Shown here in pieces: positions 1 through 64,000 of a stretch of DNA of 64,000 nt. The notes under the pieces were generated by a model. That model was not told the origin of the DNA. It did no database searches and was given only the letters and a program-made list of their open reading frames with translations. Numbering within the stretch: position 1 is the stretch's first letter; each line of letters opens with the position of its first letter. Position numbers and translations under genes: made by a program. Origin of the DNA: an uncultured Pseudomonadales bacterium (lineage in GTDB: Bacteria > Patescibacteriota > Microgenomatia > UBA1400 > Chazhemtobacteraceae); assembly GCA_964422035.1 (NCBI GenBank), contig CAYQZQ010000001.1, positions 441,013-505,012 of the forward strand, in the 5' to 3' direction.

Positions 1-120
1 CTTTTTTTTCAGAACTTTTCATAGCTGGGATTATAGCAAAATGGCTAGCGAAGAAGGAGATATAAAAGCTTATACTACATGTTTGAGAAGCTTTTAAAAC
101 TCTTCTTTATGTTTTTTGTA

Positions 121-565
121 TCAATTAATAGTGTTTTTGAGCCCTGTATCAAAACCTGTTTTTACTACAAATTTAAATTCTTTTTTAGCTTTCGATACAT
201 CTAATTTTCTTTGGGGTTGTCCATCAGGCTTGAATCTTTCCCAAGTTAAATTTTTTCCAAAGCCAGTTAATTTTTTGATTTTTTTCAACCAAGTTTTTAA
301 TGGAGATTTTAAAGTTTGATCCAAGCTTAACTGGTTTAGATTTATTGTATTTTTCGGTTGCAAGAATTATGCCTCTTATCGCATCCTCAACATACAAAAA
401 CTCTATGGTTGGCTTACCGGTTCCCCAAACTACCATCTCATCTTTTCCTTCTTGTTTTGCATCGATGAATTTTTTGATAAGGGCAGGATAACGTGGGATG
501 ATTTAGGATCGAAGTTGTCCCCTGGACCATAAATATTTACGGGTAAAAGAGAAGAAAAGAAATAA
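121..565 (-). pseudogene. Remnant of an NAD-dependent epimerase/dehydratase (GDP-L-fucose synthase-like) C-terminal half, 5'-truncated and frameshifted
   Basis: ORFs 224..436 and 121..363 lie in two frames on the minus strand. Together they spell the conserved C-terminal epimerase motifs: VNIYGPGDNFD..SHVIPALIKKF, then VWGTGKPTIEFLYVEDAIRGI, then (frame switch) TWERFKPDGQPQRKLDVSKAKKE. There is no N-terminal Rossmann region and no start codon upstream; an in-frame stop sits near 570. Confidence 0.55.
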
Positions 566-570
566 AGTCT

Positions 571-963
571 CTATATTTTTATGAGAATAAAATAACTGGC
601 CAGAGAAACTGAAGCCCCCAAGACCGTTCCCCAAATCATGTCCACAATTGTGACTACCAGCGGCCAATCTTTGATGGTAGCTAGATTTGTTAAATCATAA
701 GTCGCATAAGAAATGAGCCCCAGCAAAGCTCCTAGAAAAAGAGCTTGAGCCCAAGAGTTTTTCTCCAATGCCGGTAGAACTGAGAAGACTACTAAACCAA
801 CTACAAATAGTAAGTAAAATAAACCAGCTGCTGTGAAATTAACATTTGTTTTCATCAAGTAACCTAAGTACTGGGCATAGAAATTTTTGGCGATTAGGGT
901 AAGCCAAATAAAGTCGATTGCTAAAAAAACTGGCAAGGTGATTAAATAAGTTTTTAAAAACAT
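571..963 (-). CDS. Small integral membrane protein (4 predicted TM helices), function unknown
   Basis: 130-aa ORF that is hydrophobic throughout and sits directly downstream of the TspO-like gene on the same strand. Confidence 0.5.
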   Translation of the reverse strand: MFLKTYLITLPVFLAIDFIWLTLIAKNFYAQYLGYLMKTNVNFTAAGLFYLLFVVGLVVFSVLPALEKNSWAQALFLGALLGLISYATYDLTNLATIKDWPLVVTIVDMIWGTVLGASVSLASYFILIKI

Positions 964-964
964 A

Positions 965-1360
965 TTAGCGATTTAAACAAGTAATTGTTAACTGCAAAAT
1001 AGTCGCAAAACTAACCCACAACAAATATGGAATTTGAATATACGTAATCCATTTTGCATGAGGATAAATTGCAAGCATCGCCCAAATAAGTGTCCCTAAG
1101 ACAAAAATAATATCAATTGCAGCCAGGAAATTGTTTCTTAACCCAAATTGCAAAGGAGTAAAAGCAAAGTTAAAAATAAGATTAAGGATAAAAGGAAGAG
1201 CAATGATAAAGGCAATTCGTTTTTGTAAAGTTAATTGAAATACTTTAAAAAAAGAGACAGCAATAAAAACATATAGAAAAGTCCATACTGGGCCAAAAAG
1301 CCAAGATGGTGGAGACCATGATGGTCTAATTAATTGTTGGTACCATCCACTACTTTGCAT
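965..1360 (-). CDS. tspO: TspO/MBR family tryptophan-rich sensory protein
   Basis: N-terminus WYQQLIRPSWSPPSWLFGPVWTFLY is the hallmark TspO opening motif. About 5 TM helices, 131 aa. Confidence 0.8.
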   Translation of the reverse strand: MQSSGWYQQLIRPSWSPPSWLFGPVWTFLYVFIAVSFFKVFQLTLQKRIAFIIALPFILNLIFNFAFTPLQFGLRNNFLAAIDIIFVLGTLIWAMLAIYPHAKWITYIQIPYLLWVSFATILQLTITCLNR

Positions 1361-1521
1361 AGGTTATGTTTATTGTAACAAATGGGGAAATACCACGACT
1401 ACTGAATCTTCTTTGGTGAGGCCTACTGTCCCAAATCTCGAACACCTTTTTAACAACATCTTTCAAGTTTACAAGCAACTGAAAAAACTTAGTTTTAACC
1501 AATGCAAGTATTAATTGTTTT

Positions 1522-2190
1522 TTATTCGCGTATAGCAGAAGTACTCAAATGGCTCACTAACATGTGTATTACGTCTTCTTTGCCTTCTTTATAGTAAAAG
1601 AATGGTGTTCTAAAAGAAGCCATTTTGTTTCCACTGTCATCAACTACAACTACTAAATCATGTTGGGAATAATCAAAATCTTTCCATAAGACTAGCTCCA
1701 AGTCGCTGGTTTTATTAGCTGTCCCTACGTCTTTGGCTGAGATAAATTTAAAATTAGGATACTTTTTAGAAGCTGTTTCTACAGGTAAATTAGTAGTAAT
1801 AACTTGTGAAGTTAAGTCATTGGATGTCACTATTTGATAGTGGCTGGCAGCTAAAGTAGTGGCTGTTGAATCTGCTTGAAGTTTTTGAGTACTATTCTGA
1901 ATTTCCTGTGGACGAGCTTTGCGGCCAATAATGGCTGTATCTACTTTATTAAGTCTCAACAACTGCAATGCTTCTTGAGCAGATCCTACTAAGTTAAATT
2001 TAACCTCTTTTGTTGAATTTAACTTATCCACTATTGGCTGCATAGTGGGACAGTAGGCAACTTGAACTTGTGATTCGGCTGCAGTTTGATGAACAGTTGT
2101 TGGAGGCTGAACTGGTTTCTGACTAATAATTGTTGCAGACAAGCCAACAACGACTAGAACTATTAAGATGACGGTTAATCTGCTTTTCAT
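1522..2190 (-). CDS. Exported hypothetical protein with an N-terminal signal anchor (periplasmic binding-protein-like region)
   Basis: 222-aa ORF with an N-terminal hydrophobic signal/anchor. The single Cys lies in CPTMQP. No confident family assignment. Confidence 0.4.
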   Translation of the reverse strand: MKSRLTVILIVLVVVGLSATIISQKPVQPPTTVHQTAAESQVQVAYCPTMQPIVDKLNSTKEVKFNLVGSAQEALQLLRLNKVDTAIIGRKARPQEIQNSTQKLQADSTATTLAASHYQIVTSNDLTSQVITTNLPVETASKKYPNFKFISAKDVGTANKTSDLELVLWKDFDYSQHDLVVVVDDSGNKMASFRTPFFYYKEGKEDVIHMLVSHLSTSAIRE

Positions 2191-2196
2191 ACAAAA

Positions 2197-2490
2197 TTAG
2201 TCTATCATGGAACCCAATAAACAGCTTTGTAAATCTTTGGGGCTGAAGCCAATTAGCTTGATTTTATGCTCATTAACAAAAGATGAGAGCTCTTTTGCTA
2301 GAGACCGAAGATCCTTGTTTTGTAAAAAGTTTTCAATATCTGTAATTGCAGTTTCTGGATGAATGAAAAAATCACCAGTAATTTGAATCGATTCAATGAC
2401 GTAATTGTCCAGTTCTACCTTGAGTCGTAGCATTTTGCCACCTGGAACTTTATAGTTAATTTTTTGCATAATTACCTCCAGTAAGTCCAC
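2197..2490 (-). CDS. Lipoate-protein ligase C-terminal (accessory) domain protein, LplB-like; copy 1
   Basis: 97 aa carrying the motifs KVPGGKMLRLKVELDNYVIESIQITGDFFIHPE and LIGFSPKDL. It is the paralog of ORF 8432..8761 (KVPNGKMLRIRYD..IKIFGDFFIHPEE). Typical of a split LplA C-terminal domain encoded just downstream of the catalytic domain. Confidence 0.75.
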   Translation of the reverse strand: MDLLEVIMQKINYKVPGGKMLRLKVELDNYVIESIQITGDFFIHPETAITDIENFLQNKDLRSLAKELSSFVNEHKIKLIGFSPKDLQSCLLGSMID

Positions 2491-3239
2491 TCTTGAGTTG
2501 TATATTTTTCATTTTTAAGTTTTTTGGCCATCTTTTTCTCATTTGCGCTAGCAGTCTCTGATTTTAAATTAGCCTTAAAAGTAGTGCAAAAACCAGCTTG
2601 AATCGCTTGTTGTAAATTCGAGAAAGTGATATCAGGTAAATGGGTTTGAATGGTGCCGACTCGATCTTCGATTTTTTTTATATTTTTATCAGAAATTTTT
2701 TCAATGGGAATCTTCAGATACTTGACCATTTTATTTACATCAAAATCCAGCAACAGAGTTCCGTGCTGGAGTACGGTTCTGTTTTTCCTGGTTTGAGCAT
2801 TACCTGAAATCTTTTTTCCTTTAAGAGTAATGTCATTGATGCCAGATATGATTGCGTTTAAACCAAGCTGTTGTAAGCCTTCTATAATGCCTTGCTGGAT
2901 GACATGATAAGAATCTTGAATATCAGCCGGGATCATGGGGTGAGATTCTTTGATAATCAAGCTGTAGTTTAACTCCCCTTTGGGATCCTTATAAACAGCG
3001 CCTCCTCCGGTCATGCGCCGGAAAATAGCTACTTTATCCTGTTGGCAGTTATCAAGGTTCACTTCCTGGGCAATAGCTTGGAAATAACCGATTGACACAG
3101 CTGGCTGGTTCCAGCGATAAAAGCGCAACGTGGGTGGAGCTTGGTCTTGGCTGACTGCCCCTAAAACTGCTTCATCCACTGCCATGTGATGGTAGTAATC
3201 ACTGACCTCGTCAGTTGGCAGTAGTCGCCAAGATTTCAT
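2472..3239 (-). CDS. lplA: Lipoate-protein ligase A catalytic domain (split LplA-N); copy 1
   Basis: LRFYRWNQPAVSIGYFQ, RRMTGGGAVYKD and KISGNAQTR are characteristic BPL/LPL catalytic-domain motifs. 255 aa. Confidence 0.85.
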   Translation of the reverse strand: MKSWRLLPTDEVSDYYHHMAVDEAVLGAVSQDQAPPTLRFYRWNQPAVSIGYFQAIAQEVNLDNCQQDKVAIFRRMTGGGAVYKDPKGELNYSLIIKESHPMIPADIQDSYHVIQQGIIEGLQQLGLNAIISGINDITLKGKKISGNAQTRKNRTVLQHGTLLLDFDVNKMVKYLKIPIEKISDKNIKKIEDRVGTIQTHLPDITFSNLQQAIQAGFCTTFKANLKSETASANEKKMAKKLKNEKYTTQEWTYWR

Positions 3240-3241
3240 GC

Positions 3242-4009
3242 TTAAGACTTTTTAACTTCCCTGACTAATAAGTCGGTTAGTGGATGGTCGGGATTAAGAT
3301 CAGACACAGGCATTTGTGTAATAGCCGGTGGATATTTTAGTTCCATTTCTTCTAGTCTAGTGAGTGACTTTTCCAGATCTGGGGGGTTAAAGCCCAACCA
3401 TAACTCATCATCTTGCGAGTTGGCAATACTGCGAGCACCTCCACAAGGGATGGTCATCCAGGGCGATTCGCCTTTAATCACAGCTGCCACAATTTCGCAG
3501 GCTGCATGGCCGTTGAAACTAGATTTAGGCTTATTGCCAGTAGCGTCAAAATAGCCCATTAAGGCTAGGTAACTTTGACAGGAATTAACTAGCAAAATTA
3601 TGGCTTCTGGTTCAAGATCTAGTCGATCAAACTCTTTAAGCGGAGCAAAAACAGCTGCTTCATACTCATTTTGAGGTAAAGCTTCGATTTGTTTTGACAA
3701 TTGCTCAAACCTTTTGGGAGTATAAGCAAAGCCTTTCACCCAGCGATCTTTTAAATCTTCCGGAGGCATAGCAAAACCCATCACATAAGTCCCAACCGTG
3801 CAGGCGTCAATGTTCTCGGTATAGACACCTCTAGTTTTTTCATAAACCGCTACTGTTTTTAATAACTGACACAAAGCACGATTGTTAGCTAAAGGCATGA
3901 TTTCTTTTTCTTTTATCATGTCTTTTGATTTAAGCAGCTTGATTCCGATCGGAGCTCCTTGTGGGCTAAGTAGTTTTTTTGATTTTTCTTGCAGTTGAGT
4001 CAAGTTCAT
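3242..4009 (-). CDS. DUF169-family protein
   Basis: 255-aa soluble protein whose composition and motifs resemble the DUF169 / COG2043 family. It is embedded between the GcvH-like and LplA genes. Confidence 0.55.
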   Translation of the reverse strand: MNLTQLQEKSKKLLSPQGAPIGIKLLKSKDMIKEKEIMPLANNRALCQLLKTVAVYEKTRGVYTENIDACTVGTYVMGFAMPPEDLKDRWVKGFAYTPKRFEQLSKQIEALPQNEYEAAVFAPLKEFDRLDLEPEAIILLVNSCQSYLALMGYFDATGNKPKSSFNGHAACEIVAAVIKGESPWMTIPCGGARSIANSQDDELWLGFNPPDLEKSLTRLEEMELKYPPAITQMPVSDLNPDHPLTDLLVREVKKS

Positions 4010-4032
4010 TTTTTTCCTTGTTAATTTTTAAT

Positions 4033-4419
4033 CTAGGCTTGTTTGCTTTTATCTTGACTCTTTAACAGCTCTTCTTTTTCATTGGGTGCGGTCAGCTCTA
4101 GCTTAGCGATCCAGCCCTTGCCATAGGGATCCTGATTAATTAGTGAAGGCTGATCAAACACTTTTTGATTAACCTCGATTACTTTACCCGAAAGCGGGCT
4201 GGCTAAATGTCCGCTCCATTTGAGTGCTTCTAATGATACATAATTATCTCCCTTTTTTAGTGACTGCCCCTCTTTAGGTAATTTCACAAAAACAAACTCT
4301 TTGACTTTGTCAGCGGCTGGTTTGATTACACCCAAGGTGGCTGTTTTTCCTTGAATATCGACCCAGGTATAATTTGAGTCGTAAAGGAATTTTTCTGGTA
4401 AATTTTCGTTGTTGGTCAT
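4033..4419 (-). CDS. Glycine-cleavage H-protein-like lipoyl carrier (orphan GcvH / LbpA-like)
   Basis: 128 aa with H-protein architecture. The candidate lipoyl-lysine sits in the SLEALKWSGHLASPLSGKVIEVN hairpin region (compare canonical ESVKAASD..SG.V). No gcvT or gcvP is present in the window. Confidence 0.8.
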   Translation of the reverse strand: MTNNENLPEKFLYDSNYTWVDIQGKTATLGVIKPAADKVKEFVFVKLPKEGQSLKKGDNYVSLEALKWSGHLASPLSGKVIEVNQKVFDQPSLINQDPYGKGWIAKLELTAPNEKEELLKSQDKSKQA

Positions 4420-4437
4420 AAGTTGTTTTCAGTAAAT

Positions 4438-5925
4438 TTAATTGTTAATTTGATTTTTTTCTTCTGATTCTTCTTGTTCGACAGTTAGATCTTGGGCTTC
4501 ATTGCCAATCTGAATACCAAATACGGGCAAAATTTTCTTGTGGATAAGGTAAACGACCCCAGTAATGCCAAAAGCTATGCCAAAAACCTTAAACATGCCA
4601 ACTACTTCATTCATTAGTTCTGGTTTTGCTAGCCAAAAATAAGCTAAGGTCAACATAATAATTCCGCCCAGTAGTTTTAAGACACGGCCTTGTTCTTCTT
4701 CAAATTTGCTGGCTTTTAAAGTTAAAAGAATCGTGCCGAAGACAAAGGCTTCGTCCAAAAAGTAAATTAACATATAGAGGGCAAAAAGGGTGGCAAATAA
4801 AACCAAACTAACATTGTTTTCAGACAAAATTGTGGTCCAGATAACTGGAAAGCCGGCAGTGCAAATTAATTCGATAAAAGTGACACCAAAAGCTAAGACA
4901 ATAGTACCAGAAATAAGACCCAGCATTGACTTTTTTTTCATTAACTGGCGAGTATTTTTAAAGATTCCAGGCTTAAAGCGATCAGGAATAGTAAAAGAGA
5001 TACCTTTTTTATACCAAAAGTAGTCTTTAATATTTACTAATCCAAAAATCAAGGCGACTGCAGCCACGGAAAGCTTAATCCATTTCATGTAGCCGATGAT
5101 AGCTAGAGCGTTAAATAAACCTAAAATAAATAGTCCATATACAAGGGTGGCGATTGTAATGAAGGTTAGACCCACAGCAAAAACTTTTTTTCTTGAGCCG
5201 GTATGCAGAACAATACCCAGTAAAAAAGTAATTACCCACAAAGAACAGGGGTTAAACCCATCAACAAAAGCTATCAAGCTGGTCATAACAATTAACGGCA
5301 TATGATCCAAATTTATCTCTCCTAACAGGGGCAATTTGATTGTATGTGCATTTTGAGTGCTTGAGTCGTTTGTTTCTTGCCCCAAAGAGGTGAAGGGAGC
5401 TTCACTTTTTATATCATTGGCTGTATCAGCGGGCTCACTGGTAATTGTCGGAGCTGTGGTTGGTTCACTACTAGCTTCTTCTTCAACTGATTGATTCTCA
5501 TCTGTAGCTACAATACCGGCTTTGACACCCGGATCAATACAGCCTTCTTGCAGACACGATACAATTTTGTTTTCCATATCATCAGCCATGTACTCAGCAA
5601 AACCAACTATTGGCTCGTAGTCGCCAATAAAGGTAGTAGGAACTCCTCTGGCTTGAATGCCGTAAGCCTCAGCCACCTGTTCAAAGACAGCCATGTTTCC
5701 CTGGTTTTGCCAAGTTTCATAGCTTTTAACCTCTAATTGAGAATACTTTTGTTCCATTTCCTCTAGAAAAGGCTTTTCAACTACGCAGTGAGGACAGCCC
5801 TCTCCCCAGAAAAAGTAGACCGTAGTTTTTTCTGCAGCTAAAGCTGGTTGGGCTAAGAATAATAGACAAATAAAGGTAATGACTGCTAGAAAAACTTTCT
5901 TCATATGTTCACTATAACTGATCAA
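4438..5925 (-). CDS. Fusion protein: N-terminal exported thioredoxin-fold domain (CPHC) plus C-terminal CcdA/DsbD-like multi-TM thiol-disulfide transporter domain
   Basis: Signal/anchor, then YFFWGEGCPHCVVEKPFL...GVPTTFIG (thioredoxin fold). An acidic S/T-rich linker follows. Then about 8 TM helices, with a Cys in the FVDGFNPCSLWV membrane segment. Confidence 0.65.
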   Translation of the reverse strand: MISYSEHMKKVFLAVITFICLLFLAQPALAAEKTTVYFFWGEGCPHCVVEKPFLEEMEQKYSQLEVKSYETWQNQGNMAVFEQVAEAYGIQARGVPTTFIGDYEPIVGFAEYMADDMENKIVSCLQEGCIDPGVKAGIVATDENQSVEEEASSEPTTAPTITSEPADTANDIKSEAPFTSLGQETNDSSTQNAHTIKLPLLGEINLDHMPLIVMTSLIAFVDGFNPCSLWVITFLLGIVLHTGSRKKVFAVGLTFITIATLVYGLFILGLFNALAIIGYMKWIKLSVAAVALIFGLVNIKDYFWYKKGISFTIPDRFKPGIFKNTRQLMKKKSMLGLISGTIVLAFGVTFIELICTAGFPVIWTTILSENNVSLVLFATLFALYMLIYFLDEAFVFGTILLTLKASKFEEEQGRVLKLLGGIIMLTLAYFWLAKPELMNEVVGMFKVFGIAFGITGVVYLIHKKILPVFGIQIGNEAQDLTVEQEESEEKNQINN

Positions 5926-5936
5926 TGTTATGGAAG

Positions 5937-5981
5937 TATTTTACCAATATTAAGGGAATGTTAAGATTTGACAAATAAGTT
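5937..5981. promoter_or_regulatory. Conserved ~45-nt motif, copy 1 (TATTTTaCCAATaTTAAGGGAaTGTTAAG..TTGAcaACAAaT), in the divergent promoter region between the thioredoxin-CcdA operon and padR
   Basis: Near-identical to 13357..13401 (about 38 of 45 nt match). Contains the direct repeat TGTTAAG-N4-TGTTAAG (first half-site degenerate in this copy: TaTTAAG). Lies 12 to 56 nt upstream of the minus-strand start at 5925 and overlaps the 5' end of padR. Confidence 0.45.
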
Positions 5982-6392
5982 TATATATGTAACGATGTTA
6001 TGTATGAAAGACAAAATAAGTTGTGAGCCCAAAGGCAGATATCCGGAAAAACGCTGGGTCCAGTTTTTAATTTTAAGAGTTCTTTATGAAAAACCCTCTT
6101 ACGGATACAAAATCGTTGAATCAATTGAAAAGTTAACTGAGGGCAGACATCAAATTAAGCTTGGTTCTATCTATACCTTACCTTATTGCGTCGCATGGAG
6201 AAGCGTGAGCTGTTAACCTCTCAGTGGAAAGAAAGTAAAAAGAATCCGGACAAGAAAATCTACCAAGTTACGAAAAAGGGAGAAGATCTTTTAAAGCAGT
6301 GGTTGGAGGTTGTGATTGAAAGAAGAAAAATGATGACCAAAATGGTCGAATTTTATAAAAAACATTTTAAGGAGGAAGCCAATGAAAATTGA
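5968..6392 (+). pseudogene. PadR-family transcriptional regulator interrupted by a frameshift near 6180 (authentic frameshift or sequencing error)
   Basis: Frame-1 ORF ends ..GYKIVESIEKLTEGRHQIKLGSIYTL then runs out of frame. The frame-3 ORF continues LRRMEKRELLTSQWKESKKNPDKKIYQVTKKGEDLL. Joined, they give the canonical PadR wHTH pattern (G.LY.LL.RLEK.GLL.S.W......R.YY.LT..G). Confidence 0.6.
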
Positions 6393-6687
6393 CAACATCT
6401 TATCTTTGCAAAATTTTTCTAAAAAAGGACCGGTTAAAACCGATATTATAAAATCTAACAAGTTTAACGTGGTGACGGTTTGTCTTGAGGAGAACCAAGC
6501 AATACCGCCCCATCCCGAGCCTTATGCAGTTTTCTTTTTGGTACTGAAAGGCAAGGGTGTATTTACTAAAGGCAAGGAAAATTTTGAACTTGAACAAGGC
6601 TCAGAACTTTTTGTTGAAAATAACGAACTAAGAGGGATTAAAGCTTTAGAAAAGTTGATTATTTTAGGGATTCAAGATGGACATTAA
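6382..6687 (+). CDS. Cupin-domain protein
   Basis: 101 aa with a two-His cupin-like core (PPHPEPYAVFFLVLKGKG...ELFVENNE). Strong SD (AAGGAGG) upstream. Confidence 0.55.
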   Translation: MKIDNILSLQNFSKKGPVKTDIIKSNKFNVVTVCLEENQAIPPHPEPYAVFFLVLKGKGVFTKGKENFELEQGSELFVENNELRGIKALEKLIILGIQDGH

Positions 6688-7624
6688 TCAACAAAACACA
6701 AAAGCGATCGAGGTAATTGAGCTTAGTAAAAAATTTAGACAACTAACAGCTGTTGACGATATTTCTTTTGAGGTCAAAAAGGGAGAGGTCTTTGGATTTT
6801 TGGGCCCTAATGGCGCCGGTAAGACAACCACTGTAAGAGTGTTAACCGGATTGACTAAGCCAACCGAAGGTCAGGCAAAAATTTTTGATCATGATATTGA
6901 AAAAACAGATATCGAAGCTAAAAAATTAATTGGTATGGTGCCTGAAACATCTAATGTATACGATGAATTATCGGCTTGGGAGAATCTGATTTTTACGGCC
7001 GATCTTTATCAGCTGAAAAAAAGTCAAGCTGAGAAAAGAGCCCAAGATTTACTCAAAACCTTTGAGCTTGTTAAGCGCCAAGATGACAAAGTTAAGGGTT
7101 TTTCCAAGGGCATGAAAAGAAGGCTAACTCTGGCCATGGGTTTGATCAATAGTCCGCAATTATTGTTTTTAGATGAGCCAACTTCGGGCTTGGATGTGGA
7201 GAGTTCGCTTATTATCAAGGAGATGATTAAAAATTTAAGCCAACAACAGATCACTATTTTTCTCACAACCCATGACATTAAAGAAGCCAGTAGAAGTTGT
7301 GATCGGGTGGCTATTATTAATCATGGCAAAATTGCTGCGATTGATACCCCGGAGAAATTAAAAACAACCATTGAGAGTGTCCAGTCGATTGAAGTAGTTT
7401 TTAATCAGACGGTCTCTTTGACTAAAATAAGTTCTTTGAAAAAACATGATTTTATCAATCAAGTTCAAAAAAAGGCAGACAAGTATAAATTATTTACTGA
7501 TAAGCCAGAAAGAGCTTTAAAAAAGCTGTGGGATTTTAGTTTAACAAACAAGTTAAAAATCACCAGTCTAAACACTCTCGGTCCTGATTTAGAAGAAGTT
7601 TTTATCAAATTAACCAAAAAATGA
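6677..7624 (+). CDS. ABC transporter ATP-binding protein (ABC-2 exporter type)
   Basis: Walker A GPNGAGKTTT, ABC signature FSKGMKRRLTLA, Walker B LLFLDEPTSGLD. Confidence 0.9.
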   Translation: MDINQQNTKAIEVIELSKKFRQLTAVDDISFEVKKGEVFGFLGPNGAGKTTTVRVLTGLTKPTEGQAKIFDHDIEKTDIEAKKLIGMVPETSNVYDELSAWENLIFTADLYQLKKSQAEKRAQDLLKTFELVKRQDDKVKGFSKGMKRRLTLAMGLINSPQLLFLDEPTSGLDVESSLIIKEMIKNLSQQQITIFLTTHDIKEASRSCDRVAIINHGKIAAIDTPEKLKTTIESVQSIEVVFNQTVSLTKISSLKKHDFINQVQKKADKYKLFTDKPERALKKLWDFSLTNKLKITSLNTLGPDLEEVFIKLTKK

Positions 7625-8367
7625 TGAATAAGAATCTCACCAACAACCTGAGAGCGGCTTGGTCAATTACCAAAAAGGATATCATGATTTACTATTTGAA
7701 ACCTGGAACCTTGATGTTTGGTGTTATGTTTCCTTTGTTTATGTTTCTTTCTTTTGCTGTTGGCAGAAATGTGCCGACCTCATCTTTAATTCCAGGTTTA
7801 ATTTCTCTGACAGTCTTATTTTCGGCTTCATCGATTGGACCAGTGGCGATTCCAGTAGAAAGAAGGGTTAAAACTTTTGAAAGGCTGATCGCTGCTCCGA
7901 TATCTTTTTATGCTGTTATTTTGGGAAAAGCTTTAGGGGGAGTTCTGTTTAGCGTAGCTATTAGCTTAATCGCTTTATTGGCAGCTTGGTTGTTTCTGGG
8001 AGTAATTTTGTTTAGTCCAGCCACCTTACTCTTTGCCTTAATTTTTGCTTCATTATGCTTTTCTTTGCTGGGAATCATGTTTGCTATGTTTCCTACGGAA
8101 AATCCAGGAAACATTATGATCATGCTTAATTTTATCCGTATGCCGCTAATGTTTATTAGTGGAATTTTTATCCCAATCAAAACGCTGCCTTTATGGGCAC
8201 AAACAATCTCTTACTTTTCACCTCTAACTTATGCTAATGATTTGTTTGGTTTTGGAATTGAAGGCAAAATTAATTTAGGTTTGTTTACCAACCTGATGGC
8301 TCTACTGCTTTTTGCCGGCGTTTTTCTTTTTGTTGGTCTTCGATTGGACAAGAAATTTAGGGAATAG
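7621..8367 (+). CDS. ABC-2 family transporter permease
   Basis: 248 aa with 6 TM helices. Translationally coupled (ATGA overlap) to the ATPase. Confidence 0.75.
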   Translation: MMNKNLTNNLRAAWSITKKDIMIYYLKPGTLMFGVMFPLFMFLSFAVGRNVPTSSLIPGLISLTVLFSASSIGPVAIPVERRVKTFERLIAAPISFYAVILGKALGGVLFSVAISLIALLAAWLFLGVILFSPATLLFALIFASLCFSLLGIMFAMFPTENPGNIMIMLNFIRMPLMFISGIFIPIKTLPLWAQTISYFSPLTYANDLFGFGIEGKINLGLFTNLMALLLFAGVFLFVGLRLDKKFRE

Positions 8368-8431
8368 TCTTTAGTCAAACATTAAAAGACAAAAAGATTA
8401 GTCAAGACACATCAAGTCATCAAGATTTACC

Positions 8432-8761
8432 TTAAATAAGTGCATTTTCTATATCAATTGGGGTAAAACCAATCAAGGTTATGTTTTTTTTATCAACAAA
8501 CTTAGTTAAGTTTTTAGCTACTTGATTGATTTTCTTGCCAATTAAAAACTGCTCTATGTCTAAAATTGACTCTTCCGGGTGTATAAAAAAATCACCGAAA
8601 ATTTTAATGTTCACGATAGTATCGTCATTAGAGTCATATCTGATTCTAAGCATCTTCCCATTTGGAACTTTATAGACTATATTTTTTTTCATAAAGCTAT
8701 TTCTAACGCCAATAATTCCATTTATCGCTTGTATATTTTTCTTTGTATAATTTTTCGGCAT
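8432..8761 (-). CDS. Lipoate-protein ligase C-terminal (accessory) domain protein; copy 2
   Basis: Paralog of 2197..2490: KVPNGKMLRIRYDSNDDTIVNIKIFGDFFIHPEE...LIGFTPIDI. Confidence 0.75.
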   Translation of the reverse strand: MPKNYTKKNIQAINGIIGVRNSFMKKNIVYKVPNGKMLRIRYDSNDDTIVNIKIFGDFFIHPEESILDIEQFLIGKKINQVAKNLTKFVDKKNITLIGFTPIDIENALI

Positions 8762-9512
8762 GCTTTAATTCTTCAAAAGTCAGTTCTTTAACTTCAGTTT
8801 TTATATTAAACTTTTTTTCAAAACCATAAATAAGCGCCTTTTCTATTTCTTTATTTGCAATGTTTTTTCCTAACTCGTTTTTTAACGAGGTTACTCGCTC
8901 TTTGGCCGTTTTTATCATTTTATCTTTAATTTTTTCGTCAGGGACATTTAGCACGGAAAACATTTTTTCAAGATCCAGATCCAAAAGTATCGTTCCGTGC
9001 TGTAAGACCACGCCTGACTGTCTGGTTTGGGCATTACCGGATATTTTTTTATTACCGACAATAATATCATTTATGGGTTTGAATTCCGCTTTTATGCCAA
9101 GAGAAAGTAGGGCTTCAACTATAGCACCGCAGATTTCTTTGTAAGATCCAACTATATCAGAAGAAACATCTTTTTCAGAAATGGTGAGAGAATAAGTTAG
9201 TTCATGTTCATGTAAAACTGCGCCTCCGCCAGTATACCTTCTAACTACGTCTATATTTTTAGACTGAGCCTTGATAAGATCTATTTCATCTTCCAGATTT
9301 TGAAAAAAACCAATTGTTACACAGGATGGTTGCCACTTAAAAAATCGCAGAGTGTTTGGAACTGTACCTTTTATGCGCGCTGTAAGAATGGCTTCATCAT
9401 TAGCCATCTGTTTTGCACCGCTGTCCGCAGTTGTTTTTATAAGTCTCCAGGTGTTCATATTTTTATTTACACATAGTGTCAGCTTGATACGAGCTCCTAA
9501 CCAAAGGTCCAA
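8703..9512 (-). CDS. lplA: Lipoate-protein ligase A catalytic domain; copy 2
   Basis: LRFFKWQPSCVTIGFFQ, RRYTGGGAVLHEHE, KISGNAQTR. Overlaps the 3' end of lipA. Confidence 0.85.
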   Translation of the reverse strand: MDLWLGARIKLTLCVNKNMNTWRLIKTTADSGAKQMANDEAILTARIKGTVPNTLRFFKWQPSCVTIGFFQNLEDEIDLIKAQSKNIDVVRRYTGGGAVLHEHELTYSLTISEKDVSSDIVGSYKEICGAIVEALLSLGIKAEFKPINDIIVGNKKISGNAQTRQSGVVLQHGTILLDLDLEKMFSVLNVPDEKIKDKMIKTAKERVTSLKNELGKNIANKEIEKALIYGFEKKFNIKTEVKELTFEELKHAEKLYKEKYTSDKWNYWR

Positions 9513-10308
9513 CTGAAATTTGTTTGATGCCTATTTTTTTGGCAATCGCCCTAATTTTTTTAAACTCTTCTGGTTTATAATATTTCTTTACCGAAAAATG
9601 TACTGAGCTTGGCTGTAAATACTGACCTATTGTGACTATATCACAACTGCTTTTTTTCAAATCCGTAAGTGTTTCAATTATTTGCTCATTTGTTTCACCT
9701 AAACCAAGCATGATGCCGGATTTGATTTTTATTCTCGGCTCAAATTCTTTTGTTTTTCTTAGAAGTTCTAGAGACAATCTGTAATCACCTCTAGGTCTTA
9801 CTAGGGTAAAAACATCTTCAACAGCCTCTAAGTTATGGTTAATCACATCAGGTCCGGATTTTATGATCTTTTGAAGCGCTGTCCAATTACCGTTTAGATC
9901 AGAGATTAACACTTCAATTGTACAACTTGGATTTATTTTTTTTATCGCCTTGATTGTTTTTATAAATTGGTCAGCGCCACTGTCTGCCAAATCATCTCTG
10001 GTAACGCAGGTTATCACCACATAATCCAACTTCATCTTTTCAGTAGCAATAGCAATCCTTTTTGGTTCTTGGGCATCAACAGTTTTTGGCCAACCTGTTT
10101 TGATATTACAGTAACGACAATTTCTGGTACAAACGTCACCTAAAATCATAAAAGTAGCTGTGCCGGCAGCAAAACATTCATAACGGTTGGGACAATTTGC
10201 TTCCAGACAAACCGTAGTTAGTTTATATTCATTTATAATATCTAAAGTCTTCAGATATGCTTTTTTATCGCATTGCTTAATTTTAATCCAATTGGGCAAG
10301 TTATCCAT
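9463..10308 (-). CDS. lipA: Lipoyl synthase (radical SAM)
   Basis: Auxiliary cluster CLEANCPNRYEC and radical-SAM cluster CTRNCRYC. 281 aa. Confidence 0.9.
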   Translation of the reverse strand: MDNLPNWIKIKQCDKKAYLKTLDIINEYKLTTVCLEANCPNRYECFAAGTATFMILGDVCTRNCRYCNIKTGWPKTVDAQEPKRIAIATEKMKLDYVVITCVTRDDLADSGADQFIKTIKAIKKINPSCTIEVLISDLNGNWTALQKIIKSGPDVINHNLEAVEDVFTLVRPRGDYRLSLELLRKTKEFEPRIKIKSGIMLGLGETNEQIIETLTDLKKSSCDIVTIGQYLQPSSVHFSVKKYYKPEEFKKIRAIAKKIGIKQISVGPLVRSSYQADTMCK

Positions 10309-10309
10309 A

Positions 10310-10585
10310 TTAAGAAAAAACAGTATTTTGCTCTATTAAAGTGATCAAATCTGCATAAGAGATAAGTTTAACACCGGCCTTATTATCAACCCCTCTTAAT
10401 TTTAGGTCTTGATCTATGACTGAAATACTTGCACCCTTTTCTTTAATTGCGCCAATAAGATTATTTTTAGGATTATGACAAACTAAAACGCCATCTTGAA
10501 TTAAAACGGTAATATCCCCCTTTTTAATAAAGCGCAATATTTGCTTGTGCCGACTGAGATCGTTTGATTTGATAATAAATAACAT
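10310..10585 (-). CDS. TusB/DsrH-family sulfur-relay protein
   Basis: 91 aa with DsrH-like topology. It is third in a tusD-tusC-tusB-like gene order. Confidence 0.6.
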   Translation of the reverse strand: MLFIIKSNDLSRHKQILRFIKKGDITVLIQDGVLVCHNPKNNLIGAIKEKGASISVIDQDLKLRGVDNKAGVKLISYADLITLIEQNTVFS

Positions 10586-10591
10586 ATGTGT

Positions 10592-10972
10592 TTAAAAATT
10601 AATTATTACACCCACTCCTCTGACGAGTTTGTTTATCTCTTTGTCAGCTAAAATTTCAACCTGTTGGATTTCCTGTATTTGAATGTTCCTCTCAGTTAAG
10701 CTGTTGGCATCGGCTGCAACTTTCAAACCAAATTCGGTAGCATTGGCAAAACCTTCTTTTAAGCTTCCCGCCCCAATTAGATCAGGATTTTGTTTTTTTA
10801 GCAGGGAAAATACACCATCATCGGAAAAAACTAAGAAAGTATCTAAATCCATTCCGGCAAAAGCAATACCGGCTCTGACAGCCTCAGCCGGGAAAACCGT
10901 GCCAAATGGCGGATTATTAACGATTATTAGTACTTTTTTTGTCATATGTTCATAGATTGATAAATTTGTCAC
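10592..10972 (-). CDS. TusC/DsrF-family sulfur-relay protein (probable true start at M of MTKKVLIIVNN, ~10945)
   Basis: DsrE/DsrF-like fold (VLIIVNNPPFG...) lacking the active-site cysteine, as in TusC/DsrF. Confidence 0.6.
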   Translation of the reverse strand: MTNLSIYEHMTKKVLIIVNNPPFGTVFPAEAVRAGIAFAGMDLDTFLVFSDDGVFSLLKKQNPDLIGAGSLKEGFANATEFGLKVAADANSLTERNIQIQEIQQVEILADKEINKLVRGVGVIINF

Positions 10973-11294
10973 ACTCCTTGACCATGTCAGCCAAACCAGG
11001 CAAACCTTCTAACTCTCCCTGAGGTAAAAGCTGGTCTTTTTTTATCCCACGGAATTGGATACAAACACCGCAAATCTTGATTTCTGCTCCCAAGTCAGCC
11101 AGTTCTGCCATTCTTTGATATAAATTTCTCTCTTTGGCTGAATTGATATCTTTATTGACGGCAATGACACTATCAACATAAAGAAATATTTTCACTTGGT
11201 GTTTTTTAGCTATCGCGGCTTTACTAAGGTAATAAAGCGTGTCAATGTCTTGATATGTGTATGGTGGCTTGGTGACTAATATGCCTAATTTCAT
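10950..11294 (-). CDS. TusD/DsrE-family sulfur-relay protein (active-site Cys present)
   Basis: 114 aa, KLGILVTKPPY N-terminus. The conserved Cys sits in an EIKICGVCIQFRGI context like TusD Cys78 / DsrE. Confidence 0.7.
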   Translation of the reverse strand: MKLGILVTKPPYTYQDIDTLYYLSKAAIAKKHQVKIFLYVDSVIAVNKDINSAKERNLYQRMAELADLGAEIKICGVCIQFRGIKKDQLLPQGELEGLPGLADMVKECDKFINL

Positions 11295-11312
11295 ATTTTA
11301 TTTGTGAATTTA

Positions 11313-12356
11313 TTAATTGTTTTTTATAAACATAAAATAAGCTAATGTCCAACCACCTGAAATGATGAATATACCCGCAAGAATACTGGAGATTGCTAAT
11401 TGAGGCACGCCGCTGAGAATATGTCCTATGTTACAGCCCCCGGCTATTATCGCACCAAAACCCATTAAGGATCCTCCGGCCAGAGATTGTAATCCAACTT
11501 TAGCTTTTGGCAAACGAATTTTAAATTCATTACCCAATTTAGAGCCAATGAATGAACCTGCAACTAGACCAATAACTTGGAATGATTCCCATGTTAAAAA
11601 GTTCTTTCTTTGTAAAATTGATTTAAGAATTGTTTCAAAGCCTGTGGTTATTCCCAAGGGATAATTACGCCCGGATAGGGATGAAAAAATAAATGCCAAT
11701 ATACCAATAAAGCCAATTGCAAGTCCGGTTAGTTTCCACGACCAACCCATGTTAAAAAGTTTTCCAGTCCAGTTTATCTTGTTACCCTGCTTCAGCTTAT
11801 TGTCCTGGATGCTAATTCCGCTATCTTTTTTCTTAAGGCCGCAAAATAACAACACAAAAATTATGCCGGCGAAAATTAAAACAAAAAACTCAGCAGGAAT
11901 TCCTGATATCGAACTGAGCGTTAAAGGACCCTTATTTAAAGTTTGAACTCGGGTGACAAAATCGGATAAAAATCCATCTTTGGCTAGATATGCGGCCATA
12001 ATAAATCCAAACAAAGCTATTAAAGAACTGATCATGCCCTCACCAACGCGGTAAGCTGTTCCGCTGGCACATCCTCCTGTTAAGACCATCCCGGCTCCGA
12101 ACATATAGCTACCTAAAGGTATGGCAAGTAGATAAAGAGGCTTGGGATTAAGCTCCACAATGCCAAGAGTGCTTATAATATAAAAACCAAGTAACTGAAC
12201 TACAATCGCTAGTCCTACTGCTTTAAGTAAAGTGAAATCCTTGAATAGGAGTGGATCACGAAAAGCCGAGTTCATGCAAAATCTCCCCCTTTGCAATGCA
12301 AGGCCGAAAAGAAGCCCCACTAATAATCCGCTAATTATGGAGAAGACACTAAGCAT
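11313..12356 (-). CDS. YeeE/YedE-family sulfur-compound (thiosulfate-type) transporter
   Basis: Two-repeat membrane protein with the conserved Cys motifs GRFCMNSA, GGCASGTAY and AGGCNIGHILSG. Confidence 0.8.
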   Translation of the reverse strand: MLSVFSIISGLLVGLLFGLALQRGRFCMNSAFRDPLLFKDFTLLKAVGLAIVVQLLGFYIISTLGIVELNPKPLYLLAIPLGSYMFGAGMVLTGGCASGTAYRVGEGMISSLIALFGFIMAAYLAKDGFLSDFVTRVQTLNKGPLTLSSISGIPAEFFVLIFAGIIFVLLFCGLKKKDSGISIQDNKLKQGNKINWTGKLFNMGWSWKLTGLAIGFIGILAFIFSSLSGRNYPLGITTGFETILKSILQRKNFLTWESFQVIGLVAGSFIGSKLGNEFKIRLPKAKVGLQSLAGGSLMGFGAIIAGGCNIGHILSGVPQLAISSILAGIFIISGGWTLAYFMFIKNN

Positions 12357-12377
12357 ATTTAGATTATTTGATTAGAT

Positions 12378-12953
12378 TTATAGTTTTGATGCCGGATTAA
12401 GGCAGTTGTTCTCCACGCAATAAATGATTTTACTTTCCATGTCGTCGGCCATGGATTCGGCAAAACCGACAATTGGTTCATAATTACCGATGAAAGTAGT
12501 GGGAACTCCTCTGGCTTGAATGCCATAAGCTTGAGCCACCTGCTGAAACAGTTCTAAGTTTTCTTTGTTTTTCCATGTCTCATACATCTTTACCTCTAAC
12601 TCAGGATACTTCTGTTCCATTTCCTCTAAAAAAGGCTTTTCAACTGCACAATGAGGGCAGCCATCTCCCCAAAAAAAGTAGATTACTACAGACTTTTCTG
12701 ACACTTCTTCGCTGTCTTCTATATTTGTATTGCCTTCTTCGTTTTCAACCACTGCTTCCCCTTTTACCGATTGCTTTTCTTCCTCTATTTGAGTGGTAGT
12801 ATTTTCTTCTTCCTGATTTTCAGTGACTGTGTTTTCGAGCGAAGAAATTTCATTGTTAGTGTTTTTATTACTACCGATTGTTTGAGTAAAAAGAAATAGC
12901 CCTAAGCCCAGTGTTAGTACTATTGTCAATATTGATATTTGTTTTTTATTCAT
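12378..12953 (-). CDS. Secreted thioredoxin-fold protein (CPHC); paralog of the N-terminal domain of 4438..5925
   Basis: Signal peptide, an N/E/T-rich low-complexity linker, then IYFFWGDGCPHCAVEKPFLEEMEQKY...GVPTTFIG. About 85% nucleotide identity to 5600..5850 over ~230 nt. Confidence 0.7.
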   Translation of the reverse strand: MNKKQISILTIVLTLGLGLFLFTQTIGSNKNTNNEISSLENTVTENQEEENTTTQIEEEKQSVKGEAVVENEEGNTNIEDSEEVSEKSVVIYFFWGDGCPHCAVEKPFLEEMEQKYPELEVKMYETWKNKENLELFQQVAQAYGIQARGVPTTFIGNYEPIVGFAESMADDMESKIIYCVENNCLNPASKL

Positions 12954-13021
12954 AATTTTACTTTTATTTAGTTTAATTTAATAATAAATGCAGTTGGATG
13001 CGTTGATAGTTAATATTCTAA

Positions 13022-13276
13022 CTACTTAACTTGAATTAGAAGCCGGTGGTCAGGACCGGACTCTATTTTCTCTACTTTAAGCATTTTATGTCCTTCTTTT
13101 TCACAGTTACGCGGGATTCTCTCTAAAGATAAAGGATAATCAGTTAAAACCTCCAATATCTCTCCTGAGCTCATTTTTTTAATTTTTTTTCTTGTTCTTA
13201 TGTCCGGATAAGGACAAATCTCACCTCTGACATCAATGCTCTCTGTTGCCCGAATCTTTTTGTTTTCTTCTGTCAT
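13022..13276 (-). CDS. tusA: TusA-like sulfurtransferase (SirA/YedF/YeeD family)
   Basis: Conserved CPxP motif (IDVRGEICPYPDIRTRKKI). 84 aa. Confidence 0.8.
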   Translation of the reverse strand: MTEENKKIRATESIDVRGEICPYPDIRTRKKIKKMSSGEILEVLTDYPLSLERIPRNCEKEGHKMLKVEKIESGPDHRLLIQVK

Positions 13277-13356
13277 ATAAACTTTCTTTTAGAATTATTT
13301 TGGAAATGTAAAGGTTAATTATGTATCCATATTATAATCAATCAATGTTGTGAGAC

Positions 13357-13401
13357 TATTTTGCCAATGTTAAGGGAGTGTTAAGTTGAGGACAAGTTAA
13401 G
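13357..13401. promoter_or_regulatory. Conserved ~45-nt motif, copy 2, upstream of the tusA-trx-yeeE-tusDCB-lipA-lplAB operon
   Basis: TATTTTgCCAATgTTAAGGGAgTGTTAAGtTGAggACAAgTTAAG. Matches 5937..5981 and lies 80 to 125 nt upstream of the tusA start. Confidence 0.45.
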
Positions 13402-13431
13402 CTGAAATCATGTCAAGCGCTGGTTTATTTT

Positions 13432-14583
13432 TCATTTCAAAGGCAGCCTAACTTTAAAAGTAGTGCCTTTTCCCAACTCACTTTTGACTTGAATTTCTCC
13501 TTTGTGAGCTTTAATAATTTTTTGAACAATGGTTAAACCAATTCCAATTCCCTCATGGCTGCGCGATTTATCGACTTGAAAAAATCTTTCAAAGATTAGA
13601 GGCAGATCTTCTTGTTTAATGCCCATCCCTTCATCGATAACTTTAAAGCACAACTCTTGCTGATCGGATTGATAGGTTTTGAGAGTGATGGTGCTGCCTG
13701 CAGATGAGTACTTAATAGCATTATCTAAAAGATTAGAGATCACCTGCTGTATCTTTTGCTCATCTAATTTAATCTTTGGCAAGTTGGCTTCCAGTTCGAG
13801 CTTTAACTCAATATTTTTATTTTCTAGTTTTTTTTGAAATGATTGGGCTGCTGTCTTGATTAAATCATTAATGTTTGCGTAAGTTTGATTAAGTTTTGGA
13901 TCCTCACTTTCCAGAATAGCTAATTTTTTCAAGTCTTTAATTAGCTGAACAACTCGCTTAGTTTCTTCTTTAATTAATTTAATGGTTTCTCGTTGTTTAT
14001 CTGGCTCACTGATCACGCCGTCTGAGAGTGCTTCTAGATAGCCATATATGTTAGTCAGAGGGGTTGAAAGCTCGTGAGACATGTTGGCAACTAGTTCTTT
14101 ACGCAGAGTTTCAGTTTTTTCTAAGCTTTGATACATCTCATTGAGTGCTTTAATCAACTCGTCTGTTTCATCGTAAGTTTTGGTCTTGATTCGCACTTGA
14201 TAGTTGCCGGTACTAGCCCGTTTGGCTGAAGCGATAATTTTTTGAAAAGGTTTTAAGAAATTGTGGCTAAAAAGATAACCTAACAACAAGGCAATTAATA
14301 AACCAAAAAGGCTAGCAATTAAAAGAGATTGATTAATTGATTGGAGAAACCGCTGCCCGTTTTGGCTGCGCATACACTCAGGTAAGCCGTTTGTTGAAAG
14401 TTCGCAAAACTGCTGAAAGTGTTGGTTAACAGCAAACTTAGTGACTAAAGTCACAAAACCTACCGTAATCACTAAATTGATTACAAAAAGCAAAATAAGC
14501 TTCCATTTTAATCCTAATTTTATTTTCATAAGAACAGATGAGTTAGTCGACCAATTTATAACCAACCCCTTTGATTGTAGCAA
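13432..14583 (-). CDS. Sensor histidine kinase (2 TM, HAMP, HisKA, HATPase_c)
   Basis: H-box MSHELSTPL, N-box LLDNAIKYS, G-boxes DEGMGI and GIGLTIV. Confidence 0.85.
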   Translation of the reverse strand: MLQSKGLVINWSTNSSVLMKIKLGLKWKLILLFVINLVITVGFVTLVTKFAVNQHFQQFCELSTNGLPECMRSQNGQRFLQSINQSLLIASLFGLLIALLLGYLFSHNFLKPFQKIIASAKRASTGNYQVRIKTKTYDETDELIKALNEMYQSLEKTETLRKELVANMSHELSTPLTNIYGYLEALSDGVISEPDKQRETIKLIKEETKRVVQLIKDLKKLAILESEDPKLNQTYANINDLIKTAAQSFQKKLENKNIELKLELEANLPKIKLDEQKIQQVISNLLDNAIKYSSAGSTITLKTYQSDQQELCFKVIDEGMGIKQEDLPLIFERFFQVDKSRSHEGIGIGLTIVQKIIKAHKGEIQVKSELGKGTTFKVRLPLK

Positions 14584-15220
14584 TTAACTCTTGGCTGTGA
14601 TCTTTTAACTTTTTTCTTAAATTTGAAATATGAACATCAATGGTGCGATCATAAACTTCTGCAGCTTCATTGGCATAGACTATATCTAAGAGTTCAGTTC
14701 GTGAATACACTACTCCCGGACGCTTGATCAAGGCTAGTAGCAGATCAAATTCTCTGAGAGTGAGATTAATTTCCTGCCCATCTTGCTTAACTTCAAAGCG
14801 CTGGGGATCAACTTTAAGACTTTTTACTTGGTAAATTTGTGAGTCAATGTCACTTTCTTGGAAACGCCTTAGGACTGTTTTAACTCTAGCCACTAGCTCT
14901 TGGGGGCTAAAGGGTTTAGTCACATAATCATCAGCTCCTAACTCCAAGCCAATGATTTTGTCTGTTTCTTCATCTTTTGAAGATAAGATGATGATAGGAG
15001 TTTTATTGTTTTGACGGATTTTTTTTAAAACAGAGATGCCGTCCTTTTCAGGTATCATTAAATCCAAAATAACAAGGTCTGGCTTTTTGTTTTGAAAAAT
15101 TTCCAACCCACGCAATCCGTCCTGAGCTGTAAAAATTGTAAAGTTTTCTTTTTCAAGATAAAGCTCCAATAGACGAATAATTTTAGACTCATCTTCGATA
15201 ATAAGAATACGTTTATTCAC
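14543..15220 (-). CDS. OmpR-family response regulator
   Basis: Receiver domain (ILIIEDE..DLVILDLMIP) plus a winged-helix trans_reg_C domain (YSRTELLD..VDVHISNLRKKL). Confidence 0.9.
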   Translation of the reverse strand: MNKRILIIEDESKIIRLLELYLEKENFTIFTAQDGLRGLEIFQNKKPDLVILDLMIPEKDGISVLKKIRQNNKTPIIILSSKDEETDKIIGLELGADDYVTKPFSPQELVARVKTVLRRFQESDIDSQIYQVKSLKVDPQRFEVKQDGQEINLTLREFDLLLALIKRPGVVYSRTELLDIVYANEAAEVYDRTIDVHISNLRKKLKDHSQELIATIKGVGYKLVD

Positions 15221-15417
15221 GGTTAATATATTTTACAAATTTAGAATGAATTTAATTAAAAATTACAAATAGAAAAATTTAAAAAGAATAAAAGCGACCA
15301 CTACAGTTAATAAGACAATTGAAGATAAATATTTTTTTACTCATTGTTTTGTTATGCTCGCCTTATTTAATAGTTATTGACTAATGTTTTCTAAATATAA
15401 ATTTTCGTAAATTAGAC

Positions 15418-16581
15418 TTATACTACTCCGTAAATTAAACCGGCTAAAGTAGTTAAAACTATAATGGTTAAGGCGTAAACTAAAGTTTTCTTAGTACCAA
15501 TTAGTTTACGAATAATCAACAGCCCTTGTAATGATAACACCGGATCAGACAATAAATAAGCCATCAGCGGCCCCTTGTTCATACCAAGCTTCATAAAGTT
15601 TTCAGCAATAGGCACTTCAACCAAAGCTGGGAAATAAGCAATAGCACCAAATAAGACGGCTACAAAATTGGTCAGCAAATTGTTGTTGCTAGTTAAATTT
15701 CTAAATTGTGCTTCTGGGATGAGGAATGTGATAACGCTAGCAGCAAAAACACCTATCAAAAGGGTGGGTACAATCTCATTAATAAACTTGACTGTTTCGT
15801 CCCACCACAATTTACGTTGATCTTTTTTAATCCACAAAAGGCTAAAGATAAAAACCATAATAACTAAAAAGATTATTGAAATATACTTAAATTGGTTACC
15901 AATTGGGGCGGTGCCTATAATTAAAATGGTAAATAAAATTATCCAAAAGATTTTACTTTGCTTGCTGTTTTTAAAGGCTTTAGTCTTCTCGATTAAAGTT
16001 AATTTCCCTGTTTCCCCCACTGCTTCATGCTTAAAAACTAGTTCCATCACTAAACCAACCACAATAGCAAAAACTACCGATAGAATAAATCGAATAATCC
16101 CAAAATTCCACCCCAGACGCTGACCGGTTAATAAGAGCGAAACAATGTTAACAGCCGGTCCAGCATAAAGAAAAGTAGCAGCAATACCAAGACCCGCGCC
16201 CTTTTTCCAGATACCAGCAAATAAAGGCAAAATGGTGCAAGAGCAAACTTGAATAAAAAACCCACCCAATGAGGCAATAAGGTAAGCCAACCATTTTTTA
16301 GTCTTACCACTTAAATATTTTAAAACTTGATGTGAATCCAGCAAACTGTTGAGTGCTCCAGCAATAAAAAAAGCGGGAATTAGACACAGCAAAACATGGG
16401 CTGATAAATAATCAACTAAGCCCAACCAGCCTTCATAAACGGCTGAACCAATTAAAACTTGAATGTTTTCTGCACTTAAAAAGTTGGTAATTGGAACCTG
16501 CCACAAGAAAATTATCAGGTAAGTTAAAAACAAACCGATTAAAACTATGTTTTTTTTAATAAGATCCACAATTTTCGACAT
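15418..16581 (-). CDS. DUF318/COG0701-family permease
   Basis: 387 aa with about 10 TM helices and a CSCTILP motif. Sits in the classical arrangement with ArsR and a small redox-active thioredoxin-like protein. Confidence 0.7.
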   Translation of the reverse strand: MSKIVDLIKKNIVLIGLFLTYLIIFLWQVPITNFLSAENIQVLIGSAVYEGWLGLVDYLSAHVLLCLIPAFFIAGALNSLLDSHQVLKYLSGKTKKWLAYLIASLGGFFIQVCSCTILPLFAGIWKKGAGLGIAATFLYAGPAVNIVSLLLTGQRLGWNFGIIRFILSVVFAIVVGLVMELVFKHEAVGETGKLTLIEKTKAFKNSKQSKIFWIILFTILIIGTAPIGNQFKYISIIFLVIMVFIFSLLWIKKDQRKLWWDETVKFINEIVPTLLIGVFAASVITFLIPEAQFRNLTSNNNLLTNFVAVLFGAIAYFPALVEVPIAENFMKLGMNKGPLMAYLLSDPVLSLQGLLIIRKLIGTKKTLVYALTIIVLTTLAGLIYGVV

Positions 16582-16593
16582 ATTATTCTTTTC

Positions 16594-16854
16594 TTATCCC
16601 TCTTTAATTTTAGAAATGATTTCTTCCTTACTAGGCATACCAGTAGCCGCAACTTCATCATTAATCACCAAAACCGGGCTACTCATCACTCCCATTTCCA
16701 TAATTTTCTGAATTCCTTGTGTACCTGACAAATACTCAATTTCAATATCGTCAGAATTAACCCCAGAAATTGTTCCTTCGCTTACAATTTTTTTAACTAA
16801 ATTGTGTAACTCTTGACAGGTGTGGCAGCCCGAACCTAAAATTTGAACCTTCAT
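16594..16854 (-). CDS. Thioredoxin-family redox-active disulfide protein (small CxxC protein)
   Basis: 86 aa. The CxxC motif GCHTC is near the N-terminus. Lies between the arsR-like and permease genes. Confidence 0.75.
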   Translation of the reverse strand: MKVQILGSGCHTCQELHNLVKKIVSEGTISGVNSDDIEIEYLSGTQGIQKIMEMGVMSSPVLVINDEVAATGMPSKEEIISKIKEG

Positions 16855-16880
16855 AATATTTTTCTAATTTGTAATAGTAA

Positions 16881-17195
16881 CTAGTTGACTAGAGCTAAAA
16901 TGTGACTTGTAACTTTCTGTCCTTTTTTAGTTAATGAGTAGTAAGCTCGTCGACCCTCTTTTCGTTTGTTCACTAATTTAGCTTTTTTTAAATCGGCTAA
17001 GTGATGAGAAATCAAACTTTGCGACATAGCAAAATTTTTTGGAACCTCACAAATGCAATGCTCGCCACTATTAAGCAAACATAATAATTTTAAGCGATTT
17101 TTTTCACCAATTAATTTGAGAAAATTTGATAGCGAGGTAAGTTTTTCAAAATCTTCTGAATTTATCTTACAACATTTATATGAACTCATATTCAT
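16881..17195 (-). CDS. ArsR/SmtB-family transcriptional regulator
   Basis: wHTH with a metal/redox Cys pair, HCICEV...SQSLISHHLADLKKAKLV...RAYYSLT. Confidence 0.8.
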   Translation of the reverse strand: MNMSSYKCCKINSEDFEKLTSLSNFLKLIGEKNRLKLLCLLNSGEHCICEVPKNFAMSQSLISHHLADLKKAKLVNKRKEGRRAYYSLTKKGQKVTSHILALVN

Positions 17196-17349
17196 ATATA
17201 TTATTAGGCGTAAAAGGAAAAGTCAATGGGAGGTTCTTCTGTAAAATTGGATCTAGTAAATTTTTATTATAATTTGATTTTTTTATTGTGAGCCATGTGG
17301 GTTTGGAACTTAGCTGTCCTTATAAATAACCTCTGTTAGATCTGATTTG

Positions 17350-18396
17350 TTAACCAACTTCAATTACACTAATCACAGTTCCAACTATGAGTACTGTACT
17401 AGCTCTGGTCAAAGTTGTGACTCGAGGACCAGTCTTAACAAAGCCTTCAATGATTCTTAAGATTAAAGTGTGCGAAAGATAGATAATATAAGAGTATTGA
17501 CCAACTTTAGATAATATTTTTGATAAAAAAAGTTTTTTGCTAAATAGAGACTTTCCATAAATAATGATGATGCTGGTAAAGCTAATCGAATACAAAAAGA
17601 CAGGGATTCTAATAAAACTAGTGGCAAAGACTATATCACCAGTTCGGGCTAATAGCAGATGGCTATCGTAGATTGACCAAAATAAACTTGCAATGCAGGC
17701 TGCGATTAAAATGAGACTTGCTTTAGGATTTGTTTTCAGTGGTTTGAGATTGGTTTGAGCGAGAAAAACTCCGAAGAAGAAGTAAAAGATCCAGTTAATT
17801 ATTAAACGATATTGAATTTGATCGCTGATTAGATATCGACCAATTGGAATTTGTTTAACAATAAGATAGCGTAACAATAAAAACCAACCAAATTGGATAA
17901 TAGCACTGAGGCCAATCAAACGTTTTAGAAGCGGGCTACTCGCAGTTTTCGACCCAAATATGGAGAATAGAAAATAAAATTGAAAAATTAAAAAAATAAA
18001 ATAAAAATGATAGTCGGCTTGGCCGAGAATTAAACTTTGGATAAACCCAGCTTCAATACCTGATGACCAGGTTCTGCTTAAATTTAATAGGACAAATAAT
18101 AGCAAGGACCACAAGAAATAAAGCGGTAATATTTTTTTTGCTCTTGCTAGGATAAACTTTTTCTTAGCTAAAGTTTTATGTTGATACTTTTTGGCTAGTC
18201 CAAAGCCGGATAAGGATAAGAAGAGTGGAACGCTGAATCGTAGGGATTGATTGAGAGAAATAGATAAATGCTTATAAGGAAAATTAAAGTAAATTGAATC
18301 GTCGAAAAGAGAAAGGGTGTGTAGTATAACTACGGCTATGATAGCCAGAGCTTTGGCAATGAACACTATTTGTTTTTCAGGCAACCATCTTTTCAT
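17350..18396 (-). CDS. Acyltransferase family 3-like integral membrane protein
   Basis: 348 aa with about 10 TM helices. The N-terminal VFIAKALAIIAVVILHT resembles the acyltransferase_3 opening motif. Confidence 0.5.
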   Translation of the reverse strand: MKRWLPEKQIVFIAKALAIIAVVILHTLSLFDDSIYFNFPYKHLSISLNQSLRFSVPLFLSLSGFGLAKKYQHKTLAKKKFILARAKKILPLYFLWSLLLFVLLNLSRTWSSGIEAGFIQSLILGQADYHFYFIFLIFQFYFLFSIFGSKTASSPLLKRLIGLSAIIQFGWFLLLRYLIVKQIPIGRYLISDQIQYRLIINWIFYFFFGVFLAQTNLKPLKTNPKASLILIAACIASLFWSIYDSHLLLARTGDIVFATSFIRIPVFLYSISFTSIIIIYGKSLFSKKLFLSKILSKVGQYSYIIYLSHTLILRIIEGFVKTGPRVTTLTRASTVLIVGTVISVIEVG

Positions 18397-18450
18397 TAAT
18401 TATAAGGATATCAAATTTTATTTTTATTATAAATATATAAATTATGGTTA

Positions 18451-18472
18451 GATTGTGACCCACGGGGAATTC
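18451..18472. repeat. Partial duplicate of the tRNA-Glu 3' end (gattgtgacccacggggaattc)
   Basis: Shares the exact 9-mer attgtgacc and a similar continuation with the tRNA 3' end at 18632..18655. An 8-bp palindrome GCATTACTcAGTAATGC follows it. Confidence 0.35.
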
Positions 18473-18600
18473 ATTGCTCGCATTACTCAGTAATGCTCCC
18501 AGTACTTCTCAGGTTCACATGCATTGATAAGTTCTGAATGTATGTTCACTTGAAGGTCGGAACAAGGGTCTTCCTCCAACCATGAGGTGATAATAATAAG

Positions 18601-18627
18601 AAAAGCCAGCTCTTTGAGCTGGCTTTT
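18601..18627 (-). terminator. Rho-independent terminator (bidirectional hairpin) downstream of tRNA-Glu
   Basis: AAAAGCCAGCTC-TTTG-AGCTGGCTTTT: a perfect 9-bp GC-rich stem flanked by A and T runs on both sides. Confidence 0.65.
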
Positions 18628-18635
18628 AATTATTG

Positions 18636-18710
18636 TGACCCCACCGGGATTCGAACCCGGGTTACCAGGATGAGAACCTGGCGTCCTAGACCAGACTAGA
18701 CGATGGGGCC
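18636..18710 (-). tRNA. tRNA-Glu (anticodon CTC)
   Basis: Reverse complement is GGCCCCATCGTCTAGTCTGGTCTAGGACGCCAGGTTCTCATCCTGGTAACCCGGGTTCGAATCCCGGTGGGGTCA. Acceptor GGCCCCA pairs with TGGGGTC. Anticodon stem CCAGG/CCTGG with loop TTCTCAT. T-arm CCGGG-TTCGAAT-CCCGG. Confidence 0.85.
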
Positions 18711-18759
18711 AAGACCACTTAATTATAGCATTTGAGGCTGTTGTGATAGAATCTATATC

Positions 18760-19611
18760 ATGAGTTTGTTGGGATACATCATTTTATTTTCTATACTAGG
18801 CGGCGTTCTTTCACTGGCTGGCGGTATTGCCATGCTGATCTGGCAGGATAAATTGATGAGCCAGGTGTGTGGTTTGACCAGCTTTGCAGCAGGAGTTTTG
18901 ATTGCAGTTTCAGTGTTGGATTTATTGCCAGAAGCATTTGCATTGGGAGACAGTCAGTTGGTGGGCTTTTCTGTATTGGCGGGTATATTGTTTTTGTATG
19001 TTTTGGAGAAAAGCAGTGTCTGGTGGCACCATCACCATGAGACAGATATTCAACCGGAAATCGTGGGAGTGTTTTTGGGAGATAGTCTTCATAATCTGGT
19101 TGACGGCTTGGCAATTGGAGCGGCTTTTTTGATCAGTGTGCCGGCAGGAATTGCAACAGCAGTAGCGGTAGGAATGCATGAATTGCCTCAGGAGATTGCT
19201 GATTTCTCTTTGTATATTAAGGCAGGCTTTAAAAAAACAACCACCCTTTCACTTAACTTAGTTTCTTCTTTGATGACTTTGGCTGGCTCTCTATTAGTAT
19301 ACTTTTTACGAGATAGCATCCAGGGAGCAGAGGTTTACATGCTGGCTTTAACAGCAGGAATGTTTTTATATATTGCTTTGGCTGACTTACTACCAGAACT
19401 ACATGAACACGAACATGAAAAAAGAACCGGCAAGGAGTTGTTGATCTTTGTTCTGGGAATGGCGCTGGTGTTTGTAAGCATGAGAGCTTTAGGAGAACAA
19501 GCACACAGCCATGGTGAAAGTCATGAACACGAACATGAGGAAGAAGTGTATCAACAAGAAGACCACCACGAAGAGGTGCATCAGGAAGACCACCACGAAG
19601 AGATACATTAA
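18760..19611 (+). CDS. zupT: ZIP-family divalent metal (zinc) transporter with a His-rich C-terminal extension
   Basis: HNLVDGLAIGAAF and GMHELPQEIADF ZIP signatures. The C-terminal tail is HEHEHEK...HSHGESHEHEHEE..HHEEVHQEDHHEEIH. Confidence 0.85.
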   Translation: MSLLGYIILFSILGGVLSLAGGIAMLIWQDKLMSQVCGLTSFAAGVLIAVSVLDLLPEAFALGDSQLVGFSVLAGILFLYVLEKSSVWWHHHHETDIQPEIVGVFLGDSLHNLVDGLAIGAAFLISVPAGIATAVAVGMHELPQEIADFSLYIKAGFKKTTTLSLNLVSSLMTLAGSLLVYFLRDSIQGAEVYMLALTAGMFLYIALADLLPELHEHEHEKRTGKELLIFVLGMALVFVSMRALGEQAHSHGESHEHEHEEEVYQQEDHHEEVHQEDHHEEIH

Positions 19612-19630
19612 GAACTGGAAAGATAAAGGA

Positions 19631-20218
19631 TTAATCGTAGTAAGAGAGAGCCTGATGATAGCCGACTTGAGCAACTTGATTGAAGTCGATACTTTCCTGT
19701 AGTTGTGGATTAGTTTCGATTAAGACAGCAAATAAAAATGCCTGAATGTCTTTCATCTGGAAGGTGTTGGGTCTAACTTGATGATTCTTTTCAATAGGAG
19801 TTGTGTAGTCAAAATCACCGTTGTGGAGCCCGTTGTGATGAGGACAGCACAAAGTAATTGAGTTTTTGGGGCTTTTGATGAAAGAACGAAGATCTTTTTT
19901 TACTTTTTTGGAGAGTCTTTTATCTATTTGTTGGATTTGTTTATATGTCTCCTGCCAGGTTAATTTTAAAATGTCAACGTAAAGACTGGAGCCGGGCTGG
20001 TAGTGATCTTTGCCGTTGGCTATGCTTTCAGGAATGATGTGGTGGGCAACCATATTGGTGTCTTGACAACCTTCAAGCTGGCAAGTTTTATCTCTAATAA
20101 TCGTTTTGTTGCGAACAGATGAGGAGAAAGAAGACTGGGAAAGCTCATAAGCGGCGAAAGTGGCAAGAGCAGGAAGAGCCCATCGAGAAATTTTCTTGGG
20201 CAGTTCTGATCGGCTCAT
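19631..20218 (-). CDS. HNH endonuclease-domain protein with an N-terminal signal/anchor
   Basis: HNH core: MVAHHIIPESIANG...N...LCCPHHNGLHNG, with a Cys pair CQLEGC upstream. The N-terminal hydrophobic segment is ALPALATFAAY. Confidence 0.6.
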   Translation of the reverse strand: MSRSELPKKISRWALPALATFAAYELSQSSFSSSVRNKTIIRDKTCQLEGCQDTNMVAHHIIPESIANGKDHYQPGSSLYVDILKLTWQETYKQIQQIDKRLSKKVKKDLRSFIKSPKNSITLCCPHHNGLHNGDFDYTTPIEKNHQVRPNTFQMKDIQAFLFAVLIETNPQLQESIDFNQVAQVGYHQALSYYD

Positions 20219-20320
20219 AAATATAGTTTTTACAGTTTTTAAAACTAAAAATCAATCCTATAAATTAAGATTAGGAATGGTTATAATAATAGATTGTTAA
20301 TTGATTGATATACTAACTTT

Positions 20321-21577
20321 ATGAGCAAATATAGAAAAATCGGCCAAAAGATGAGTCAGATGAGAGCACTGCCCCAAAAACAGGCTCCCTCTGATGCAGA
20401 CACTATCAATCACAAGCTTTTAGTACAAGCGGGGTTTGTAAGACAGTTGATGGCAGGGGTATATAGCTACTTACCACTGGGACTGCGGGTTTTGAATAAG
20501 ATTGATGACGTTGTTCGCGAAGAGATGGATAAGATAGGCGGCCAAGAGCTTTTGATGCCTATTTTGCATCCGGCTCGTATTTGGAAACAGACCGGTGGTT
20601 GGGACAGTATTGATGTTTTATTTAAGGTGAAATCACGTACTGATAAAGAGTACGCTTTAGGTCAGAGCCAAGAAGAGGTGGTGACTCCCCTTTTGGGTGA
20701 GTTTATTCAAAGTTATCGAGACTTGCCGGTAGCGGTTTATCACATTCAATGGAAATTTAGAGATGAGCTTAGAGCCAAGTCAGGGATACTGCGCGGTCGG
20801 GAGTTTGAGATGAAAGACATGTATAGCTTCCATGAAACTCAAGAAGACTTTGAGGAGTTCTATGAGATTGTAAAAAAGGCATACTTGAAAGTTTTTAAGA
20901 AGTTTGGACTAGTGGCAAAAGCAACCGAAGCAGCTGGTGGCAACTTTACTGACAAGATTAGTTATGAGTTTATGGTGCTTACAGACGCAGGAGAAGATGA
21001 CATTTTGTACTGCCCTGTCTGTGAGTTTTGCGTAAACCAGGAGATTGCAGATGTTAAAGAAGGCGCTTCTTGCCCTAACTGTGAAGAAGGGTATTTAGAT
21101 CAAGCAGTAGCTAGTGAGGTAGGGAATGTATTTGATATCGGCAGTAAATACAGCAAAGACTTTAATATCACCTTTACTGATAAAAACGGTGAGAAAAAAC
21201 ACCCGGTGATGGGATGCTATGGCATTGGAACCAGTAGAACAATGGGAGTGGTGGTAGAGAAGTTTAATGACAAGAAAGGTATTGTCTGGCCTGAATTGAT
21301 AGCTCCTTTTAAGGTTCATTTGATTGACATCGACCAAAACAAGGAAGCAGAAAATCTTTATGACCTTTTAGTTGAAGAAGAAATTGAGGTCTTGTGGGAT
21401 GACAGAGATGAAAGTGTGGGTGCCAAGTTTGCTGATGCGGAGCTGATTGGAAACCCATGGCGAGTGGTGATTAGTGAGAAAAGCTTAAAAAAGGGAGGAG
21501 TGGAGTTGAAACGACGCGGAGAGGAAGAGGTTAAGATAATTAACGAAGGCGAGTTAATAGAGAGAATGCATGATTAA
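20321..21577 (+). CDS. proS: Prolyl-tRNA synthetase (compact form)
   Basis: Class II motif 2 FRDELRAKSGILRGREFEMKDMYSF. A Zn-ribbon insert CPVCEFC...CPNCEEG. The C-terminal anticodon-binding domain is present. Confidence 0.85.
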   Translation: MSKYRKIGQKMSQMRALPQKQAPSDADTINHKLLVQAGFVRQLMAGVYSYLPLGLRVLNKIDDVVREEMDKIGGQELLMPILHPARIWKQTGGWDSIDVLFKVKSRTDKEYALGQSQEEVVTPLLGEFIQSYRDLPVAVYHIQWKFRDELRAKSGILRGREFEMKDMYSFHETQEDFEEFYEIVKKAYLKVFKKFGLVAKATEAAGGNFTDKISYEFMVLTDAGEDDILYCPVCEFCVNQEIADVKEGASCPNCEEGYLDQAVASEVGNVFDIGSKYSKDFNITFTDKNGEKKHPVMGCYGIGTSRTMGVVVEKFNDKKGIVWPELIAPFKVHLIDIDQNKEAENLYDLLVEEEIEVLWDDRDESVGAKFADAELIGNPWRVVISEKSLKKGGVELKRRGEEEVKIINEGELIERMHD

Positions 21578-22316
21578 CCTGTGGGGAGTTAAATTTAAAC
21601 TGTACGGAGTTTTGATTGGTGTAGGGATATGGCTGGCGTGGGAGATGAGTTTGTGGGCAGGTAAGAAGCTTAATATAAGTGAAAAAATAATGGATGAGGC
21701 TTTGTGGTGGGTTTTGATACCGGGCATCATTGGCGCCAGAGCGTATCACGTTTCTTATTTGTGGAGTTTTTATAGTCAGGAGCCAATGAGAATTTTTAAG
21801 ATCTGGCAGGGGGGAGTAGGAATATGGGGAGCAGTGGCAGGAGGATTGGTTGGACTGATTTTATACTGGAAGTTAAAAGTTAAGGGAGAGGTTAAAATTT
21901 TGAATCTTTTAGATGCTAGTGTGGTGGGAGTGCCGTTGGCCCAATCAATTGGGCGGTGGGGAAACCTGGCTAACAATGAACTGTGGGGAAGAGTGACTGA
22001 TTTGCCTTGGGGTGTAGTAAGAGAAGGAGTAAAAGTCCACCCTCTGTTTTTATATGAATCAATACTTAGCTTAGCTCTATTTGGCGGCCTGGTTTATTTG
22101 ATTAAAAATAAAACCGGACAACTTAAAAAAGGAAGCTTGACAGGAGTTTATCTGCTTGGATATGGGGTGATCAGGTTTCTGTTGGAGCCATTACGACCAG
22201 ATCATTTGATTTGGAGAATAGGTAGTTTACCACTAGCTCAAGTTTGGGCGATGGGAGCTGTTGTTTTGGGAAGTTTGTTACTTGTCTTTAATGGCAAGAT
22301 CGATGACCTGGTCTAG
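21570..22316 (+). CDS. lgt: Prolipoprotein diacylglyceryl transferase
   Basis: Lgt signature GRWGNLANNELWG. 248 aa, polytopic. Confidence 0.85.
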   Translation: MINLWGVKFKLYGVLIGVGIWLAWEMSLWAGKKLNISEKIMDEALWWVLIPGIIGARAYHVSYLWSFYSQEPMRIFKIWQGGVGIWGAVAGGLVGLILYWKLKVKGEVKILNLLDASVVGVPLAQSIGRWGNLANNELWGRVTDLPWGVVREGVKVHPLFLYESILSLALFGGLVYLIKNKTGQLKKGSLTGVYLLGYGVIRFLLEPLRPDHLIWRIGSLPLAQVWAMGAVVLGSLLLVFNGKIDDLV

Positions 22317-24695
22317 ATTTTCCGCAAAGTGGAACTTAAGGTCTTTTTTGACTCTGTCTGGAACTTCTTCCAGATCTTTTTTGTTTTCGGCAGGCATAAT
22401 AATGTGCTTTAGTCCAGCGCGATGACCAGCGATGACTTTTTCTTTGACACCACCGATTTGCATGACACGACCTCTTAGAGAAATCTCTCCGGTCATACCA
22501 ATAAGACGATCGGCTTTTTTATCAGTTAACGATGATACCAAAGCGGCTGTGATGGCAACACCAGCTGAAGGACCGTCTTTGGGAGTGGCTCCTTCGGGAA
22601 CGTGAACGTGAATATCAAGTTCTTTGAATCTGTCTGGGTTAATATCAAAATCTTTGGCGTTGGAGCGTACGTATGAGACAGCTGCTTGAGCCGATTCTTT
22701 CATGACATCTCCTAGCTGGCCGGTTAGTTTTAGTTTTCCTTTTCCTTCCATGAGAGCTACTTCGACGAAGATGATTTCTCCTCCAGTTTGGGTGTAAGCA
22801 AGACCGGTTACGGTACCGACTCTATCCTCTTCTTCAGCTAGAGTGTGGGTATGCTTGCGAGGACCTAGATAGTCGGAAAGATTGCGAGCGGTGGCTTTGA
22901 CTGGTTTATCAACATTATCGTTTTGAGCTATTTTTTTGGCTACTTTTCTAAAGACTTTGGCGATTTGTCTTTCTAAATTTCTAACACCGGCTTCGCGGGT
23001 GTAGTTTTTGATGATGCGCTTTAGGGCAGCATCGGTGATGGCGACGTCTTTTTTGGTTAGAGCATTGGCCTTAACCTGTTTGTCAATTAAATGATTTTTG
23101 GCTATTTTGGCTTTTTCGTGATGAGTGTAACCTGAAAAACGGATGATTTCCAACCTGTCTTTTAGAGCAGGAGGAATAGTGTCTAAGACGTTGGCGGTGG
23201 TAATAAAAACGATGTTTGACAGATCAACGGGGGTGTCCATATAGTGATCCATGAAAGCAGAGTTTTGCTCAGGATCTAGAACTTCAAGTAAGGCGGATGA
23301 GGGGTCTCCTCTGTAGTCAGCACCGACTTTGTCTATCTCGTCAAGCATAATGATGGGATTGTTGGTACCAGTGTCGATAACCGACTGAACAATTCGGCCC
23401 GGCATAGCACCAACGTAAGTGCGGCGGTGGCCGCGAATGGAAGCTTCATCTCTGATGCCTCCCAAACTCATCTTGGCGAACTTACGACCGGTAGCTCTAG
23501 CGATGGAGCGACCAACAGAGGTTTTACCCACACCGGGAGGACCAACAAAACAAAGAATAGTGGGAACTGCATCGGAGCTGGTTTTTTTAGATTCTTTATT
23601 GCTTTTCTTTTTGTCCTTATCTTTGTCTTCATCTTGATTGGAGCGGTCTTTTTTTAGTTTTAGAACGGCCATGTATTCTAAGATTCTTTCTTTGACTTCT
23701 TTAAGTCCGTAGTGGTCTTGATCTAGAACTTTGGCGGCGTTATCTATTGAAACTATTGTGTCTGAAGACTCTGACCAGGGGAACTCCAACATTGTTTCTA
23801 TCCAGCTTCTGATGTAGCCATATTCAGGGTGATGTGGATTTAGTTTTGAAAGGCGGTCAAGTTCTTTAAGAGCTTTTTCCTCTGCCTTTCCGGGCATGTT
23901 TACCTCTTCAATTTTTTCTTTGAATTTTTCGATTTGATCATCTTCTGAGCCACGCTCGCCCAGTTCCTGCTGGATCATTTTCATCCGTTCACGCAGAACT
24001 CTTTCTTTCATGGTGTCGTCAAATTTCTTTTGGGTCTTGGAAGCGATTTTTTGTTCTAGTTTTAAAACTTCAATTTCTTCACTGAGGTGTTTTAAGACTA
24101 TTTGAAGCCTGTCTTTTAAGCTGGTTTCTTCCAGGATCTGCTGTTTTTCTTTGTTGTCTATATCTAAAATTGAGGCAACCTGATCAACTGTGGCGGGGTC
24201 TGAGGAGGTGTTAATGATGCGCATGAAGGTAGGGATCTCTAGATTGGTTTTACCTAAATTAACAGCTTTTTTAACCTGATTAATAAGATGTTTGATCATG
24301 GCTTTGAATTCATCGTCCTGTTTGCCTTTTTGCTCCAGTTCGTTGATGGTGGCAGTTAGGGTTTCTTCTTCTTTATTGACATCAAGGATCTTTACTCTAG
24401 TGATGCCGCGGACAATGGCATGGAGTTCACCGTTGACAGGGATAGTTTTTTGAATACGACAAAAAGTACCTACTCGATAAAGATCTTTGTCTTTTGGATC
24501 ATCTATGTCAGGTGACTTTTGAGATATAACCACCAGGAAACCCTCATCTTTGGCGGCCTTTTTAACTGATTGAATTGAGAAGTCGCGACCGAAAGAAAGA
24601 ATAGCTTCTGTGTGGGGGAAAACCACGCCTTCACGCAAGGTGACGGCGGGAACTGTTTGTGGTGATTTACCTTTTGGATTTAATAGTTTTGCCAT
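22278..24695 (-). CDS. lon: ATP-dependent Lon protease
   Basis: Lon N-domain, AAA+ domain (GPPGVGKTS, Walker B IIMLDEIDK), and protease Ser-Lys dyad (DGPSAGVAI). Carries a K/D-rich low-complexity insert. Confidence 0.95.
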   Translation of the reverse strand: MAKLLNPKGKSPQTVPAVTLREGVVFPHTEAILSFGRDFSIQSVKKAAKDEGFLVVISQKSPDIDDPKDKDLYRVGTFCRIQKTIPVNGELHAIVRGITRVKILDVNKEEETLTATINELEQKGKQDDEFKAMIKHLINQVKKAVNLGKTNLEIPTFMRIINTSSDPATVDQVASILDIDNKEKQQILEETSLKDRLQIVLKHLSEEIEVLKLEQKIASKTQKKFDDTMKERVLRERMKMIQQELGERGSEDDQIEKFKEKIEEVNMPGKAEEKALKELDRLSKLNPHHPEYGYIRSWIETMLEFPWSESSDTIVSIDNAAKVLDQDHYGLKEVKERILEYMAVLKLKKDRSNQDEDKDKDKKKSNKESKKTSSDAVPTILCFVGPPGVGKTSVGRSIARATGRKFAKMSLGGIRDEASIRGHRRTYVGAMPGRIVQSVIDTGTNNPIIMLDEIDKVGADYRGDPSSALLEVLDPEQNSAFMDHYMDTPVDLSNIVFITTANVLDTIPPALKDRLEIIRFSGYTHHEKAKIAKNHLIDKQVKANALTKKDVAITDAALKRIIKNYTREAGVRNLERQIAKVFRKVAKKIAQNDNVDKPVKATARNLSDYLGPRKHTHTLAEEEDRVGTVTGLAYTQTGGEIIFVEVALMEGKGKLKLTGQLGDVMKESAQAAVSYVRSNAKDFDINPDRFKELDIHVHVPEGATPKDGPSAGVAITAALVSSLTDKKADRLIGMTGEISLRGRVMQIGGVKEKVIAGHRAGLKHIIMPAENKKDLEEVPDRVKKDLKFHFAENLDQVIDLAIKDK

Positions 24696-24839
24696 AGAAC
24701 AGTTACTAATTATAACGGCTTTTTAGCAGAATGCAACTGACAGTGCTAAATATTACGGAGGATATAAAAACCTAACAAAACCACAGCAGCAACGGTGAGT
24801 GAGAGTAAAAGAAAGAAGAGACTGGGAGAAAAGCGTTTT

Positions 24840-25286
24840 TTATTCATTTATGTTTAGTGATTTTTGGGCTGTCCAATAATGGGCGTTGCCAAGTTTGGCG
24901 TATGCTCTGTAGTAGATGATATCAGTTTGACTGGAGAGATCGATATTGACTGAAAAACTGTCAGGTAGAAAGTACTGACCTGATTGGTAGTCTGGGGTGA
25001 AGTTGTTGTAGCCGATGGCTTGTGGTGAAGCACTGGTAGGTAAAGCGGAAGGGGTGGAAACCAAGCTCCAGTAAATACCAGTTTTGGAGGTGGTGCGGGG
25101 AACAGATGTGTTAAGCTGCCAGCTAACAGAGAGGGTGTCATCTGAGTAGCTTTGATCAGTTATCTGGATTGAGAGAGGATCTTGATCGGACTGGCCCAGT
25201 AAGGTGCGGCGCAGATCAAAAAAATGATAAAGACTAAGGACAAGAAAGAAAGCTGTGAAAGTGAAGATTGTGTATTTGTTTTTCAT
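24840..25286 (-). CDS. Secreted hypothetical protein (signal peptide, S/T-rich)
   Basis: 148 aa with an N-terminal signal sequence. No recognisable domain. Confidence 0.4.
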   Translation of the reverse strand: MKNKYTIFTFTAFFLVLSLYHFFDLRRTLLGQSDQDPLSIQITDQSYSDDTLSVSWQLNTSVPRTTSKTGIYWSLVSTPSALPTSASPQAIGYNNFTPDYQSGQYFLPDSFSVNIDLSSQTDIIYYRAYAKLGNAHYWTAQKSLNINE

Positions 25287-25727
25287 TTATAGATCTTTAC
25301 TGTCTAGAATAACGGTGACGGGACCATCATTGACTAGCTCAACGTCCATGTAGGCACCAAAAACACCGGTTTTGGTGGGAACATTCTTTTTACAGACCTC
25401 AACGAAGTGGTCGTAAAGTATTTGGGCCTTGTCAGACGAAGCGGCGGGCAAAAAGCTGGGCCTGTTGCCTTGACTGGTATCAGCATAGAGAGTGAACTGG
25501 GAGACAACAAGAAGCTCGCCTTCAACGTCTGAAAGAGAAAGATTCATCTTTTTTTGGGAGTCTGACATTAGACGAAGTTTGATGATCTTTTCAGCTAGTT
25601 TTTGGGCTGATTTTTCTGAATCATCCTTGCCTACTCCAAGTAAGATAAGATAACCAGGACCGATTTGAGATGATTGATCTGGACTGGTAACACTGGCTTT
25701 TTGAACTCTTTGGACAACGGCAATCAT
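25287..25727 (-). CDS. dtd: D-aminoacyl-tRNA deacylase
   Basis: MIAVVQRVQKASV N-terminus and the SQFTL motif. 146 aa. Confidence 0.9.
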   Translation of the reverse strand: MIAVVQRVQKASVTSPDQSSQIGPGYLILLGVGKDDSEKSAQKLAEKIIKLRLMSDSQKKMNLSLSDVEGELLVVSQFTLYADTSQGNRPSFLPAASSDKAQILYDHFVEVCKKNVPTKTGVFGAYMDVELVNDGPVTVILDSKDL

Positions 25728-25744
25728 ACAAGTAGTATAAAGGA

Positions 25745-25945
25745 TTAATCGATGAAATAGTCAGGGATGGTAAGAACTAGAAAGATGGTGTAGAAACCTA
25801 AAACAAGCCAGACTTCATAGGCCCAGAGACGGCGGGCCAGAATATCCTGACGGGAAGTTTGTAGAAAGCGCAAAGCAGCATAAGAAATACCAGAGATATA
25901 GATGCTGTGAAACAAGGTTAAAACAATTCTTTTTTTTCTTTCCAT
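25745..25945 (-). CDS. Small 2-TM membrane protein, hypothetical
   Basis: 66 aa, hydrophobic. Confidence 0.3.
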   Translation of the reverse strand: MERKKRIVLTLFHSIYISGISYAALRFLQTSRQDILARRLWAYEVWLVLGFYTIFLVLTIPDYFID

Positions 25946-25954
25946 AAAGATATT

Positions 25955-26509
25955 TTAAAGATTTGAAGGGATAAATCCAATAAGGTTTTCAACGAAGTAA
26001 CCTAAAAAGTAAGCGGTGGTAGCAGCCAGAGAGCCGATGAGCAACATTTGAAAGCCATTAAACCACCAGTGGCCTTTTATAAAAGTAGTGCGTAAACTAC
26101 CAATTATAAACATAGTGGTGGCAGTAGCAATAACTGAGATGAGAAAAGGACTGGTAATGGTTATTCCAACAAAGGAAGCTGTAAAAGGAAGCAGCGGCAG
26201 AGAGCCAGCTAAAACGAAACTTGTAAAAGTAACTAGTCCTGTCTGCCAGACAGGACTTAAGCCAGCTGTTGAGCGTTTGTTGGTTTGTTTAAGCTGCCTT
26301 TGGGACTGTTCGCCTAAGAAATCACTAGCCCCCATGGAAAGGCCATCAGCTACAAGATTGGAAATGCCCAGTATTAAAACAACTGCAGCTGGCAGTTTGG
26401 CTCCGGTGGAGCCAGCAACAACTGCAAAAGTGGTGATGATACCATCACTGGCACCGTATACGGCTGCACGCAAGTTTCTACTGAGGTTTTTAAAATCGTT
26501 TTGATTCAT
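25955..26509 (-). CDS. VIT1/CCC1-family iron/manganese transporter (short form)
   Basis: AAVYGASDGIITTFAVVAGSTGA motif plus C-terminal TM helices. Confidence 0.65.
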   Translation of the reverse strand: MNQNDFKNLSRNLRAAVYGASDGIITTFAVVAGSTGAKLPAAVVLILGISNLVADGLSMGASDFLGEQSQRQLKQTNKRSTAGLSPVWQTGLVTFTSFVLAGSLPLLPFTASFVGITITSPFLISVIATATTMFIIGSLRTTFIKGHWWFNGFQMLLIGSLAATTAYFLGYFVENLIGFIPSNL

Positions 26510-26991
26510 CTTTGGATATCAAAAGATATATAAAGATACCAAGCGCCTAAAAGCAACATATAGATGTTGGCTATCCACAAAAGCAGTAGGGCATTGGAAT
26601 AGAAAACTTGAGGAATAAGAGCTAGGGAGTAGGTTAAGGCCAGAACCGGCAACCAGGCCAGAATCGCAGCAGTTTGCAGCTGACAGGAGTTGATTTTATT
26701 TGGCTTGACAATAAAAAACGTTTGCCAGAAGGCAAAAATAATGAAGCCTATCCCCAAAAGCAACCAGAAAGAATAAGGAAGTTGAAAATAAGGAGTGAAG
26801 AAGGAAAAAAATAAATTAGGCCTGGCAAGAAAAAAAACGCCTAAAAACCAGTTTAAGAAAGAATCATAACGAATTATTTTATGGGTTAGATCTTTTTTAT
26901 TTGTTTTGGTCATTGTCTTTATAATACTGGCTGCCTTTAATTTTGTCAGGTAAGAGATCGGATTTGTCGTATTTTTTGTATCCTTTTCCAT
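26506..26991 (-). CDS. Hypothetical integral membrane protein (true start probably internal, downstream of the rarA stop)
   Basis: 161-aa ORF that overlaps the 3' end of rarA by ~95 nt. The C-terminal part is hydrophobic. Confidence 0.35.
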   Translation of the reverse strand: MEKDTKNTTNPISYLTKLKAASIIKTMTKTNKKDLTHKIIRYDSFLNWFLGVFFLARPNLFFSFFTPYFQLPYSFWLLLGIGFIIFAFWQTFFIVKPNKINSCQLQTAAILAWLPVLALTYSLALIPQVFYSNALLLLWIANIYMLLLGAWYLYISFDIQR

Positions 26992-28069
26992 AGCCCTGAT
27001 TTTTCATAAATTCGGTGGGGGCGTTGCGAAGTTTTTTAGGAATAGGCAGATTGCCATGTTTTTTGACGTCTTTTTGGGCGGCACGCAGACCATCGTAAGA
27101 GGCGCGGTTTTTGGGTGCTTGAGAAAGATAAACTACTCCATGCGCTAAGTTAATGGCACACTCGGGGTAACCGATGGTTTCTACTGCGCGGAAAACCTCG
27201 TTGGCAACAACCAAAGCGGTAGGCTGGGCCTGACCGATGTCTTCAGAAGCGAAGATAACCATGCGACGGGCAATGAATTTGGGATCTTCACCGGCCTCAA
27301 TCATGCGAGCTAGATAATACAAAGCTGCATCAGGATTGGAAGCTCTCATGGATTTGATGAAGGCTGAGATGGTGTTGTAGTGCTCTTCGCCTTTTTTATC
27401 AAAACGAAGGTGTTGATTTTGAAAAGCTTCTTTTAAGGTTTTTAGAGTGATTTTTTTGTAGAGTTGATAAGTGTTGTCCAGAACAGTTAGGGCTTGGCGA
27501 GCATCACCGTTGGCCATTGAGATTAACCAGTCTTTGGCGTTTTGGTCTGCTTTTTGATCAAGAAAATCTAGGCCTTGATCAATGATGGATTTCATCTCCG
27601 ATTCTGACAAGGGATTTAAAGTAAAGACACGACAACGGGAAAGCAGTGGAGAGATGACTTCAAAACTGGGATTTTCTGTTGTGGCCCCTATTAAAGTTAG
27701 GGTGCCATCTTCTACATAAGGAAGTAAAAAGTCTTGCTGAGCTTTATTAAAACGATGTATTTCATCTAGAAACACAACGGTTGGCTTGTCGCTAAAGTTG
27801 GCGGTTTTGACTACTTGGCGAATATCATCTTTACCGGCGGATACAGCAGAAAGGGAGATAAAGTTGGCATTTAGGGCGTTGGCGTATATACGAGCCAGAG
27901 TGGTTTTGCCGGTGCCGGGAGGTCCCCAGAAAAGAATGGAGAAAAGATGTTCATTTTCGATGGCAACTTTTAAAGGCTTGTCTTCACCTACCAGATGCTT
28001 TTGACCAACAAATTGATCTAGTGAATCGGGTCTTAGTTTATCAGCTAGTGGTTGGTTGTTTGTTGCCAT
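26897..28069 (-). CDS. rarA: Replication-associated recombination protein A (AAA+ ATPase)
   Basis: LRPDSLDQFVGQKHL, Walker A GPPGTGKTTLA, Walker B VFLDEIHRFNK, and a MgsA C-terminal domain. Confidence 0.9.
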   Translation of the reverse strand: MATNNQPLADKLRPDSLDQFVGQKHLVGEDKPLKVAIENEHLFSILFWGPPGTGKTTLARIYANALNANFISLSAVSAGKDDIRQVVKTANFSDKPTVVFLDEIHRFNKAQQDFLLPYVEDGTLTLIGATTENPSFEVISPLLSRCRVFTLNPLSESEMKSIIDQGLDFLDQKADQNAKDWLISMANGDARQALTVLDNTYQLYKKITLKTLKEAFQNQHLRFDKKGEEHYNTISAFIKSMRASNPDAALYYLARMIEAGEDPKFIARRMVIFASEDIGQAQPTALVVANEVFRAVETIGYPECAINLAHGVVYLSQAPKNRASYDGLRAAQKDVKKHGNLPIPKKLRNAPTEFMKNQGYGKGYKKYDKSDLLPDKIKGSQYYKDNDQNK

Positions 28070-28150
28070 TTCGGTATTTATTAGGGTATATTTTGAGGAT
28101 AAAACTTAGAGAGGACAAAGTCAAGTATAAAGATGATAAAGTAAGCTTGC

Positions 28151-28681
28151 ATGAATCAAGATATCCCTAGATACTTTATAGGCATAGGTCTACCCTCACC
28201 TTGGCAGGAGAACCTTAATAAGATTAAGCGCAGCTACCACCCACAACACAGGATGACCAGCCCGGCTCATATTACCCTCAAACCCCCTTTTTGGTATCCA
28301 GATAATAATACCCAGAGTCTAACAGCCCAGTTGGCCAAGTGGAGTGCCCGCAGAAGACTTTTTGAGGTTAAACTTGAGTATGTGGGTAGCTTTGAAAAGC
28401 GAGACTATGGAGTGGTATTTGTGCACCCCAGGAAAGGGGGTAAATTGAAGAGGCTAGACTACACCCTTGATGAAGAAGTTAGATTTCTACCTGAAAACAA
28501 GCAGTTTGTGCCTCATTTGACCTTGGCTCAAAGAGTGAGAAAAGCTAAACTGGGAGAGGTAAAAAGGGAGATCAGGAAGTTGAACTTAAAACTTGAGTTT
28601 GAAGTGAATAAAATCACCCTTTATATCCTCAAAAAAGGAGAAAGTTGGAAGGAATTCAAGGAATTTGCACTAGAGGGATGA
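28151..28681 (+). CDS. 2H phosphoesterase family protein (LigT/ThpR-like RNA 2',3'-cyclic phosphodiesterase / 2'-5' RNA ligase)
   Basis: Two H-x-T-x motifs, HITLKPPF and HLTLAQRV. 176 aa. Confidence 0.75.
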   Translation: MNQDIPRYFIGIGLPSPWQENLNKIKRSYHPQHRMTSPAHITLKPPFWYPDNNTQSLTAQLAKWSARRRLFEVKLEYVGSFEKRDYGVVFVHPRKGGKLKRLDYTLDEEVRFLPENKQFVPHLTLAQRVRKAKLGEVKREIRKLNLKLEFEVNKITLYILKKGESWKEFKEFALEG

Positions 28682-28693
28682 TATACTTGTCTT

Positions 28694-29194
28694 ATGGAAA
28701 AAGCTAGACACGCATGCCAAAGAGTAGGAGTTTTTGTAGATGTTTCAAACATGTACTTTTCGGCAAAAAATCTATTTGAGAAGAAAACTAATTTTGACAA
28801 CATCTTAAAAGAAGCGGTGGGAAAGAGGAAATTAGTTAGAGCCTTTGCTTATGTTGTTGAAGGTGACAGCAACAAAGAGCAGGACTTTTTTAAAGCTTTA
28901 AGTGATCAAGGATATGAGGTAAGAAGCAAGCCTTTGCAGGTTTTCCGCGGCGGGGCCAAAAAAGGAGACTGGGATGTAGGGCTGACTATTGATGTAGTGA
29001 GAAGTTTACCCCTTTTGGATGTAGTAGTGGTAGTTTCCGGAGACGGCGACTATATTGATTTACTTGACTATGTAAGAGGACATGGCAGAAGAACCGAGGT
29101 AATGGCTTTTGAACAATCTGCCAGCGGCGGCTTGATTGAAGAGGCAGATGAGTTTATTGATCTGTCTGAGAACAAGAAAAAGTTTTTGATTTAA
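28694..29194 (+). CDS. NYN-domain (LabA-like) putative ribonuclease
   Basis: VGVFVDVSNMYFSA ... VVVVSGDGDYIDLLDYVRGHGRR matches the NYN/PIN-like acidic-residue layout. Confidence 0.75.
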   Translation: MEKARHACQRVGVFVDVSNMYFSAKNLFEKKTNFDNILKEAVGKRKLVRAFAYVVEGDSNKEQDFFKALSDQGYEVRSKPLQVFRGGAKKGDWDVGLTIDVVRSLPLLDVVVVVSGDGDYIDLLDYVRGHGRRTEVMAFEQSASGGLIEEADEFIDLSENKKKFLI

Positions 29195-29697
29195 GAGGTA
29201 AGAGATTTTAAGATAGCTTGATGTGAGTGCCAACCGATTGGAGGAAGGCTGCCTAGTGAGTGCCAAGCAATATCACTATTTTCGTTTTCATCAGTTGAGA
29301 TAGAACCGGAGGATATTTTTGTCTTAAATGATAAAAATAGATGACCTGGTTCACGGGGGTCATCGTTAACCTGGAATAATTTGAAAAACTTGATATCTTT
29401 GACCTGAAGCCCGGTTTCTTCTTCAACTTCACGCTCCAGAGCAACGTGTGGGTGTTCACCGTATTCAATAAAACCGGCGGGGAGCTGCCAGTAACCTTTG
29501 TACGGCTCTATGTCGCGCTTGACTAATAAAACTTGGTTATCTTTTTGAATAATAGCACCGACAGAAGTAGCTATATGTGGGTAGTAAGTCCAGTCGCAAC
29601 TGGTGCAGTATAATCTTTCTTTTTCATAAGTGGAACGAAGGGTGAGCTCTCTACCACAGAAAGGGCAGTATTGATAGTCAGGTATTTGATTATCCAC
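29191..29697 (-). CDS. NUDIX hydrolase with an N-terminal zinc ribbon
   Basis: Zn ribbon CPFCG...CTSC, Nudix box GFIEYGEHPHVALEREVEEETGL. Confidence 0.8.
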   Translation of the reverse strand: MDNQIPDYQYCPFCGRELTLRSTYEKERLYCTSCDWTYYPHIATSVGAIIQKDNQVLLVKRDIEPYKGYWQLPAGFIEYGEHPHVALEREVEEETGLQVKDIKFFKLFQVNDDPREPGHLFLSFKTKISSGSISTDENENSDIAWHSLGSLPPIGWHSHQAILKSLTS

Positions 29698-30178
29698 TAA
29701 GAAGATCTTTAAATTCTGATAAAACTTTTTTGGTGTTCCGCCATTGATTGGAGAAATTCAAGTATTGGGATAATTTTGCTTGAGGTACCCATTTTATCTT
29801 TTTTAGCTCTTCTTCTTGCAGGCTGAGATTATTTTTATCACCGGTAAACTTGACCAAGAATTGAGATTGAACTTGGCCGCGAAAGTATTTACCTTTTTGC
29901 TGGTATTTCTTTTCGATTACTTTTTGGGGCCAGTTGTATTGTTTTTTATATTTACTTTTTGTAAGAATTTTAAAAGAGTCGCTTCCCAACTCTTCTTTTA
30001 GTTCTCTTTTTAGGGCATCTTTGTCTGTTTCACCATCCTCTACTCCTCCACCGGGAAACTTCCAGTGATCTTTCGAGTAGCCGTTTTTTTGAACGAGGAG
30101 AAAGTTTTTTTGATCATCGAAGACAATACCTATTGTGCTTTGGCGAAAAGGGAGTTTGTCTAAATCAGGAATTGACAT
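29690..30178 (-). CDS. NUDIX hydrolase
   Basis: Nudix box GGGVEDGETDKDALKRELKEELG. Overlaps the downstream Nudix gene by 8 nt. Confidence 0.8.
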   Translation of the reverse strand: MSIPDLDKLPFRQSTIGIVFDDQKNFLLVQKNGYSKDHWKFPGGGVEDGETDKDALKRELKEELGSDSFKILTKSKYKKQYNWPQKVIEKKYQQKGKYFRGQVQSQFLVKFTGDKNNLSLQEEELKKIKWVPQAKLSQYLNFSNQWRNTKKVLSEFKDLLSG

Positions 30179-30206
30179 CAGTAGTATTTTATCAGTTTGA
30201 AACTGA

Positions 30207-30413
30207 TTATTTGCGGCCAGCTCGTAAATCTGGGGAAGCAGAAGGAGTGGTGGAGGCAGTTTCTCCAGAAGGCTGAAGTACTTTTCCTCCGCTGGCGAGT
30301 TGTTGTCTCATTAATTTCCACTCTCTTTGGCGCTCTTTTAATTTTTGAAGAGCAGCTTGTCTTTCCGATAAGGATACAGATGGTTGACCACGACCGATTA
30401 TTTCTTTGGACAT
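30207..30413 (-). CDS. Small basic hypothetical protein
   Basis: 68-aa ORF of uncertain coding status; the opposite strand also carries an ORF here. Confidence 0.25.
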   Translation of the reverse strand: MSKEIIGRGQPSVSLSERQAALQKLKERQREWKLMRQQLASGGKVLQPSGETASTTPSASPDLRAGRK

Positions 30414-30470
30414 TAAGTCTATTTAATCATATTGAATAATTACTCTGAAGTAATATCTAAATAAAAAAAT

Positions 30471-31064
30471 TCATATCTCTTTCCAGACGAAATACGTTGT
30501 TTTATCGGGTTGAATCTCTTTATATCCATCAGGGCTAAATAAAGGGCGAGGTAGTTGAAGATAATAAAAATAACCGTCATAGTGAGTAAGTAGACCAGGA
30601 TAGCTCATGGATTCTCGCTTAATTTTTCGTTGATCGATTTTTTGAGGATTTATTAGTTTGAGGTCATGTTCTGACCAAAGACGGCCGATTTCTTCTTTGA
30701 TTGCTCTGACAACTGCTTGATTTGGTTCCTCGTGAAGATGGATTTTTTCCTTAACAGCACCTTTAAACTCAGAACGGTGGCGAGTACGCTGATTGAGCTT
30801 GCCCTCATTGAATACTTGTCGATCTTCTACTAGTCTTAATTTTTTATCCATCATTTCAACTTCTACATTAACTTGTATAAATTTAAGTTTTCTAATTAAT
30901 CTGCCGTTTTCTTGAATAAGCTGGCTGTCTTGGCGTTTGATCTCTCTATATAGGTGCTTAACTGTTTTGGCCTTATCTTGCCCCCAGGTATCGATGGGAA
31001 TATCGTGAGCTGAAAGAAATGACTCAAGGTGAGTCGGGGGCAAGGTAAAAAGTTTTTCTTTCAT
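30471..31064 (-). CDS. Hypothetical protein (possible degenerate Nudix-like fold)
   Basis: 197 aa. EPNQAVVRAIKEEIG weakly resembles a Nudix box. Adjacent to the two Nudix genes. Confidence 0.4.
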   Translation of the reverse strand: MKEKLFTLPPTHLESFLSAHDIPIDTWGQDKAKTVKHLYREIKRQDSQLIQENGRLIRKLKFIQVNVEVEMMDKKLRLVEDRQVFNEGKLNQRTRHRSEFKGAVKEKIHLHEEPNQAVVRAIKEEIGRLWSEHDLKLINPQKIDQRKIKRESMSYPGLLTHYDGYFYYLQLPRPLFSPDGYKEIQPDKTTYFVWKEI

Positions 31065-31066
31065 AG

Positions 31067-31327
31067 TTATCCAACAAGATTTGATTTTTGAGGAGGAAGC
31101 ACAGAAGGATTATTGTTTTCTTCTTTGTCTTTTCTTTTTTGCTCAATTAGTTTTTCAAGTGTTTTTTGCTGTTGTTTTTGATATTCTTCTTTGTCTACTT
31201 CTTGGAAGTTTTCTTTACCAGCAATATCTTTGAATTGCTCTGGATTGTAGACAGGAATAACGACACCGTGAGAGTTTTTGAAGTAGGAAACTTTGAAGTG
31301 GTTTGGTTGCTCTTTTTTTAAGGTCAT
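31067..31327 (-). CDS. Hypothetical protein
   Basis: 86-aa charged ORF with a coupled stop/start to the upstream gene. Confidence 0.35.
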   Translation of the reverse strand: MTLKKEQPNHFKVSYFKNSHGVVIPVYNPEQFKDIAGKENFQEVDKEEYQKQQQKTLEKLIEQKRKDKEENNNPSVLPPQKSNLVG

Positions 31328-31645
31328 AAATTAAGGGCGGATGTGCATAATTTATTTGACAAGCACTTGATCATCACTCATTGCATACACTTTATACATG
31401 AACCGATAGATGGCAGTCAAGACAACTAGATTGCTTAGGAAAGCATTTCTTTTCTATCAATCTTCATCGAAGAAAATCTATTTTTGTTCGGTTTAAGTTG
31501 GTAAAAATCCATATCACCTGTTTTATTATTAGAATTAATCAAAACTACCTCTCTAAAAGGGAACTTATGATTATTTAACCAATCTACTACTTCTCTTAGT
31601 TGAATTTTTATAAAAGGCCTTGTTGCTGGTCATTTCTGGACGACG

Positions 31646-31690
31646 AGGTTAAGGTTCCAATGTTTTTGGGGAAATCAAGAGTTTTGTAGG
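31646..31690. repeat. Copy of the tRNA-Gln downstream flank (aggttaaggttccaatgtttttggggaaatcaagagttttgtagg)
   Basis: About 85% identical to 43907..43958, which lies immediately downstream of tRNA-Gln. Confidence 0.55.
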
Positions 31691-31700
31691 GTGTATGTTC

Positions 31701-31760
31701 TGGTTGAGCAGGCAGGTCTCGAACCTAATCGTTCCATAAAATGAGACAAATGGGACAGTA
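31701..31760 (-). repeat. tRNA 3'-half-like pseudo-fragment A (T-arm, acceptor 3' strand and CCA; no 5' half)
   Basis: Reverse complement reads ...GATTAGGTTCGAGACCTGCCTGCTCAACCA, i.e. a GGTTCGAGACC T-loop and a CTGCTCA-A-CCA 3' end. No complementary 5' acceptor strand is nearby. Confidence 0.5.
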
Positions 31761-31784
31761 TAAAAAAAGGGTAATCTGCATACT

Positions 31785-33683
31785 TTGTTTGGCTTTTTTG
31801 AAATTTGTTCTGTTGGAACTTTATTAACTCAATATATAAGCTATAATTCAACTAAGGAAATAACTATGGCGGAAAAGTCCCCTCCCCAATCATCACATGC
31901 GAAAGATATAGAGCACTTAGACAATCTCGTTCAAAGAGCCAGTACAAAAAAAGAGAATGAACCCAAACGCAAAAAGAGTGTTGTAGTTGTGGGTTCTACC
32001 TACTTTCCCAACTTTGGAGATAAAAATGAAAATATCCCTGACAATATAAGGGGCAATCTAGTATTAGAAAGTTTAAAGAAACTAAACAATGAAGGTATCG
32101 ACGTGTGTGTAGTCGATGGTAGTAGCTCCGAAGCTTTTGTGGAAAAAGTAAAAGAAATAAATCCAAAACGTTTTAGCGAAGGAGGTGTGAGTAGAGAACC
32201 TGCTGATATACATGATTTTATCAACACTCTAGAGGTTTCTGAAGAGGCAAGTAAAAAGGGGGAAGACATCCCTGGAATCATATGGTTTGTTGAACAACAG
32301 GAAGAGGGCTATAGCCAAGCAAGGGTTGAGGTAATAAAAAGCGTTACGGATGTTGTAACAGGCTCTGTAGATCACGAAGCCATTTTTCAAATGGAGTTAG
32401 AGAAAACTCCTTTGGTCGGCGAGATAGAAAAAACAATCAAACCGATTGTAGAGGGACGGGCAGATATAGTTATCCCAGATCGTGGCATAAGGGTTAAGGA
32501 TTTAGGAGATGATCGGGACGATTTCCGTAATTATCCAAGATTTCAAGCCGTTTCTGAGAGAAAAGCAAATCTCCTCATACACCAGATGCTTGTAGAAGCA
32601 GGACTAAGGGGGGCTGAAGACTCTGTGCTAGATCTATTCGGGGGGACTAGGGCAATCAAAGATAAGCCAGACCTTAGAAGATTATTTGGCGAAACCTTTA
32701 AAATACCAGAAGATAGTTCCTTTTGGGGAAAAATTAAACCAGAAGCTTATTCTAACGCCGTATACTTTCCTGTCTATATTGCTCTTGCACTGGGCCGAAA
32801 GGTAGATTCTGTACCAATTGATTTCTCCTATCCAAAGAGTCAAACAGCACTAGAGGCACAGGATGAAAGTTATAAAGAGAAAAGACAAGAGCAATTCAAT
32901 GATATCGTAGGAGGCTCAAAATTATTAATAGACTTCTTGGGTAAAAAATTGAAAAAAGTGAAACTCGCAGAAAAAGTTCTTGATACAAAAAGGGTCCTAA
33001 ATTATCTTAGAAAAAACTCTGTGATTGAACTTGAGGAATTGCAATGGGAAGAAAAAAACCAATTTAGTGAAGAATTACATTACGACAAAGCAGATTTACT
33101 TTCCATACTTGAAAAGATAGGGCAAGGCGAAAAGATTGTTGAGCAACTTGACGATGCACTTGCTTCCTATCTTTCTAATTTCGACGCTGGTCACTCTTTT
33201 TTGAATTGGGATGAGTTTAAACAAGTACGAAAAAGGATGAATCTTTTGAAAAAGGGAGTTAATCTCTTTGGAAAAGAAAAAGAGGCTGAAAAAATTTATG
33301 AAAAATATAGAGATCAAATACTCAACAATCTATATAATACAACGCTTATTTTTTATTTATTGAGAAACTCTGGTGCATCTAGAAATTTAGACATTGCCTC
33401 TTTCTTTGCTGAATTTGTCGAGGTTTCAAAAACGGACTACTCCATAGCGGTGCTTTTTGGCACTTCAGACGACGCAAAGCTAGACGAGCTAAATAGTTTG
33501 ACAAAAAAATTTAACTTAACTGCAGGGGAAAAAAGACAAATAATAGTAGGGCTATCAAGACAGGTAATAATAAAGAAGCCGGAAACAGATAAGAAAGAAC
33601 TTATTGATGATTTAGGAGAGATTTTTGAAATTCCTCCTGAGGAGTTATCAGTAATTAGTAAAAGAGTGTTAGAAATAAGCTAA
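31785..33683 (+). CDS. Large hypothetical protein (possible N-terminal GT-A-like nucleotide-sugar transferase fold; likely start at MAEKSPP, 31866)
   Basis: 632-aa ORF. VVVVGSTYFPNF...LESLKKLNNEGIDVCVVDGSSSE resembles the GT-A N-terminal pattern. The rest is unrecognised. Flanked by fragments A and B. Confidence 0.45.
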   Translation: MFGFFEICSVGTLLTQYISYNSTKEITMAEKSPPQSSHAKDIEHLDNLVQRASTKKENEPKRKKSVVVVGSTYFPNFGDKNENIPDNIRGNLVLESLKKLNNEGIDVCVVDGSSSEAFVEKVKEINPKRFSEGGVSREPADIHDFINTLEVSEEASKKGEDIPGIIWFVEQQEEGYSQARVEVIKSVTDVVTGSVDHEAIFQMELEKTPLVGEIEKTIKPIVEGRADIVIPDRGIRVKDLGDDRDDFRNYPRFQAVSERKANLLIHQMLVEAGLRGAEDSVLDLFGGTRAIKDKPDLRRLFGETFKIPEDSSFWGKIKPEAYSNAVYFPVYIALALGRKVDSVPIDFSYPKSQTALEAQDESYKEKRQEQFNDIVGGSKLLIDFLGKKLKKVKLAEKVLDTKRVLNYLRKNSVIELEELQWEEKNQFSEELHYDKADLLSILEKIGQGEKIVEQLDDALASYLSNFDAGHSFLNWDEFKQVRKRMNLLKKGVNLFGKEKEAEKIYEKYRDQILNNLYNTTLIFYLLRNSGASRNLDIASFFAEFVEVSKTDYSIAVLFGTSDDAKLDELNSLTKKFNLTAGEKRQIIVGLSRQVIIKKPETDKKELIDDLGEIFEIPPEELSVISKRVLEIS

Positions 33684-33686
33684 AAC

Positions 33687-33736
33687 GTCTGAGCAGGTAG
33701 GTCTCGAACCTACTAATCCCATAACTGGACAGTGTA
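33687..33736 (-). repeat. tRNA 3'-half-like pseudo-fragment B (direct repeat of fragment A)
   Basis: Reverse complement is ...GATTAGTAGGTTCGAGACCTACCTGCTCAGAC, with a perfect T-arm GTAGG-TTCGAGA-CCTAC. It shares gagcaggNaggtctcgaacct plus the aatc..ccataa..ggacagt tail with fragment A. Starts 4 nt after the stop of the 632-aa gene. Confidence 0.5.
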
Positions 33737-33881
33737 TTTGAAGTTTGAAATTTCAAACATAATGAGCTTATGAGCCTCAAGCCCAGGCTCTATAAATGTT
33801 GTAATAATAAATCAATTGTTCACCTTAGTAAATTTTGTATATGATTATTTTAATGGACAAAGAAAATAAATATTAACTTTT

Positions 33882-34439
33882 ATGGTTGATATTACACTTA
33901 TTACAAGAAACGCCAAAAAGGTGCAATCAGCACAAGTTGCCATGAGCAGTCATGGTATAAAAGTTTTGCAAGAGAAGCTTGATACTCCTGAAATTCAGGA
34001 CAAAAATATTGATAAAGTTGCAGAATTTTCGGCGAAATTTGCCGCCGATGAATTAGGAAAGGCAGTTATAAAAGTTGATGTCGGTTTTGAAATAGAAGCC
34101 CTGAGCGGCTTCCCAGGACCTTTCTCTAAATTTATCAATGAGTGGCTACCTCCTGAAAAAGTATTGAGGCTTCTTGAGGGTGAGGAAAACAGAAATGCAA
34201 AATTTATTGATGTTGTTGCATTTAGCGAACCAGGAAAAGACCCTGTAAGTTTTAGATCAGAGACAATCGGTAAAATCTCATATCAATCGTCAGGTAATAA
34301 TGGTTGGGGCATTGACAAAATATTTATCCCAAAAGGATACAAGTGCACACTGGCAAGCCTAGAAAACGATAAGCGGGTAAAAGTTTGGAATACTGATCAT
34401 TGGAAGAAGCTTGCCCATTTTATTAAAAAAGAGAGATAA
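33882..34439 (+). CDS. Ham1/ITPase-family non-canonical purine NTP pyrophosphatase
   Basis: ITLITRNAKKVQSAQ and DVGFEIEALSGFPGPFSKF match the RdgB/HAM1 motifs. Confidence 0.75.
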   Translation: MVDITLITRNAKKVQSAQVAMSSHGIKVLQEKLDTPEIQDKNIDKVAEFSAKFAADELGKAVIKVDVGFEIEALSGFPGPFSKFINEWLPPEKVLRLLEGEENRNAKFIDVVAFSEPGKDPVSFRSETIGKISYQSSGNNGWGIDKIFIPKGYKCTLASLENDKRVKVWNTDHWKKLAHFIKKER

Positions 34440-34626
34440 CATAGCAAGAATATATTTGGTGGCCTTTACTGGTTGCGAAGATGAGAGTCTGACTGAAGCC
34501 TTGGCGCCCAGGACATGGTCAATTTAACCAAATTAAACGAATTGATGTATAGAAGCGAATTTACAAAGATCTAAAGTTGTGACCAAAACAAGGTTAAATC
34601 AAGTGATGAGTGAAACCTGTGGAATA

Positions 34627-35763
34627 CTAGGAGGCTTCCCAAGTGGAGTTTTCTATCAAATCTAAAGTATTTTTTGCATTTTGTTTAGCTTTTTTAGCAC
34701 CAGTTTTTAATATACCCGATACATAGTCTGGATCTTGAGTGATTTTTTGGCGCTTTTCTTGAAATTCATGAAGGAAATTTTTAGTTATCTTGGTTAATAT
34801 TTGTTTAAAATCACCCATAACTTTCTCACCCGACATATGTTTCTGAACTATTTGATCTATCATGTTTTTATCTTCTTCTGTTCTGGCAAGCTCTTGAGCC
34901 AAGAGAATATGACTTTTAAGTGTTTCGTTCATCTTCCCAGCAAAAGCTGTCTGTGCGCGTTTAATCTTATCTGCTGCTTCTTCAGGACTATCGGTCAGGA
35001 ATATTGCCCCTTTCGGGTTGGTTTTGCTCATCTTACCGTCACCTCTCAGTGACTGTAGCCTTAACGGAGCCTCAACTTCTAAAACTTTAGGTGTGGGCAA
35101 AATTTCTCCATATTGATTGTTGAATCTTCTAATCAACTTCCTGGTTACTTCCATGTGAGCTAGTTGGTCTTCACCTACAGGCACCTTGTGAGCTCTTTGA
35201 AGAATAATGTCTGATGCCATCATTACAGGATAAAGTAAAAGTAGGGCATTTGCAGTTTCAGGTCTTGAGTTTTTTTTGAGCTTATCTTTTAAAGTCGGAA
35301 CTCTTAGTAATTCAGAGGCACTAATGTGCCTAGATAGCCACGTCATTAAGGTAGTAACTTCTGGAGTAATCTCAGATTGAACAAATATATCAGTCCTTTC
35401 GGGATCAAGCCCCAGGGCAAGATAATCCGCTACTACTTCATTTGTGAATTTGCGAGCCTGATGAGGCTCATGATCTGTTAAGGCGTGTAGGTCCGCAACA
35501 AAAACCATGATCTCTTTCTCCTCATCCTGGAGTTCTACTATGGGCTTTACCGCACCTAAATAATTAGCAACGGTTAAATCGCCCGTTGGGCGAATACCCG
35601 TGAATATATCAACCATATAATCTTTTCTTTCCTTTTTTTCAGGACTATTTAGCATATCTTGATTCTTTAGTGTTTCAGACTTGTTTATAGTATCTTTTTC
35701 AGATTCTCTCATAGTTTGAGTAATTAAATCAAATCTGAGTACAAATGTCAATTTAGATTTCAT
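34627..35763 (-). CDS. trpS: Tryptophanyl-tRNA synthetase (full-length, with a ~60-aa N-terminal extension)
   Basis: TGIRPTGDLTVANYLGA (HIGH region), VFVADLHALT, and the KMSKS-type motif GDGKMSKTNPKG. Followed by the anticodon-binding helical domain. Confidence 0.85.
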   Translation of the reverse strand: MKSKLTFVLRFDLITQTMRESEKDTINKSETLKNQDMLNSPEKKERKDYMVDIFTGIRPTGDLTVANYLGAVKPIVELQDEEKEIMVFVADLHALTDHEPHQARKFTNEVVADYLALGLDPERTDIFVQSEITPEVTTLMTWLSRHISASELLRVPTLKDKLKKNSRPETANALLLLYPVMMASDIILQRAHKVPVGEDQLAHMEVTRKLIRRFNNQYGEILPTPKVLEVEAPLRLQSLRGDGKMSKTNPKGAIFLTDSPEEAADKIKRAQTAFAGKMNETLKSHILLAQELARTEEDKNMIDQIVQKHMSGEKVMGDFKQILTKITKNFLHEFQEKRQKITQDPDYVSGILKTGAKKAKQNAKNTLDLIENSTWEAS

Positions 35764-35803
35764 TATTAGAGGATAATCTGCATCAATGATATAATTTAAA
35801 AAA

Positions 35804-36856
35804 ATGGATAGACAAAAACAAGAAAAGATATCATCTGCAATTAAGCAAGTAATCGCTGGGAAAGATTTGGATAAAAAGAATTTGAAGGAAGTTTTTAAGA
35901 TTATATTGGAGCATGGGCTAGGAGATGCAAACGATGTTTCTTTTGGGGCTTTATTTGCAGCCCTACAGACTAAAGGTCCGACAGATAATGAGTTACTTGG
36001 CTTAATTGAGATTGTATTGAATTATGACAGAGAAAAAATTCCATACTCAGGGAATTCAAGCAATCTTTGTGGGGTAGTAGGAAGTGGTAAGGATGATATA
36101 AAAACTTTCAACATCAGCACTTGTGCGGCTTTTGTGGCCTCAGCAGCTGGAGTAAAAATGGTCAAAAATGGATCTCGCAGTGAATCTAGTATCGCTGGAA
36201 CCACGGACGTGCTTGAAGAACTAGGAGTAAAAATAAATCTTGAACCGGAAGAAGTTATTGAGGCTTTAGAAAAATATGGTATTACTTTTTGTGATGCAGG
36301 ACCTTATTTTCCCAGGATGAGTAGAGAATACGTTGGAAAATTTCTGTTTCCTCATCCACTGAGTTACACCTTATCCATAGCAAGTGGTTTAAGTTTTGAG
36401 AGGGTATTGTTTGGTGTTTCCTTTCCCGAAACTGAAAGGGTTGCTCATATTTTAAGAGAGCTTGGGTATCATGATTTCATGGTAGTTTCGGGTGAAGATG
36501 AAAAAGGTAGACGCTTCGATGAAATTTCAAATATCGGACCAACAAAGATCAGTGAGTATAAAAAGAATAAATTAAAAACTTATACTGCCAGTCCAGAAGA
36601 TTTTGGCATTAAATCCTCTGAGCATAAATACATTAAGGAAGGGGAGTCCGTAAAAGAGAACGCTAAAAAAATGCTAGATATTCTTAAAAATCAGACTGTC
36701 GCTCCAACGAGAGATGTTGTCTTGATAAACGCAGGAGCCCTCATTTATATAGCTGATAAAGCAGAAAGTATAAGAGAGGGCGTAAAAATGGCAAAAGAGG
36801 CCATAGAAAGCGGTGGGGCATTTGAGAAGTTCAAAAACTTGAGAGACTACAAATGA
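35804..36856 (+). CDS. TrpD-like protein (anthranilate phosphoribosyltransferase / glycosyl transferase family 3)
   Basis: CGVVGSGKDDIKTFNISTCAAFVASAAGVKMVKNGSRSESSIAGTTDVLEELGVK aligns with TrpD ..GTGGDG.NT.NISTAAAFV.AA.G..V.KHGNRS.SS..GSAD.LEA.G. The PRPP loop is altered (GSGKD instead of GTGGD). Confidence 0.75.
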   Translation: MDRQKQEKISSAIKQVIAGKDLDKKNLKEVFKIILEHGLGDANDVSFGALFAALQTKGPTDNELLGLIEIVLNYDREKIPYSGNSSNLCGVVGSGKDDIKTFNISTCAAFVASAAGVKMVKNGSRSESSIAGTTDVLEELGVKINLEPEEVIEALEKYGITFCDAGPYFPRMSREYVGKFLFPHPLSYTLSIASGLSFERVLFGVSFPETERVAHILRELGYHDFMVVSGEDEKGRRFDEISNIGPTKISEYKKNKLKTYTASPEDFGIKSSEHKYIKEGESVKENAKKMLDILKNQTVAPTRDVVLINAGALIYIADKAESIREGVKMAKEAIESGGAFEKFKNLRDYK

Positions 36857-38169
36857 ATAAAACAGTGAATCAAGGCTCCAAGTATACCGATTCTAAAATT
36901 GATTATATGGAGAGGGGTGAGTTGGAAAAATTACAATTAAAAAGGATAAAAGAAACGCTAAGGTGGGCATCTGAAAATTCTAGATTTTATCGTGAGTTGT
37001 ATAAAGAAATTTCAATAAAGACAATAAATAGTTTCTCAGATTTTAGAAAGCTACCTTTTACAACCAAAAAAGACTTGGTGAATAACTATCCTTTCGGAAA
37101 TCTGTGTGTGCCTCAAAAAGAAGTGGTTGAAGTTCATTTTTCTTCAGGTACAACAAATAGACCAGTTCCCACTTACATGACTCAAGAGGATTTATTATTG
37201 AGTAATGAGGCATTAGCGAGAACTTGGTATATGCAGGGGGTATGTTCGAATACCGTTTTTGGTATGCTTGCTTCTTATGGTCTATTTTCAGCTGGATTGC
37301 TGAATCATTATGCCATACAAAAGTTAGGGGCGTTTGTAATTCCTATTAGCTCATCTTCTACCGATAAGACAATAGGTTTGCTAAAAGACTATAGCATTAA
37401 TGCCACAGCAGCTGTAACTAGTTATTACTTATACCTTGTTAATAGGATAAGAGAATTAGGTTACTCTAAGGACAATTTTAATTTAGAGATTGCAATAGCA
37501 GGCGGAGAACCTTTTACTGAAAATCAACGAGACTATATTGAAAAGAATTTGGGGACTGAGTTGCTTGATCAATATGGTATTTCTGAGATTAATACCGGGT
37601 TGGCGGGAGAGTGTAAGCTCAAAAATGGATTACATATTTTAGCAGATTATGCATATCCAGAGATTGTTGATACTGAAACTGGGGAAGTCTGCGAGGAGGG
37701 GAAGTCTGGAGAATTAGTATTGACGACTCTTGCTAAAAGAGCTTCACCTCTTATTCGCTATAAGACAGGTGATATGGCGAGCATTACTTACAAGAAGTGT
37801 GGATGTGGAAGAACCTTACCTCGTATCTCAAAAATCATGAGAAGAAAAGGTGGTACATTGTTTTATAAAGGTAGGAAAATAGAGCGAGAATTTGTAATTA
37901 GTTTTATGGAAGATCAAGATGATTATCTGGATCCATACATTTGGAAGCTAATTTTGTCTGGCAATATGGGTAATCAGAAAATGTTTTTTAGGGTTTTGGT
38001 AAAAGGAGATAATAACCAAAAGGATTGCCTGAGAAAGCTTGAGATGGAATTTAAAAAGAAGGCAGGGATAAATGTTAAAGCTAAATTATTTTCTGAATCT
38101 GAATTAAAAAGCTTGGAAGAAGATAAGTTAAAACATTTTGTTGACAGACGCAAGGAGGTTGGTAAATAA
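36853..38169 (+). CDS. Adenylate-forming ligase of the PaaK / F390-synthetase / CapK family
   Basis: HFSSGTTNRPVPTYMTQEDL (the AMP-binding SSGTTG.P motif in PaaK-like spacing). 438 aa with the ANL two-domain layout. Confidence 0.75.
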   Translation: MNKTVNQGSKYTDSKIDYMERGELEKLQLKRIKETLRWASENSRFYRELYKEISIKTINSFSDFRKLPFTTKKDLVNNYPFGNLCVPQKEVVEVHFSSGTTNRPVPTYMTQEDLLLSNEALARTWYMQGVCSNTVFGMLASYGLFSAGLLNHYAIQKLGAFVIPISSSSTDKTIGLLKDYSINATAAVTSYYLYLVNRIRELGYSKDNFNLEIAIAGGEPFTENQRDYIEKNLGTELLDQYGISEINTGLAGECKLKNGLHILADYAYPEIVDTETGEVCEEGKSGELVLTTLAKRASPLIRYKTGDMASITYKKCGCGRTLPRISKIMRRKGGTLFYKGRKIEREFVISFMEDQDDYLDPYIWKLILSGNMGNQKMFFRVLVKGDNNQKDCLRKLEMEFKKKAGINVKAKLFSESELKSLEEDKLKHFVDRRKEVGK

Positions 38170-38170
38170 A

Positions 38171-39511
38171 ATGAGAAAGATATACACAATATTAGACGGA
38201 GAGAAATTGGCCGGGGATAGAGAGAAAGCAGTGATAAGCCCTTACTCTCTTAATCAGGTGGCCAATATTAATTATGCAAAATTAGAGAAAATTGAAAGAA
38301 AAAGAGCAAAAAAACATGATATGGCTTATCTGCGAAGAATACTACAAGATTTTGCAGATTATCTATCATCAGAATCCATTAAGTTAGCCAGAGTTGCCGC
38401 AGAAGAAACAGGGAGTCCAATAAAATATCACAAAAAAGACATTGAAGCTGTAATTGAATATATTGAGCATTTATGTGATGGTTTTGTATTTCAAGAAAGC
38501 CCATATGTTCATGAGTCTAAGGGAAAAGTCTTAATTCTGTTGTCGGCTAACGAGCCAGTTGTTTTAGGCACTATTCCATTATTAACGGCATTGATGACTG
38601 GGAACACTGTTTATCTTAAGCCATCTTCAAGGTCTCCATCTTATGCTTATTTAATCGTCAATAAGTTGCATAAATTAGGACTAGAAAGTGATCTTCTGCA
38701 TTTATTGCTTCCAGAAAAACAGGATATAGAGACCATCATTCAGAGACAAACTGTTGATTGTGTATTATCTTTTGGACATCACAAAACAAATAGAATATTA
38801 GGAGCTATTGCAGCTAAAGCAGGGGTCGAATTTATTCCAGAAAATGACGGAAACTGTTGGGCTTATGTTGATGAAGATTTTCCTTTTTGTAATAAGAAAT
38901 TGATATCAACAATAAAAAGGTCCGTGGTTAAGCACAATGGCCAGATGTGTGATTCATTACGCGGTTTATTAATTCACAATGAAGTTTTCGATGATATTTC
39001 CAAGGGAATAATAGAAAATATCAAAGATGTTAATATGGGTAATCCGTTAGATGTTTCGAGTGATGTAGGAGCTTTGCTAGTTGGTACAGCATCTAAGATC
39101 CCTGATCTTATAGAAGAAAGTAGTGGAAAGACCTATAAATACCATGTGGAAAACAATGTGGTGTCTCCTACTGTTGTTTTAGGTCCTCGTGCTGAATCGA
39201 CGTTAGTTGAAGATAGTGTTTTTGCGCCCGTTTTATGGATAAAGTCTGTTTCTGGACCACAAGAGGTAATTGAGTTATATAAGAGACATAATCACCATGG
39301 GTTATGCTTTTCAATATTCTCTAATGATGAATCCAGCATAGAGAAGTTAAGTAGAAACATCTCTGTGGGAAGGATAAATGTGAATTGCTCCCCGGTAGAA
39401 ATAGATGTTATGAGTCCGTGGGGAGGACTTAAAACGAGTGGTTATGGTGGGCCTACAAGTTGGTTTGACAGATTTACCAATAGAAAGGTAATAAACCATG
39501 GACAATTTTGA
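38171..39511 (+). CDS. Aldehyde dehydrogenase-superfamily protein (ProA / acylating ALDH-like); the ORF track gives 38138
   Basis: SFGHHKTNRILGAIAAKAGVEFIPENDGNCWAYVDED aligns with the ALDH FTGS..VG..I..AA...LELGGK motif. NGQMCDSLRGLLIH matches the catalytic-Cys region (compare ProA CNA.E.LLVH). An AAGGAGG SD precedes the ATG at 38171. Confidence 0.6.
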   Translation: MRKIYTILDGEKLAGDREKAVISPYSLNQVANINYAKLEKIERKRAKKHDMAYLRRILQDFADYLSSESIKLARVAAEETGSPIKYHKKDIEAVIEYIEHLCDGFVFQESPYVHESKGKVLILLSANEPVVLGTIPLLTALMTGNTVYLKPSSRSPSYAYLIVNKLHKLGLESDLLHLLLPEKQDIETIIQRQTVDCVLSFGHHKTNRILGAIAAKAGVEFIPENDGNCWAYVDEDFPFCNKKLISTIKRSVVKHNGQMCDSLRGLLIHNEVFDDISKGIIENIKDVNMGNPLDVSSDVGALLVGTASKIPDLIEESSGKTYKYHVENNVVSPTVVLGPRAESTLVEDSVFAPVLWIKSVSGPQEVIELYKRHNHHGLCFSIFSNDESSIEKLSRNISVGRINVNCSPVEIDVMSPWGGLKTSGYGGPTSWFDRFTNRKVINHGQF

Positions 39512-40154
39512 AATCGTAATAATAACTGGAGTTTCGGCAGATGGTAAGGTTACTCTTGGAGAAGGAGTAAGTAGCAAGAAGTTTGCGGCTTTGTTGTCTC
39601 CTGAGATGTCAGAACCGCTTCTAGAATTGAGACGGTGGGCGGATGTAATTTTAGTTGGGAGAAAAACAGTGAAGATAGACAACCCCTCTTTAAAATCCAA
39701 TGAAAATTCAGGACTAATTAGGGCAGTTATAGATAGAGAGATGCGCTTATCTTTAGACAAGAATATATTTGATGGGTCTGCGAGGACTCTAATTATTACA
39801 ACAAGCACAAACAAAGAGAAGGAGAGGCAGCTTAGACAAAAAGGTGTAGAAATTATAAGGATTTCACAAGAAGATTTTTTACCAGAATTAAAAAATGAGT
39901 TTGAGGAGCGTGGACTTTACAAGATAATGGTTGAAGGTGGAGGTAATTTGAATTATTTTATGTTAAAAAATCATTTTGTTGATAAAATCATCATCGCAAC
40001 TTTTCCTTTTATTGTAGGAGGAAAAGATACCCCAACTATAGTAGACGGAGAAAGCATAGCAACTATGAAAGAGGCAATAAAATTGAAATTAATTAGATCG
40101 TACTTGGTTGATAAAAATATGGTAGTAAATGAATTTGGGGTAGAAAATGACTAA
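39498..40154 (+). CDS. RibD C-terminal-type (dihydrofolate-reductase-like) reductase domain protein
   Basis: IVIITGVSADGKVTL...ADVILVGRKTV...KIMVEGGGNL matches the RibD_C / ArfC-like reductase layout. Confidence 0.65.
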   Translation: MDNFEIVIITGVSADGKVTLGEGVSSKKFAALLSPEMSEPLLELRRWADVILVGRKTVKIDNPSLKSNENSGLIRAVIDREMRLSLDKNIFDGSARTLIITTSTNKEKERQLRQKGVEIIRISQEDFLPELKNEFEERGLYKIMVEGGGNLNYFMLKNHFVDKIIIATFPFIVGGKDTPTIVDGESIATMKEAIKLKLIRSYLVDKNMVVNEFGVEND

Positions 40155-41040
40155 ACTTAAGAAAATTAAGCTGAAAAAATATTCTTCTTTAGATGATAAA
40201 TATTTTGCAAAAAGGCAATTATTATCAAAATCCTTAAATTTATCAAAAAAAGAACTTGGAGAGGTTTTTTCTGGTAAGGAAAAATACAAAATTGTTACAG
40301 GTTTTGGTCTAACAGGTTATTTTCATCTAGGAAGTAAATTGCTTCTAAACGAGGTAAAATTTTTTGCTGATCTTGGATTAGAAGCACAAATATTGTTGAG
40401 TGGATATGATACTAGAGTAAGAGGAACCACTAATTCCAAAAGCCCAGTACATATACAAAAAAGTATGTTGCAAATTATAGACAAACTAGACAAAAATGAA
40501 AAGATTAAAGTAGAGGAAAGATCCCCTGGAGTAGATTCCGAGATTTTCCAATCGATTAATGATTTAGTGAACAAAGATGATTTTGTTGAGTTTTATGGAC
40601 AAGAAATGGGTAAGAGTGGTAGAGATGCTTTGGTAGATATGGCAGCATCAATTATTGAAATTGATAATCAAAAGAAGATAGTTATATTGCTAGGGGTTGA
40701 TGAACTGGGTGAAGCTCTTTTCATCAGTCATGTTTATAAAAAGCTTGAGATGTCACCACCAGGTTTTTTATTCAATCATGTTGTACTCGGATATGACTCC
40801 AACAAAATGGGCAAGTCGCGTCCGGAATTTAGTTTAGTTATTTCATCGTCTGCAGAGGAAGAGATTAAGAAGGTTGAAAAATATCTTCGAAAAGATGGAG
40901 ATCACCGGAAATGTCCTTGTTATTATATAAATTTGTTCTCAAAGTATGGAGATCCCGAAATATCTACATGTAAGCGCGTGCATAAAAAATTACCTACGAT
41001 TATTAAAAAAGAATGTAAGGAGTTCGTGTCAAGCGACTAA
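40147..41040 (+). CDS. Truncated class-I aminoacyl-tRNA-synthetase-like paralog (TrpRS/TyrRS catalytic domain only, with a Cys-rich C-terminal tail)
   Basis: HIGH-like VTGFGLTGYFHLGS, KMSKS-like NKMGKSRPEF. No anticodon-binding domain. C-terminus HRKCPCYY..STCKRVH. 297 aa. Confidence 0.6.
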   Translation: MTKLKKIKLKKYSSLDDKYFAKRQLLSKSLNLSKKELGEVFSGKEKYKIVTGFGLTGYFHLGSKLLLNEVKFFADLGLEAQILLSGYDTRVRGTTNSKSPVHIQKSMLQIIDKLDKNEKIKVEERSPGVDSEIFQSINDLVNKDDFVEFYGQEMGKSGRDALVDMAASIIEIDNQKKIVILLGVDELGEALFISHVYKKLEMSPPGFLFNHVVLGYDSNKMGKSRPEFSLVISSSAEEEIKKVEKYLRKDGDHRKCPCYYINLFSKYGDPEISTCKRVHKKLPTIIKKECKEFVSSD

Positions 41041-41043
41041 AAT

Positions 41044-41748
41044 ATGAAGACATTAAAGCAAGCCTATAACGATTTTTTTGATCAGAAGTTTAACGTAGAT
41101 GTGGAGCCAGTTTATGACAATAAGGTTCAAAGTATATTAAAGTATGTTGATCATAATAAGCAGGTGCTAGACGTAGGGTGTTTGACAGGTTACTTGGGGT
41201 ATTTTTGTTTAAAAAAGAAAAACAGTACTAAGGTGGTGGGAATTGATTTTGTCGAAAACGCTTTAAAGCATGCTCGTAAGCTAGGTATTGATGCACGCTA
41301 TGGTAACGTCGAAAATGGCAGTTTGCCAATTCAGGATTCTGAGCGCTTTGACGTAATAATAGTTTCTGAGATAATTGAGCATTTGGTTGATCCTCTTGTT
41401 GTGTTGGAAAAACTCAAAAAGGTGCTCAAGAAAAACGGAAAGATAATAATTTCTACACCAAATATGGCTTATTTTCAATATAGATTTGAACTGCTAATGG
41501 GAAAGTTGCCAGATTTTTGTGAGTTTCGTGGTAAATATCCAGAAAGACCCTACAATTTTCAACACAAAACTTTATTTACTAAAAAAGTACTGGTCGAGAC
41601 ATTGGAAATGGCAGAATTAAAGCTTAAGAAACTTGATAGTCATAGCACATATAAGAGTAAGTTGGAGAAGTTTTTTGATCCTTTTGAAAAACTATTTCCA
41701 GGTGTGTTTGTTAAGAATATGATTGCAGTTGTTACTAAAAAGGATTAA
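41044..41748 (+). CDS. Class I SAM-dependent methyltransferase
   Basis: Motif I VLDVGCLTGYLG, motif post-I VGIDF, and DVIIVSEIIEHL. Confidence 0.8.
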   Translation: MKTLKQAYNDFFDQKFNVDVEPVYDNKVQSILKYVDHNKQVLDVGCLTGYLGYFCLKKKNSTKVVGIDFVENALKHARKLGIDARYGNVENGSLPIQDSERFDVIIVSEIIEHLVDPLVVLEKLKKVLKKNGKIIISTPNMAYFQYRFELLMGKLPDFCEFRGKYPERPYNFQHKTLFTKKVLVETLEMAELKLKKLDSHSTYKSKLEKFFDPFEKLFPGVFVKNMIAVVTKKD

Positions 41749-41754
41749 TGTTCA

Positions 41755-42633
41755 ATGAAGGCAGATAACAAGAAAATTCGAGAGTATGTACACAGAATAA
41801 AAGGTGATAAATCGAAGGTAAAAAGACTTCCAACAGAAAGAGAAAGTTATGTTTACTCGATTGAAGATCGTTTGATCTATAAAATTATGCCTGAGTCTCT
41901 TAACAGAAGTACTTATCAGGAGATTAACAGACTGCTTGAAGACAGCGGGGTGCCTTTTCCTAATTTAATTGATGAATGGAAAGAGGGAGGATTTCATCAC
42001 TTAATCCAGGAGAAGAAGTCTGGGAAAAAGTTGTCGGCAATGAATAACAAAGAAAAGGTAAAATATTATCCCGAAGTCGCAAGCATATTATATAAAATAC
42101 ATATGATTAAAATTAATTCAGTAGGGCCTATTGAAGAAGCTGGTGGTAAATTTTCAAATTGGGCAAGTTATATACGAAATTTTAAAAAATTTTCAGAGAA
42201 CCATGGGGATGTGGTTCCAGAATATGTTACAAAAGATGATTACGAAATAATATTAAGGGCTGTAGAAGATTTGGCACGGAGAAAAAATAATCCATGTTTG
42301 GTTCACGGTGATTTTATGGAAAAAAATATTTTAGTCGAGGGAGGGAAAGTAACTGCCATACTGGATTGGGATGTTGCAATAGCTGGTGATCGGATCATGG
42401 ATTTTGCTACTTTTCGTCTTTGGGATGGAATATTTATTAACAACTCACTAATTGAAGAATATTACCCTGAGAAAAAACTATTTGAACAAGACAAATTTGA
42501 GTTCTATTGTAATCGTTATCAGCTGTATTCAGGATTTATTACACTTGACTTTTTAATTAGTAACGAAGAGCAAGACTTGTTTAATTTACCAGAAAAAATT
42601 AACAGAATCTGCTCTAAAATACAAAAAAGGTGA
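41755..42633 (+). CDS. Aminoglycoside-phosphotransferase (APH)-family small-molecule kinase
   Basis: Catalytic loop LVHGDFMEKNILV and the ILDWDVAIAGDRIMDFA motif. Confidence 0.7.
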   Translation: MKADNKKIREYVHRIKGDKSKVKRLPTERESYVYSIEDRLIYKIMPESLNRSTYQEINRLLEDSGVPFPNLIDEWKEGGFHHLIQEKKSGKKLSAMNNKEKVKYYPEVASILYKIHMIKINSVGPIEEAGGKFSNWASYIRNFKKFSENHGDVVPEYVTKDDYEIILRAVEDLARRKNNPCLVHGDFMEKNILVEGGKVTAILDWDVAIAGDRIMDFATFRLWDGIFINNSLIEEYYPEKKLFEQDKFEFYCNRYQLYSGFITLDFLISNEEQDLFNLPEKINRICSKIQKR

Positions 42634-43871
42634 AGATACTATTCGTTCCTTTAAGCGAAACAGCGCTTGCTCATATTGTCAGGTGCTTAGTCATTGCGCT
42701 CGAAGCTAAAAAAGAGGGCCATGAGGTGCTTTTTACAAGCATAAGGGGGAGAACTGACTTGATTGATGGATTTGATATTCCTGTGTATAAAAATGGGATT
42801 AAACTTCTAAAAAATACAGAGGGTGAGATCGACAAAATATCACAAATCAGGAGATACGAGATTGAAGCAGCTAGATATTTTCATCCGGATGTGATTATAA
42901 ATGATCCAGTAATAGCCGGTTCATTTGCTGCAAGAAAGTTAAACTTACCATTGGTCTTAGTAACAAACTCGACACTTTTGCCGAATTATTCTGGATATTA
43001 TGGATATTCCAAGGTAGGAAAGGATTTGACTAGTAATTTCGGATACTTTGGTAATTATTACCCACGCAAGGTTATGTTTCCAAAAATTTTGAAAGTTTTT
43101 GACAGGCTTGATATCAAAAATATACCAAGACATTATAATAAATTATTTGATAGAAATTTAAAGATAATACCAAGCATCCCCCTACTTGATCCTCTAGATA
43201 ATCCAGACAGCCTAACACATTATGTAGGGCCCCTTTTGCTTGAAAACCACTGGAAACCTGATAGTGAGTTGGTTAATTTTGTAAATAAGGTAAGGGGTCC
43301 TCTGGTTGCAGTAAATTTTGGAGGGTCAGTATTTTTAGAAAATACTTATCATAGAACAATTGAAGTATTACTTTCTTGTGGCTATAAAATTGTAGTCGGA
43401 ATTGGCCCGAATTTTGATATTGAAAAATTCCAGAATAAATATGGAAAGGATAATAATTTGCTTATTAGACAATATACCCCAAATGAATATTTGGCAGAAA
43501 GAGCAAAATTTTTCATAATTTCCGGTGGACACGGAACACTAACTCAGACTTTATTGAATGGTTGTCCTGTTTTATGCATACCTCATAACGTGGACCAGAG
43601 CACATTTGCTCAGAGGGTTGAAGAATTAGGTTGTGGAATTAATGTGATGAGGATTGATAAACCGATGAAGGATCTTGATTATTGGAGGAAAAAAGCGAGC
43701 AATCTATCTAAAAATAAGTTATTCGATGCGATTAAGAAACTAGAGGTAAACGTTGAGAATTTTAGAACTAATTGTCGTCAAGTCGGTGATCAACTGTCTA
43801 AACATTCGAATCCTGCGAAAAAAATTTTGGATCTCACCGAAGAGTTTGTCGACCAAAAGCAACGCTTGTAA
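42630..43871 (+). CDS. GT1-family UDP-glycosyltransferase (MGT / UGT-like)
   Basis: C-terminal donor-binding signature FIISGGHGTLTQTLLNGCPVLCIPHNVDQSTFAQRVEELGCGI. Confidence 0.75.
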   Translation: MKILFVPLSETALAHIVRCLVIALEAKKEGHEVLFTSIRGRTDLIDGFDIPVYKNGIKLLKNTEGEIDKISQIRRYEIEAARYFHPDVIINDPVIAGSFAARKLNLPLVLVTNSTLLPNYSGYYGYSKVGKDLTSNFGYFGNYYPRKVMFPKILKVFDRLDIKNIPRHYNKLFDRNLKIIPSIPLLDPLDNPDSLTHYVGPLLLENHWKPDSELVNFVNKVRGPLVAVNFGGSVFLENTYHRTIEVLLSCGYKIVVGIGPNFDIEKFQNKYGKDNNLLIRQYTPNEYLAERAKFFIISGGHGTLTQTLLNGCPVLCIPHNVDQSTFAQRVEELGCGINVMRIDKPMKDLDYWRKKASNLSKNKLFDAIKKLEVNVENFRTNCRQVGDQLSKHSNPAKKILDLTEEFVDQKQRL

Positions 43872-43906
43872 TTATTGGAAGTGATAAATTTTTTAAGTGT
43901 TTTTTT

Positions 43907-43958
43907 AAGGTTAAAATCTCGTTCCAATGTTTTGAAGGAAAATCAAAGGTTTTGCAGG
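43907..43958. repeat. tRNA-Gln downstream flank (homolog of 31646..31690)
   Basis: aaggttaaaatctcgttccaatgttttgaaggaaaatcaaaggttttgcagg. Confidence 0.55.
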
Positions 43959-44005
43959 ATATAAAGGCATAAAACAGGTAGTAAGGTCGGAGGGGGTGCC
44001 CGTAC

Positions 44006-44079
44006 TGGTTGCCAGGCTAGGATTCGAACCTAGATTGACGGTGTCAGAGACCGCAGTCCTACCATTAGACGACCTGGCA
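44006..44079 (-). tRNA. tRNA-Gln (anticodon CTG)
   Basis: Reverse complement is TGCCAGGTCGTCTAATGGTAGGACTGCGGTCTCTGACACCGTCAATCTAGGTTCGAATCCTAGCCTGGCAACCA. Acceptor TGCCAGG/CCTGGCA. Anticodon stem GCGGT/ACCGT with loop CTCTGAC. T-arm CTAGG-TTCGAAT-CCTAG. CCA is encoded. Confidence 0.85.
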
Positions 44080-44121
44080 AAGTTTGTTTTAACCTATCTA
44101 ACCGTCTTATATTTTACCAAA

Positions 44122-46035
44122 TTAACCTGCTCCACCGCCACCTCCACCACCCCCTCCTCCGCCTCCGCCGGAGACAGATCCCGAGGATCCCGCGCCTGAG
44201 GCGCCATAAGAACTGGAAACTGCAGTAGATAGAGAAGAGACAGCGCTGTTGACTGAAGAGATTGATGAAGCTATGGAAGCAGAGGCTGCAGAAGGTGAGG
44301 CGGCCCAGGTGTTAGCCATGACTTTTTGATCTGAGCCAGAGAATCTAACAGGTAGTTGGGAAAGGGTCTTGCTGGAGACTCCCAGAACTGTACCGTAGAC
44401 TAAGTATTTTTCCCAGATGATGACAGAGTCGATAGGATCGTCTTTGGTGCGACGATATTCTTGAATATGGTTTTTGAAAGCCTGCCAGGAAGCAGCTTCT
44501 TTGGCTCCTTTTTTGGTGCGCTTTAGGCCTAAGTATTTGAAGATAAACAGAGTGATTAAAAACAGCAGAGGAAGGACCCAGCCAGCTGTGGCAATAAGAG
44601 CAGGGGTTATATTTTCAGTGTCAAAAAGAGGGGTGAGTTGAATAAAGATGAAAAAGTTGACAGCGATGATAAGCAGGAAGGGTACAATTTCTTTGTATTC
44701 CTTTGAGTACTTAAGAGAGTCTTTATCAAAAAAACCTTGCTTGACGTTTTGAGACAGGGCTTTGTCTTTTAGACTGTCGAAGAATTTTTTGGAGCTGGTT
44801 TTGTGGCGCTTGGTGTAGGAAATTAAGTCATCAAACCAAAGCTGATCTTTATTGGGGGCTGCGGTCTTAAAAAGAAAGTCGTAAACCGCTTTTTGTAATG
44901 AACTGAGATTGTCAATATTGTCCAAGTTATCTTTTTTTAAGGCATACTTGTAATCTCGACTGAAGACTCCATGCTTTTTATCTGAGCGGGTGATTTTTAA
45001 AACTTTATGTTGAACCAGAGATAGGACAGTGGCAGTAAAAGACTTGGGAGATAGATTTTTATTACCTGACACAAGCTGCTCGACCTGGGCTGGATCGATG
45101 TCAGATGGGGGTTCCCAAAGAGAATCGGCTAGATTAATCTGAGGTAGAGGTTCGTCTTTGCCTAGTTTTTGGAATCTCTTGTAGGCTCTGATGAAAAACC
45201 CTAAAGATACTAAAGCCATTAAAACAGAAAGGAAAGATTTGCCCCAGGTTATCAATGACTTTCTTCTGGTTTGGGCAATAAACTTTTGTTCTTGTTGGCG
45301 AATCTGATCTTTTGTTAGATCGCCAGTGGCACCTTGATCAATTGTTAATTTGGGAAAGATTATTCTGGCTTCAAAAAAAGTATTTGGCGACACTTTAGGG
45401 GATGAGAGAACAACGGTGTTTGAGTTGGGAATAGAGACTGTACCATTTAAGGGGCCGTGGGCCCAGGCTTGGATCTGGTCGTCTGGAATGCCCTCTGGTA
45501 AATGAATGGTGATGTTAACATTTTGATGAGCGATGTCCCAGTCACTACCTAAAAACTGCCAGTATAGCTCGGCTGTATCCTGCTGGAGAGTGACGGCGTT
45601 GGGGACGGTATAGGAGATGATAAAAGTTTTCTGAGTATCATTAGCTGAGTAGAACCACTTTAAGAAGAGTTTGTTTTTTTGCTCAACTGTATAGAAAGAG
45701 CCGGATTCAAGTGGTTCAGATGAGGTGTTGAAACTTTTTCTAGGAGGAGAGACTTTTTGATAGCAAGCCTGTTTATCACAGACTTTAAAGTCAGTTAGTT
45801 GATAGTTTTGCTCTCTACCGGAGTTTTGTCCAGGAGTTTTGTCATAGTAGATATAAGCATAAGAAAAAGAGCCCTCAAAGTCATAGTGGTGCTGACTTTC
45901 AACCTCCATGGAGCCGTCTTTTTTAATGGTAGCTTTAGTTGACAAACTATCTATGGAGTATTCCTTGGCATGGACAGGGGCAGCAAGGAAAAGAAAGGTA
46001 AAGATAGATATCAAAAAGATTATTTTTTTATTCAC
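44122..46035 (-). CDS. DUF2207-like membrane protein with a poly-Gly/Ser C-terminal tail
   Basis: Signal peptide, large extracytoplasmic domain, central TM helices, and a C-terminus ...SGSVSGGGGGGGGGGGGGAG. Confidence 0.55.
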   Translation of the reverse strand: MNKKIIFLISIFTFLFLAAPVHAKEYSIDSLSTKATIKKDGSMEVESQHHYDFEGSFSYAYIYYDKTPGQNSGREQNYQLTDFKVCDKQACYQKVSPPRKSFNTSSEPLESGSFYTVEQKNKLFLKWFYSANDTQKTFIISYTVPNAVTLQQDTAELYWQFLGSDWDIAHQNVNITIHLPEGIPDDQIQAWAHGPLNGTVSIPNSNTVVLSSPKVSPNTFFEARIIFPKLTIDQGATGDLTKDQIRQQEQKFIAQTRRKSLITWGKSFLSVLMALVSLGFFIRAYKRFQKLGKDEPLPQINLADSLWEPPSDIDPAQVEQLVSGNKNLSPKSFTATVLSLVQHKVLKITRSDKKHGVFSRDYKYALKKDNLDNIDNLSSLQKAVYDFLFKTAAPNKDQLWFDDLISYTKRHKTSSKKFFDSLKDKALSQNVKQGFFDKDSLKYSKEYKEIVPFLLIIAVNFFIFIQLTPLFDTENITPALIATAGWVLPLLFLITLFIFKYLGLKRTKKGAKEAASWQAFKNHIQEYRRTKDDPIDSVIIWEKYLVYGTVLGVSSKTLSQLPVRFSGSDQKVMANTWAASPSAASASIASSISSVNSAVSSLSTAVSSSYGASGAGSSGSVSGGGGGGGGGGGGGAG

Positions 46036-46393
46036 CCTTGATGTCTTTTAAGATTAGTTTCTCGATTCTAGCAAATTCTTGTTTGATTTGACTCTCGATC
46101 TCATCATCGATGTGCTCTTTTAAGTAGTCGATTAATTGAGGGTCGTAAGGGCTGTGCTCAAGTCTGGAAAGGAAAGTTTTGTGTTTTTTGGATGGTAGCT
46201 TGTCGAGAATGAAATGCATTAATTTTGAGTGGAGAATGTCATCAACCATTTGTTTGAGCTTGCTTTTTTTCTCGTCAGGAGCATCTACCTGGTCAATGTG
46301 GATATGAATTTCGTTCCTGTTGAAAAGATGGTCGTAAAAGAGAATGGCCATATTATTATTGTTGCAGATTAATTGGTTGATCAACAGGACCAA
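46028..46393 (-). CDS. Hypothetical acidic protein
   Basis: 121-aa ORF, coupled to DUF2207. Confidence 0.35.
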   Translation of the reverse strand: MVLLINQLICNNNNMAILFYDHLFNRNEIHIHIDQVDAPDEKKSKLKQMVDDILHSKLMHFILDKLPSKKHKTFLSRLEHSPYDPQLIDYLKEHIDDEIESQIKQEFARIEKLILKDIKGE

Positions 46394-47243
46394 GAGGAAT
46401 TTGATCTTGGGGATCTTCTATAAAGAGGAAGACCACCAAGCCTTTGCGAGGGCCTTTGTGCAGATCAAGTGCTTTCATTGATTCTGGAGAGCCACCGAAT
46501 TGTTTACCTGTCCATTTGGCCGGACCGGCGTCAGCAATGGCGGTGATCACAGCCTGGCCGTTTTGTGGATTGACGATTAAGACTTTGCGGTATTTGTACC
46601 ATTCCCGCAGATGTCTGAAGTCTGAGTTCCAGTTAGGAAGATAGAGGGTTTGGGCAACTGAATAGTATTTTTCGCGCAGGTAGTCTTGGGTTGTAAACTG
46701 TTGTTGAGAGGGAGCAAAGTAGCCCCAAGCCCCAAGACCGGGAGCTATACCGGCAACTGATTCTTCATCGTGAAGCTCTATGTGATCAGAAGGGAAGCGT
46801 TTTAAGTGCTGTTCGTAACCGATGTAACCGATTTGGTGATTGAGTTTTTGACCCTCAAGCTGAGCTTTGACAGGGATACCGGTTGATTCTTTGATGGCTT
46901 GCTCAATTTTGCCGGCAGTGTCGTCATCAAGACTGGTGGGATAGTGGGGAACGATATCTTTGAGTTTATTTTGCAAAAGTTGCTCGAGGGATTTTTCCTG
47001 ATTGGCTTGAACGGGTTTGGGAGGAGGTTTTTGCACGGCAGGATTGGGTGAGAAAATCAAAGCTCCTGTCAAGCCGGCGGTAGCAAGTAATCGACGAGAT
47101 TTTTCTCTTAATTGATTGGCGACGAGGATATTTCTCTCTAGGTATTTTTTGGCTTGGTTACTGACACGCTTGAGGTCGTATTGGTATCGCTTTTGTCTTT
47201 TTTGAAGATTGTTTTCTATGGTATCAATAGAGGGCAGGTCCAT
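46356..47243 (-). CDS. Hypothetical exported protein with a possible C-terminal 3D / DPBB (RlpA-like) domain
   Basis: KVLIVNPQNGQAVITAIADAGP...GKQFGGSPESMKALDL resembles the RlpA/3D-domain core (V.V.N..NGRSV.V.V.DRGP...IDLS). Confidence 0.4.
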   Translation of the reverse strand: MDLPSIDTIENNLQKRQKRYQYDLKRVSNQAKKYLERNILVANQLREKSRRLLATAGLTGALIFSPNPAVQKPPPKPVQANQEKSLEQLLQNKLKDIVPHYPTSLDDDTAGKIEQAIKESTGIPVKAQLEGQKLNHQIGYIGYEQHLKRFPSDHIELHDEESVAGIAPGLGAWGYFAPSQQQFTTQDYLREKYYSVAQTLYLPNWNSDFRHLREWYKYRKVLIVNPQNGQAVITAIADAGPAKWTGKQFGGSPESMKALDLHKGPRKGLVVFLFIEDPQDQIPLGPVDQPINLQQ

Positions 47244-47246
47244 ATT

Positions 47247-48554
47247 TTATTTTAGTTTTTGTAATGCTGTGTCCAATCGATTAACAACCTCATCTTGGCC
47301 AATAATTTGAAGAGTCTCAAACAAAGGAGGAGTGGCCTTGCGGCCGGTGCTGGCAAGTCGAATGGTCATAAAAGCCTGACGGGGGCCCCAACCAGAGTCT
47401 GATTGGTACTCTCGCAGGGTTTTCTCGATTGACTTTTTGTTCCATTTTTTAATATCTTTAAGTTCTTTTTTAACAACAGTCAAAAACTGATGAGTGGTTT
47501 TAGAGCCAGTCTCGGATTGTTCCAAGAGGTCCTCTTTTGAATATTCTGGCAGCTCAAAGAAGATCAAACTTCTGTCCTGGACGTCTTTTAAGGTAACCAG
47601 GCGTTGTTTTATTAAAGGAGTGATCTGGCGTATTTTATCTTTTGGCCAGTTTTGGGGGACAAAATCCATAATGCGGTCTGTTAAGTCAGAGTCGTCAAGT
47701 TTTCTAATCCAGGCGCCATTGAAGTAATTGAGTTTTTCAATATCAAAAATGGCGTTTTGTTTTTGCAGTTTGTCGATGGAGAAGATTTTAATCATTTCTT
47801 TCATACTTAAAATGGAAGAGTTGTCTTGATATGAAAAACCTAGGAAAAAGAGGAAGTTATTGATAGCTTCAGGAAGGTAACCCTCGTCTTTATACTGCAA
47901 AACGGACTTGGCACCGTGACGCTTTGACAATTTGCTTTTATCAGGTCCCAAAAGTAGTGGCACGTGCATCAGTTTGGGCATATCCCAACCCAGAGCATCA
48001 TAGATGCGGATGTGAACTGGGGTTGATGAAATCCATTCTACGCCGCGGATAATGTGGGTGATGTTCATTAGATGATCGTCGACCATGGCGGCTAAGTGAT
48101 AGGTGGGGATACCGTTTGACTTGACTAGAACTTTGTCGTCAACTTGCTCGTTGGGTATTTTTATTTCGCCTTGGATAAGATCCTCAAAAACAGTCTCCCC
48201 TTCTTGGGGCATTTTGATGCGGAGAGCACCTTCGTCTTTATAGGCGGCGTCTTTATCGATCAATTGTTGGGCTACTTTTTGGTAGTGTTCAAGGCGCTTG
48301 GTTTGAACATAGGGACTGTTGGGACCACCTTGTTGAGGACCTTGATCGGGAGTTAACCTTAGAAAATCCAGACTTTGGTATATAGCCGGCAGAGAACCTT
48401 CCACATAGCGTTTTTTATCGGTGTCTTCGATACGTAAGATGAAGTCTCCGTTGTTTTTTTTGGCCAGTAGATAATCAAAAAGGGCTGTTCTTATAGTGCC
48501 GATATGGGGTATGCCGGTAGGAGATGGAGCCAGACGTGTTCTTACTTTACTCAT
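47247..48554 (-). CDS. gltX: Glutamyl-tRNA synthetase
   Basis: RLAPSPTGIPHIGTIRTALF (HIGH) and KLSKRHGA (KMSKS). Confidence 0.9.
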   Translation of the reverse strand: MSKVRTRLAPSPTGIPHIGTIRTALFDYLLAKKNNGDFILRIEDTDKKRYVEGSLPAIYQSLDFLRLTPDQGPQQGGPNSPYVQTKRLEHYQKVAQQLIDKDAAYKDEGALRIKMPQEGETVFEDLIQGEIKIPNEQVDDKVLVKSNGIPTYHLAAMVDDHLMNITHIIRGVEWISSTPVHIRIYDALGWDMPKLMHVPLLLGPDKSKLSKRHGAKSVLQYKDEGYLPEAINNFLFFLGFSYQDNSSILSMKEMIKIFSIDKLQKQNAIFDIEKLNYFNGAWIRKLDDSDLTDRIMDFVPQNWPKDKIRQITPLIKQRLVTLKDVQDRSLIFFELPEYSKEDLLEQSETGSKTTHQFLTVVKKELKDIKKWNKKSIEKTLREYQSDSGWGPRQAFMTIRLASTGRKATPPLFETLQIIGQDEVVNRLDTALQKLK

Positions 48555-48626
48555 GCATATATTATAACTGTAATTAGGGTCAGGCTAAAAGTAGAGACAG
48601 ATTTAAGCTATACTTAAGTTAAAGAT

Positions 48627-49691
48627 ATGCCTAATTTAACAGAAACAGCTCATAAAGCCAGACAGGTAGTTAAGTTTGGCGGTTTTGGTTTTGCGGGTTT
48701 ACTATTTATCTGGTTGGTGGGAAGTAACGCCATTAGAATATGGCGGATAATTAACCCTGCTCCACCTCCTCCACCATCGGAAAACTTTGGAAGACTGGAG
48801 CCGATTAATTTTCCGGAATCAAAGGAACTTAGATATGACTTGCAGACTCCGACCGGAGAGATTGAAGAATTTACGACTCAGATAAAGGTATTTTATTCTC
48901 CTGCTTTAAGAAGCAGATTTTTAGATGTTGAGAGGGCAATAGAGCTGGCAAGAATGTTAGGATTTCTCTTTGAACCGGAGCACCCTACTGAAGGAACTTT
49001 CCGTTGGCAGAAAGACAGCCCTGTGCCGATGACTCTGGAAGTTGAGCTAGCAACTACTAATTTCAGTTTGAATAAGCAGTGGCAAGCGGAGCCAAAACTT
49101 TTACAAAAAAAACGATTTATTTCTGACCAGCAATCAATCATTGACGCCCAGTCGTTTTTGAGAGCGGCAGGAGTGATGAAGAATGACTTATCGGGCAATG
49201 AGAAGGTAAGCTACTATAAAGCCAGCAACAAACAACTAACCAACGCTTTGTCCTTAAGTGAAGCAGATTTTGTAAGAGTGGATTTTTTCAGGCAGACATA
49301 CCAGGAGTTGGATGAAAATGATGAAGTAATAGTCGAGCATGAGTTTTACTCGATTACACCGGATCAGGGTTTGGTCTGGGTGATGTTGTCAGGAAGCCGT
49401 GAGACTGATCTTAAGGTAATAAAGACTGAGTATGACTACCGCCCGGTTGAGTATAGTGAGAGCGGAACATATGGCCTTAAGAGCGCTCAACAGGCCTGGG
49501 AGGATCTGCAGAGCGGTGAGGGATATGTAGCTAGATACAACGGGGTAGGGACCGCTGTAGTGAGGAGAGTGAAACTGGGATACCTAGAACCGTTGGAGGG
49601 ATCTGAATACGTAAAACCTGTTTATGTCTTTACTGGAGACGAGGGATTGATTGCTTATGTTTCAGCTTTGGAAGAGGAAGAGGAAGAGTAG
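48627..49691 (+). CDS. Hypothetical membrane-anchored protein with a poly-Glu C-terminus
   Basis: N-terminal TM segment (FGGFGFAGLLFIWLV). Ends with ALEEEEEE. Confidence 0.4.
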   Translation: MPNLTETAHKARQVVKFGGFGFAGLLFIWLVGSNAIRIWRIINPAPPPPPSENFGRLEPINFPESKELRYDLQTPTGEIEEFTTQIKVFYSPALRSRFLDVERAIELARMLGFLFEPEHPTEGTFRWQKDSPVPMTLEVELATTNFSLNKQWQAEPKLLQKKRFISDQQSIIDAQSFLRAAGVMKNDLSGNEKVSYYKASNKQLTNALSLSEADFVRVDFFRQTYQELDENDEVIVEHEFYSITPDQGLVWVMLSGSRETDLKVIKTEYDYRPVEYSESGTYGLKSAQQAWEDLQSGEGYVARYNGVGTAVVRRVKLGYLEPLEGSEYVKPVYVFTGDEGLIAYVSALEEEEEE

Positions 49692-50690
49692 TTAATCTTT
49701 TTTCCATTGATGATTGTCTAGAGCCCAGTTGATGAGAAGTTTTGATTCGCCGAAGCGATCTTGTGAGTCTAAAACTACGGTAATTAAGTGATGGTCACTA
49801 TCTATGAAGGTAACCAGACACTCGCCAGCTTTCTGAGTCCAACCAGTTTTGACTCCTTTTAGTCCGGGAATTTGACCTAGTAGTTGATTGGTGGTGGATA
49901 GATAATAACTTTTATCATTGGAGACATCAGAGATGGTGATATTTTCTGTGGAGACAATCTTGGAGAAAAGAGCATTGTGCAGAGCGTGCTTGGTTAGAAT
50001 GGCCAGATCATGGACAGTGCTGTAGTGATCGATTGACTCGATACCGGAGACATTACTGTAGTTAGTATTGGTCATCCCCAGCTGACGTGCTTTCTGATTC
50101 ATCTTGAAGACAAAGCCAGAGTAACCTTGGGGATGATTTTCAGCTAGGGTGAGGGCCACGTCATTACCGGAGGAAACCAGCAGGGCATAAAGTAGATCGT
50201 GGAGGGTAAACTGGGCATCGACGGGAAGCATAAGAGAGTTGCCTATAGCTTGGGGACCATCTGTAATGGTAATAACATCGGACAAGGAGTAAGTGTCCAT
50301 GGCTACCAGCGCCGTCATTATCTTGGTGGTTGAGGCCGGCATAAGACGAGTATTGGCTTTTTTCTCAAACAAAACAGTACCGGAATCAGGATCGAAAACA
50401 TAAGCAGCACGGGCAGAGAGATCAGGAGCGGAAGCACCAACCAAAATAGGAATTGGGTGCTCTTGTATGGAAACGTGAGTAGCTTTGACTTTGGGAGGCT
50501 GGGGATTAAAAACTTTTGTTTGGTAGTAATTTTGACCGGGGTATGCCAGAAAGATAAACAAGAGACTGACAACACCTATCTTGGGATATAGGGGAAGTTG
50601 TTTGATTTCTTTTTGAAATCTTAAAAGATGAAAGTAGGTTTTTTTATATGTCCAGGAAAGTTTATTTACAAAGTTAAATGAGCTAGTCAT
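49692..50690 (-). CDS. D-alanyl-D-alanine carboxypeptidase (PBP5/6-type, serine peptidase S11)
   Basis: SxxK motif ASTTKIMT, SxN motif SSGND, and KTG motif KGVKTGWT. Confidence 0.8.
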   Translation of the reverse strand: MTSSFNFVNKLSWTYKKTYFHLLRFQKEIKQLPLYPKIGVVSLLFIFLAYPGQNYYQTKVFNPQPPKVKATHVSIQEHPIPILVGASAPDLSARAAYVFDPDSGTVLFEKKANTRLMPASTTKIMTALVAMDTYSLSDVITITDGPQAIGNSLMLPVDAQFTLHDLLYALLVSSGNDVALTLAENHPQGYSGFVFKMNQKARQLGMTNTNYSNVSGIESIDHYSTVHDLAILTKHALHNALFSKIVSTENITISDVSNDKSYYLSTTNQLLGQIPGLKGVKTGWTQKAGECLVTFIDSDHHLITVVLDSQDRFGESKLLINWALDNHQWKKD

Positions 50691-52089
50691 TTTTCTCTTC
50701 GACTACTTTGAGGCTTAGTTCTTTGAGTTGTTTTTGACTAGCGGGGGAAGGTGCGTCCATGACGGCAGTGTTGCCGGTGCCGGTTGTGGGGAAGGCCATG
50801 GTCTCACGAACTGAGGGCTCACCTAACAGAGCCATTAGGAATCTGTCCAGACCAGGGGCTATACCACCGTGAGGGGGAACGCCGTACTGGAAGGCTTTGA
50901 GAAGATGTTCAAATTCTTGGCGTTGCTTTTGTTTAAGACCAATTAATTCAAAGATTTTTTCTTGTAGATCGGGTTGATGAATTCTGATGGAACCACCACC
51001 GACTTCTAGTCCATTTAGAACCATGTCGTGTTGAAGGCCGCGTACTTTTAGTGGTGAGGAGTCTAGAAGCTCAATATCCTGTGGGTGTGGAGCGGTAAAC
51101 ATATGGTGTGAGGGGGCCAGCTTGGCTTCTCCTAAACCGTAGAAGTAGTCATCTTTGGTTTGCTGGGCAAATAAAGGAAAGTCAATTATCCAGGCGAAGG
51201 CCAATTGGTTGGGATCGTCTTTATCTTCTCTTAAGTCTGGCTTGTCTGAACCATATTTTTCGATAGCTTCTTGATGAGAAATGCGGGGCCAGGGGGACTG
51301 TTGAATCTTTTTGTGAGGGAAAACTTCCTTAACCAGTTGAGTGAATAGTTGTTCAGTAATTTGAAGTATGTCTTCCTGATCAACGAAACTTAGCTCCATA
51401 TCAAGCTGAGTAAACTCACCGTAGGCCCGATCCGCGCGGGGGTCTTCATCTCTGAAGCAACGGGCAAACTGAAAATAGCGCTCAAAACCAGCTACCATTA
51501 AAAGTTGTTTGTACTGTTGAGGACTTTGAGGTAAAGCGTAGAAGTTACCGGGCTGAAGGCGAGAGGGAACCAGAAAGTCTCGAGCCCCTTCGGGGGTAGT
51601 TTTGGTCAGAATCGGGGTGTCTATCTCGACAAAATCTTTATCTACCAGCCAGTTTCTGATGTAGGTAGTAACCTGGGATCTGAGGCGCATGTTTTGAGTC
51701 AAGCGAGGGCGGCGTAGATCCAGATAACGATGTTTTAGTCTGACGTCTTCGTTAATGTCGTAGCCGGAGGAAGAGATTGGTAAAGGTAGCTCCTGAGAAG
51801 CAGAAAGAAGTTTAACGTCTTTTAAATCAAGCTCGACTGCGCCGGTGTCTATGTCAGGATTAACTAGGTTTTCAGGTCGTTTTTTTACTTTGCCAGTAAC
51901 TTCAATTACTGACTCAATACGTAAAGAAGAAAGCTTATCACCCTGGCCTACTACCTGAATGATGCCGGTGCGATCTTTTAGATCAATAAAAGTTATTTTT
52001 CCGTGATCGCGTCGGGAATGAACCCAGCCTTTTAGAGTAACTTTGTTTCCTACTTTATCTGGGGTTTTTTTAATTAGTGTTCGGGGCAT
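50683..52089 (-). CDS. aspS: Aspartyl-tRNA synthetase (compact form lacking the GAD insertion domain)
   Basis: N-terminal OB-fold. Motif 2 FRDEDPRADRAYGEFTQLDMELSF. Motif 3 GGIAPGLDRFLMALLG. Confidence 0.9.
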   Translation of the reverse strand: MPRTLIKKTPDKVGNKVTLKGWVHSRRDHGKITFIDLKDRTGIIQVVGQGDKLSSLRIESVIEVTGKVKKRPENLVNPDIDTGAVELDLKDVKLLSASQELPLPISSSGYDINEDVRLKHRYLDLRRPRLTQNMRLRSQVTTYIRNWLVDKDFVEIDTPILTKTTPEGARDFLVPSRLQPGNFYALPQSPQQYKQLLMVAGFERYFQFARCFRDEDPRADRAYGEFTQLDMELSFVDQEDILQITEQLFTQLVKEVFPHKKIQQSPWPRISHQEAIEKYGSDKPDLREDKDDPNQLAFAWIIDFPLFAQQTKDDYFYGLGEAKLAPSHHMFTAPHPQDIELLDSSPLKVRGLQHDMVLNGLEVGGGSIRIHQPDLQEKIFELIGLKQKQRQEFEHLLKAFQYGVPPHGGIAPGLDRFLMALLGEPSVRETMAFPTTGTGNTAVMDAPSPASQKQLKELSLKVVEEKND

Positions 52090-52126
52090 AACGATATTGT
52101 AATAAATATATCAGAAAAAGATAGGT

Positions 52127-53599
52127 CTATTTAATGTTGAGACGCTTTTTAATCATCTTGCGAGCACGCCTGGTTTTAACAAACTGCAACCAGTCACGAG
52201 CTGGTTCTCTTATCTGCTTTGTTTTGATTATTTCGATCATGTCGCCTGATTTTAGAGGATGGTCTAGAGAAACCATCTTGCCGTTTACTTTTGCACCCTG
52301 GATATGATTAATCAATTGAGTGTGAACGGCGTAAGCAAAGTCAACCGGAGTGGCCTGGGCAGGCAAGTCATAGACGTCACCTAAAGGTGAGAAGACATAG
52401 ATGCGCTCTGTAAGAGCGTCGAGTTTTAGGTCGGTGACAAATTCCTCGGAGTCTTGGACTTCTTTTTGCCAAGTGGCCAGTTCTTTCACCCAAGACATTT
52501 TGCCTGACAGAGAAAAGACCTCCCCTTTTTGAAGTTTTTTGTCAGAAGCTCCACCAGACTTGGCTTCAGCATAGGCAAAGTGAGCGGCGGCACCAAATTC
52601 AGCATGATGATGCATTTTCTCGGTTCTGATCTGGATCTCGATGATACGACCGTTGTGGTCAAAAATTTTTGTATGAATCGATTGGTAGCCGTTTGGTTTG
52701 GGTTGGGCGATAAAATCAGAAACTCCCAGATGCGGAGCGGGCTTCCAGTAGTCATGAATTATTCCCAGTGATGCATAGCAATCGGCTTTGTTTTCTGTAA
52801 TGACACGCAAAGCAACCAGGTCGTGTATCTTTTCGATGTCTTTATTGATTTCTGGTCTTAAAAGTTTTTTGTATAAAGAATATTTATGTTTGGCTCGACC
52901 GTGAACGATGGCTTGAACTTGGTTTTTTTGTAGTTGTTTTTTAAGTTGTTTAATGGCTTTATCTGTTAGTTTTTGAGTGTGTTTTAAGTGAGGGTCAGCT
53001 AGTTTTGTAAGCCAGTCGTGCTCTTGGGGTAAAACGTAAGGGAAAGCCAGATCTTCAAGTTCTCCTTTGATCTGGCCCATGCCTAAACGTTCAGCCAAGG
53101 GAGCGTAAACCTCCAGAGTTTCTTGGGCTATGCGCTCTTGCTTGAGCAGGGGAACTGCATCAAGGGTGCGCATATTGTGAAGACGGTCGGCTAGACGAAT
53201 TATGATTACGCGGATATCTTTGGCCATGGCTACAAACATCTTGCGCAGATTTTCAACAAAGTCTTTATCTGTCTTATTGCGTAGTTTTACCTGACCTACT
53301 TTGGTAACTCCGTCTACTAAGAAAGCTACTTCTTTACCGAATTCTTTTTCGATTTCAGCTAAGGTAACGTGGGTGTCCTCAATGGTATCGTGTAGTAGGG
53401 CAGCCTCCATGATGGTCTGGTCAAGATGCCAGGAAGAGAGGATGCTAGCCACTTTTAAGGGATGGATTATGTAGTCTTCTCCAGTGTAGCGCTTTTGATG
53501 ACGATGAGCATAGTCAGCAAAGTCATAGGCTTTTTTAAGGCGCTTTAGATCTAAGTTGGAATCGGCAGGGATGGAGTCGCGAAAATCTTGCCAGGTCAT
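52127..53599 (-). CDS. rel: RelA/SpoT-family (p)ppGpp synthetase/hydrolase (HD, synthetase and TGS domains; no ACT domain)
   Basis: HD domain HPLKVASIL...HDTIEDT. Synthetase region RAKHKYSLYKKL. C-terminal TGS region IYVFSPLGDVYDLPAQATPVDFAYAVH. Confidence 0.9.
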   Translation of the reverse strand: MTWQDFRDSIPADSNLDLKRLKKAYDFADYAHRHQKRYTGEDYIIHPLKVASILSSWHLDQTIMEAALLHDTIEDTHVTLAEIEKEFGKEVAFLVDGVTKVGQVKLRNKTDKDFVENLRKMFVAMAKDIRVIIIRLADRLHNMRTLDAVPLLKQERIAQETLEVYAPLAERLGMGQIKGELEDLAFPYVLPQEHDWLTKLADPHLKHTQKLTDKAIKQLKKQLQKNQVQAIVHGRAKHKYSLYKKLLRPEINKDIEKIHDLVALRVITENKADCYASLGIIHDYWKPAPHLGVSDFIAQPKPNGYQSIHTKIFDHNGRIIEIQIRTEKMHHHAEFGAAAHFAYAEAKSGGASDKKLQKGEVFSLSGKMSWVKELATWQKEVQDSEEFVTDLKLDALTERIYVFSPLGDVYDLPAQATPVDFAYAVHTQLINHIQGAKVNGKMVSLDHPLKSGDMIEIIKTKQIREPARDWLQFVKTRRARKMIKKRLNIK

Positions 53600-53678
53600 A
53601 ATTTATTATATCGCGGTCAAGATTATAAACTTACCAGAAATTAAGCTGCTGAAAATTGAAAGGTGAGAAGAAAAAGAG

Positions 53679-54182
53679 TTAGACATTGGGATGGAGGGGA
53701 GGACTTTGGGGAAGCTGACCCTTTTTCATTCTCTCTTGATCCTCTGGAGTCCAGGCCTCTTGAGGTACTCCACCTCCTTTGGGGCCTGAAGATTGCTTAA
53801 GGGCGGAAGCTGCTTTTCTTAAGGGGAGATTGGGGAATTCCTCATAGGTGTGACCAGCTGGAGGTTGGTTGTGCTCTATCTGAACGGCAATCTGGCGGGA
53901 CCGAGCTTGAAAAGCTTGGAAGGGATGGGTAAGAGAGAAAAGGAGATTATCTAGATCAGCTTTAGACTCTTTTGGCTGGACAGAATCAGGTTGAGAATAA
54001 ATTTCGGAGGCTGAAACCTGGTCAAGTTGCTTAATTAAACGACGAGCTTTAGGATGGCCACCTATAGCAATGCGGGAAAGTTTATCACCGGCAGCTTGGT
54101 CACCGGAGAGGGCTCTTTCTAATAATTCTTGCACTTGAGACTGAGCAGAAGCCTCATGTTTACCAGACTCAAATCTTTCCAT
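53679..54182 (-). CDS. Hypothetical protein
   Basis: 167-aa ORF with no recognised domain. Confidence 0.35.
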   Translation of the reverse strand: MERFESGKHEASAQSQVQELLERALSGDQAAGDKLSRIAIGGHPKARRLIKQLDQVSASEIYSQPDSVQPKESKADLDNLLFSLTHPFQAFQARSRQIAVQIEHNQPPAGHTYEEFPNLPLRKAASALKQSSGPKGGGVPQEAWTPEDQERMKKGQLPQSPPLHPNV

Positions 54183-54226
54183 GATGCGGTGATTGTATCA
54201 TAAGCTGGCTTTATAAGTCTAACTAC

Positions 54227-55876
54227 TCAAGCTTTAGCCTTGACATCCTTGAGATTTAGCTGCAGGCTGGTGCGTCCTTGAAAGGTGTTTTTTTGTAAAA
54301 CATAAGCCAGGTGAGGCTCGTCAATGGATTTTAGGAGATCTTTTTTGTCGGCCTGGTAGAAACCGATGGCATCTAGATCGTGATAAGGACGTTTAAGAGA
54401 AATTTTAAGATGATTTTTGTCTGAGCCAACTAGACGGAAGTTAGCAACAGGAAGCTGGCTGGCAAAAACAGGCCGAGGGTTGCCGATACCAAAGGGAGAG
54501 AGAGCTTCAATCATTTTTAGAGTGTCAAAGGTTAAATCATCCGGGGAGAGCTGGACTTCAATGGATAGAGCTTTTTTGAAAAGCTGGGGATCAATTTTTT
54601 GGGCAGACTCAAGAAGTGCTTCTTTGACGGAAGGAAGTTGATCAACAGTGGTTGAAAGGCCGGCTGCTTGGGAGTGCCCCCCAAAAGAGGTTAAAAATTG
54701 CTCGGCTGAGGAGATCAGTTGGGTGATGTTAACTCCTGAAATAGAGCGGGCAGAACCTTTGGCTTGTCCGTCTTGTAAAGAAACAACCAAGGAAGGACGA
54801 TGAAAGCGTTCAGTCAGTTTGGCGGCAATCAGGCCAATGATACCCTCATGAAACTGAGAGCTGGCTGCCAGAAGAATAGGAGGAAGCTGAGGTAGTTTGG
54901 TAAATTGAGAGATGGTCTGACGAGTATGAGTGGTGGTTAGGTCTTGTCTTTGCTTGTTTAGCTGATCAAGTTCTTGAGCGATCTTTTTGGCACGGGTGGG
55001 ATTAGTGGTAGTTAGTAGGCGCAGAGCCTTAAGGCCATGATCCAGTCGACCAGAGGCATTAATGCGAGGACCTAAGACAAAGCCCAAGTGATAGGTTTGT
55101 ATTGTTTGAGGATCAACAGCTGATACCCGGCATAAGGCCTTTAAACCTGAGTTGTCGGTATGGCGTAGCTTTTTTAGACCGGCCTTTACTATCATTCTGT
55201 TGACACCGATTAAAGGTAGTACATCACAGACTGTCCCCAGAGCGGCCAGATCCAAGTGATCAGTTTTTTGAGAGAGGCTTGAGGCAAGCAACCAAGCAAT
55301 AGCAGATCCAGAAGTGTGAGTTGAGTGGACGATGCTTTGGGCGAGGGGAAATTTTTGGGGCGGCTGGTGATGGTCAGTGATAATCAGATCAGCGGGAGAG
55401 TCTTTGATATCTCGGGCAATTTTTTGACTACTGATGCCGTTGTCGACGGTGATGATTAAGGGATCATCTTGATCAAAAAGCTTTAAAGCGTCATCAAGAC
55501 CAGATTGGTTTAAGCCATAGCCGTGTTTTTCTCGATGAGGTATGAATGGCAAGGCTTTACCACCTAGATGGTAGATTGTCTGCCAAAGAATGGCGGTGGC
55601 GGCGATACCATCAGCGTCATAGTCGCCGTAGATGATGATTACTCGCTTTTTTTTAATGGCCTGTTTTATGTGTTTAACGGCTTTCTTAAGCTGGTCTTGA
55701 TCAAGATCTGGCAGATGTTTTACCACTGTCTTGGGTGTCGGTTGAGGAGGATTGAGAAAAAATTCTTTGTCAGAGTCGGATTTTAGGCCACGATTGGCCA
55801 AAAGCAAATCCTCAAGCTCATCAAGGCGAGCTTTGGGGTCATCTTTGGTTAGTTTATGTTTAAGTTTCCAACGCAT
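54227..55876 (-). CDS. recJ: Single-stranded-DNA-specific exonuclease RecJ
   Basis: DHH motifs IIYGDYDADGIAATAIL, ITVDNG and IITDHH, plus a DHHA1 domain. Confidence 0.85.
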   Translation of the reverse strand: MRWKLKHKLTKDDPKARLDELEDLLLANRGLKSDSDKEFFLNPPQPTPKTVVKHLPDLDQDQLKKAVKHIKQAIKKKRVIIIYGDYDADGIAATAILWQTIYHLGGKALPFIPHREKHGYGLNQSGLDDALKLFDQDDPLIITVDNGISSQKIARDIKDSPADLIITDHHQPPQKFPLAQSIVHSTHTSGSAIAWLLASSLSQKTDHLDLAALGTVCDVLPLIGVNRMIVKAGLKKLRHTDNSGLKALCRVSAVDPQTIQTYHLGFVLGPRINASGRLDHGLKALRLLTTTNPTRAKKIAQELDQLNKQRQDLTTTHTRQTISQFTKLPQLPPILLAASSQFHEGIIGLIAAKLTERFHRPSLVVSLQDGQAKGSARSISGVNITQLISSAEQFLTSFGGHSQAAGLSTTVDQLPSVKEALLESAQKIDPQLFKKALSIEVQLSPDDLTFDTLKMIEALSPFGIGNPRPVFASQLPVANFRLVGSDKNHLKISLKRPYHDLDAIGFYQADKKDLLKSIDEPHLAYVLQKNTFQGRTSLQLNLKDVKAKA

Positions 55877-55915
55877 GGTATTCTCAGTATACCCGCGGTG
55901 GTTTAAAATTAAAGT

Positions 55916-57430
55916 ATGACAGAAAGAAGACTAACACCAGATGAGATTGCTCTTTTGCCTGAGCCAACTCAGGAAGTGTTTTCATTGTTTAAAAACAAAG
56001 GTCATGAGATTTACTTAGTGGGGGCGGGGGTAAGAAATGTGTTGATGGGCAAGCGACCAGTTGATTGCGACTTTACTACTGATGCAGACCCAGACAGAAT
56101 TTTGGAGATTATGGATAAATGGGAGCCTTTTTATGATAATCCGTACGGAACCGTCGGCATCCCTGTGGAAGTGGAGGGGGAAAAAGAGGTGTATGAGATT
56201 ACCCCATTTAGAAGTGAGGAAGGGTATTCTGATAATAGAAGGCCTGATGAGGTCAATTGGGGAGTAAGTTTGAAGGAAGATGTGAAGAGACGAGACTTTA
56301 CCATGAATGCGGTTGTTTTGGGACCCAAAGAGACCGGTGAGAAAACAGAGATGAAGCTGGTTTTAATTGATCATTTGAGTGGATTGGAAGACTTTGAAGA
56401 AGGACTTATCAGAGCGGTAGGAGATGCTGATGAGAGATTTTCAGAAGATGCCTTGCGGATGATGAGGGCAATCAGATTTGCAGCTCAACTGTCTTTTGAG
56501 ATTGAGAAAGACACTTTAAAGGCTATTGAGAAAAATTCAAAACTTTTGTCAGAGATTAGTCGGGAAAGAGTGCGAGAAGAGATATTTAAGATTTTAAAGA
56601 GCAACCACCCGGCAGATGGAATGCATCTTCTGACCACCACGGGACTGATGGAGCAGACAATTCCGGAGGTTTTGGAAGCTATTGATGTGCCACAGACCGG
56701 TCATCACACCTTGGATGTATACAACCACATGCTGGAAAGTTTGCGCCACTGCCCCAGCAGCGACCCGGTAATCCGCTTGGCAGCTTTCTTGCATGATGTT
56801 GGTAAACCCAGATCACGCAAGCTGCGCTGTATTGAGTGCGGCTGGGTAATGAAGGATAAGGATCTTAAGGAGGAAGGAGAGACAGCCAAGATGACCCAGT
56901 ACCAGTGCCCAAGGTGTAGTAAGATACAGAACGAACATCAGGCGGGTAGTTTTTGGGGGCACGAAGTGATCGGAGCCAGAATGGTTGAAGAGATTGCAGA
57001 GAGACTGCGACTATCTAACAAGCAAAAAGAGAAGTTGGTAACTTTAGTGCGCTGGCACATGTTTGCATATGACCCCAAGATGACTGATGCGGCGATTAGG
57101 CGCTTTATAAGAAGAGTGGGTAAAGAAAACATTAATGACATGATGCTGCTGCGGGTAGGAGACAGAAAGGGTGGAGGCAGTAAAGCCACCAGTTGGAGAT
57201 TAAGAGAACTGCAAGAGAGAATAGGAGAGCAGCTCTATGAACCAATGGAGATTAGAGATATGGAAGTTGATGGTAAAGACGTGATGAAAATTTTAGATAT
57301 AGAACCAGGACCTAAAATTGGCCAGGTATTGGAAAAACTATTTGAAGAAGTAATTGAAGAGACAGATAAGAACAAAAGAGAGTACCTGCTTAAAAGAATT
57401 GAGGAGATTGGAGAGGAGATAAAAGACTAG
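55916..57430 (+). CDS. cca: CCA-adding enzyme / tRNA nucleotidyltransferase (PolyA_pol head plus HD domain, with an inserted Zn-ribbon)
   Basis: IYLVGAGVRNVLMG..VDCDFTT (G[SG]xxRD...DxD). HD domain HHTLDVYNHM ... FLHDVGKP. Insert CIECGW...CPRCS. Confidence 0.85.
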   Translation: MTERRLTPDEIALLPEPTQEVFSLFKNKGHEIYLVGAGVRNVLMGKRPVDCDFTTDADPDRILEIMDKWEPFYDNPYGTVGIPVEVEGEKEVYEITPFRSEEGYSDNRRPDEVNWGVSLKEDVKRRDFTMNAVVLGPKETGEKTEMKLVLIDHLSGLEDFEEGLIRAVGDADERFSEDALRMMRAIRFAAQLSFEIEKDTLKAIEKNSKLLSEISRERVREEIFKILKSNHPADGMHLLTTTGLMEQTIPEVLEAIDVPQTGHHTLDVYNHMLESLRHCPSSDPVIRLAAFLHDVGKPRSRKLRCIECGWVMKDKDLKEEGETAKMTQYQCPRCSKIQNEHQAGSFWGHEVIGARMVEEIAERLRLSNKQKEKLVTLVRWHMFAYDPKMTDAAIRRFIRRVGKENINDMMLLRVGDRKGGGSKATSWRLRELQERIGEQLYEPMEIRDMEVDGKDVMKILDIEPGPKIGQVLEKLFEEVIEETDKNKREYLLKRIEEIGEEIKD

Positions 57431-57921
57431 TCTTTGGAGAAAAGTAGTTTCTGCAGAGCTTTATTATTTGAGCCGCTGACTGAGGTGGCTTCCAGTTTGT
57501 AGCCGGGCTGTTCGGGGCTTAGGCGAGCAAAGAGAATCTTTAGATTGCGCATCTGCTTGGTGTTGTTGGCAATATTAAGTCGATTGCCAGGCAGCAGTTC
57601 CATGTATTTTTTGGGAGAAGTACTGACCCAGATGCTCTTATCTTTGGTAGGGTTTTCTATAACTAAGTTTCTATCTTGTGGAGACAAAACTACCTGGCTA
57701 CGGGAGATTTTTTTGTCTTTAAAAAGATAGGCATAGACGTTTTTTTGGCCTTCTTTGGCTTTGAAGCATTCGTCTGTGTACTTGATGGGGGCACGTCCGA
57801 AGATAATTTTGGGAGTTTTGTCTTGGTTGTAGAAATAACTGAATTTGATTTCATTACCCGGCTCTATGTGAGGCGCCCCTTCTTTGAGCGAAGGACGCTC
57901 TGATTGGCCTTGATCTGGCAT
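57427..57921 (-). CDS. Hypothetical protein
   Basis: 164-aa ORF, no domain recognised. Confidence 0.35.
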   Translation of the reverse strand: MPDQGQSERPSLKEGAPHIEPGNEIKFSYFYNQDKTPKIIFGRAPIKYTDECFKAKEGQKNVYAYLFKDKKISRSQVVLSPQDRNLVIENPTKDKSIWVSTSPKKYMELLPGNRLNIANNTKQMRNLKILFARLSPEQPGYKLEATSVSGSNNKALQKLLFSKD

Positions 57922-57931
57922 GATTTATTTT

Positions 57932-58375
57932 TTATTTATATTCAGACTCGATCTGGAAGATGAAGTAGATACCGATAGCTAGACTCAGGACAGGACCTAA
58001 AGATAGATTGACCATCAAGGAACCGATTGAGCTTAAGACTGAGCTCCAGAAAAGGATATCGATGGCAGCCTGTTTTTTTTCTTTTAATGGTTTGACTGCA
58101 GAAAGCATCATGAAGCCGGTGATGATGGAGATGACGGCCATGATATATAAAGCGGTTGACTTGCCAATCATTAAGGTAGGAAGAATTAAAGTACCAATGC
58201 CAAACATGGGTAGAGCACCCAAGAGGCTGAAAATACCACCGATAAGGGTAAGGATAGGAGCAACTTTGACGATAAAGTCAACCCAGGATGAAGGAAGGTC
58301 CGGTAATGATTTGTACAAGTCCTTGACTTGCTTTTTCATCTTGGAAAAGGGGGATTTTGATAAAAAGTTAAACAT
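57932..58375 (-). CDS. Hypothetical 4-TM membrane protein
   Basis: 147 aa, hydrophobic. Confidence 0.4.
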   Translation of the reverse strand: MFNFLSKSPFSKMKKQVKDLYKSLPDLPSSWVDFIVKVAPILTLIGGIFSLLGALPMFGIGTLILPTLMIGKSTALYIMAVISIITGFMMLSAVKPLKEKKQAAIDILFWSSVLSSIGSLMVNLSLGPVLSLAIGIYFIFQIESEYK

Positions 58376-58500
58376 GGATATTGATAATTATTAGTAAATT
58401 CATGATAGCACAAAAAGGAGAAAGACAAGTTTTAGACAAAAAAATAAGACTGGATATTTTACGTCACCCGGTAATGGGTCCAGTCACGACGGCTAGGAGC

Positions 58501-58689
58501 TTAGATTATGTTGTTATTAGTTAATGTGAAAAACAGAAGTCCGAGGAGAGCTACAATCATACTGAGTTTGAAGAAAATAGTTCTTTTGATAAAACCCAGA
58601 AGGTTGAGAACAACAAAGATAAGGGATATCTCTAAACCCGAAATTAAGAGGATTATCCCCAGCTGATGTAAGTCCAAATTAGCTAACAC
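58501..58689 (-). CDS. Small 2-TM membrane peptide (GTG start with SD AAGGAGG)
   Basis: 62 aa. Strong RBS aaggagg 7 nt upstream of the GTG. Confidence 0.45.
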   Translation of the reverse strand: MLANLDLHQLGIILLISGLEISLIFVVLNLLGFIKRTIFFKLSMIVALLGLLFFTLTNNNII

Positions 58690-58699
58690 AATTACCTCC

Positions 58700-58912
58700 T
58701 TATTGAACGGATAGGGCTATTAGAATAAAGCTGACAATTATCATTACAAAACCAATAACAACCATCGTGTCGAGTAGAAATGATCTATGAGTGGTTCCAG
58801 TAATGGCAGAAAATATCTTGATAAAGTTACCTACCCACCCAAAGAGTATTAACCCGAAGCCGATGATAAGAGTCTGTGAGGGGTCGCTGAATAGTTTGAC
58901 AATTATGTTCAT
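58700..58912 (-). CDS. Small 2-TM membrane peptide
   Basis: 70 aa. RBS aaaggaggcacc-ATG. Confidence 0.45.
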   Translation of the reverse strand: MNIIVKLFSDPSQTLIIGFGLILFGWVGNFIKIFSAITGTTHRSFLLDTMVVIGFVMIIVSFILIALSVQ

Positions 58913-59019
58913 GGTGCCTCCTTTGAGTTTTGGTTAAAAAGAGTAAGGGGAGTCGTTGAGGATGCGGGCACTGACTTTGAAAACTAGATTGACAGCTGGT
59001 TTAACCATTGCGAACCAGA

Positions 59020-59094
59020 TTAGGTTGATGTCAGCAGTATAAGGACTATCAATATCAAAGTCAGCAAGAGAACAATGAAGAGAAGTTTAGTCAT
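59020..59094 (-). CDS. Tiny hydrophobic peptide (24 aa, MTKLLFIVLLLTLILIVLILLTST); not in the supplied ORF track
   Basis: ATG preceded by GAAGGAGG, giving a single TM helix. Co-directional with the two small membrane peptides downstream of secF. Confidence 0.35.
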   Translation of the reverse strand: MTKLLFIVLLLTLILIVLILLTST

Positions 59095-59213
59095 ATAGCC
59101 TCCTTCAAGGCAATTAGGCACAAATTGTGTCCAAAAATATTAAGGTACTAAGCTCAACTAACAGGTATACAGAATAGCAGTTTGAGGAAGATTTGTCAAT
59201 ATTATGGGACATT

Positions 59214-60056
59214 CTATCGGTTTTCTATCTTATCCCAGGTGACCAATAAAGGGACAGCCGTAAAGGTAGAAGAGTAAGTACCGGTTGTGGCTCCGATCAG
59301 TAAGGCCAGTGCAAACCAATGGATACTCTCCCCTCCCAGCAAAAAGAGGGCTAAAAGCATGAAGATAATAGTTAGGGAGTTGTTGACTGAACGGACAATG
59401 GTATCGGTAATAGCTTGGTTGGCGGTATTTTTAAGATCAGCAGTACCTAGTTGTCTGATGCGGTCAAAGACCACTATAGTGTCGTGGACGGAAAATGAAA
59501 GAGTGGTCAGAAGAGCAGTGACAAACAGTAAATCTGTTTTTATATTAAAGAAATGCCCCAGAAGAGAGAAAGAGCCCATTAAGATAAGGCTGTCATGAAG
59601 CATGGCTAAGACAGCGCTGACTCCAAACTTAAGACTCTTGAAGGAGTAAGCTGTGAAGATAAGAATACCAATGGCCACCAGAACAGCTGCAGTGATTGTT
59701 CTTTTAAGCATCTGACTACCCAGAGAGGGACCGACTGTCTCAAAGCCTTGCAGTTGAAGTTCTTGGTACTGATTTTCAAGTTTTTCAGTTAATTGGTCAA
59801 CCGCTTGTTGGTCTATAGGTTTAAGGCTCAGTTTAAGGATTGAGTCTTCCAGATTGAGCTTGGCGGAGGGATACTCTTGATGAACGATGTCTTGGACAGG
59901 CTGAATATTATTAGGTTGAATTTGGTATTGAAGTTTGGAACCACCGGTAAATTCAATGGAAGGATTGAAACCAAAGATAAGTAAAGAGATAATACCGGGA
60001 ATGAGGAAGAGTAGAGAGATGGAAAAGTATAGTGGTTTGTATTTCATCCAGTTCAT
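59214..60056 (-). CDS. secF: Protein translocase subunit SecF
   Basis: 280 aa with 6 TM helices and a SecF periplasmic-loop pattern. Immediately downstream of secD. Confidence 0.9.
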   Translation of the reverse strand: MNWMKYKPLYFSISLLFLIPGIISLLIFGFNPSIEFTGGSKLQYQIQPNNIQPVQDIVHQEYPSAKLNLEDSILKLSLKPIDQQAVDQLTEKLENQYQELQLQGFETVGPSLGSQMLKRTITAAVLVAIGILIFTAYSFKSLKFGVSAVLAMLHDSLILMGSFSLLGHFFNIKTDLLFVTALLTTLSFSVHDTIVVFDRIRQLGTADLKNTANQAITDTIVRSVNNSLTIIFMLLALFLLGGESIHWFALALLIGATTGTYSSTFTAVPLLVTWDKIENR

Positions 60057-60062
60057 ATTAGG

Positions 60063-61427
60063 TTAGTTATGATTATTTTTAGGACCATGATAGAAAAGTC
60101 TGATTAAAGTGCGAGTGACAAAAACTCCGGTAAAAAGAGAGGTAAAGACTCCGATGGATAAAGTCAGGGCAAAACCTCTAACCGGACCGGAGGTAATTAG
60201 AAACGACCAGTTGAGAGGATTGAAAAGAATAAAGGCAGTTAGAAGAGTAGCTAGATTGGCGTCTTTGATGGCATCCATGGCTTTACCAAAGGCAAGCTCT
60301 ATAGCTACAGACCAACGGCGGTCTTTAAGGTCTTGGCGGTAGCGCTCGAAGATCAAGATGTTACTGTCAACGGCCATGCCGACGGAGAGAATAAAACCAG
60401 CTATGCCGGGCAGGGTTAAAGTGATGGGGATAAGTTTATACAAAGCCAAGGTGAGCAAGCCATAGATGATTAAGCTGATGTCAGCCAAAAGACCCAGGTA
60501 ACCGTAAAAGGCAATCATAAAAAGCATTACCAAGGCTAAGCCGATGGCACCGGCGATTAGGCTTTGTTGGATTGATACTTGCCCCAAAGTGGGGGGGACA
60601 CTTGTCTGGGAGACGATTTGGATGGGGACTGGAAGAGCACCGGCATTGAGTTGAATACTTAAATTCTTGGCTTGCTGAGTGGTAAACTGGCCGGAGATTA
60701 CAGCCTCTCCATTTTCAATAACTGATTGAACCACGGGAGCTGTAAGCAAGCGACCATCTAGATAAATTGCTAAGGGTTGATTTATATTTTCTCTAGTTAG
60801 TTGAGCAAATTTCTCTGCACCCTGTTGATTGAAAACTAGCTGCACGGCAGGATTAGCATCTTGTGTTTGAAAAGTGACGGCTGTTTTTTGTAGGTATTGT
60901 CCGGTCAAATCAGTTTTTTCAAAACCGGCAAGCTGGGGTTGAGCGGAAGGCGATGAGGGCGGGCTGAAAACAGGAGTGCGGAATTCAAGTTGGGCTGTGG
61001 TACCAATTAGCCGGGCAGCTCTGCTGGTGTCAGTTAAGCCAGGCAGCTCGGTGATGATTTGATAAGTTTGATTGGATTTTTGGGTATAGATGTTGGGCTC
61101 GGAAACACCAAAAAGATCTACCCTATCGGAGATGATTTGCCGGGTGGATGAGAGAGCATCAGGACGATTTTCTGGTGAGACCTGGCTCATGTCGGCTTGA
61201 AGGGTAAGGCGAGTACCTCCGGCCAGATCAAGACCCAGATTGGTTTTAAAATCACGCTTAAGTTGAAAATTACCTAGTTTGATATTTAAAGAAGGGCGAT
61301 TGAAGGAAAACTTGATTTTTTGGCCTAGTACTTTCTGGTCAACTTTTATCTGAGGAGGTAGATTAATAAAGATGGCAAAAGCAGTCAGCAAAACAATCAA
61401 CCAGAAACTTTTTTTAGTAGTAGGCAT
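60063..61427 (-). CDS. secD: Protein translocase subunit SecD
   Basis: 454 aa with an N-terminal TM helix, a large periplasmic domain, a C-terminal 5-TM bundle and an RND-like motif. Confidence 0.9.
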   Translation of the reverse strand: MPTTKKSFWLIVLLTAFAIFINLPPQIKVDQKVLGQKIKFSFNRPSLNIKLGNFQLKRDFKTNLGLDLAGGTRLTLQADMSQVSPENRPDALSSTRQIISDRVDLFGVSEPNIYTQKSNQTYQIITELPGLTDTSRAARLIGTTAQLEFRTPVFSPPSSPSAQPQLAGFEKTDLTGQYLQKTAVTFQTQDANPAVQLVFNQQGAEKFAQLTRENINQPLAIYLDGRLLTAPVVQSVIENGEAVISGQFTTQQAKNLSIQLNAGALPVPIQIVSQTSVPPTLGQVSIQQSLIAGAIGLALVMLFMIAFYGYLGLLADISLIIYGLLTLALYKLIPITLTLPGIAGFILSVGMAVDSNILIFERYRQDLKDRRWSVAIELAFGKAMDAIKDANLATLLTAFILFNPLNWSFLITSGPVRGFALTLSIGVFTSLFTGVFVTRTLIRLFYHGPKNNHN

Positions 61428-61571
61428 TAGGATTATTATAGATTAAGAAACGAAAGAACCTTCAGAATTTTATAAGCCAGGATGGCTAATCCGGGGGGCT
61501 AGATATAAACTGCTTTGTTATTCCTTTTCCTCTGTATCGAGCTATACAGTTGAAGACAACTATTCAATGAG

Positions 61572-61751
61572 CTAAGCAGTATCGGACAGAGTCAGCTGGC
61601 GAACACCGGAGAAAGTGTAGACTATCTTGCCTTCTTCCAGTTTAGGCTTTACCTCGACTTGATCACCAGGTTTTATACCCACAGCTTTTACAAACTGGCT
61701 GGGAATGGTGACAGCCAAAGAGTTGCCGGATTGGATTACTTTTTGCTTCAT
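61572..61751 (-). CDS. AbrB/MazE/SpoVT-fold small DNA-binding protein (59 aa); not in the supplied ORF track
   Basis: Translation is MKQKVIQSGNSLAVTIPSQFVKAVGIKPGDQVEVKPKLEEGKIVYTFSGVRQLTLSDTA (swapped-hairpin SpoVT_AbrB pattern GNS.AV.IP...G...GD.V). Its ATG overlaps the stop of the upstream gene (ATGA). Confidence 0.55.
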   Translation of the reverse strand: MKQKVIQSGNSLAVTIPSQFVKAVGIKPGDQVEVKPKLEEGKIVYTFSGVRQLTLSDTA

Positions 61752-62332
61752 TGGCTTACTAATTGATGTTCATCGCCTATTATCATGACGCGGGATTCCT
61801 GCAGAATGGACAGGATAAAAGGATCTCGGCGTTGTTTGCGATAGTTGAATTCGTCTTGGGTCATGACGGTGTAGTTGATGTCAACGCCTTGTTGGGCTTC
61901 GTGTTTTTGGACGATGACCTGAAGCTGGGGCATGATGACCTCACCTACTATGAGCATGTCAACATCTTGAGGATCTTTTTGCTTGCCTCTGATAAAACGG
62001 CCTGAGAGCATGACGAATTTAAGCTTGCCCAGTTTGTTTTGGTTCTTTCTAATGTCAGCACCTAGACCTGAGGTTTTGGCAACAAGAGAAAGCAGCTCTT
62101 GATAGAAGGGGTAGGAGGGTTTGAAGTGGTAGTAAAGACGATTGCCGCGCTTTTCAGATTTGACCATGCCGTTTTGGGACATGCGTTCCAGCTCGCGGCG
62201 GACAGCGTTAATCTCCTCATCGGTCTTGCGGGTTAGCTGGCGGACATAATACATTTCACCAGGGTTTGATAAAAATTGCTTTAGAAGCTTGACTCTGACC
62301 CGAGAGATCATGAAGTCTTGTAGTGATGCCAT
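61748..62332 (-). CDS. Winged-HTH regulator fused to a putative minimal nucleotidyltransferase-like domain
   Basis: N-terminal wHTH (YYVRQLTRKTDEEINAVRRELERMSQNGMV...RLYYHF). C-terminal LSGRFIRGKQKDPQDVDMLIVG resembles the GS.xRG...D.D NTase motif. Confidence 0.45.
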   Translation of the reverse strand: MASLQDFMISRVRVKLLKQFLSNPGEMYYVRQLTRKTDEEINAVRRELERMSQNGMVKSEKRGNRLYYHFKPSYPFYQELLSLVAKTSGLGADIRKNQNKLGKLKFVMLSGRFIRGKQKDPQDVDMLIVGEVIMPQLQVIVQKHEAQQGVDINYTVMTQDEFNYRKQRRDPFILSILQESRVMIIGDEHQLVSQ

Positions 62333-62417
62333 AGAAAGAGTTTAATGAACAGTATTTGTGCGCAGTGTAACTCTATTGTGGATAAAAATCAAGAGCCAGA
62401 TTAGAGGATAGGCAGCT

Positions 62418-63608
62418 TTAGTAATCGATGGCGTTAACATCGGGGACGATTTCTATCCAGATTTTGCCGCGGGCGAAGTCTACTTCTTCACCATCTTGAT
62501 TATAGAAGGTGGTGCGGCTGGTCTGCGATGATTTTTCCCAGGTACCTTCTATAACGCGGCCGTCCTGGAAGATGAGGGCATCATTTTCACCAATGACTTG
62601 GTAGTACATGTGTTTGTGAATATCTTGCAGGCTTTGCTCGTCGGCAAACTGGATGACGATGTTTTTGGCTCTGATTGGCTGACCGGTCTCAAGATCGGTG
62701 TGGGGCTGTCCACCTTGATAGCGAGTGTATAAAAGTGAGTTTTGGTCAAACTGCCAGCGGACATCAAAGTCAGGGGTGCCGTCCCAGAAACTGAAGGCGA
62801 TTTCTGTGACATCACCGGGCAGATCAGCTGGATCTTTAAACTGCCAGGAGGTAAAATTTTCTATCCAGGTGGTACCATCTTCCATGTTCTGGGTGTAGCC
62901 GCGCTCTTTGGCTTGCGCCCAGAGATCAGGCAGGGAGCCGACCATGGTGTGCTCTAAAGCTAAACGTTTGTCGTTACCTAGTCTATTTAGATCACGGGTT
63001 AATTCAGGAACACCGGCATCTAGTATGGTGTCGATGTCATTGCCGCCTGGTTTTCTCCAACCTAAGTCTTGAAGTTCTTCAAGAGCTTGAGCTTTGGGAT
63101 GAGAGGTGCATTGACCAGAAGCTTTGTCCATGCTGCAGTTACCTCCACCAACGTGGACAAATACAGGAGTTGAGTACTCAGCAGCGATGTCAACAAAATA
63201 CATACGAGCACTACGGACAGGTGCGATTTTTTCTATGCCGGCCATGGCGTCACAGTAGAAAACACCCATGAAACGAGTAATACCACCCTCAGCGACGGCT
63301 TCGTAAACCACATCAGCAAAAGAAAGTCCTGACTGAGGACGAGACTGAAGATGATTTTCAATCATAGCAACAATGGGTCGGCGCTGTTCCCAGGCTTGGC
63401 GCTCGGCTTTGGTAAACATAGCTCCGTTGATGGGACAAACTTGATCTTTGGGAGCTTCTGGATCGACGGAAAGTAGAGGTGAAATGTTAGACTCTCCCAT
63501 GGGAGAGTTGAGATTGGATGAAGGTTGAGTGTAAGAGAGAATGCCGTAGGTGCCGCCAGAGATTAATAGATAGACAAAAAATAAGATTAAGTAAAAACGT
63601 TGTTTCAT
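62418..63608 (-). CDS. DUF3048-family exported protein (YerB-like)
   Basis: Signal peptide. RPIVAMIENHLQSRPQSGLSFADVVYEAVAEGGITRFMGVF matches the DUF3048 N-domain. Confidence 0.55.
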   Translation of the reverse strand: MKQRFYLILFFVYLLISGGTYGILSYTQPSSNLNSPMGESNISPLLSVDPEAPKDQVCPINGAMFTKAERQAWEQRRPIVAMIENHLQSRPQSGLSFADVVYEAVAEGGITRFMGVFYCDAMAGIEKIAPVRSARMYFVDIAAEYSTPVFVHVGGGNCSMDKASGQCTSHPKAQALEELQDLGWRKPGGNDIDTILDAGVPELTRDLNRLGNDKRLALEHTMVGSLPDLWAQAKERGYTQNMEDGTTWIENFTSWQFKDPADLPGDVTEIAFSFWDGTPDFDVRWQFDQNSLLYTRYQGGQPHTDLETGQPIRAKNIVIQFADEQSLQDIHKHMYYQVIGENDALIFQDGRVIEGTWEKSSQTSRTTFYNQDGEEVDFARGKIWIEIVPDVNAIDY

Positions 63609-63919
63609 TGTTGTTGTGCTTGTTTGATAACTTTTTGTTCCTCGTCGGAGAGAACTTGATCGGGAGATTTACCTTTTTCTATGCGCTTGGAATAGATGCG
63701 AGTGGATTCCCGACTATGTAATGAGCTTATCACAAAACCATCATCATTTTCATCAAGTAAACAGAGAACGAAACTTTGATTGCCGCCAGTACTGGTGAAA
63801 GGATTGAAACGAATAAAACCGAGTTTTTTGAAGTTAAGTCTGTTTTTTTCAATTAAGTTTTTGAGTTCTTCCTTTAGATCCTCAATCCCCTGCTTGTTGT
63901 CACGGGTTTGTTTTAGCAA
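63605..63919 (-). CDS. DUF4446-like small protein
   Basis: GFIRFNPFTSTGGNQSFVLCLLDENDDGFVISSL...YSKRIEKGKSPDQVLSDEE matches the DUF4446 pattern. Confidence 0.45.
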   Translation of the reverse strand: MLKQTRDNKQGIEDLKEELKNLIEKNRLNFKKLGFIRFNPFTSTGGNQSFVLCLLDENDDGFVISSLHSRESTRIYSKRIEKGKSPDQVLSDEEQKVIKQAQQQ

Positions 63920-64000
63920 TTGATTTAAAGAAGAGATGAGATCCTTTCTCTTGGTATCTTTGGTGAAAGACTGATAATGAAGAAGGAGGCGGACCCAGAG

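Follow-up and report, generated by a model that had tools for sequence, protein, structure and literature searches.

A 12-kb block of foreign composition beside tRNA-Gln in a Patescibacteria genome, with two tRNA-like repeats that have counterparts in a lower-GC lineage

Genes and features of the locus

The DNA analysed here (the window) is a 64-kb stretch of a tiny bacterial genome, that of a member of Patescibacteria. Its features of interest (Table 1) belong to an island that abuts the 3' end of an intact tRNA gene, with this end (44006) turned towards it. This tRNA-Gln(CTG) gene, previously called from the sequence alone, is real: it is recognised by ARAGORN, scores 61.8 bits with the Rfam tRNA model against a gathering score of 29, and has a gene-encoded CCA. 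It is probably resident at its present locus, because it is located about 3-6 kb from the GluRS gene in the two nearest GTDB relatives too. In these relatives (GluRS 59% identical), synteny extends from SecD to a gene for a 121-aa protein and ends at 46.0 kb, and none of the island genes is found near GluRS or tRNA-Gln. They are the nearest genomes found, with DUF2207 at most 46% identical, and exact-protein look-ups with the window genes gave no match in the collections searched.

Table 1. Coordinates of the genes and sequence elements in and around the island
Feature	Position	Strand	Remarks
Flank repeat, left copy	31647-31690		Host side, ending 10 nt from the CCA end of fragment 1; alignment
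CTGGTTG 7-mer	31700-31706		Common to 44005-44011; read directly from the sequence
Fragment 1 (tRNA 3'-half-like repeat)	31701-31760 (core 31701-31740)	-	T-arm, acceptor strand CTGCTCA, A-CCA; family HMM
605-aa ORF	31866-33683	+	ATG at 31866 (632 aa from an upstream TTG); between fragments 1 and 2
Fragment 2 (second copy of the same repeat)	33687-33736 (core 33687-33726)	-	Without CCA; family HMM
Ham1/ITPase-family NTP pyrophosphatase	33882-34439	+	PF01725, E = 4.6e-29
Tryptophanyl-tRNA synthetase (TrpRS)	34627-35763	-	TIGR00233; sole minus-strand gene in the island
Five-gene block	35804-41040	+	Pfam, NCBIfam; order as in L089
SAM methyltransferase, APH-family kinase, MGT/EryCIII-like glycosyltransferase	41044-43871	+	Pfam, NCBIfam
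Flank repeat, right copy	43909-43958		47 nt downstream of the tRNA-Gln 3' end, island side; local alignment
tRNA-Gln(CTG)	44006-44079	-	ARAGORN; Rfam RF00005; right island boundary, 3' end towards the island

Intergenic gaps do not exceed 538 nt. The 605-aa ORF has no match in Pfam, PHROG or NCBIfam; it has 263 homologues, several relatives of about 300 aa match PF00535, and its N-terminal domain is a remote GT2/GT-A-like glycosyltransferase and not a recombinase. A search for an integrase pseudogene, proposed in an earlier sequence-only reading of this DNA, found none, and the same reading was right that the island holds no integrase or recombinase in scans with Pfam, NCBIfam and PHROGs: none is present among the ORFs of at least 80 aa at 28-48 kb (Pfam for all, NCBIfam and PHROGs for selected ones). 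Ham1 and TrpRS, previously taken for a divergent pair, are convergent; a divergent pair does exist, formed by TrpRS and the adjacent TrpD-like gene. Nor is TrpRS divergent in sequence, as it scores 257.5 bits with TIGR00233 (cut-off 176.75) and is 57-68% identical to many Patescibacteria TrpRS, including 68% to that of a second locus, L089. The presence of an essential-looking TrpRS within an 'island' is unusual. The five-gene block encodes a TrpD-type phosphoribosyltransferase, a PaaK-like adenylating enzyme, an aldehyde dehydrogenase, a RibD_C-type reductase and a truncated class-I (TrpRS/TyrRS-like) synthetase paralogue; for the last, 5.8 billion proteins contain a single homologue from another genome, and this is in L089.

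The two ends of the island share a direct repeat. The downstream flank of tRNA-Gln (about 45 nt) does recur at the far end, as had been noticed, in copies about 85% identical: 33 of 37 aligned bases are the same, with 3 gap positions, between 31654-31690 and 43921-43958. The Smith-Waterman score is 40, far above that of shuffled sequences (19.8 +/- 2.3, maximum 29), and the hexamer GGTTAA (31647-31652 and 43909-43914) is found just upstream of the aligned part in both copies, beyond an 8-nt indel. The motif is absent elsewhere in the 64-kb window and is thus confined to the two junctions. The distal repeat consists mostly of the flank beyond tRNA-Gln; of the tRNA itself only CTGGTTG is in common, which at 44005-44011 corresponds to CCA, the discriminator and the last two acceptor bases.

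The tRNA-like fragments

Two fragments resembling the 3'-half of a tRNA are present at the positions where they had been reported. They are 86% identical to each other over 35 nt (31705-31739 and 33690-33724; family D17), with an alignment score of 45 against 20.2 +/- 2.5 in shuffles, and an HMM of the repeat family finds fragment 1 with E = 7e-9 and fragment 2 with E = 4e-10 (nhmmer). In fragment 2, the minus strand reads as a T-stem of 5 perfect base pairs (GTAGG/CCTAC) around the loop TTCGAGA, and then as an acceptor strand of 7 nt; fragment 1 is arranged in the same way and continues with A-CCA. Compared with the 3' tails of 31 real tRNAs, the fragments reach a mean identity of 12.7-13.2 of 35; real tails reach 13.7 +/- 4.7 among themselves, and random 35-mers of the window 8.4 +/- 1.2.

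The fragments have the orientation of tRNA-Gln, but they are not duplicated 3' ends of this target, as had been proposed. Their 35-nt tails share 18 of 35 positions with tRNA-Gln, which is the background between unrelated tRNAs, and match tRNA-Met or tRNA-Gln(ttg) of unrelated bacteria better (21 of 35). Their acceptor strand CTGCTCA is unable to pair with the tRNA-Gln 5' strand UGCCAGG. A tRNA with the 3' end of the fragments was not found in JGI metagenome contigs or IMG/VR by exact 21-mer. A functional split, permuted or intron-containing tRNA has been considered and rejected: ARAGORN reports no tRNA at either fragment, an Rfam search of 31300-34700 at E <= 10 gives no match, a 5'-truncated match to the tRNA model reaches no more than 10.3 bits (E = 7) at fragment 2 and is absent at fragment 1, both fragments fold no better than shuffled sequence, and 9 copies of the repeat show neither a conserved structure nor covariation.

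The repeat family has a unit of about 40 nt. Exactly two copies occur in the 64-kb window, both within the island, and 13 occur in 31 kb of L089 and a further locus of its genome, L090, all of them intergenic and on one strand; seven other Patescibacteria loci contain no copy. The orientation is one-directional regardless of gene direction (13/13 in L089 and L090, 2/2 in the window). Homology across all copies starts sharply at the equivalent of tRNA nucleotide 39 and ends at the discriminator, giving a constant 35 nt. In L089, copies are found in almost every long spacer between ordinary genes (HflX, RtcB, UPF0182, Fur), including three tandem pairs, in which a linker of 20 nt is conserved and the period is 57-58 nt. 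T-stem pairing and the T-loop consensus are gone in most L089 copies, two copies of the family have a tRNA-like ACCA end, and the consensus fold has 6 pairs, an energy of -0.5 kcal/mol and no compensatory changes. Single genes are bracketed by copies, namely the 605-aa ORF in the window and HflX and a 173-aa gene in L089. The copies show no obvious conserved target motif, and no transposase is encoded in the 31 kb read from L089 and L090, which are part of a contig of at least 390 kb. In the L089 population, three assemblies agree at 99.97% identity without indels. Both tRNA-like fragments would then be copies of a short intergenic repeat of a donor lineage, not leftovers of tRNA-Gln.

Composition and strand signature

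The block is foreign in composition, it does not have the pronounced strand asymmetry of the host, and its codon usage resembles that of L089-type genes. The deviation of 31.7-44.0 kb from the flanks, for which a check of GC and codon-usage skew had been advised, is evident in GC3, in third-position GC skew (skew3) and in relative codon usage (RSCU). The 13 genes at 30.5-43.9 kb have a GC3 of 0.298 +/- 0.019 and the 26 core genes 0.427 +/- 0.040, without overlap (Mann-Whitney p = 5e-7); L089 has 0.29. In strand-matched comparisons, the RSCU of the island plus-strand genes correlates with that of core plus-strand genes at r = 0.68, but at r = 0.87-0.94 with that of L089 genes, those outside the common cluster included.

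At third positions, host core genes of either orientation are markedly richer in G than in C on the plus strand: skew3 is about +0.2 to +0.55 in all of them except two (+0.11 and +0.02). Left of the flank repeat, skew3 is +0.32, +0.21 and +0.50 (NUDIX, 197-aa and 86-aa genes), and just right of tRNA-Gln it is +0.49; inside, it is -0.01 for the 605-aa ORF, +0.05 for Ham1, the GC3 of which (0.306) is likewise island-like, and -0.16 for TrpRS. The signature is thus host-like outside and low inside, and it changes over where the repeats mark the two junctions, from host-like to non-host-like at the left flank repeat and, for both GC3 and skew3, between 43871 and 44122 at the other end. At the left boundary the change is sharp for skew but gradual for GC, since the two genes left of the flank repeat already have a low GC3 (0.32 and 0.28). 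TrpRS lacks the C3 excess of host minus-strand genes (G3 0.182 and C3 0.132, against 0.120 and 0.304 in core minus-strand genes). The skew3 of the five cluster genes is +0.28 against -0.02 in their L089 orthologues (p = 2e-6), and TrpRS is unshifted; the picture of amelioration is therefore not uniform. A second block of low GC3 and low skew, at 1-17 kb, also abuts a tRNA.

A related block in a second genome

L089 carries the same block, with TrpRS divergent from the TrpD, PaaK, ALDH, RibD_C and aaRS-like genes, at 54-67% amino-acid identity. Thus the conserved core of TrpRS and five genes, like the two short repeats, has L089 counterparts, and the one other genome that has this six-gene core keeps it in synteny. 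TrpRS is separated from the nearest repeat by Ham1 in the window but by a methyltransferase gene in L089; the block also differs at its other end, and no homologues of the methyltransferase, APH-family kinase and glycosyltransferase at 41044-43871 are detected in the L089 locus. As a correction to the earlier description, the genes do not form one arbitrary cargo, their core being syntenic in L089. Because protein identity is only 54-68%, L089 can stand in for the donor compositionally and genetically but is not the donor itself.

Origin of the block

It is almost certain that the 12-kb block beside tRNA-Gln came from a related lineage richer in AT. More specifically, the 31.7-44.0 kb segment (about 12.3 kb) is probably a horizontal transfer from a lower-GC Patescibacteria lineage like the organism of L089, placed immediately 3' of the resident tRNA-Gln. 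The proposal of a tRNA-site island survives in its foreign composition, its edge exactly at the tRNA-Gln 3' end, the flank repeat at its far end and its lack of a recombinase, and fails in that the fragments are not copies of tRNA-Gln. Insertion would have occurred by recombination at or just beyond the tRNA-Gln 3' end; that it took place at exactly this site is something we infer, since no relative in the collections searched is close enough to provide the empty site. The outcome would be an imperfect direct repeat at both junctions, composed of the 37-45-nt flank motif and CTGGTTG, one copy being presumably host-derived and the other contributed by the incoming DNA. CTGGTTG, a single 7-mer, is a possible crossover micro-homology, and the ...TCAACCA end of fragment 1 may have provided micro-homology with the ...GCAACCA end of tRNA-Gln. 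The two fragments would have travelled as passengers, as members of the dispersed intergenic repeat of the donor rather than att copies of tRNA-Gln. Because no recombinase is left, the block would now be fixed in place.

Serial integrase-driven integration into the tRNA gene, leaving fragments 2 and 1 as att scars in a tycheposon-like array (tRNA, cargo, scar, cargo, scar) in which each event displaces the older 3' tRNA segment, is an unlikely origin of the island. It would account for fragments lying on the strand of tRNA-Gln and 3' of it, for the single direction of all 13 L089/L090 copies and for the constant 35-nt unit from nucleotide 39 to the discriminator, which is the duplication expected from crossover in the anticodon loop; scattered partial tRNAs are also known from tycheposon islands (bioRxiv 10.1101/2020.12.28.424599). 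However, the identity of the fragments to tRNA-Gln is at background with an incompatible acceptor strand, the exact 21-mer search of JGI metagenome contigs and IMG/VR found no tRNA with their 3' end, and T-stem pairing and T-loop consensus do not persist in most L089 copies. Neither an integrase nor a fragment of one occurs in the 64-kb window or, despite 13 copies, in the 31 kb of L089/L090; the L089 copies lie between ordinary genes in almost every long spacer, and the three tandem pairs among them look like a copied unit and not like independent integrations. Less probable still is a role of the repeats as cassette-type recombination sites (cf. integron attC and pdif) that move genes or small operons among Patescibacteria genomes, the island being modules docked at tRNA-Gln as the repeat mimics a tRNA 3' end. 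The strict orientation regardless of genes, the bracketing of single genes, the ACCA ends of two copies and the position of the TrpRS block between a repeat copy and another boundary element in both genomes would fit such sites, but no recombinase has been seen, the module content differs between the genomes at both ends of the block, an attC-type conserved hairpin and covariation are lacking, and the nearly identical L089 assemblies reveal no mobility.

It is very improbable that no transfer took place, with the TrpRS block ancestral and vertical in both lineages and its composition set by local factors such as expression level and amino-acid content. Synteny of the six-gene core and a TrpRS that is a normal Patescibacteria-type enzyme agree with vertical descent, but synonymous third positions do not overlap between island and core, the minus-strand TrpRS lacks the replication-strand signature of every other minus-strand core gene, and the low-GC3, low-skew block at 1-17 kb abuts a tRNA as well. 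An assembly or binning chimera, in which co-occurring L089-like DNA was joined at a conserved sequence such as a tRNA, deserves equally little credence: the source is a metagenome-type contig of 725,544 bp and the composition switches at a tRNA gene, a classic mis-join point, but two mis-joins that both come back to one host contig would be needed, a long exact repeat is missing at the left junction (the flank copies are only about 85% identical), and the shift of skew3 in the cluster genes towards the host G excess suggests residence. Import from an L089-like lineage is thus the reading preferred here.

Comparison with known systems

The integrases of tRNA-adjacent islands and integrative elements use the 3' part of a tRNA gene for recombination, and the sublocations used within the tRNA have been classified by integrase subfamily. 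The present island is like them in its position 3' of a tRNA, its atypical composition and codon usage, its accessory-metabolism cargo and the imperfect direct repeat at its distal junction. Unlike them, it has no tyrosine or serine recombinase, it contains an aminoacyl-tRNA synthetase, and its repeat is mostly flank with 7 nt of the tRNA, whereas theirs comprise 20-50 nt of the tRNA. Integrons carry gene cassettes with attC sites of R''-L''/L'-R' hairpin architecture. In both cases genes or small gene groups are split by one-directional repeated sites; here, however, IntI, attI, Pc and an extended imperfect palindrome of the attC type are lacking, and the intervening genes, some of them in multi-gene operons, are found in either orientation.

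Dispersed short intergenic repeats of bacteria, of the REP/BIME and MITE/PATE types, are tied to IS200/IS605 or RAYT transposases. The repeat family resembles them in its length (40-60 nt), its strictly intergenic location, its tandem pairs, a small central hairpin and a strong orientation bias, as expected for single-strand transposition. Many copies per genome are likewise found in L089/L090 (13 in 31 kb), the window having only 2. It differs from them in the lack of a transposase in the DNA read, a weak palindrome of 4-5 bp, the exact geometry of tRNA positions 39-73 and the ACCA end in two copies.

Prochlorococcus tycheposons contain integrases or remnants of these, and their partial tRNAs are copied from the island tRNA (bioRxiv 10.1101/2020.12.28.424599), whereas the present fragments match no identified tRNA and are accompanied by no integrase; a tycheposon-type tyrosine recombinase with a replication or packaging module does not appear in the gene lists of the window or L089/L090. 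The two have in common a streamlined host, tRNA-seeded islands, metabolic gene clusters and partial tRNAs within the island in the orientation of the tRNA (bioRxiv 10.1101/2020.12.28.424599). A tRNA-adjacent island is a known kind of feature, and the unusual parts of the present one are the repeat family and the very rare TrpRS-linked cluster.

Junctions and composition of the block

The block at ~31.7-44.0 kb is foreign in composition; its codon usage, its genes and its repeats resemble those of L089, a lower-GC Patescibacteria locus (JGI Ga0366827_1000001). It adjoins the 3' end of tRNA-Gln(CTG) and its junctions are flanked by a direct repeat. No recombinase was found in any sizeable ORF in or around it, in line with the sequence-only reading, which held that no integrase or recombinase is left. 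ARAGORN calls two tRNA genes in the window, tRNA-Glu and tRNA-Gln(CTG), and both are confirmed by Rfam, the latter on the strand and at the position already assigned to it. CCA is encoded in the tRNA-Gln gene, whose 3' end points toward lower coordinates. The downstream flank of this tRNA had been said to recur at the far end of the island, and the two copies indeed align with a local score of 40, compared with 19.8 ± 2.3 (maximum 29) for shuffled sequences. The repeat is extended by GGTTAA immediately upstream, beyond an 8-nt indel, and its motif has no further occurrence in the window outside the two junction copies. The left copy is followed, after 10 nt, by CTGGTTG-AGCAGG-CAGG-TCTCGAA-CCTAA, the sequence of a tRNA-like fragment (fragment 1). 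Between tRNA-Gln and the right copy lie 47 nt with an unusually GC-rich run, GGTCGGAGGGGGTGCCCG, that has no counterpart at the left junction.

Features of the window and of the compared loci (coordinates are those of the window unless another locus is named)
Feature	Location	Strand	Remarks
tRNA-Glu	18635-18710	-	
tRNA-Gln(CTG)	44006-44079	-	
Flank repeat, aligned part	31654-31690; 43921-43958		
GC-rich spacer	43959-44005		47 nt
Fragment 1	31701-31760	-	
Fragment 2	33687-33736	-	core 33690-33724
NUDIX, 197-aa and 86-aa genes	left of flank repeat		skew3 +0.32, +0.21, +0.50; host-like
605-aa ORF, Ham1, TrpRS	inside island		skew3 -0.01, +0.05, -0.16
DUF2207 gene	right of tRNA-Gln		skew3 +0.49
TrpRS and five-gene cluster	34627-41040; L089 4663-11068		
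Repeat copies	L089 1-21068 and L090 14000-20891	same strand	~40 nt, about one per 2.4 kb
Direct repeat, 291 nt	5529-5819; 12392-12682		
tRNA-Gln(CTG) with insertion	L007 8430-8545		
tRNA-Gln(CTG), intact	L006 14124-14195		
Large serine recombinase	L001 1069-3227		

GC content falls from ~0.42-0.45 to ~0.35 across roughly 30.3-43.9 kb and rises abruptly at the tRNA. GC3 is 0.298 ± 0.019 in the 13 genes of 30.5-43.9 kb versus 0.427 ± 0.040 in 26 core genes, with no overlap (p = 5e-7). Replication-strand asymmetry is extreme in the host: in core genes (18700-30200 and 44100-64000), G3 and C3 are 0.273 and 0.154 on the plus strand versus 0.120 and 0.304 on the minus strand, and codon usage of the two groups correlates with an r of 0.09 only. 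Such asymmetry can mislead any codon-usage test blind to strand. The strand-unmatched comparison (island versus core, r = 0.43) misled, since most island genes lie on the plus strand and most core genes on the minus strand; it was set aside together with a per-gene likelihood ratio, plus-strand core genes having also scored donor-like. With strands matched, plus-strand genes of the island reach r = 0.68 against core genes of the same strand and r = 0.87-0.94 against L089 genes, including those beyond the shared cluster. L089 itself has the composition of the island (GC 0.35, GC3 0.29, without strand asymmetry). The skew3 values across genes therefore delimit a foreign block at ~31.7-44.0 kb, switching at the repeat-marked junctions, and the boundaries first drawn from sequence were essentially right; GC3 alone is already low one or two genes left of the left boundary placed by skew3. 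The compositional check proposed at that stage has thus been carried out, and the island deviates in GC3, strand-matched codon usage and skew3. The five cluster genes are shifted toward the host plus-strand G excess (skew3 +0.28 versus -0.02 in the L089 orthologues, p = 2e-6), while TrpRS is unshifted.

On the 3' side of tRNA-Glu, positions 1-17300 show a GC3 of 0.335 ± 0.032 and miss the host strand skew (skew3 mostly -0.08 to +0.24). This stretch encodes two lipoate-protein ligase paralogues, DUF169, an ABC transporter, a radical-SAM protein, a sulphur-transport protein, a two-component system and an ArsP-type permease. Neither partial tRNA-Glu copies nor an integrase were found in the 1-18 kb block, and 1-17300 is probably another acquired region. 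Its 291-nt direct repeat (77% identical), with one copy in a 495-aa ORF that matches no family and a second in a 191-aa thioredoxin-like ORF, suggests a paralogous domain within this first low-GC block.

tRNA-like fragments and their repeat family

The minus-strand layout of fragment 1 consists of a T-arm, a 7-nt acceptor strand, A and CCA. The sequence-only reading had placed such a tRNA-3'-half-like fragment beside the left flank copy and a second copy further in, and the 35-nt core of fragment 1 does recur in fragment 2 with 86% identity (score 45 versus 20.2 ± 2.5). Compared with 31 real tRNA 3' tails, the fragments have a mean identity of 12.7-13.2 of 35 nt, where real tails match each other at 13.7 ± 4.7 and random 35-mers of the window at 8.4 ± 1.2. 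They are tRNA-like yet not tRNA genes. Neither is called by ARAGORN or Rfam, a 5'-truncated tRNA alignment reaches no more than 10.3 bits (E = 7) with fragment 2 and yields no match to fragment 1, and neither region folds better than shuffled sequence, so that the possibility of functional tRNAs, which a tRNA finder was to check, falls away. The fragments had also been taken for duplicated 3' ends of the target tRNA, which is wrong: with the tRNA-Gln tail they share 18/35 positions of their own tails, inside the background and below the 21/35 obtained with tRNA-Met and tRNA-Gln(ttg) of unrelated bacteria, and their acceptor strand CTGCTCA is unable to pair with the tRNA-Gln 5' UGCCAGG. The sequence common to fragment 1 and tRNA-Gln is the terminal CTGGTTG only. 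For annotation, tRNA-like fragments adjoining a tRNA gene need not be att duplications. A parent tRNA was sought with the exact 21-mer of the fragment 3' end: IMG/VR gave no hit, and the three hits in JGI metagenome contigs fall by chance within coding sequence of high GC; an L089-type 18-mer matched a single phage gene family in IMG/VR, also by chance.

Short BLAST of the fragment region against L089, which gave two 16-nt matches in spacers, was the first encounter with a repeat family, defined by repeat finding and nhmmer with a refined HMM. The 31 kb of L089 and L090 (JGI Ga0366824_1000260) together contain 13 distinct copies, 11 of them strong and 2 weak. All are intergenic, occupying 11 of the 12 spacers longer than ~140 nt, and all lie on one strand irrespective of the direction of neighbouring genes, which in L089 are ordinary ones such as HflX, RtcB, UPF0182 and Fur. 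Their consensus reads TATGGGAT..(A/T)GG...YAGACC..CCTGCTCA(R); the stretch from TATGG to the discriminator position measures a constant 35 nt, and homology stops sharply at both ends. CCA continues two copies, fragment 1 and that at L089 20390, and T-stem pairing and the T-loop TTC are lost in most L089 copies. At three L089/L090 loci two copies stand in tandem with a period of 57-58 nt, and the linker between them, ATTCGCTGGGAATAGTACCGTAAG, is conserved. The family shows no conserved fold and no covariation in RNAalifold, and Rfam finds no match in the L089/L090 spacers; a functional-RNA reading was rejected on these results. The refined HMM detects only the two fragments in the 64-kb window and no copy in seven other Patescibacteria loci. 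Between three assemblies of the L089 population identity is 99.97% and indels are absent, so that no mobility is visible.

Gene content and synteny

The second-best match of TrpRS (68% identical) lies on the 390-kb JGI contig of L089, where TrpRS is likewise divergent from TrpD-like, PaaK-like, ALDH and RibD_C genes and a truncated class-I synthetase paralogue (54-67% amino-acid identity); the flanks of this TrpRS block differ between L089 and the window. The TrpD-type phosphoribosyltransferase passes TIGR01245, and the RibD_C reductase is archaeal-type. The synthetase paralogue (297 aa) keeps the HIGH-like GYFHLGS and KMSKS-like KMGKS motifs and has no anticodon-binding domain; of 5.8 billion proteins, a single one from beyond the source genome is homologous to it (two genomes in all). 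The TrpRS-linked cluster may represent a Trp-related small-molecule pathway. The single-sequence AlphaFold model of the paralogue was unusable (pLDDT 36), and a PDB sequence search with it and the 605-aa ORF gave nothing informative except weak TyrRS/TrpRS matches. This ORF, lying between the two fragments, has 263 homologues, and its N-terminal domain belongs to a family of ~300-aa proteins with weak glycosyltransferase family 2 matches. Promoter and terminator counts in the island equal the shuffle expectation, and the gene lists of L089 and L090 contain no integrase.

Housekeeping genes make up the window flanks (HisRS, Lon, MgsA, GluRS, an AspRS-type synthetase, RelA/SpoT, RecJ, the CCA-adding enzyme and SecD). 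Nearest among GTDB genomes are two 'Patescibacteria group bacterium' MAGs, whose GluRS is 59% identical. L006, the locus of one of them, has SecD, SecF, the CCA enzyme, RelA/SpoT, a carboxypeptidase and the 354-aa, GluRS, 295-aa and 121-aa genes in common with the right flank, and this synteny stops at 46.0 kb. In both relatives tRNA-Gln(CTG) is found, inverted, 3-6 kb further on, and the gene thus probably belongs natively to this neighbourhood. Neither island genes nor left-flank genes lie near that locus in the two relatives, and because the left-flank genes are absent too, this is no demonstration of an empty site. The neighbouring DUF2207 gene was discarded as a synteny anchor, its best homologues being 36-46% identical (one a Candidatus Woesebacteria record) in unrelated contexts with no tRNA-Gln.

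In L007, the locus of the other relative (JAHITH010000007.1), tRNA-Gln(CTG) has a ~38-nt insertion with two GC-rich hairpins inside the T-loop and is missed by ARAGORN; the L006 gene is intact and otherwise near-identical. The insertion could be an intervening sequence or mark a disrupted gene. On L001 (ENA ERZ761600 NODE_27), a contig encoding a DUF2207 homologue of 40% identity, a large serine recombinase of 571 aa with Resolvase and Recombinase domains adjoins a tRNA-Gly/tRNA-Leu/tRNA-Pro cluster and overlaps the tRNA-Pro call, possibly an intact tRNA-associated integrative element in a relative.

Origin of the block

Genomes of Patescibacteria (CPR) are tiny, and few mobile elements can be recognised in them, which obscures how these bacteria exchange genes. 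The window, as we read it, offers a clear instance of recent import, a 12-kb block for which a compositional proxy of the donor, the L089 lineage, can be named. The block unites an aminoacyl-tRNA synthetase with a very rare metabolic cluster, and the intergenic repeats that it brought along serve as a fingerprint of the donor. Recombination at the tRNA 3' end or slightly beyond it would have inserted the block, with the flank motif and CTGGTTG remaining at both junctions, and the tRNA-like fragments would have come along as repeats of the donor lineage. That a block of this composition descended vertically in the host is unlikely, and so is its origin as an assembly chimera.

The main rival explanation takes the fragments for an array of att scars, as in tycheposon islands (bioRxiv 10.1101/2020.12.28.424599). 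Their orientation and the exact tRNA-3'-segment geometry of the repeat agree with such an array, but the fragments mismatch tRNA-Gln, neither a matching tRNA nor an integrase was found, some units are tandem with a conserved linker, and in L089 almost all long spacers have the repeat, with genes of ordinary kinds on either side. It is also conceivable, though improbable, that the ~40-nt mimic of a tRNA 3' half (tRNA positions 39-73, in some copies with CCA) serves for recombination in an undescribed modular system of cassette-type gene exchange in Patescibacteria, able to dock at tRNA 3' ends. Its sites would all point one way and enclose single genes as well as operons, a tRNA synthetase included, and docking at real tRNA 3' ends would be the route of the block to tRNA-Gln. 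One-directional and present in almost every long L089 spacer, the repeat family with tRNA-3'-half geometry could be a lead to a mobility mechanism in the phylum, and it deserves follow-up together with the very rare TrpRS-linked cluster. Under the preferred reading of an insertion at the tRNA 3' end, the feature is a tRNA-adjacent immobilised genomic island, an element of a known kind of which few have been dissected in this phylum.

What the first reader, a model, noticed from the sequence alone, without database searches (positions are those of the whole stretch)
31701..33736. A single 632-aa gene precisely bracketed by two ~50-nt tRNA-3'-end-like direct repeats
Seen in sequence: fragment A (31701-31760) and fragment B (33687-33736) share gagcagg[c/t]aggtctcgaacct plus an aatc-ccataa-ggacagt tail, in the same orientation. 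They flank the 31785-33683 ORF with 4 to 40 nt spacers. B has a perfect T-arm (GTAGG-TTCGAGA-CCTAC). A has the CCA end but a degraded T-stem. Neither has a 5' half.

Inference: a mini-cassette inserted by site-specific recombination at a tRNA-like att site, or a decayed tandem tRNA array into which the gene was inserted. The enclosed protein is uncharacterised, with a possible GT-A-like N-terminus.
Basis: seen in the sequence. Interest (0 to 1): 0.55.

Follow-up and report, generated by a model that had tools for sequence, protein, structure and literature searches.

The report
Glycosyltransferase islet bounded by tRNA-fragment scars
A single glycosyltransferase gene in a small candidate-phyla (CPR) bacterium sits between two leftover copies of the 3' part of a tRNA-Asn-like gene, the usual footprint of DNA that recombined into a tRNA gene; the only unusual points are that the insert is one gene long and has no integrase.

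Summary
Two direct repeats (31701-31759 and 33689-33733) bracket one gene (31866-33683). Read on the minus strand, each is the 3' part of a tRNA: T-arm, acceptor 3' strand and discriminator. Neither has a 5' half, and ARAGORN and Rfam call no tRNA there. Copy B matches real tRNA-Asn(GTT) genes of other CPR bacteria at 24 of 25 positions and keeps GTT at the anticodon position.

The gene encodes a cytoplasmic GT-A-fold glycosyltransferase with a helical C-terminal domain. It is not a recombinase.

Its relatives sit in the same kind of bracket:
- A 46% identical gene copy, apparently from the same genome, lies between an intact tRNA-Asp and a 51-nt copy of that tRNA's 3' end.
- Other relatives lie between tRNA-Asp fragments.
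- One distant relative lies between 94-nt repeats of a neighbouring gene's 5' end.

The A/B motif is itself a family. I found 17 copies in four CPR contigs. All are intergenic, and all copies on a contig share one orientation.

My best reading is a small islet without an integrase, inside a tandem array of tRNA-fragment scars. It resembles the cis-mobilizable islands downstream of ssrA in Dehalococcoides. No integrase, empty site or intact parental tRNA could be found. This is a new member of a known kind, of moderate interest.

The parts
31701..31759 (-). Fragment A: the 3' part of a tRNA-Asn-like gene (about position 24 to 73, plus CCA). It has an 11-nt insertion relative to B and a degraded T-stem (TTAGG/CCTGC). 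It is probably the older, displaced original 3' end, because it keeps A73-CCA as the window's tRNA-Gln gene does.
   Evidence: nhmmer family hit at 31740-31703, E=2.4e-8; no tRNA called.
31760..31865 (+). Promoter and 5' leader of the glycosyltransferase gene. It includes TAAGCTATAATTCA (a -10-like box) and an AAGGA ribosome-binding site. It is homologous to the region upstream of the orthologue in L008.
   Evidence: Alignment with L008; sequence. The simple promoter scan did not score it.
31866..33683 (+). Cargo gene of 605 aa. Residues about 38-330 form an N-terminal GT-A-fold glycosyltransferase domain; the C-terminal half is helical. No signal peptide or membrane segment is evident by eye.
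   Evidence: Weak Pfam GT2 hit below cutoff. AlphaFold model with pLDDT 71. Best Foldseek hits are mannosylglycerate synthase and glucosyl-3-phosphoglycerate synthase. 383 remote homologues, mostly ~300-aa GT2-like proteins. Full-length family has only 7 clusters.
33689..33733 (-). Fragment B: the 3' part of a tRNA-Asn-like gene (about position 24 to 73). It keeps CAGTTAT where the anticodon loop would be (GTT retained, U33 lost), has a shortened variable region and a perfect T-arm, and has no CCA. Its 3' end lies 5 nt from the stop codon of the gene.
   Evidence: 24/25 identity to the T-arm, acceptor and discriminator of tRNA-Asn(GTT) in L016 and L021. nhmmer E=1.4e-9.
31328..31700 (.). A 370-nt stretch downstream (in tRNA sense) of fragment A with no ORF of 50 aa or more. 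It is the presumed old flank of the tRNA or a decayed neighbouring islet. It holds a 64-codon stop-free stretch on the minus strand with no family match.

Best explanation
A and B are att-type scars. They are two copies of the 3' segment of a tRNA-Asn(GTT)-like gene, created when a small circular DNA carrying the glycosyltransferase gene and one copy of that segment recombined into the tRNA gene, or into an earlier displaced fragment of it. This is a single reciprocal (Campbell-type) crossover, which necessarily leaves the insert between two direct copies of the shared segment.

The insert is now a 2-kb, one-gene islet with no recombinase of its own. If it still moves, it depends on an integrase encoded elsewhere, which would make it a cis-mobilizable element. 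Otherwise it is fixed.

The locus belongs to a plasticity zone of the kind known downstream of tRNA and tmRNA genes. Repeated insertions there leave a tandem series of fragments, all in one orientation, with islets between them.

Shown:
- the repeat and its tRNA origin;
- the absence of a 5' half;
- the enzyme nature of the cargo;
- the same architecture around relatives of the gene at an intact tRNA-Asp;
- the array-like family of fragments.

Inferred:
- the circular intermediate;
- the recombinase;
- the order of events, with A (A73-CCA) as the original chromosomal end and B brought by the insert;
- the loss or relocation of the tRNA 5' half.
For: (1) The repeat is significant and ends exactly at the tRNA's discriminator position; the flanks beyond it differ.

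(2) B matches genuine tRNA-Asn(GTT) genes of Ca. Dojkabacteria (L016) and of a 1.14-Mb uncultured bacterium (L021) at 24/25 positions. These include about 9 positions that my search pattern left free. GTT is retained at the anticodon position in B and in L009_371, and position 36 is T in all clear copies.

(3) The textbook arrangement exists for relatives of the same gene:
- L001 (P0006, apparently the same genome): tRNA-Asp 3' end, gene, 51-nt repeat at 92%.
- L002 and L054: intact tRNA-Asp, gene and six more genes, then a 54-nt repeat at 96%.
- L003, L004 and L006: an extra 2.2-kb four-ORF islet between the intact tRNA-Asp and a 100% identical 54-nt repeat. This is a polymorphism among near-identical strains.

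(4) Every tRNA-Asp repeat starts at the same base (GAGTG). It is preceded by a conserved element-side motif, ACACATA(A/G)CATATT, in two different islets. The Dehalococcoides ssrA islands have a comparable 15-bp motif next to their repeat (PMC3146451).

(5) 17 tRNA-Asn-like fragments occur in four CPR contigs. All are intergenic and share one orientation per contig. They bracket single genes: HflX, a 173-aa ORF, a 130-aa ORF and this glycosyltransferase.

(6) The T-stem is not maintained: 64% of cells are paired and the outer three pairs are mostly broken. The fragments do not fold better than shuffles. They therefore behave as DNA remnants, not as structured RNAs.

(7) The principle is established. 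Integration splits a tDNA, island sequence restores it, and the displaced 3' fragment marks the far end (PMC4383910). tRNA gene fragments arise from integrated elements (PMC9897764). Tandem islands without integration modules occur at Dehalococcoides ssrA (PMC3146451).
Against: - No intact tRNA adjoins either copy, so one defining feature of a tDNA island is missing here.
- No integrase was found in the islet, in the other islets examined, or in the 64-kb window.
- No empty site or excised circle was seen. No relative is closer than 68% TrpRS identity.
- The glycosyltransferase family was not found on any viral or plasmid record, so no vehicle is known.
- In the related contig L058, fragments bracket a block containing housekeeping genes such as TrpRS and TrpD. 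That is odd for islands and needs later rearrangement to explain it.
- Fragments in L058, L008 and L009 carry TCTAGA in place of the canonical T-loop. That sequence would not suit a working tRNA, so they seem to be copied from one another or from element-borne sites.
- Fragments remain recognisable between lineages whose cargo proteins are only 57-78% identical. That is longer than neutral scars should last.
Confidence: 0.62

Rival explanations
1. The topology is the same, but no site-specific recombinase is involved. A circular or concatemeric piece of foreign DNA, taken up for example by natural transformation, carried a conserved tRNA segment and integrated by RecA-dependent homologous recombination. 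tRNA genes would serve simply as the most conserved homology patches shared between species.
For: No integrase was found anywhere examined. A distant relative of the gene (L064) is bracketed by a 94-nt, 84% identical duplication of a neighbouring protein gene's 5' end and promoter, not of a tRNA; a homology-driven mechanism explains that easily. The duplicated segments are long (45-94 nt). RecA is present in these lineages (L012).
Against: The shared start point of the ten clear tRNA-Asn-like copies in three contigs, and of all tRNA-Asp copies, looks like a defined att site. So do the conserved element-side motifs next to the repeats. Start points set by the anticodon loop are a known integrase sublocation (PMC4383910). 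Forty to fifty nucleotides is short for efficient RecA recombination.
Confidence: 0.15
2. The fragments are a functional, actively maintained dispersed element rather than passive scars. They could be recombination sites of an integron-like system in which a single trans-acting recombinase moves gene cassettes in and out, or a 3'-end element of transcripts.
For: Density is high in relatives (8 copies in 21 kb in L058, 4 in 9.8 kb in L008), with uniform orientation. By my tabulation, 9 of 17 copies lie shortly downstream of a co-oriented gene's stop codon: 1 nt after AhpC, overlapping the end of the 130-aa ORF, and 15 nt after the hydrolase gene (coordinates). A double unit with an identical 15-nt linker is conserved between two lineages. 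Copies are recognisable across deep divergence. Single-gene cassettes recur.
Against: No IntI-like or other recombinase gene was seen. The hairpin is not conserved and there is no folding signal. In this window both copies are antisense to the bracketed gene. The conservation at the ends of the motif is partly an artefact of the search template I used. Only two copies occur in the 64 kb of this window. Blocks between the fragments contain multi-gene, mixed-orientation housekeeping genes.
Confidence: 0.12
3. The fragments are remnants of a tandem array of whole tRNA genes that decayed, and the gene landed between two of them by an unrelated event.
For: tRNA gene clusters are common. Both copies have the same isoacceptor-like sequence.
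Against: Independent decay would not remove the 5' half at the same position in A and B (both start at ACTGTCC), nor truncate the ten clear related copies at TATGG (one reads ATGAGG). No trace of D-arm or 5' acceptor sequence lies upstream of either copy. The parallel tRNA-Asp loci show one intact gene plus truncated copies only.
Confidence: 0.03

Closest known systems
Genomic islands integrated in tRNA/tmRNA genes (the Islander principle; PMC4383910; Williams 2002 as cited there)
   Same: Direct repeats consisting of the 3' segment of a tDNA mark the ends of the inserted DNA. The repeat runs from the anticodon-loop region to the 3' end, which is one of the recognised crossover sublocations. 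A related copy of the gene (P0006, L001, apparently the same genome) shows the canonical arrangement of intact tRNA plus displaced fragment.
   Different: Here neither end is an intact tRNA. The insert is 2 kb with one gene and contains no integrase, so it would fail Islander's own filters.
Tandem ssrA genomic islands of Dehalococcoides, including those without an integration module ('cis-mobilizable elements', PMC3146451)
   Same: A small-genome bacterium has a series of many direct repeats of a tDNA 3' end in one orientation, with islets between them. Many of those islets lack any recombinase. A conserved short motif lies on the element side of each repeat. The cargo is metabolic enzymes.
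   Different: In Dehalococcoides the repeat is 20 bp of ssrA and a serine recombinase (DsiB) is found in many of the islands. Here the repeat is about 38-57 nt of a tRNA-Asn-like gene and no recombinase has been found at all. Some intervals hold housekeeping genes.
Integron gene cassettes
   Same: Single-gene units each carry one recombination site, are stacked in one orientation, and have no recombinase of their own.
   Different: No IntI gene or attI site was seen. The sites are tRNA-derived and their hairpin is not conserved. The cargo gene has its own promoter and lies antisense to the sites.
tRNA gene fragments reported in prokaryotic genomes (PMC9897764)
   Same: Partial, non-canonical tRNA genes left by the integration of genetic elements.
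   Different: Those examples were described mainly in Thermococcaceae and next to recognisable integrated elements. Here they occur in CPR bacteria, around one-gene inserts.
GT-A-fold cytoplasmic glycosyltransferases such as mannosylglycerate synthase and glucosyl-3-phosphoglycerate synthase
   Same: They are the best structural matches to the N-terminal domain of the cargo protein. Remote sequence relatives score as Pfam Glycos_transf_2.
   Different: Sequence identity is about 10%. The Foldseek E-value is only about 1e-3. An extra ~270-residue helical C-terminal domain is present. No substrate can be inferred.

Membership tests
tDNA-integrated genomic island (Islander-type) | An intact, regenerated tRNA gene at one end | tested here: not met
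   ARAGORN and Rfam find no tRNA at or next to A or B. The feature is met at related loci L002, L003 and L054 (intact tRNA-Asp). In L001 only the 3' end of the tRNA is visible at the contig edge.
tDNA-integrated genomic island (Islander-type) | A displaced 3' fragment of the same tDNA, in direct orientation, at the other end | tested here: met
   A and B are directly oriented 3' fragments with a 23-nt core at 96% identity.
tDNA-integrated genomic island (Islander-type) | An integrase gene inside the island | tested here: not met
   The only gene is a GT-A glycosyltransferase. No Pfam or PHROG recombinase hit.
tDNA-integrated genomic island (Islander-type) | The repeat begins at a recognised crossover sublocation (anticodon loop or T-loop/junction) | tested here: met
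   The ten clear family copies begin at TATGG (one reads ATGAGG), which is tRNA position 36 onward. In A and B homology runs a little further 5', to ACTGTCC.
tDNA-integrated genomic island (Islander-type) | An uninterrupted (empty) site in a related genome | tested here: inconclusive
   The nearest relative (L058) has only 68% TrpRS identity and synteny ends just after TrpRS. Two exact-protein look-ups for this genome returned nothing.
Cis-mobilizable element (CIME) | Flanked by attL/attR-type repeats but encoding neither recombination nor transfer functions | tested here: met
Cis-mobilizable element (CIME) | A cognate element with an integrase that recognises the same att site, in the same species | not testable with these tools
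   Only 64 kb of the 725-kb genome is available. No recombinase was found in it by a crude phmmer search. There was no match to the motif in viral contigs, and only coding-sequence chance hits and one phage tRNA-Gln for the T-arm/acceptor pattern.
Integron cassette | attC site with a conserved imperfect hairpin, and an adjacent IntI/attI platform | tested here: not met
   The stem is paired in only 64% of cells and the outer pairs are mostly broken. No tyrosine recombinase was detected in the window.
Functional or split tRNA | A cloverleaf, or a complementary 5' half that provides the acceptor strand TGAGCAG | tested here: not met
   U33 is lost in B, the variable region is shortened, and the T-stem of A is broken.
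MITE-like dispersed repeat | Terminal inverted repeats, target-site duplication, many copies on both strands | tested here: not met
   The copies are directly oriented and have no inverted ends. Only 2 copies lie in 64 kb here. Related contigs have more, but all in one orientation.
GT-A glycosyltransferase (GT2-like) | GT-A Rossmann-like fold with an acidic nucleotide-sugar/metal-binding motif | tested here: inconclusive
   The fold is supported by the AF2 model (pLDDT 71) and Foldseek hits to MGS and GpgS with probability 1.0 but E about 1e-3. Pfam GT2 scores 18.6 bits against a cutoff of 23.3. Invariant acidic residues exist (D84, E177, E179, D205), but the catalytic motif was not mapped.

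The most novel reading that the evidence does not exclude
In some CPR (Patescibacteria) genomes, tRNA 3' halves may serve as the recombination sites of an integron-like cassette system. One recombinase, encoded elsewhere, would insert, excise and reshuffle short units, often a single gene each bounded by a tRNA-Asn or tRNA-Asp fragment. These units would build long one-orientation arrays that even take in housekeeping blocks. The glycosyltransferase would be one of its recurrent cassettes.
Probability: 0.13. Interest if true: 0.75.

Novelty: new member of a known kind. Interest (0 to 1): 0.4.

Why it matters
CPR bacteria have tiny genomes and few recognisable mobile elements, so how they gain genes is poorly understood. 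This locus and its relatives show tRNA-fragment-bounded islets as short as one gene, without integrases. The same rare glycosyltransferase family is caught in such brackets at three different targets: tRNA-Asn-like, tRNA-Asp, and the 5' end of a protein gene. That points to a concrete and testable route of gene flow in these organisms. It also flags a class of tRNA fragments that annotation pipelines should not mistake for genes. If the fragments prove to be active sites served by a trans-acting recombinase, the system would be a simple natural cassette platform.

Tried and rejected
**Parental tRNA**
- An exact 22-mer of the T-arm and acceptor gave 0 hits in 185,579 species genomes, so this genome is not in that collection.
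- A structured pattern (5' acceptor, gap, T-loop, 3' acceptor) gave 40 hits, of which 3 were real tRNAs.
- No third copy and no intact tRNA-Asn lie in the window.

**Functional RNA**
- Rfam gave nothing at gathering threshold or at E<=10.
- Folding of either strand is no better than shuffles.
- T-stem covariation is weak.

**Cargo as recombinase**
- Rejected: GT-A fold, no match to solved structures by sequence, and only an 'unknown function' PHROG hit.

**Integrase**
- None in the small ORFs of the other islets.
This is a crude test.
- The ORF-free 370 nt next to A has no family match.

**Vehicle**
- No relatives of the gene in IMG/VR, INPHARED phages or PLSDB plasmids.
- The tRNA-Asp and tRNA-Asn motifs in viral contigs gave only chance coding hits and one phage tRNA-Gln.

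**Empty site**
- TrpRS orthologues show no close relative.
- Look-ups of this genome's own proteins were not on record.

**tRNA-Gln as parent**
- Considered because the orthologue in L008 abuts an intact tRNA-Gln(CTG), and because tRNA-Gln genes in L047 and L066 share the T-arm and acceptor.
- Rejected because position 36 is T in all clear copies and GTT survives in two. The window's own tRNA-Gln and that of L008 also have different acceptor stems.
Full report
**1. The observation**

The window carries two directly oriented copies of a short sequence. The best ungapped pair is 31705-31739 versus 33690-33724, 86% identical over 35 nt. The 21-mer core occurs exactly twice even with three mismatches allowed, against zero expected from shuffles.

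Read on the minus strand, the copies are the 3' part of a tRNA:
- B (33733 down to 33689): ACTGTCCAGTTATGGGATTA-GTAGG-TTCGAGA-CCTAC-CTGCTCA-G.
- A (31759 down to 31701): the same, but with an 11-nt insertion, a damaged T-stem (TTAGG/CCTGC), discriminator A and a CCA end.

Neither copy has a 5' half. ARAGORN and Rfam find only tRNA-Glu and tRNA-Gln elsewhere in the window. A permissive Rfam scan of 31300-34200 finds no tRNA signal. The 5' acceptor strand that would be required, TGAGCAG, is not present in a suitable place.

The database protein and all homologues begin there.

**2. Organism and cargo**

The neighbouring genes are bacterial housekeeping genes: Lon, RecJ, RelA/SpoT, the CCA-adding enzyme, several aminoacyl-tRNA synthetases, TrpD, Ham1 and Nudix hydrolases. 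The closest named TrpRS relatives come from Parcubacteria, Paceibacterota and Falkowbacteria. The protein is recorded on a 725,544-bp contig. I therefore infer a CPR/Patescibacteria genome.

The cargo protein has no Pfam hit above cutoff; Glycos_transf_2 scores 18.6 bits. A profile search finds 383 relatives, mostly ~300-aa proteins that do score as GT2. The AlphaFold model (pLDDT 71) has an alpha/beta N-terminal domain and a helical C-terminal half. Its best structural matches are mannosylglycerate synthase and glucosyl-3-phosphoglycerate synthase. It is an enzyme, not a recombinase. The full-length family is tiny, with seven 90%-identity clusters.

**3. Which tRNA**

An exact search for the T-arm and acceptor found nothing in the species-representative genomes. 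A structured pattern found three true tRNAs:
- tRNA-Asn(GTT) in a Ca. Dojkabacteria genome (L016);
- tRNA-Asn(GTT) in a 1.14-Mb uncultured bacterium (L021);
- tRNA-Gln(CTG) in a chlamydial MAG (L047).

All three read GTAGG-TTCGAGT-CCTAC-CTGCTCA-G. That is B with one mismatch in 25, including positions the pattern had left free.

B keeps CAGTTAT where the anticodon loop would be. In all clear family members the base at position 36 is T, and GTT survives in two of them. Asn is therefore the likeliest identity. tRNA-Gln genes can share the same arm.

**4. Relatives of the gene sit in the same kind of bracket**

- **P0006 (L001).** This protein is 46% identical to the window's gene and is recorded on a contig of the same 725,544-bp length, so apparently from the same genome. 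It lies between the 3' end of a tRNA-Asp and a 51-nt, 92% identical copy of that tRNA's 3' part, on the same strand as the gene.
- **P0005 lineage.** An intact tRNA-Asp is followed by the gene, a badly decayed remnant, six more genes, and then a 54-nt repeat at 96%.
- **Strain polymorphism.** Some near-identical strains carry an extra 2.2-kb four-ORF islet between the intact tRNA and a 100% identical 54-nt repeat (L003, L004 and L006 versus L002, L005 and L007). This is direct evidence of recent gain or loss at that site.
- **P0004 lineage.** The gene lies between two tRNA-Asp fragments with no 5' halves, exactly as in the window.
- **Shared boundaries.** Every tRNA-Asp repeat starts at the same base. 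It is preceded by ACACATA(A/G)CATATT in two different islets.
- **Closest orthologue (P0003, L008).** A decayed copy of the tRNA-Asn-like fragment lies upstream of the gene and a homologous promoter region follows it. An intact tRNA-Gln sits just past the stop codon.
- **P0007.** It lies near a tRNA-Pro and a transposase remnant.
- **P0278 (L064), a distant relative.** It is bracketed by a 94-nt, 84% identical duplication of the 5' end and promoter of the neighbouring gene.
- **Other distant relatives.** Two show no such features.

The protein identities split into an Asn-type clade (55-61%) and an Asp-type clade (70-78%). At least three independent bracketing events are therefore needed.

**5. 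The A/B motif is a family**

A template scan found the clear copies; it returned no hits in ten shuffled windows. A profile search added weaker ones. Together they give 17 copies:

| Contig | Copies | Span searched |
|---|---|---|
| This window | 2 | 64 kb |
| L058 (nearest relative by TrpRS) | 8 | 21 kb |
| L008 | 4 | 9.8 kb |
| L009 | 3 | 7.8 kb |

All copies are intergenic, and all share one orientation within a contig. They bracket single genes: HflX, a 173-aa ORF and a 130-aa ORF. In L058 they also bracket the block containing TrpRS and TrpD that is syntenic with window 34639-41016.

The ten clear copies begin at TATGG (one reads ATGAGG) and end at the discriminator. The T-stem is paired in only 64% of cells and the outer pairs are mostly broken. 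Folding is unremarkable. Two lineages share a double unit with an identical 15-nt linker.

**6. Interpretation**

A single reciprocal crossover between a circle carrying a tRNA segment and the chromosomal tRNA gene leaves the insert between two direct copies of that segment. This is the established principle for islands in tRNA and tmRNA genes (PMC4383910) and the known source of tRNA gene fragments (PMC9897764).

[quoted passage not shown] It has more than a dozen direct repeats of the gene's 3' end, tandem islands, fifteen islands without any integration module (interpreted there as cis-mobilizable elements), and a conserved short motif beside each repeat.

The present locus fits that kind. 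It is a 2-kb, one-gene islet without an integrase, inside a series of fragment scars. A, which keeps A73-CCA as the window's tRNA-Gln gene does, is plausibly the original chromosomal end, with B brought by the insert. That ordering is inference.

**7. What does not fit, and the rivals**

Points that do not fit the scar model:
- No intact tRNA adjoins either copy.
- No integrase was found in any islet or in the window, though the window search was crude.
- No vehicle was found among viruses or plasmids.
- No empty site could be examined.
- Fragments in three relatives carry TCTAGA in place of the canonical T-loop, so they seem copied from element-borne sites rather than from a working tRNA.
- Fragments are recognisable across deep divergence.

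These points leave room for two rivals. One is integration by homologous recombination without any integrase, favoured by the 94-nt non-tRNA duplication in L064. The other is an actively maintained, integron-like site family served by a trans-acting recombinase.

A decayed tandem tRNA array is disfavoured, because all copies lack the same 5' portion. A functional or split tRNA is excluded by the absence of any 5' half and by the damage to the loop and stem.

**8. Verdict**

This is a new member of a known kind. Interest is moderate, because it documents very small integrase-less tDNA-bounded islets and a recurrent cargo gene in CPR bacteria. There is a modest chance that a cassette system lies behind it.

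Noticed in passing
L001:1-2030 (Logan SRR7048227 contig; apparently the same genome as the window): A second copy of the glycosyltransferase (P0006, 46% identical, recorded on a contig of the same 725,544-bp length) lies between the 3' end of a tRNA-Asp and a 51-nt, 92% identical copy of that tRNA's 3' part. Here it is on the same strand as the tRNA. The genome therefore seems to hold two such one-gene brackets at two different tRNAs.
   Followed up: yes
L064:1362-1455 and 2977-3070: A distant relative of the gene (P0278, 465 aa) is bracketed by a 94-nt direct repeat (84% identical). The repeat consists of the first ~50 nt and promoter of the neighbouring 471-aa gene. In the second copy the start codon is mutated (ATG to ATA). 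The topology is the same as in the window, but the target is not a tRNA.
   Followed up: partly
L058:1492-20427 (JGI Ga0366827_1000001, 390-kb contig): Eight tRNA-Asn-like 3' fragments lie in 21 kb, all on one strand. They bracket HflX alone, a 173-aa ORF alone, and a 9-kb block with DEAD helicase, TrpD, TrpRS and other genes. Most copies have TCTAGA where a T-loop should be.
   Followed up: partly
L058:19617-19709 and L009:371-281: A double fragment unit is conserved between two different lineages. The two copies are about 20 nt apart and joined by ATTYGCTGGGAAT-AGTACCGTAAG, with 15 nt identical. It may be an empty att-arm junction or a composite site.
   Followed up: partly
L003:1602-3947 versus L002:3871-3946: Near-identical strains differ by a 2.2-kb islet of four unknown ORFs (188, 132, 159 and 200 aa) inserted between tRNA-Asp and a perfect 54-nt repeat. 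The gene upstream of the tRNA also differs: a PHP-domain gene is present in one type only.
   Followed up: partly
window:31328-31700: A 370-nt stretch has no ORF of 50 aa or more, directly beside fragment A. A 64-codon stop-free stretch on the minus strand (PATRPFIKIQLREVVDWLNNHKF...) looks protein-like but matches no Pfam family. It may be a gene remnant.
   Followed up: partly
window:33743-33790: Just past fragment B lie a perfect 16-nt palindrome, GTTTGAAATTTCAAAC (33743-33758), and a GC-rich hairpin, GAGCCT-N7-AGGCTC (33772-33790). The scan's only terminator-like hit (33785-33763) falls here on the minus strand. These may be terminators between the glycosyltransferase gene and Ham1.
   Followed up: no
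window:28694-31064: A NYN-domain gene is followed by three consecutive Nudix or Nudix-like genes next to the islet. A Nudix gene also lies two genes beyond the glycosyltransferase in the tRNA-Asp island of L002. This may be coincidence or shared island cargo.
   Followed up: no
L008:5825-5896 and window:44006-44079: An intact tRNA-Gln(CTG) lies 34 nt past the stop codon of the orthologous glycosyltransferase in L008, on the opposite strand. In the window a tRNA-Gln(CTG) in the same relative orientation lies 10 kb away, with the TrpRS block and fragment B in between.
   Followed up: partly

Follow-up and report, generated by a model that had tools for sequence, protein, structure and literature searches.

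A rare gene cassette recurring in ultra-small bacteria and archaea that probably makes a tryptophan-related sugar-amine metabolite

An eight-gene operon and the divergent trpS that adjoins it, in a 64-kb stretch of DNA (the window), are part of a rare set of linked genes, not described before, that turns up repeatedly among ultra-small bacteria and archaea. The cassette probably makes a tryptophan-related sugar-amine metabolite, and we put at about 0.5 the probability that it is a conserved, laterally mobile cassette for small-molecule biosynthesis, present once in the window, and follows the steps proposed below. No published description of this cassette was found.

The eight plus-strand open reading frames (35,804–43,871) are densely spaced, with junctions of, in order, −4, −32, −14, −8, +3, +6 and −4 nt, and form a genuine operon. 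The −32 junction, between the genes for a PaaK-like ligase and an aldehyde dehydrogenase (ALDH), depends on taking the earliest TTG as the ALDH start; an ATG at 38,171, 2 nt past the ligase stop, is the probable start, and the homologue in locus L001 is arranged likewise. Both the gene calls and the Pfam and NCBIfam matches agree with the eight families named in a first-pass annotation of this DNA. From 29.7 to 43.9 kb, third-position G+C (GC3) is 0.25–0.34, as compared with about 0.36–0.54 in the flanks.

The trpS gene lies on the minus strand (34,627–35,763), with a likely start at ATG 35,712 that gives 361 amino acids, and fell outside the coordinates of the first-pass annotation, which does not mention it. 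Judged by its sequence, it is a genuine bacterial-type tryptophanyl-tRNA synthetase (TrpRS; TIGR00233, 257.5 bits; cut-off 176.75), and it is 58–65% identical to thousands of Parcubacteria/Paceibacterota TrpRS and therefore lineage-typical. Loci L001 and L008 also have a TrpRS adjacent to the cassette. The divergent promoter region (35,713–35,803), read directly from the sequence, holds minus-strand boxes for trpS (TTGACA at 35,751–35,746, 17 nt, and TTTAAT at 35,728–35,723) and a plus-strand extended −10 box for the operon, TGATATAAT (35,787–35,795), which ends 8 nt ahead of the ATG, so that the predicted transcript is near-leaderless. Their match to the consensus suggests that the boxes act as promoters; the region is 81% identical to its L001 equivalent over 135 columns, with both boxes kept. 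Neither a T-box nor a riboswitch was found.

Co-occurrence was counted over 34 non-redundant loci holding the TrpD-like subfamily, drawn from CPR bacteria, DPANN archaea and gut bacteria with small genomes. TrpRS-type genes are present in 29 of the 34 loci (51 genes), the RibD_C reductase in 26, the ALDH in 21 and the PaaK-like ligase in 16. A five-gene core is syntenic in L001, and the complete set of eight recurs in two further loci, L008 (rearranged) and L093 (same order); in one of these the small TrpRS paralogue is fused to the reductase (P0123, a natural RibD_C::mini-TrpRS fusion). Related loci hold one to four TrpRS genes or a PrnB homologue; two loci that have no TrpRS paralogue bear a true PrnB homologue instead, PrnB being an enzyme that turns tryptophan into an aromatic amine. 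At least 23 of the 34 loci have a full-length TrpRS no more than 10 kb away, and often two: L018-type DPANN loci carry bacterial-type and archaeal-type TrpRS together, gut-bacterial loci hold a full TrpRS (344 bits) inside the operon, and L019 has three TrpRS copies and an EamA exporter. In DPANN loci there is also a HAD phosphatase with a fused phosphoribosyltransferase (PRT) domain. The core enzymes have archaeal affinities (best NCBIfam models, Methanocaldococcus TrpD, Aeropyrum pernix TrpRS, Methanocaldococcus jannaschii MJ0671) and here sit in a bacterial host with a Parcubacteria-typical trpS. Neither the tryptophan theme nor the restriction to CPR, DPANN and small gut bacteria featured in the first-pass annotation.

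The first gene (35,804–36,856) encodes a TrpD-like phosphoribosyltransferase (Glycos_transf_3) that passes the TIGR01245 trpD cut-off (243 bits against 199), a point against the scheme proposed below. It belongs, however, to a distinct subfamily of about 100 protein clusters scoring 243–531 bits, which leaves a gap to canonical TrpD, whose scores reach at most 202 bits and whose nearest members are those of Methanocaldococcus; the best PDB match is 9ucw (182 bits). With canonical TrpD (EC 2.4.2.18; for example, from S. solfataricus, M. tuberculosis and Methanocaldococcus) the protein shares the two-domain fold (Glycos_trans_3N and Glycos_transf_3) and the NxST, Lys and Asp-Glu motifs that bind PRPP and metal. 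Unlike canonical TrpD, the subfamily has GSGKD for GTGGD in the PRPP loop throughout, bearing out an earlier remark that the loop is altered, as well as KNGSR for KHGNR, Phe for the GxRT Arg and a three-residue deletion; it never occurs in a trp operon and is accompanied by RibD_C and TrpRS-type genes. Conserved, subfamily-specific residues stand in for those by which canonical TrpD holds the carboxylate of anthranilate (the KHGN Asn and His and the GxRT Arg), which supports a remodelled acceptor site.

The RibD_C-type NADPH reductase (39,498–40,154) belongs to the ribosylamine-reductase family (RibD_C, 115 bits), and its best model, the archaeal TIGR01508, scores 137.6 bits against a cut-off of 186.45. 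PDB matches include 2azn (M. jannaschii MJ0671), the best, and 6p8c. ArfC/MJ0671 (TIGR01508, the RibD C-terminal domain) shares the fold, is the nearest sequence relative and plausibly has in common with the cassette enzyme the NADPH reduction of an N-ribosylamine 5′-phosphate to an N-ribityl amine. In contrast to ArfC/MJ0671, the cassette reductase falls under the model cut-off, has no rib genes nearby, pairs with a TrpRS paralogue, to which it is joined in P0123, and would follow a TrpD-like enzyme and not a GTP cyclohydrolase. Its coupling to the TrpD-like enzyme, the most constant feature of the family, fits a step from N-ribosyl to N-ribityl, the type of reaction to which it had first been assigned.

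The fifth gene (40,147–41,040) encodes the mini-TrpRS (297 aa; tRNA-synt_1b), with the motifs HLGS (HIGH-type) and KMGKS and four C-terminal cysteines. Its family is tiny: a search of 1.84 billion representatives gave 42 matches, of which 10 fall below 1e-30. The invariant residues (G52, G57, H60, G62, D185, E186, M221 and K223) take in the motifs of the ATP site and the acidic residue to which the amino group binds in TrpRS. The family profile matches A. pernix TrpRS best in the PDB (3a04, E = 6.5e-45), which is also the top Foldseek match (TMq 0.75) of an AF2 model with a pLDDT of 85.5. Because the protein aligns with residues 16–339 of the 372-aa A. pernix enzyme, it is not strictly confined to a catalytic domain, as had been proposed; on these matches it is a shortened archaeal-type TrpRS, specifically TrpRS-derived. 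It is not a copy of the adjoining trpS.

Solely from the shortened C terminus, we assume that the mini-TrpRS is independent of tRNA. MshC and GluQRS/YadB are aminoacyl-tRNA synthetase (aaRS) paralogues that join amino acids to acceptors other than tRNA. Enzymes that resemble aaRS, in the case of ascamycin AlaRS, are reported to build aminoacyl-nucleoside antibiotics (PMC12945691). Like these enzymes, the mini-TrpRS has a class-I aaRS core, HIGH/KMSKS-type motifs and a reduced tRNA-binding part, and its gene lies inside a metabolic operon. It differs in deriving from archaeal-type TrpRS and not from CysRS, GluRS or AlaRS, in forming a family of its own, and in being accompanied by full-length TrpRS genes.

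The PaaK/F390-family adenylate-forming ligase (36,853–38,169) matches a haloarchaeal PaaK model (296 bits) and TIGR02155 (273 bits), both far under the cut-offs; its best PDB match, PaaK 4r1l (232 bits), covers the N-domain only, and the C-terminal domain is divergent. The ALDH-superfamily enzyme (38,138–39,511; from 38,171 with the probable start) matches Aldedh (182 bits) and, weakly, LuxC (27.7 bits). It had been called ProA-like, a label we reject, as no ProA model is among its matches. The two genes occur together in 16 loci, recalling the StyD/FeaB–PaaK and LuxC/LuxE pairs, in which a thiol enzyme of the ALDH superfamily and an adenylate-forming ligase act on the same carbon; the cassette ALDH matches StyD-type models and LuxC, and the ligase is closest to PaaK. 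In contrast to those pairs, the cassette proteins score far under the cut-offs, the ligase C-domain is divergent, no paa or lux context is present, and the reaction may run in either direction, both catalytic residues of the ALDH being kept. These residues, the NGQMC Cys and the PENDGN Glu, are invariant in 19–20 cassette-linked ALDHs, including short 350-aa DPANN forms, and argue for a path from aldehyde through acid to acyl-adenylate at least as much as for conversion of carboxylate to aldehyde. The carboxylate-to-aldehyde direction first suggested is one of two that are possible, given the general-base Glu.

The last three genes encode a class-I SAM-dependent methyltransferase (41,044–41,748; multiple Methyltransf Pfam matches), an APH-fold small-molecule kinase (41,755–42,633; APH 65 bits, with a weak Fructosamin_kin match) and a GT1 (MGT/EryCIII-like) glycosyltransferase with a GTG start (42,630–43,871; EryCIII-like_C and Glyco_tran_28_C; TIGR01426 MGT 63 bits, under the cut-off). 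The methyltransferase has a 53% identical homologue in L008, another in L093 and one upstream in L001; the glycosyltransferase is 33% identical to its L008 homologue and has another in L093; and kinase homologues in L008 and L093 adjoin both. The three were first read as tailoring enzymes that complete the set; their families are confirmed, but the module occurs in 3 loci only and is optional.

We infer the chemical steps, substrates and biological role of the cassette as follows. The TrpD-like enzyme would move the 5-phosphoribosyl group of PRPP onto the nitrogen of a non-anthranilate amine, probably a neutral aromatic one related to tryptophan; the identity of this acceptor is a guess, since most loci encode no enzyme that makes an aromatic amine. 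The RibD_C reductase would turn the N-ribosylamine into a stable N-(5-phospho)ribityl amine, and the mini-TrpRS would activate tryptophan or a close analogue with ATP and pass it, in the manner of MshC and GluQRS, to the reductase product without tRNA. The PaaK-like ligase and the ALDH may act, in either direction, on a single carboxylate/aldehyde carbon, either in a precursor or in the scaffold, and the methyltransferase, kinase and glycosyltransferase may tailor or mask the product. We favour this scheme because of the discrete TrpD-like subfamily with its remodelled acceptor residues, the co-occurrence counts, the recurrence of all eight genes in L008 and L093, the P0123 fusion, the motifs and fold of the mini-TrpRS, the retained ALDH catalytic residues, the PrnB homologue that stands in for the TrpRS paralogue in two loci, the archaeal-affinity core in a bacterial host with bacterial-type TrpRS in DPANN loci, the rarity of the subfamily, which no more than 11 of 185,579 species genomes contain, and the lower GC3. 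The conserved, non-housekeeping pathway, the remodelled acceptor site and the ribityl-fitting coupling thus stand from the first interpretation, whose product is a conjecture. Against the scheme count the loci in which ligase and ALDH are replaced by a nucleotidyltransferase-like protein with a PLP decarboxylase, or by a Zn-ADH, such that no single chemical scheme explains all loci; the occurrence of as many as four TrpRS-type genes in a single locus, for which the scheme gives no reason; and the absence of the tailoring module from most loci.

The linked TrpRS genes could instead serve as immunity copies, with the product being an antimetabolite against TrpRS or translation, a tryptophanyl pseudo-nucleotide mimicking Trp-AMP or the 3′ end of Trp-tRNA that the kinase and glycosyltransferase mask for self-protection. 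Organisms that make aaRS inhibitors are known to retain a resistant aaRS within the cluster or close to it (PMC5388404, PMC9437257), and the frequency of nearby full-length TrpRS, the L018-type loci with both TrpRS types, the aaRS-like enzymes of aminoacyl-nucleoside antibiotics, the likeness of the GT1 to macrolide-inactivating MGT and of the kinase to APH, the exporter in L019 and a patchy distribution that suggests lateral transfer all agree with this. We nevertheless regard it as unlikely, as the window trpS is an ordinary Parcubacteria TrpRS and not a divergent paralogue (our view of trpS copies in this genome spans the 64-kb window), a bacterial-type TrpRS is not expected to serve archaeal tRNA(Trp) under the identity rules (PMC5370408), the three copies in L019 surpass the needs of immunity, and the window operon has no dedicated exporter.

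Distinctly less probable is that the cassette supplies, by salvage or by an alternative pathway, a ribityl-bearing lumazine-, deazaflavin- or flavin-type cofactor; the TrpD-like enzyme would then ribosylate an aminopyrimidine or aminobenzaldehyde, the RibD_C enzyme would reduce it and the ribitylamine would condense with an aromatic-amino-acid carbonyl. The closeness of the reductase to archaeal riboflavin-pathway pyrimidine reductases, the acceptor site lacking carboxylate-binding residues, and the variable partners (ALDH, Zn-ADH, Pyridoxal_deC family) that make or use aldehydes or amines speak for such a route. Riboflavin synthesis includes a dephosphorylation step, which the DPANN HAD phosphatase–PRT fusion recalls. 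However, none of the loci showed a gene for lumazine synthase or riboflavin synthase or one of the CofG/H type, the reductase misses the riboflavin-reductase cut-off, a cofactor route should be widespread in these lineages rather than so rare, and the TrpRS paralogue and linked full-length TrpRS would have no role.

More doubtful still is a function in tryptophan supply or tRNA(Trp) charging, whether by making Trp or Trp-tRNA in a non-canonical way or as a regulatory or stress back-up expressed along with the housekeeping trpS. The adjoining lineage-typical trpS with its conserved divergent promoter region, the full TrpRS inside gut-bacterial operons and the descent of the TrpD homologue from a Trp-pathway enzyme favour it, as does the low tryptophan content of the operon (0.52%, as compared with about 1.2% in the 44–64 kb flank by per-ORF counts, with none in the TrpD-like protein, mini-TrpRS or methyltransferase), although this may merely reflect low G+C. 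Yet equivalents of TrpF, TrpC, TrpA and TrpB or a source of the alanyl side chain were not found in any locus, nor was tRNA(Trp) or an unusual tRNA in the loci examined, no T-box accompanies the operon, the tailoring enzymes are ill-suited to amino-acid synthesis, and the rarity of the subfamily argues against a core function. Indole ring closure in the Trp pathway requires a ketone, which reduction to a ribityl amine would remove.

Chance adjacency of housekeeping genes with separate roles, such as trpD, paaK, an ALDH gene and ribD, for which the TIGR01245 score and the tight packing usual in small CPR genomes could be cited, is hardly credible and is contradicted by the co-occurrence data, given synteny kept across bacteria and archaea, a fusion joining two components, the subfamily's own motif changes, every equivalog cut-off other than TIGR01245 missed, and no other trp, rib or paa genes nearby among the scanned ORFs of the window. 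The first-pass annotation, which saw no standard housekeeping pathway here and named a lack of co-occurrence elsewhere as what would overturn it, is upheld on both points by the 34 loci.

Returning to the biosynthetic cassette, extra TrpRS genes in CPR and DPANN organisms have been related to ‘tryptophan metabolism and encoding’ (Mukai et al. 2017, Life 7:8, PMC5370408), a proposal that the tryptophan-supply alternative follows. That system concerns the same organisms, with extra, laterally transferred TrpRS-type genes clustered as here, and includes a small protein with HIGH/KMSKS-like motifs; its operons differ from the cassette loci in holding a tRNA(Trp, A73) gene, and neither anthranilate nor TrpD came up in a text search of the paper. 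One of the cassette loci, L017, lies in a Rifle (RBG) groundwater MAG, and that study also drew on the Rifle data.

The eight plus-strand open reading frames that the first-pass annotation placed between 35804 and 43871 are present at exactly those coordinates, and encode in order a TrpD-like protein, a PaaK-like ligase, an aldehyde dehydrogenase (ALDH), a RibD_C reductase, a mini-TrpRS, a methyltransferase, an APH-type kinase and a GT1 glycosyltransferase. Consecutive genes overlap by 4–14 nt or are separated by 3–6 nt, apart from the ALDH start, where an apparent 32-nt overlap with the PaaK-like gene disappears if the ATG at 38171 is taken; this codon lies 2 nt past the PaaK stop, a spacing shared by the homologue at the related locus L001. 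All eight family assignments are confirmed by Pfam and NCBIfam, except that the ALDH, labelled ProA-like at first, is not ProA-like and has aldehyde dehydrogenase as its Pfam/NCBIfam family, with a weak LuxC match (Pfam, 27.7 bits against a cut-off of 21). The TrpD-like protein alone among the eight passes an equivalog cut-off (TIGR01245), and the others score well under the cut-offs of their nearest named families. No further trp, rib or paa genes were found among the scanned open reading frames of the window.

Divergently upstream of the operon lies trpS (34627–35763, minus strand), a gene absent from the earlier account. Taken on its score (TIGR00233, 257.5 bits against a cut-off of 176.75), trpS is a genuine bacterial-type tryptophanyl-tRNA synthetase gene, and its product is lineage-typical, being 58–65% identical to thousands of Parcubacteria TrpRS, with its closest named relatives in Parcubacteria, Paceibacterota and Falkowbacteria. 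The 91-bp spacer between trpS and the operon holds two promoter-like elements, both kept in L001: one faces trpS (TTGACA, 17 nt, TTTAAT), and the other is an extended −10 box facing the operon, TGATATAAT (35787–35795). Because this box ends 8 nt before the operon ATG and no Shine-Dalgarno sequence is evident ahead of that codon (35787–35803), the arrangement suggests a leaderless or near-leaderless transcript. A search for T-box or riboswitch control of the operon found none.

The genes flanking the operon are bacterial and include those for Lon, RelA/SpoT, RecJ, the CCA-adding enzyme, SecDF, Lgt, several aminoacyl-tRNA synthetases and a D-Ala-D-Ala carboxypeptidase. With the relatives of trpS, they identify the host as belonging to the CPR (Patescibacteria). 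GC3 is 0.25–0.34 for genes at about 29.7–43.9 kb (29690–43871), trpS included, and about 0.36–0.54 in the flanks at 18.7–29.7 kb and 44–64 kb, which suggests that the block is a compositional island, with a real shift in composition and undefined borders. Immediately 3' of the operon lies tRNA-Gln(CTG) (44006–44079, minus strand). It was considered as an integration site with att repeats and set aside, as no repeat of at least 13 nt of the tRNA itself occurs elsewhere in the window and the single 13-nt match traced to the spacer ahead of the tRNA. A known anti-phage defence system was likewise ruled out, since no PADLOC system matched: seven of the operon proteins had no match to the PADLOC models and the remaining one was a generic methyltransferase-domain match (mad2). 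Furthermore, nothing was found in IMG/VR that would place the cassette, the gene set recurring around the TrpD-like gene, on a phage.

The TrpD-like protein has the two-domain TrpD fold (PF00591, 165.8 bits; PF02885, 33.8 bits) and scores 243.1 bits on TIGR01245, above the cut-off of 199.05. It belongs to a subfamily of about 100 clusters of 350–380 aa that score 243–531 bits and are 39–68% identical, and a clear gap separates these from canonical TrpDs, which reach at most 202 bits. When 49 subfamily members were aligned with 6 canonical TrpDs, the altered PRPP loop noticed in the first-pass annotation proved to be conserved across the subfamily, GTGGD having become GSGKD. In the same alignment KHGNR is changed to KNGSR, and the GxRT arginine position is occupied by phenylalanine beside a 3-residue deletion, while the NxST motif, the lysine and the Asp-Glu metal motif are kept. 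In the published S. solfataricus and M. tuberculosis TrpD structures, the GxRT arginine is a ligand of the anthranilate carboxylate, and the KHGN histidine and asparagine are anthranilate-binding residues. Because the NxST, lysine and Asp-Glu positions are kept while the KHGN and GxRT residues are replaced, the donor site looks intact and the acceptor site looks remodelled, with loss of the carboxylate ligands. The protein thus shares the fold and an above-cut-off score with canonical TrpD and differs from it in the GTGGD, KHGN and GxRT motifs and in trp context, as no association with trpE, trpG, trpF, trpC, trpA or trpB was found among the scanned window open reading frames or the recurrent gene families of 34 related loci.

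A peptide-pattern genome scan (I[VI]GSG[KR]D[DET]xK or GTTD[VI][LFM]Ex[LF]G) also retrieved 33 TrpD genes, about 30% identical, from Rhodococcus and other Mycobacteriales (L021–L053). These were set aside as cassette loci, having no partner genes nearby, and may represent a separate TrpD variant.

The RibD_C protein (PF01872, 115.5 bits; best PDB match 2azn) is nearest to the archaeal ribosylamine reductases of the riboflavin pathway. It shares its domain with ArfC and RibD reductases but differs from them in its sub-cut-off scores (TIGR01508, 137.6 against 186.45; TIGR00227, 124.6 against 150.15) and in its context, with no rib genes among the scanned window open reading frames or in related loci. 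Similarly, the PaaK-like ligase lacks equivalog-level similarity to phenylacetate-CoA ligase PaaK (295.9 and 272.9 bits, where the respective cut-offs are 700 and 646.3), its PDB match to PaaK is confined to the N-domain (residues 9–343), and no paa genes lie near it. The ALDH gene is paired with this adenylating ligase, and the catalytic cysteine and general-base glutamate are kept in 20 of 20 cluster ALDHs; such a glutamate is typical of hydrolytic, oxidising ALDHs. By analogy, the LuxC match and the LuxE/LuxC precedent suggest that the pair could run from acid to aldehyde, and the conserved glutamate and the StyD/PaaK precedent suggest that it could run from aldehyde to acid to acyl-adenylate.

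The mini-TrpRS (40147–41040, plus strand) belongs to a rare family. A word-indexed search of 5.8 billion proteins returned a sole relative, and 1.84 billion representative proteins yielded 42 matches, 10 of them below 1e-30. The protein has a HIGH-type motif (HLGS) and a KMSKS-type motif (KMGKS), and the key residues of both, like the GxDE acidic residues, are invariant across 17 family members. The family profile matches A. pernix TrpRS (3a04) with an E-value of 6.5e-45, far ahead of other TrpRS and TyrRS structures, and 3a04 is also the top Foldseek match of the AlphaFold model (pLDDT 85.5, pTM 0.86). With 297 aa against 372 aa, just three short helices after KMGKS in the model, and 16.3 bits on TIGR00233 (cut-off 176.75), the protein combines the class-I motifs and TrpRS fold of a full TrpRS but falls short of its equivalog score and of a full-length anticodon-binding domain. 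Recent duplication of trpS was ruled out as its source, given the lack of BLAST similarity between the two and its affinity to archaeal-type TrpRS. The strongest single indication that the mini-TrpRS and RibD_C proteins act on the same molecule is P0123, a natural RibD_C::mini-TrpRS fusion encoded in an otherwise identical operon. Four C-terminal cysteines of the mini-TrpRS (C256, C258, C275 and C290) are kept in its closest homologue, and the alignment places their region opposite the Cys-rich C-terminal segment of A. pernix TrpRS; binding of a metal or an Fe-S cluster is a possibility for the family.

Conserved co-occurrence in other genomes, on which the first-pass annotation had made its proposal of a pathway depend, was found. 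The sole relative of the mini-TrpRS from the word-indexed search lies in JGI contigs in the same layout as in the window, with trpS and divergent TrpD-like, PaaK-like, ALDH, RibD_C and mini-TrpRS genes. The TrpD-like subfamily is present in 11 of 185,579 species-representative genomes, under host labels that include Saccharibacteria, uncultured rabbit-gut 'Bacilli', Pacearchaeota, Nanoarchaeota, Micrarchaeota and a few others. Genome and metagenome scans gave 34 dereplicated loci of at least 3.9 kb each, and the TrpD-like gene is accompanied by class-Ic aminoacyl-tRNA synthetase-type genes in 29 of them (51 genes), by RibD_C in 26, by ALDH in 21 and by PaaK-like genes in 16, many of the absences falling at contig ends. 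The full eight-gene set recurs twice, in the same order as in the window at L093, and at L008 (GCA_964443495.1) with the methyltransferase, kinase and glycosyltransferase genes divergent and trpS directly upstream. Full-length TrpRS genes in the 34 loci number 16 of bacterial type and 16 of archaeal type, which makes the tryptophan theme as constant a feature as the TrpD-like/RibD_C pairing.

The loci fall into several architectures. That of the CPR comprises TrpD-like, PaaK, ALDH (about 450 aa), RibD_C and mini-TrpRS genes, with or without the methyltransferase–kinase–glycosyltransferase module, and that of the DPANN comprises RibD_C, PaaK, mini-TrpRS (322 aa), TrpD-like and short ALDH (350 aa) genes flanked by a bacterial-type TrpRS, a HAD-phosphatase/PRT fusion and an archaeal-type TrpRS. 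The flanks are seen in L018 (3539–11858), L067, L069, L074 and L077, where the bacterial-type TrpRS (326–333 aa) accompanies the HAD-phosphatase/type-I-PRT fusion and the archaeal-type TrpRS stands on the other side of the cassette; L018 carries one TrpRS of each type. In the gut 'Bacilli'/Saccharibacteria class, a nucleotidyltransferase-like gene, TrpD-like, RibD_C, a full-length TrpRS and a PLP decarboxylase occur without PaaK and ALDH. There (L005 8551–9984, L013, L014, L056 and L058–L060), a pol-beta-type nucleotidyltransferase-like protein of 310–477 aa and a group-II PLP decarboxylase, nearest to histidine/tyrosine decarboxylase models, replace PaaK and ALDH. L005 has two full TrpRS genes, 46% identical to each other, and a few kilobases downstream of the cassette in the metagenomic contig L056 lies a 45-bit RNA match to the catalytic domain of a group II intron (6815–6898, minus strand).

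The Micrarchaeota-type class has up to three full archaeal TrpRS genes, a 250-aa mini form, RibD_C and a Zn-ADH. A 13-kb stretch of one Micrarchaeota MAG (L019, 4204–16987, on a 928-kb contig) holds three full archaeal-type TrpRS genes, the 250-aa mini form, two TrpD-like genes, RibD_C, Zn-ADH, a HisC-like aminotransferase and an EamA exporter, and may be of the kind called TrpRS-A2, TrpRS-A-like or ORF1 by Mukai et al. In L079 and L085 (1400–2428 and flanks) the synthetase-type neighbours of the TrpD-like gene are TyrRS-like (family f13) instead of TrpRS-like, which hints at a tyrosine variant of the cassette; the L085 copy scores 190 bits on the archaeal TyrRS model PRK08560, under its cut-off. 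Two loci, L006 and L054, have no aminoacyl-tRNA synthetase-like gene. L006 (14266–17621, minus strand) encodes a true homologue of PrnB (93 bits to PDB 2v7i), an enzyme that converts tryptophan to an aromatic amine. L006 also encodes a GT4 glycosyltransferase and an unannotated 337-aa protein, which was rejected as a hidden synthetase-like protein (hhalign probability 0.1), and upstream lie aromatic-amino-acid genes for PDH, PDT, chorismate mutase and aminotransferases.

Two features suggest an archaeal origin of the cassette and its transfer between DPANN and CPR: the archaeal affinities of all four core enzymes, found in a bacterial host with a lineage-ordinary trpS, and the bacterial-type TrpRS carried by DPANN loci.

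The most economical reading of family membership, motif conservation, gene fusion and co-occurrence is a five-step scheme. PRPP-dependent N-ribosylation of an amine other than anthranilate would be followed by reduction of the product to an N-ribityl amine; tryptophan, activated by the TrpRS paralogue, would then be put to use; the ALDH and PaaK-like pair would handle an aldehyde/acid carbon; and methylation, phosphorylation and glycosylation would be optional. The first-pass observation of the operon is confirmed, and its interpretation as a small-molecule pathway is supported in part. A more novel proposal, to which we assign a probability of 0.15, is that CPR and DPANN share the cassette laterally and use it to make a new class of metabolite, an N-aryl-(phospho)ribitylamine 'pseudo-nucleotide' that carries tryptophan in ester or amide linkage and mimics Trp-AMP or tRNA(Trp) aminoacylated at its 3' end. 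The TrpRS paralogue would act as a tRNA-independent ligase physically coupled to the ribosylamine reductase, the product would be used against TrpRS or translation of the host or competitors, and the linked full-length TrpRS would confer immunity.

That the product is an antimetabolite directed at TrpRS or translation, with immunity copies of TrpRS, is possible in itself and made attractive by the multiplicity of TrpRS genes, the patchy distribution and the presence of a kinase and a glycosyltransferase. Two or more full TrpRS genes occur in DPANN and gut-bacterial loci, L018 and L005 among them. The reading is weakened in that the window trpS encodes a typical Parcubacteria enzyme and that, in an archaeon, TrpRS of bacterial type would serve immunity poorly. 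The reductase and its aldehyde-handling partners would also fit a possible route to a ribityl-heterocycle cofactor, which leaves the rarity of the cassette and its TrpRS genes unexplained. A function in tryptophan supply or linked to tRNA, possible in view of the trpS linkage, lacks plausible chemistry, a tRNA gene or a regulatory RNA. A genetic-code expansion cassette, combining a synthetase, biosynthesis and a tRNA, was ruled out because neither tRNA(Trp) nor a suppressor tRNA was found in the window or 13 related loci. Chance adjacency of housekeeping genes is excluded.

The cassette brings known enzyme families together in a new, conserved combination, in organisms without a reputation for such pathways, and two of its components, a TrpD subfamily and a TrpRS-derived family, are themselves new. 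CPR bacteria and DPANN archaea, which live attached to host cells, account for much of microbial diversity and are regarded as having next to no biosynthetic capacity and hardly any specialised metabolism. A conserved pathway of five to eight genes swapped between them would count among the few dedicated routes to small molecules known there, and could bear on their interactions with hosts. It would define a functional TrpD subfamily whose acceptor has changed, a substrate class new to RibD_C reductases and a new TrpRS-derived enzyme family that is fused to the reductase in one case. All components are small soluble enzymes, and the proposed pathway is therefore directly testable by in vitro reconstitution or heterologous expression.

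Full-text literature searches turned up no description of a TrpD-like/RibD_C/TrpRS cassette. The nearest published work is that of Mukai et al. 2017 (PMC5370408), in whose TrpRS-A/ORF1 operons a tRNA(Trp, A73) gene accompanies a full archaeal-type TrpRS-A; the window differs in having neither tRNA(Trp) nor a full archaeal-type TrpRS, and a search of that paper's text gave no mention of TrpD or anthranilate. The same study reported surplus, unexplained TrpRS genes in CPR and DPANN lineages in 2017 (PMC5370408), and the cassette provides a genomic context for them.

Three further features of the window were recorded. An antisense open reading frame of 155 aa across the ALDH/RibD_C junction (39347–39814, minus strand) is most likely spurious. 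Directly upstream of trpS, genes for nucleotide and RNA housekeeping (28151–34439) encode a LigT-like 2'-5' RNA ligase, a NYN-domain nuclease, two NUDIX hydrolases and a Ham1/RdgB ITPase, together with two open reading frames lacking Pfam/NCBIfam matches, of 632 aa (31785–33683) and 197 aa (30471–31064). A second low-GC block (1–18710), which ends at tRNA-Glu(CTC) (18635–18710), carries genes for two LplA/B-type lipoate-ligase-like proteins, DUF169 and radical-SAM proteins, an ABC-2 transporter, Sulf_transp and ArsP permeases, a two-component system and an acyltransferase; accessory genes of this kind are unusual as a set in a CPR genome.
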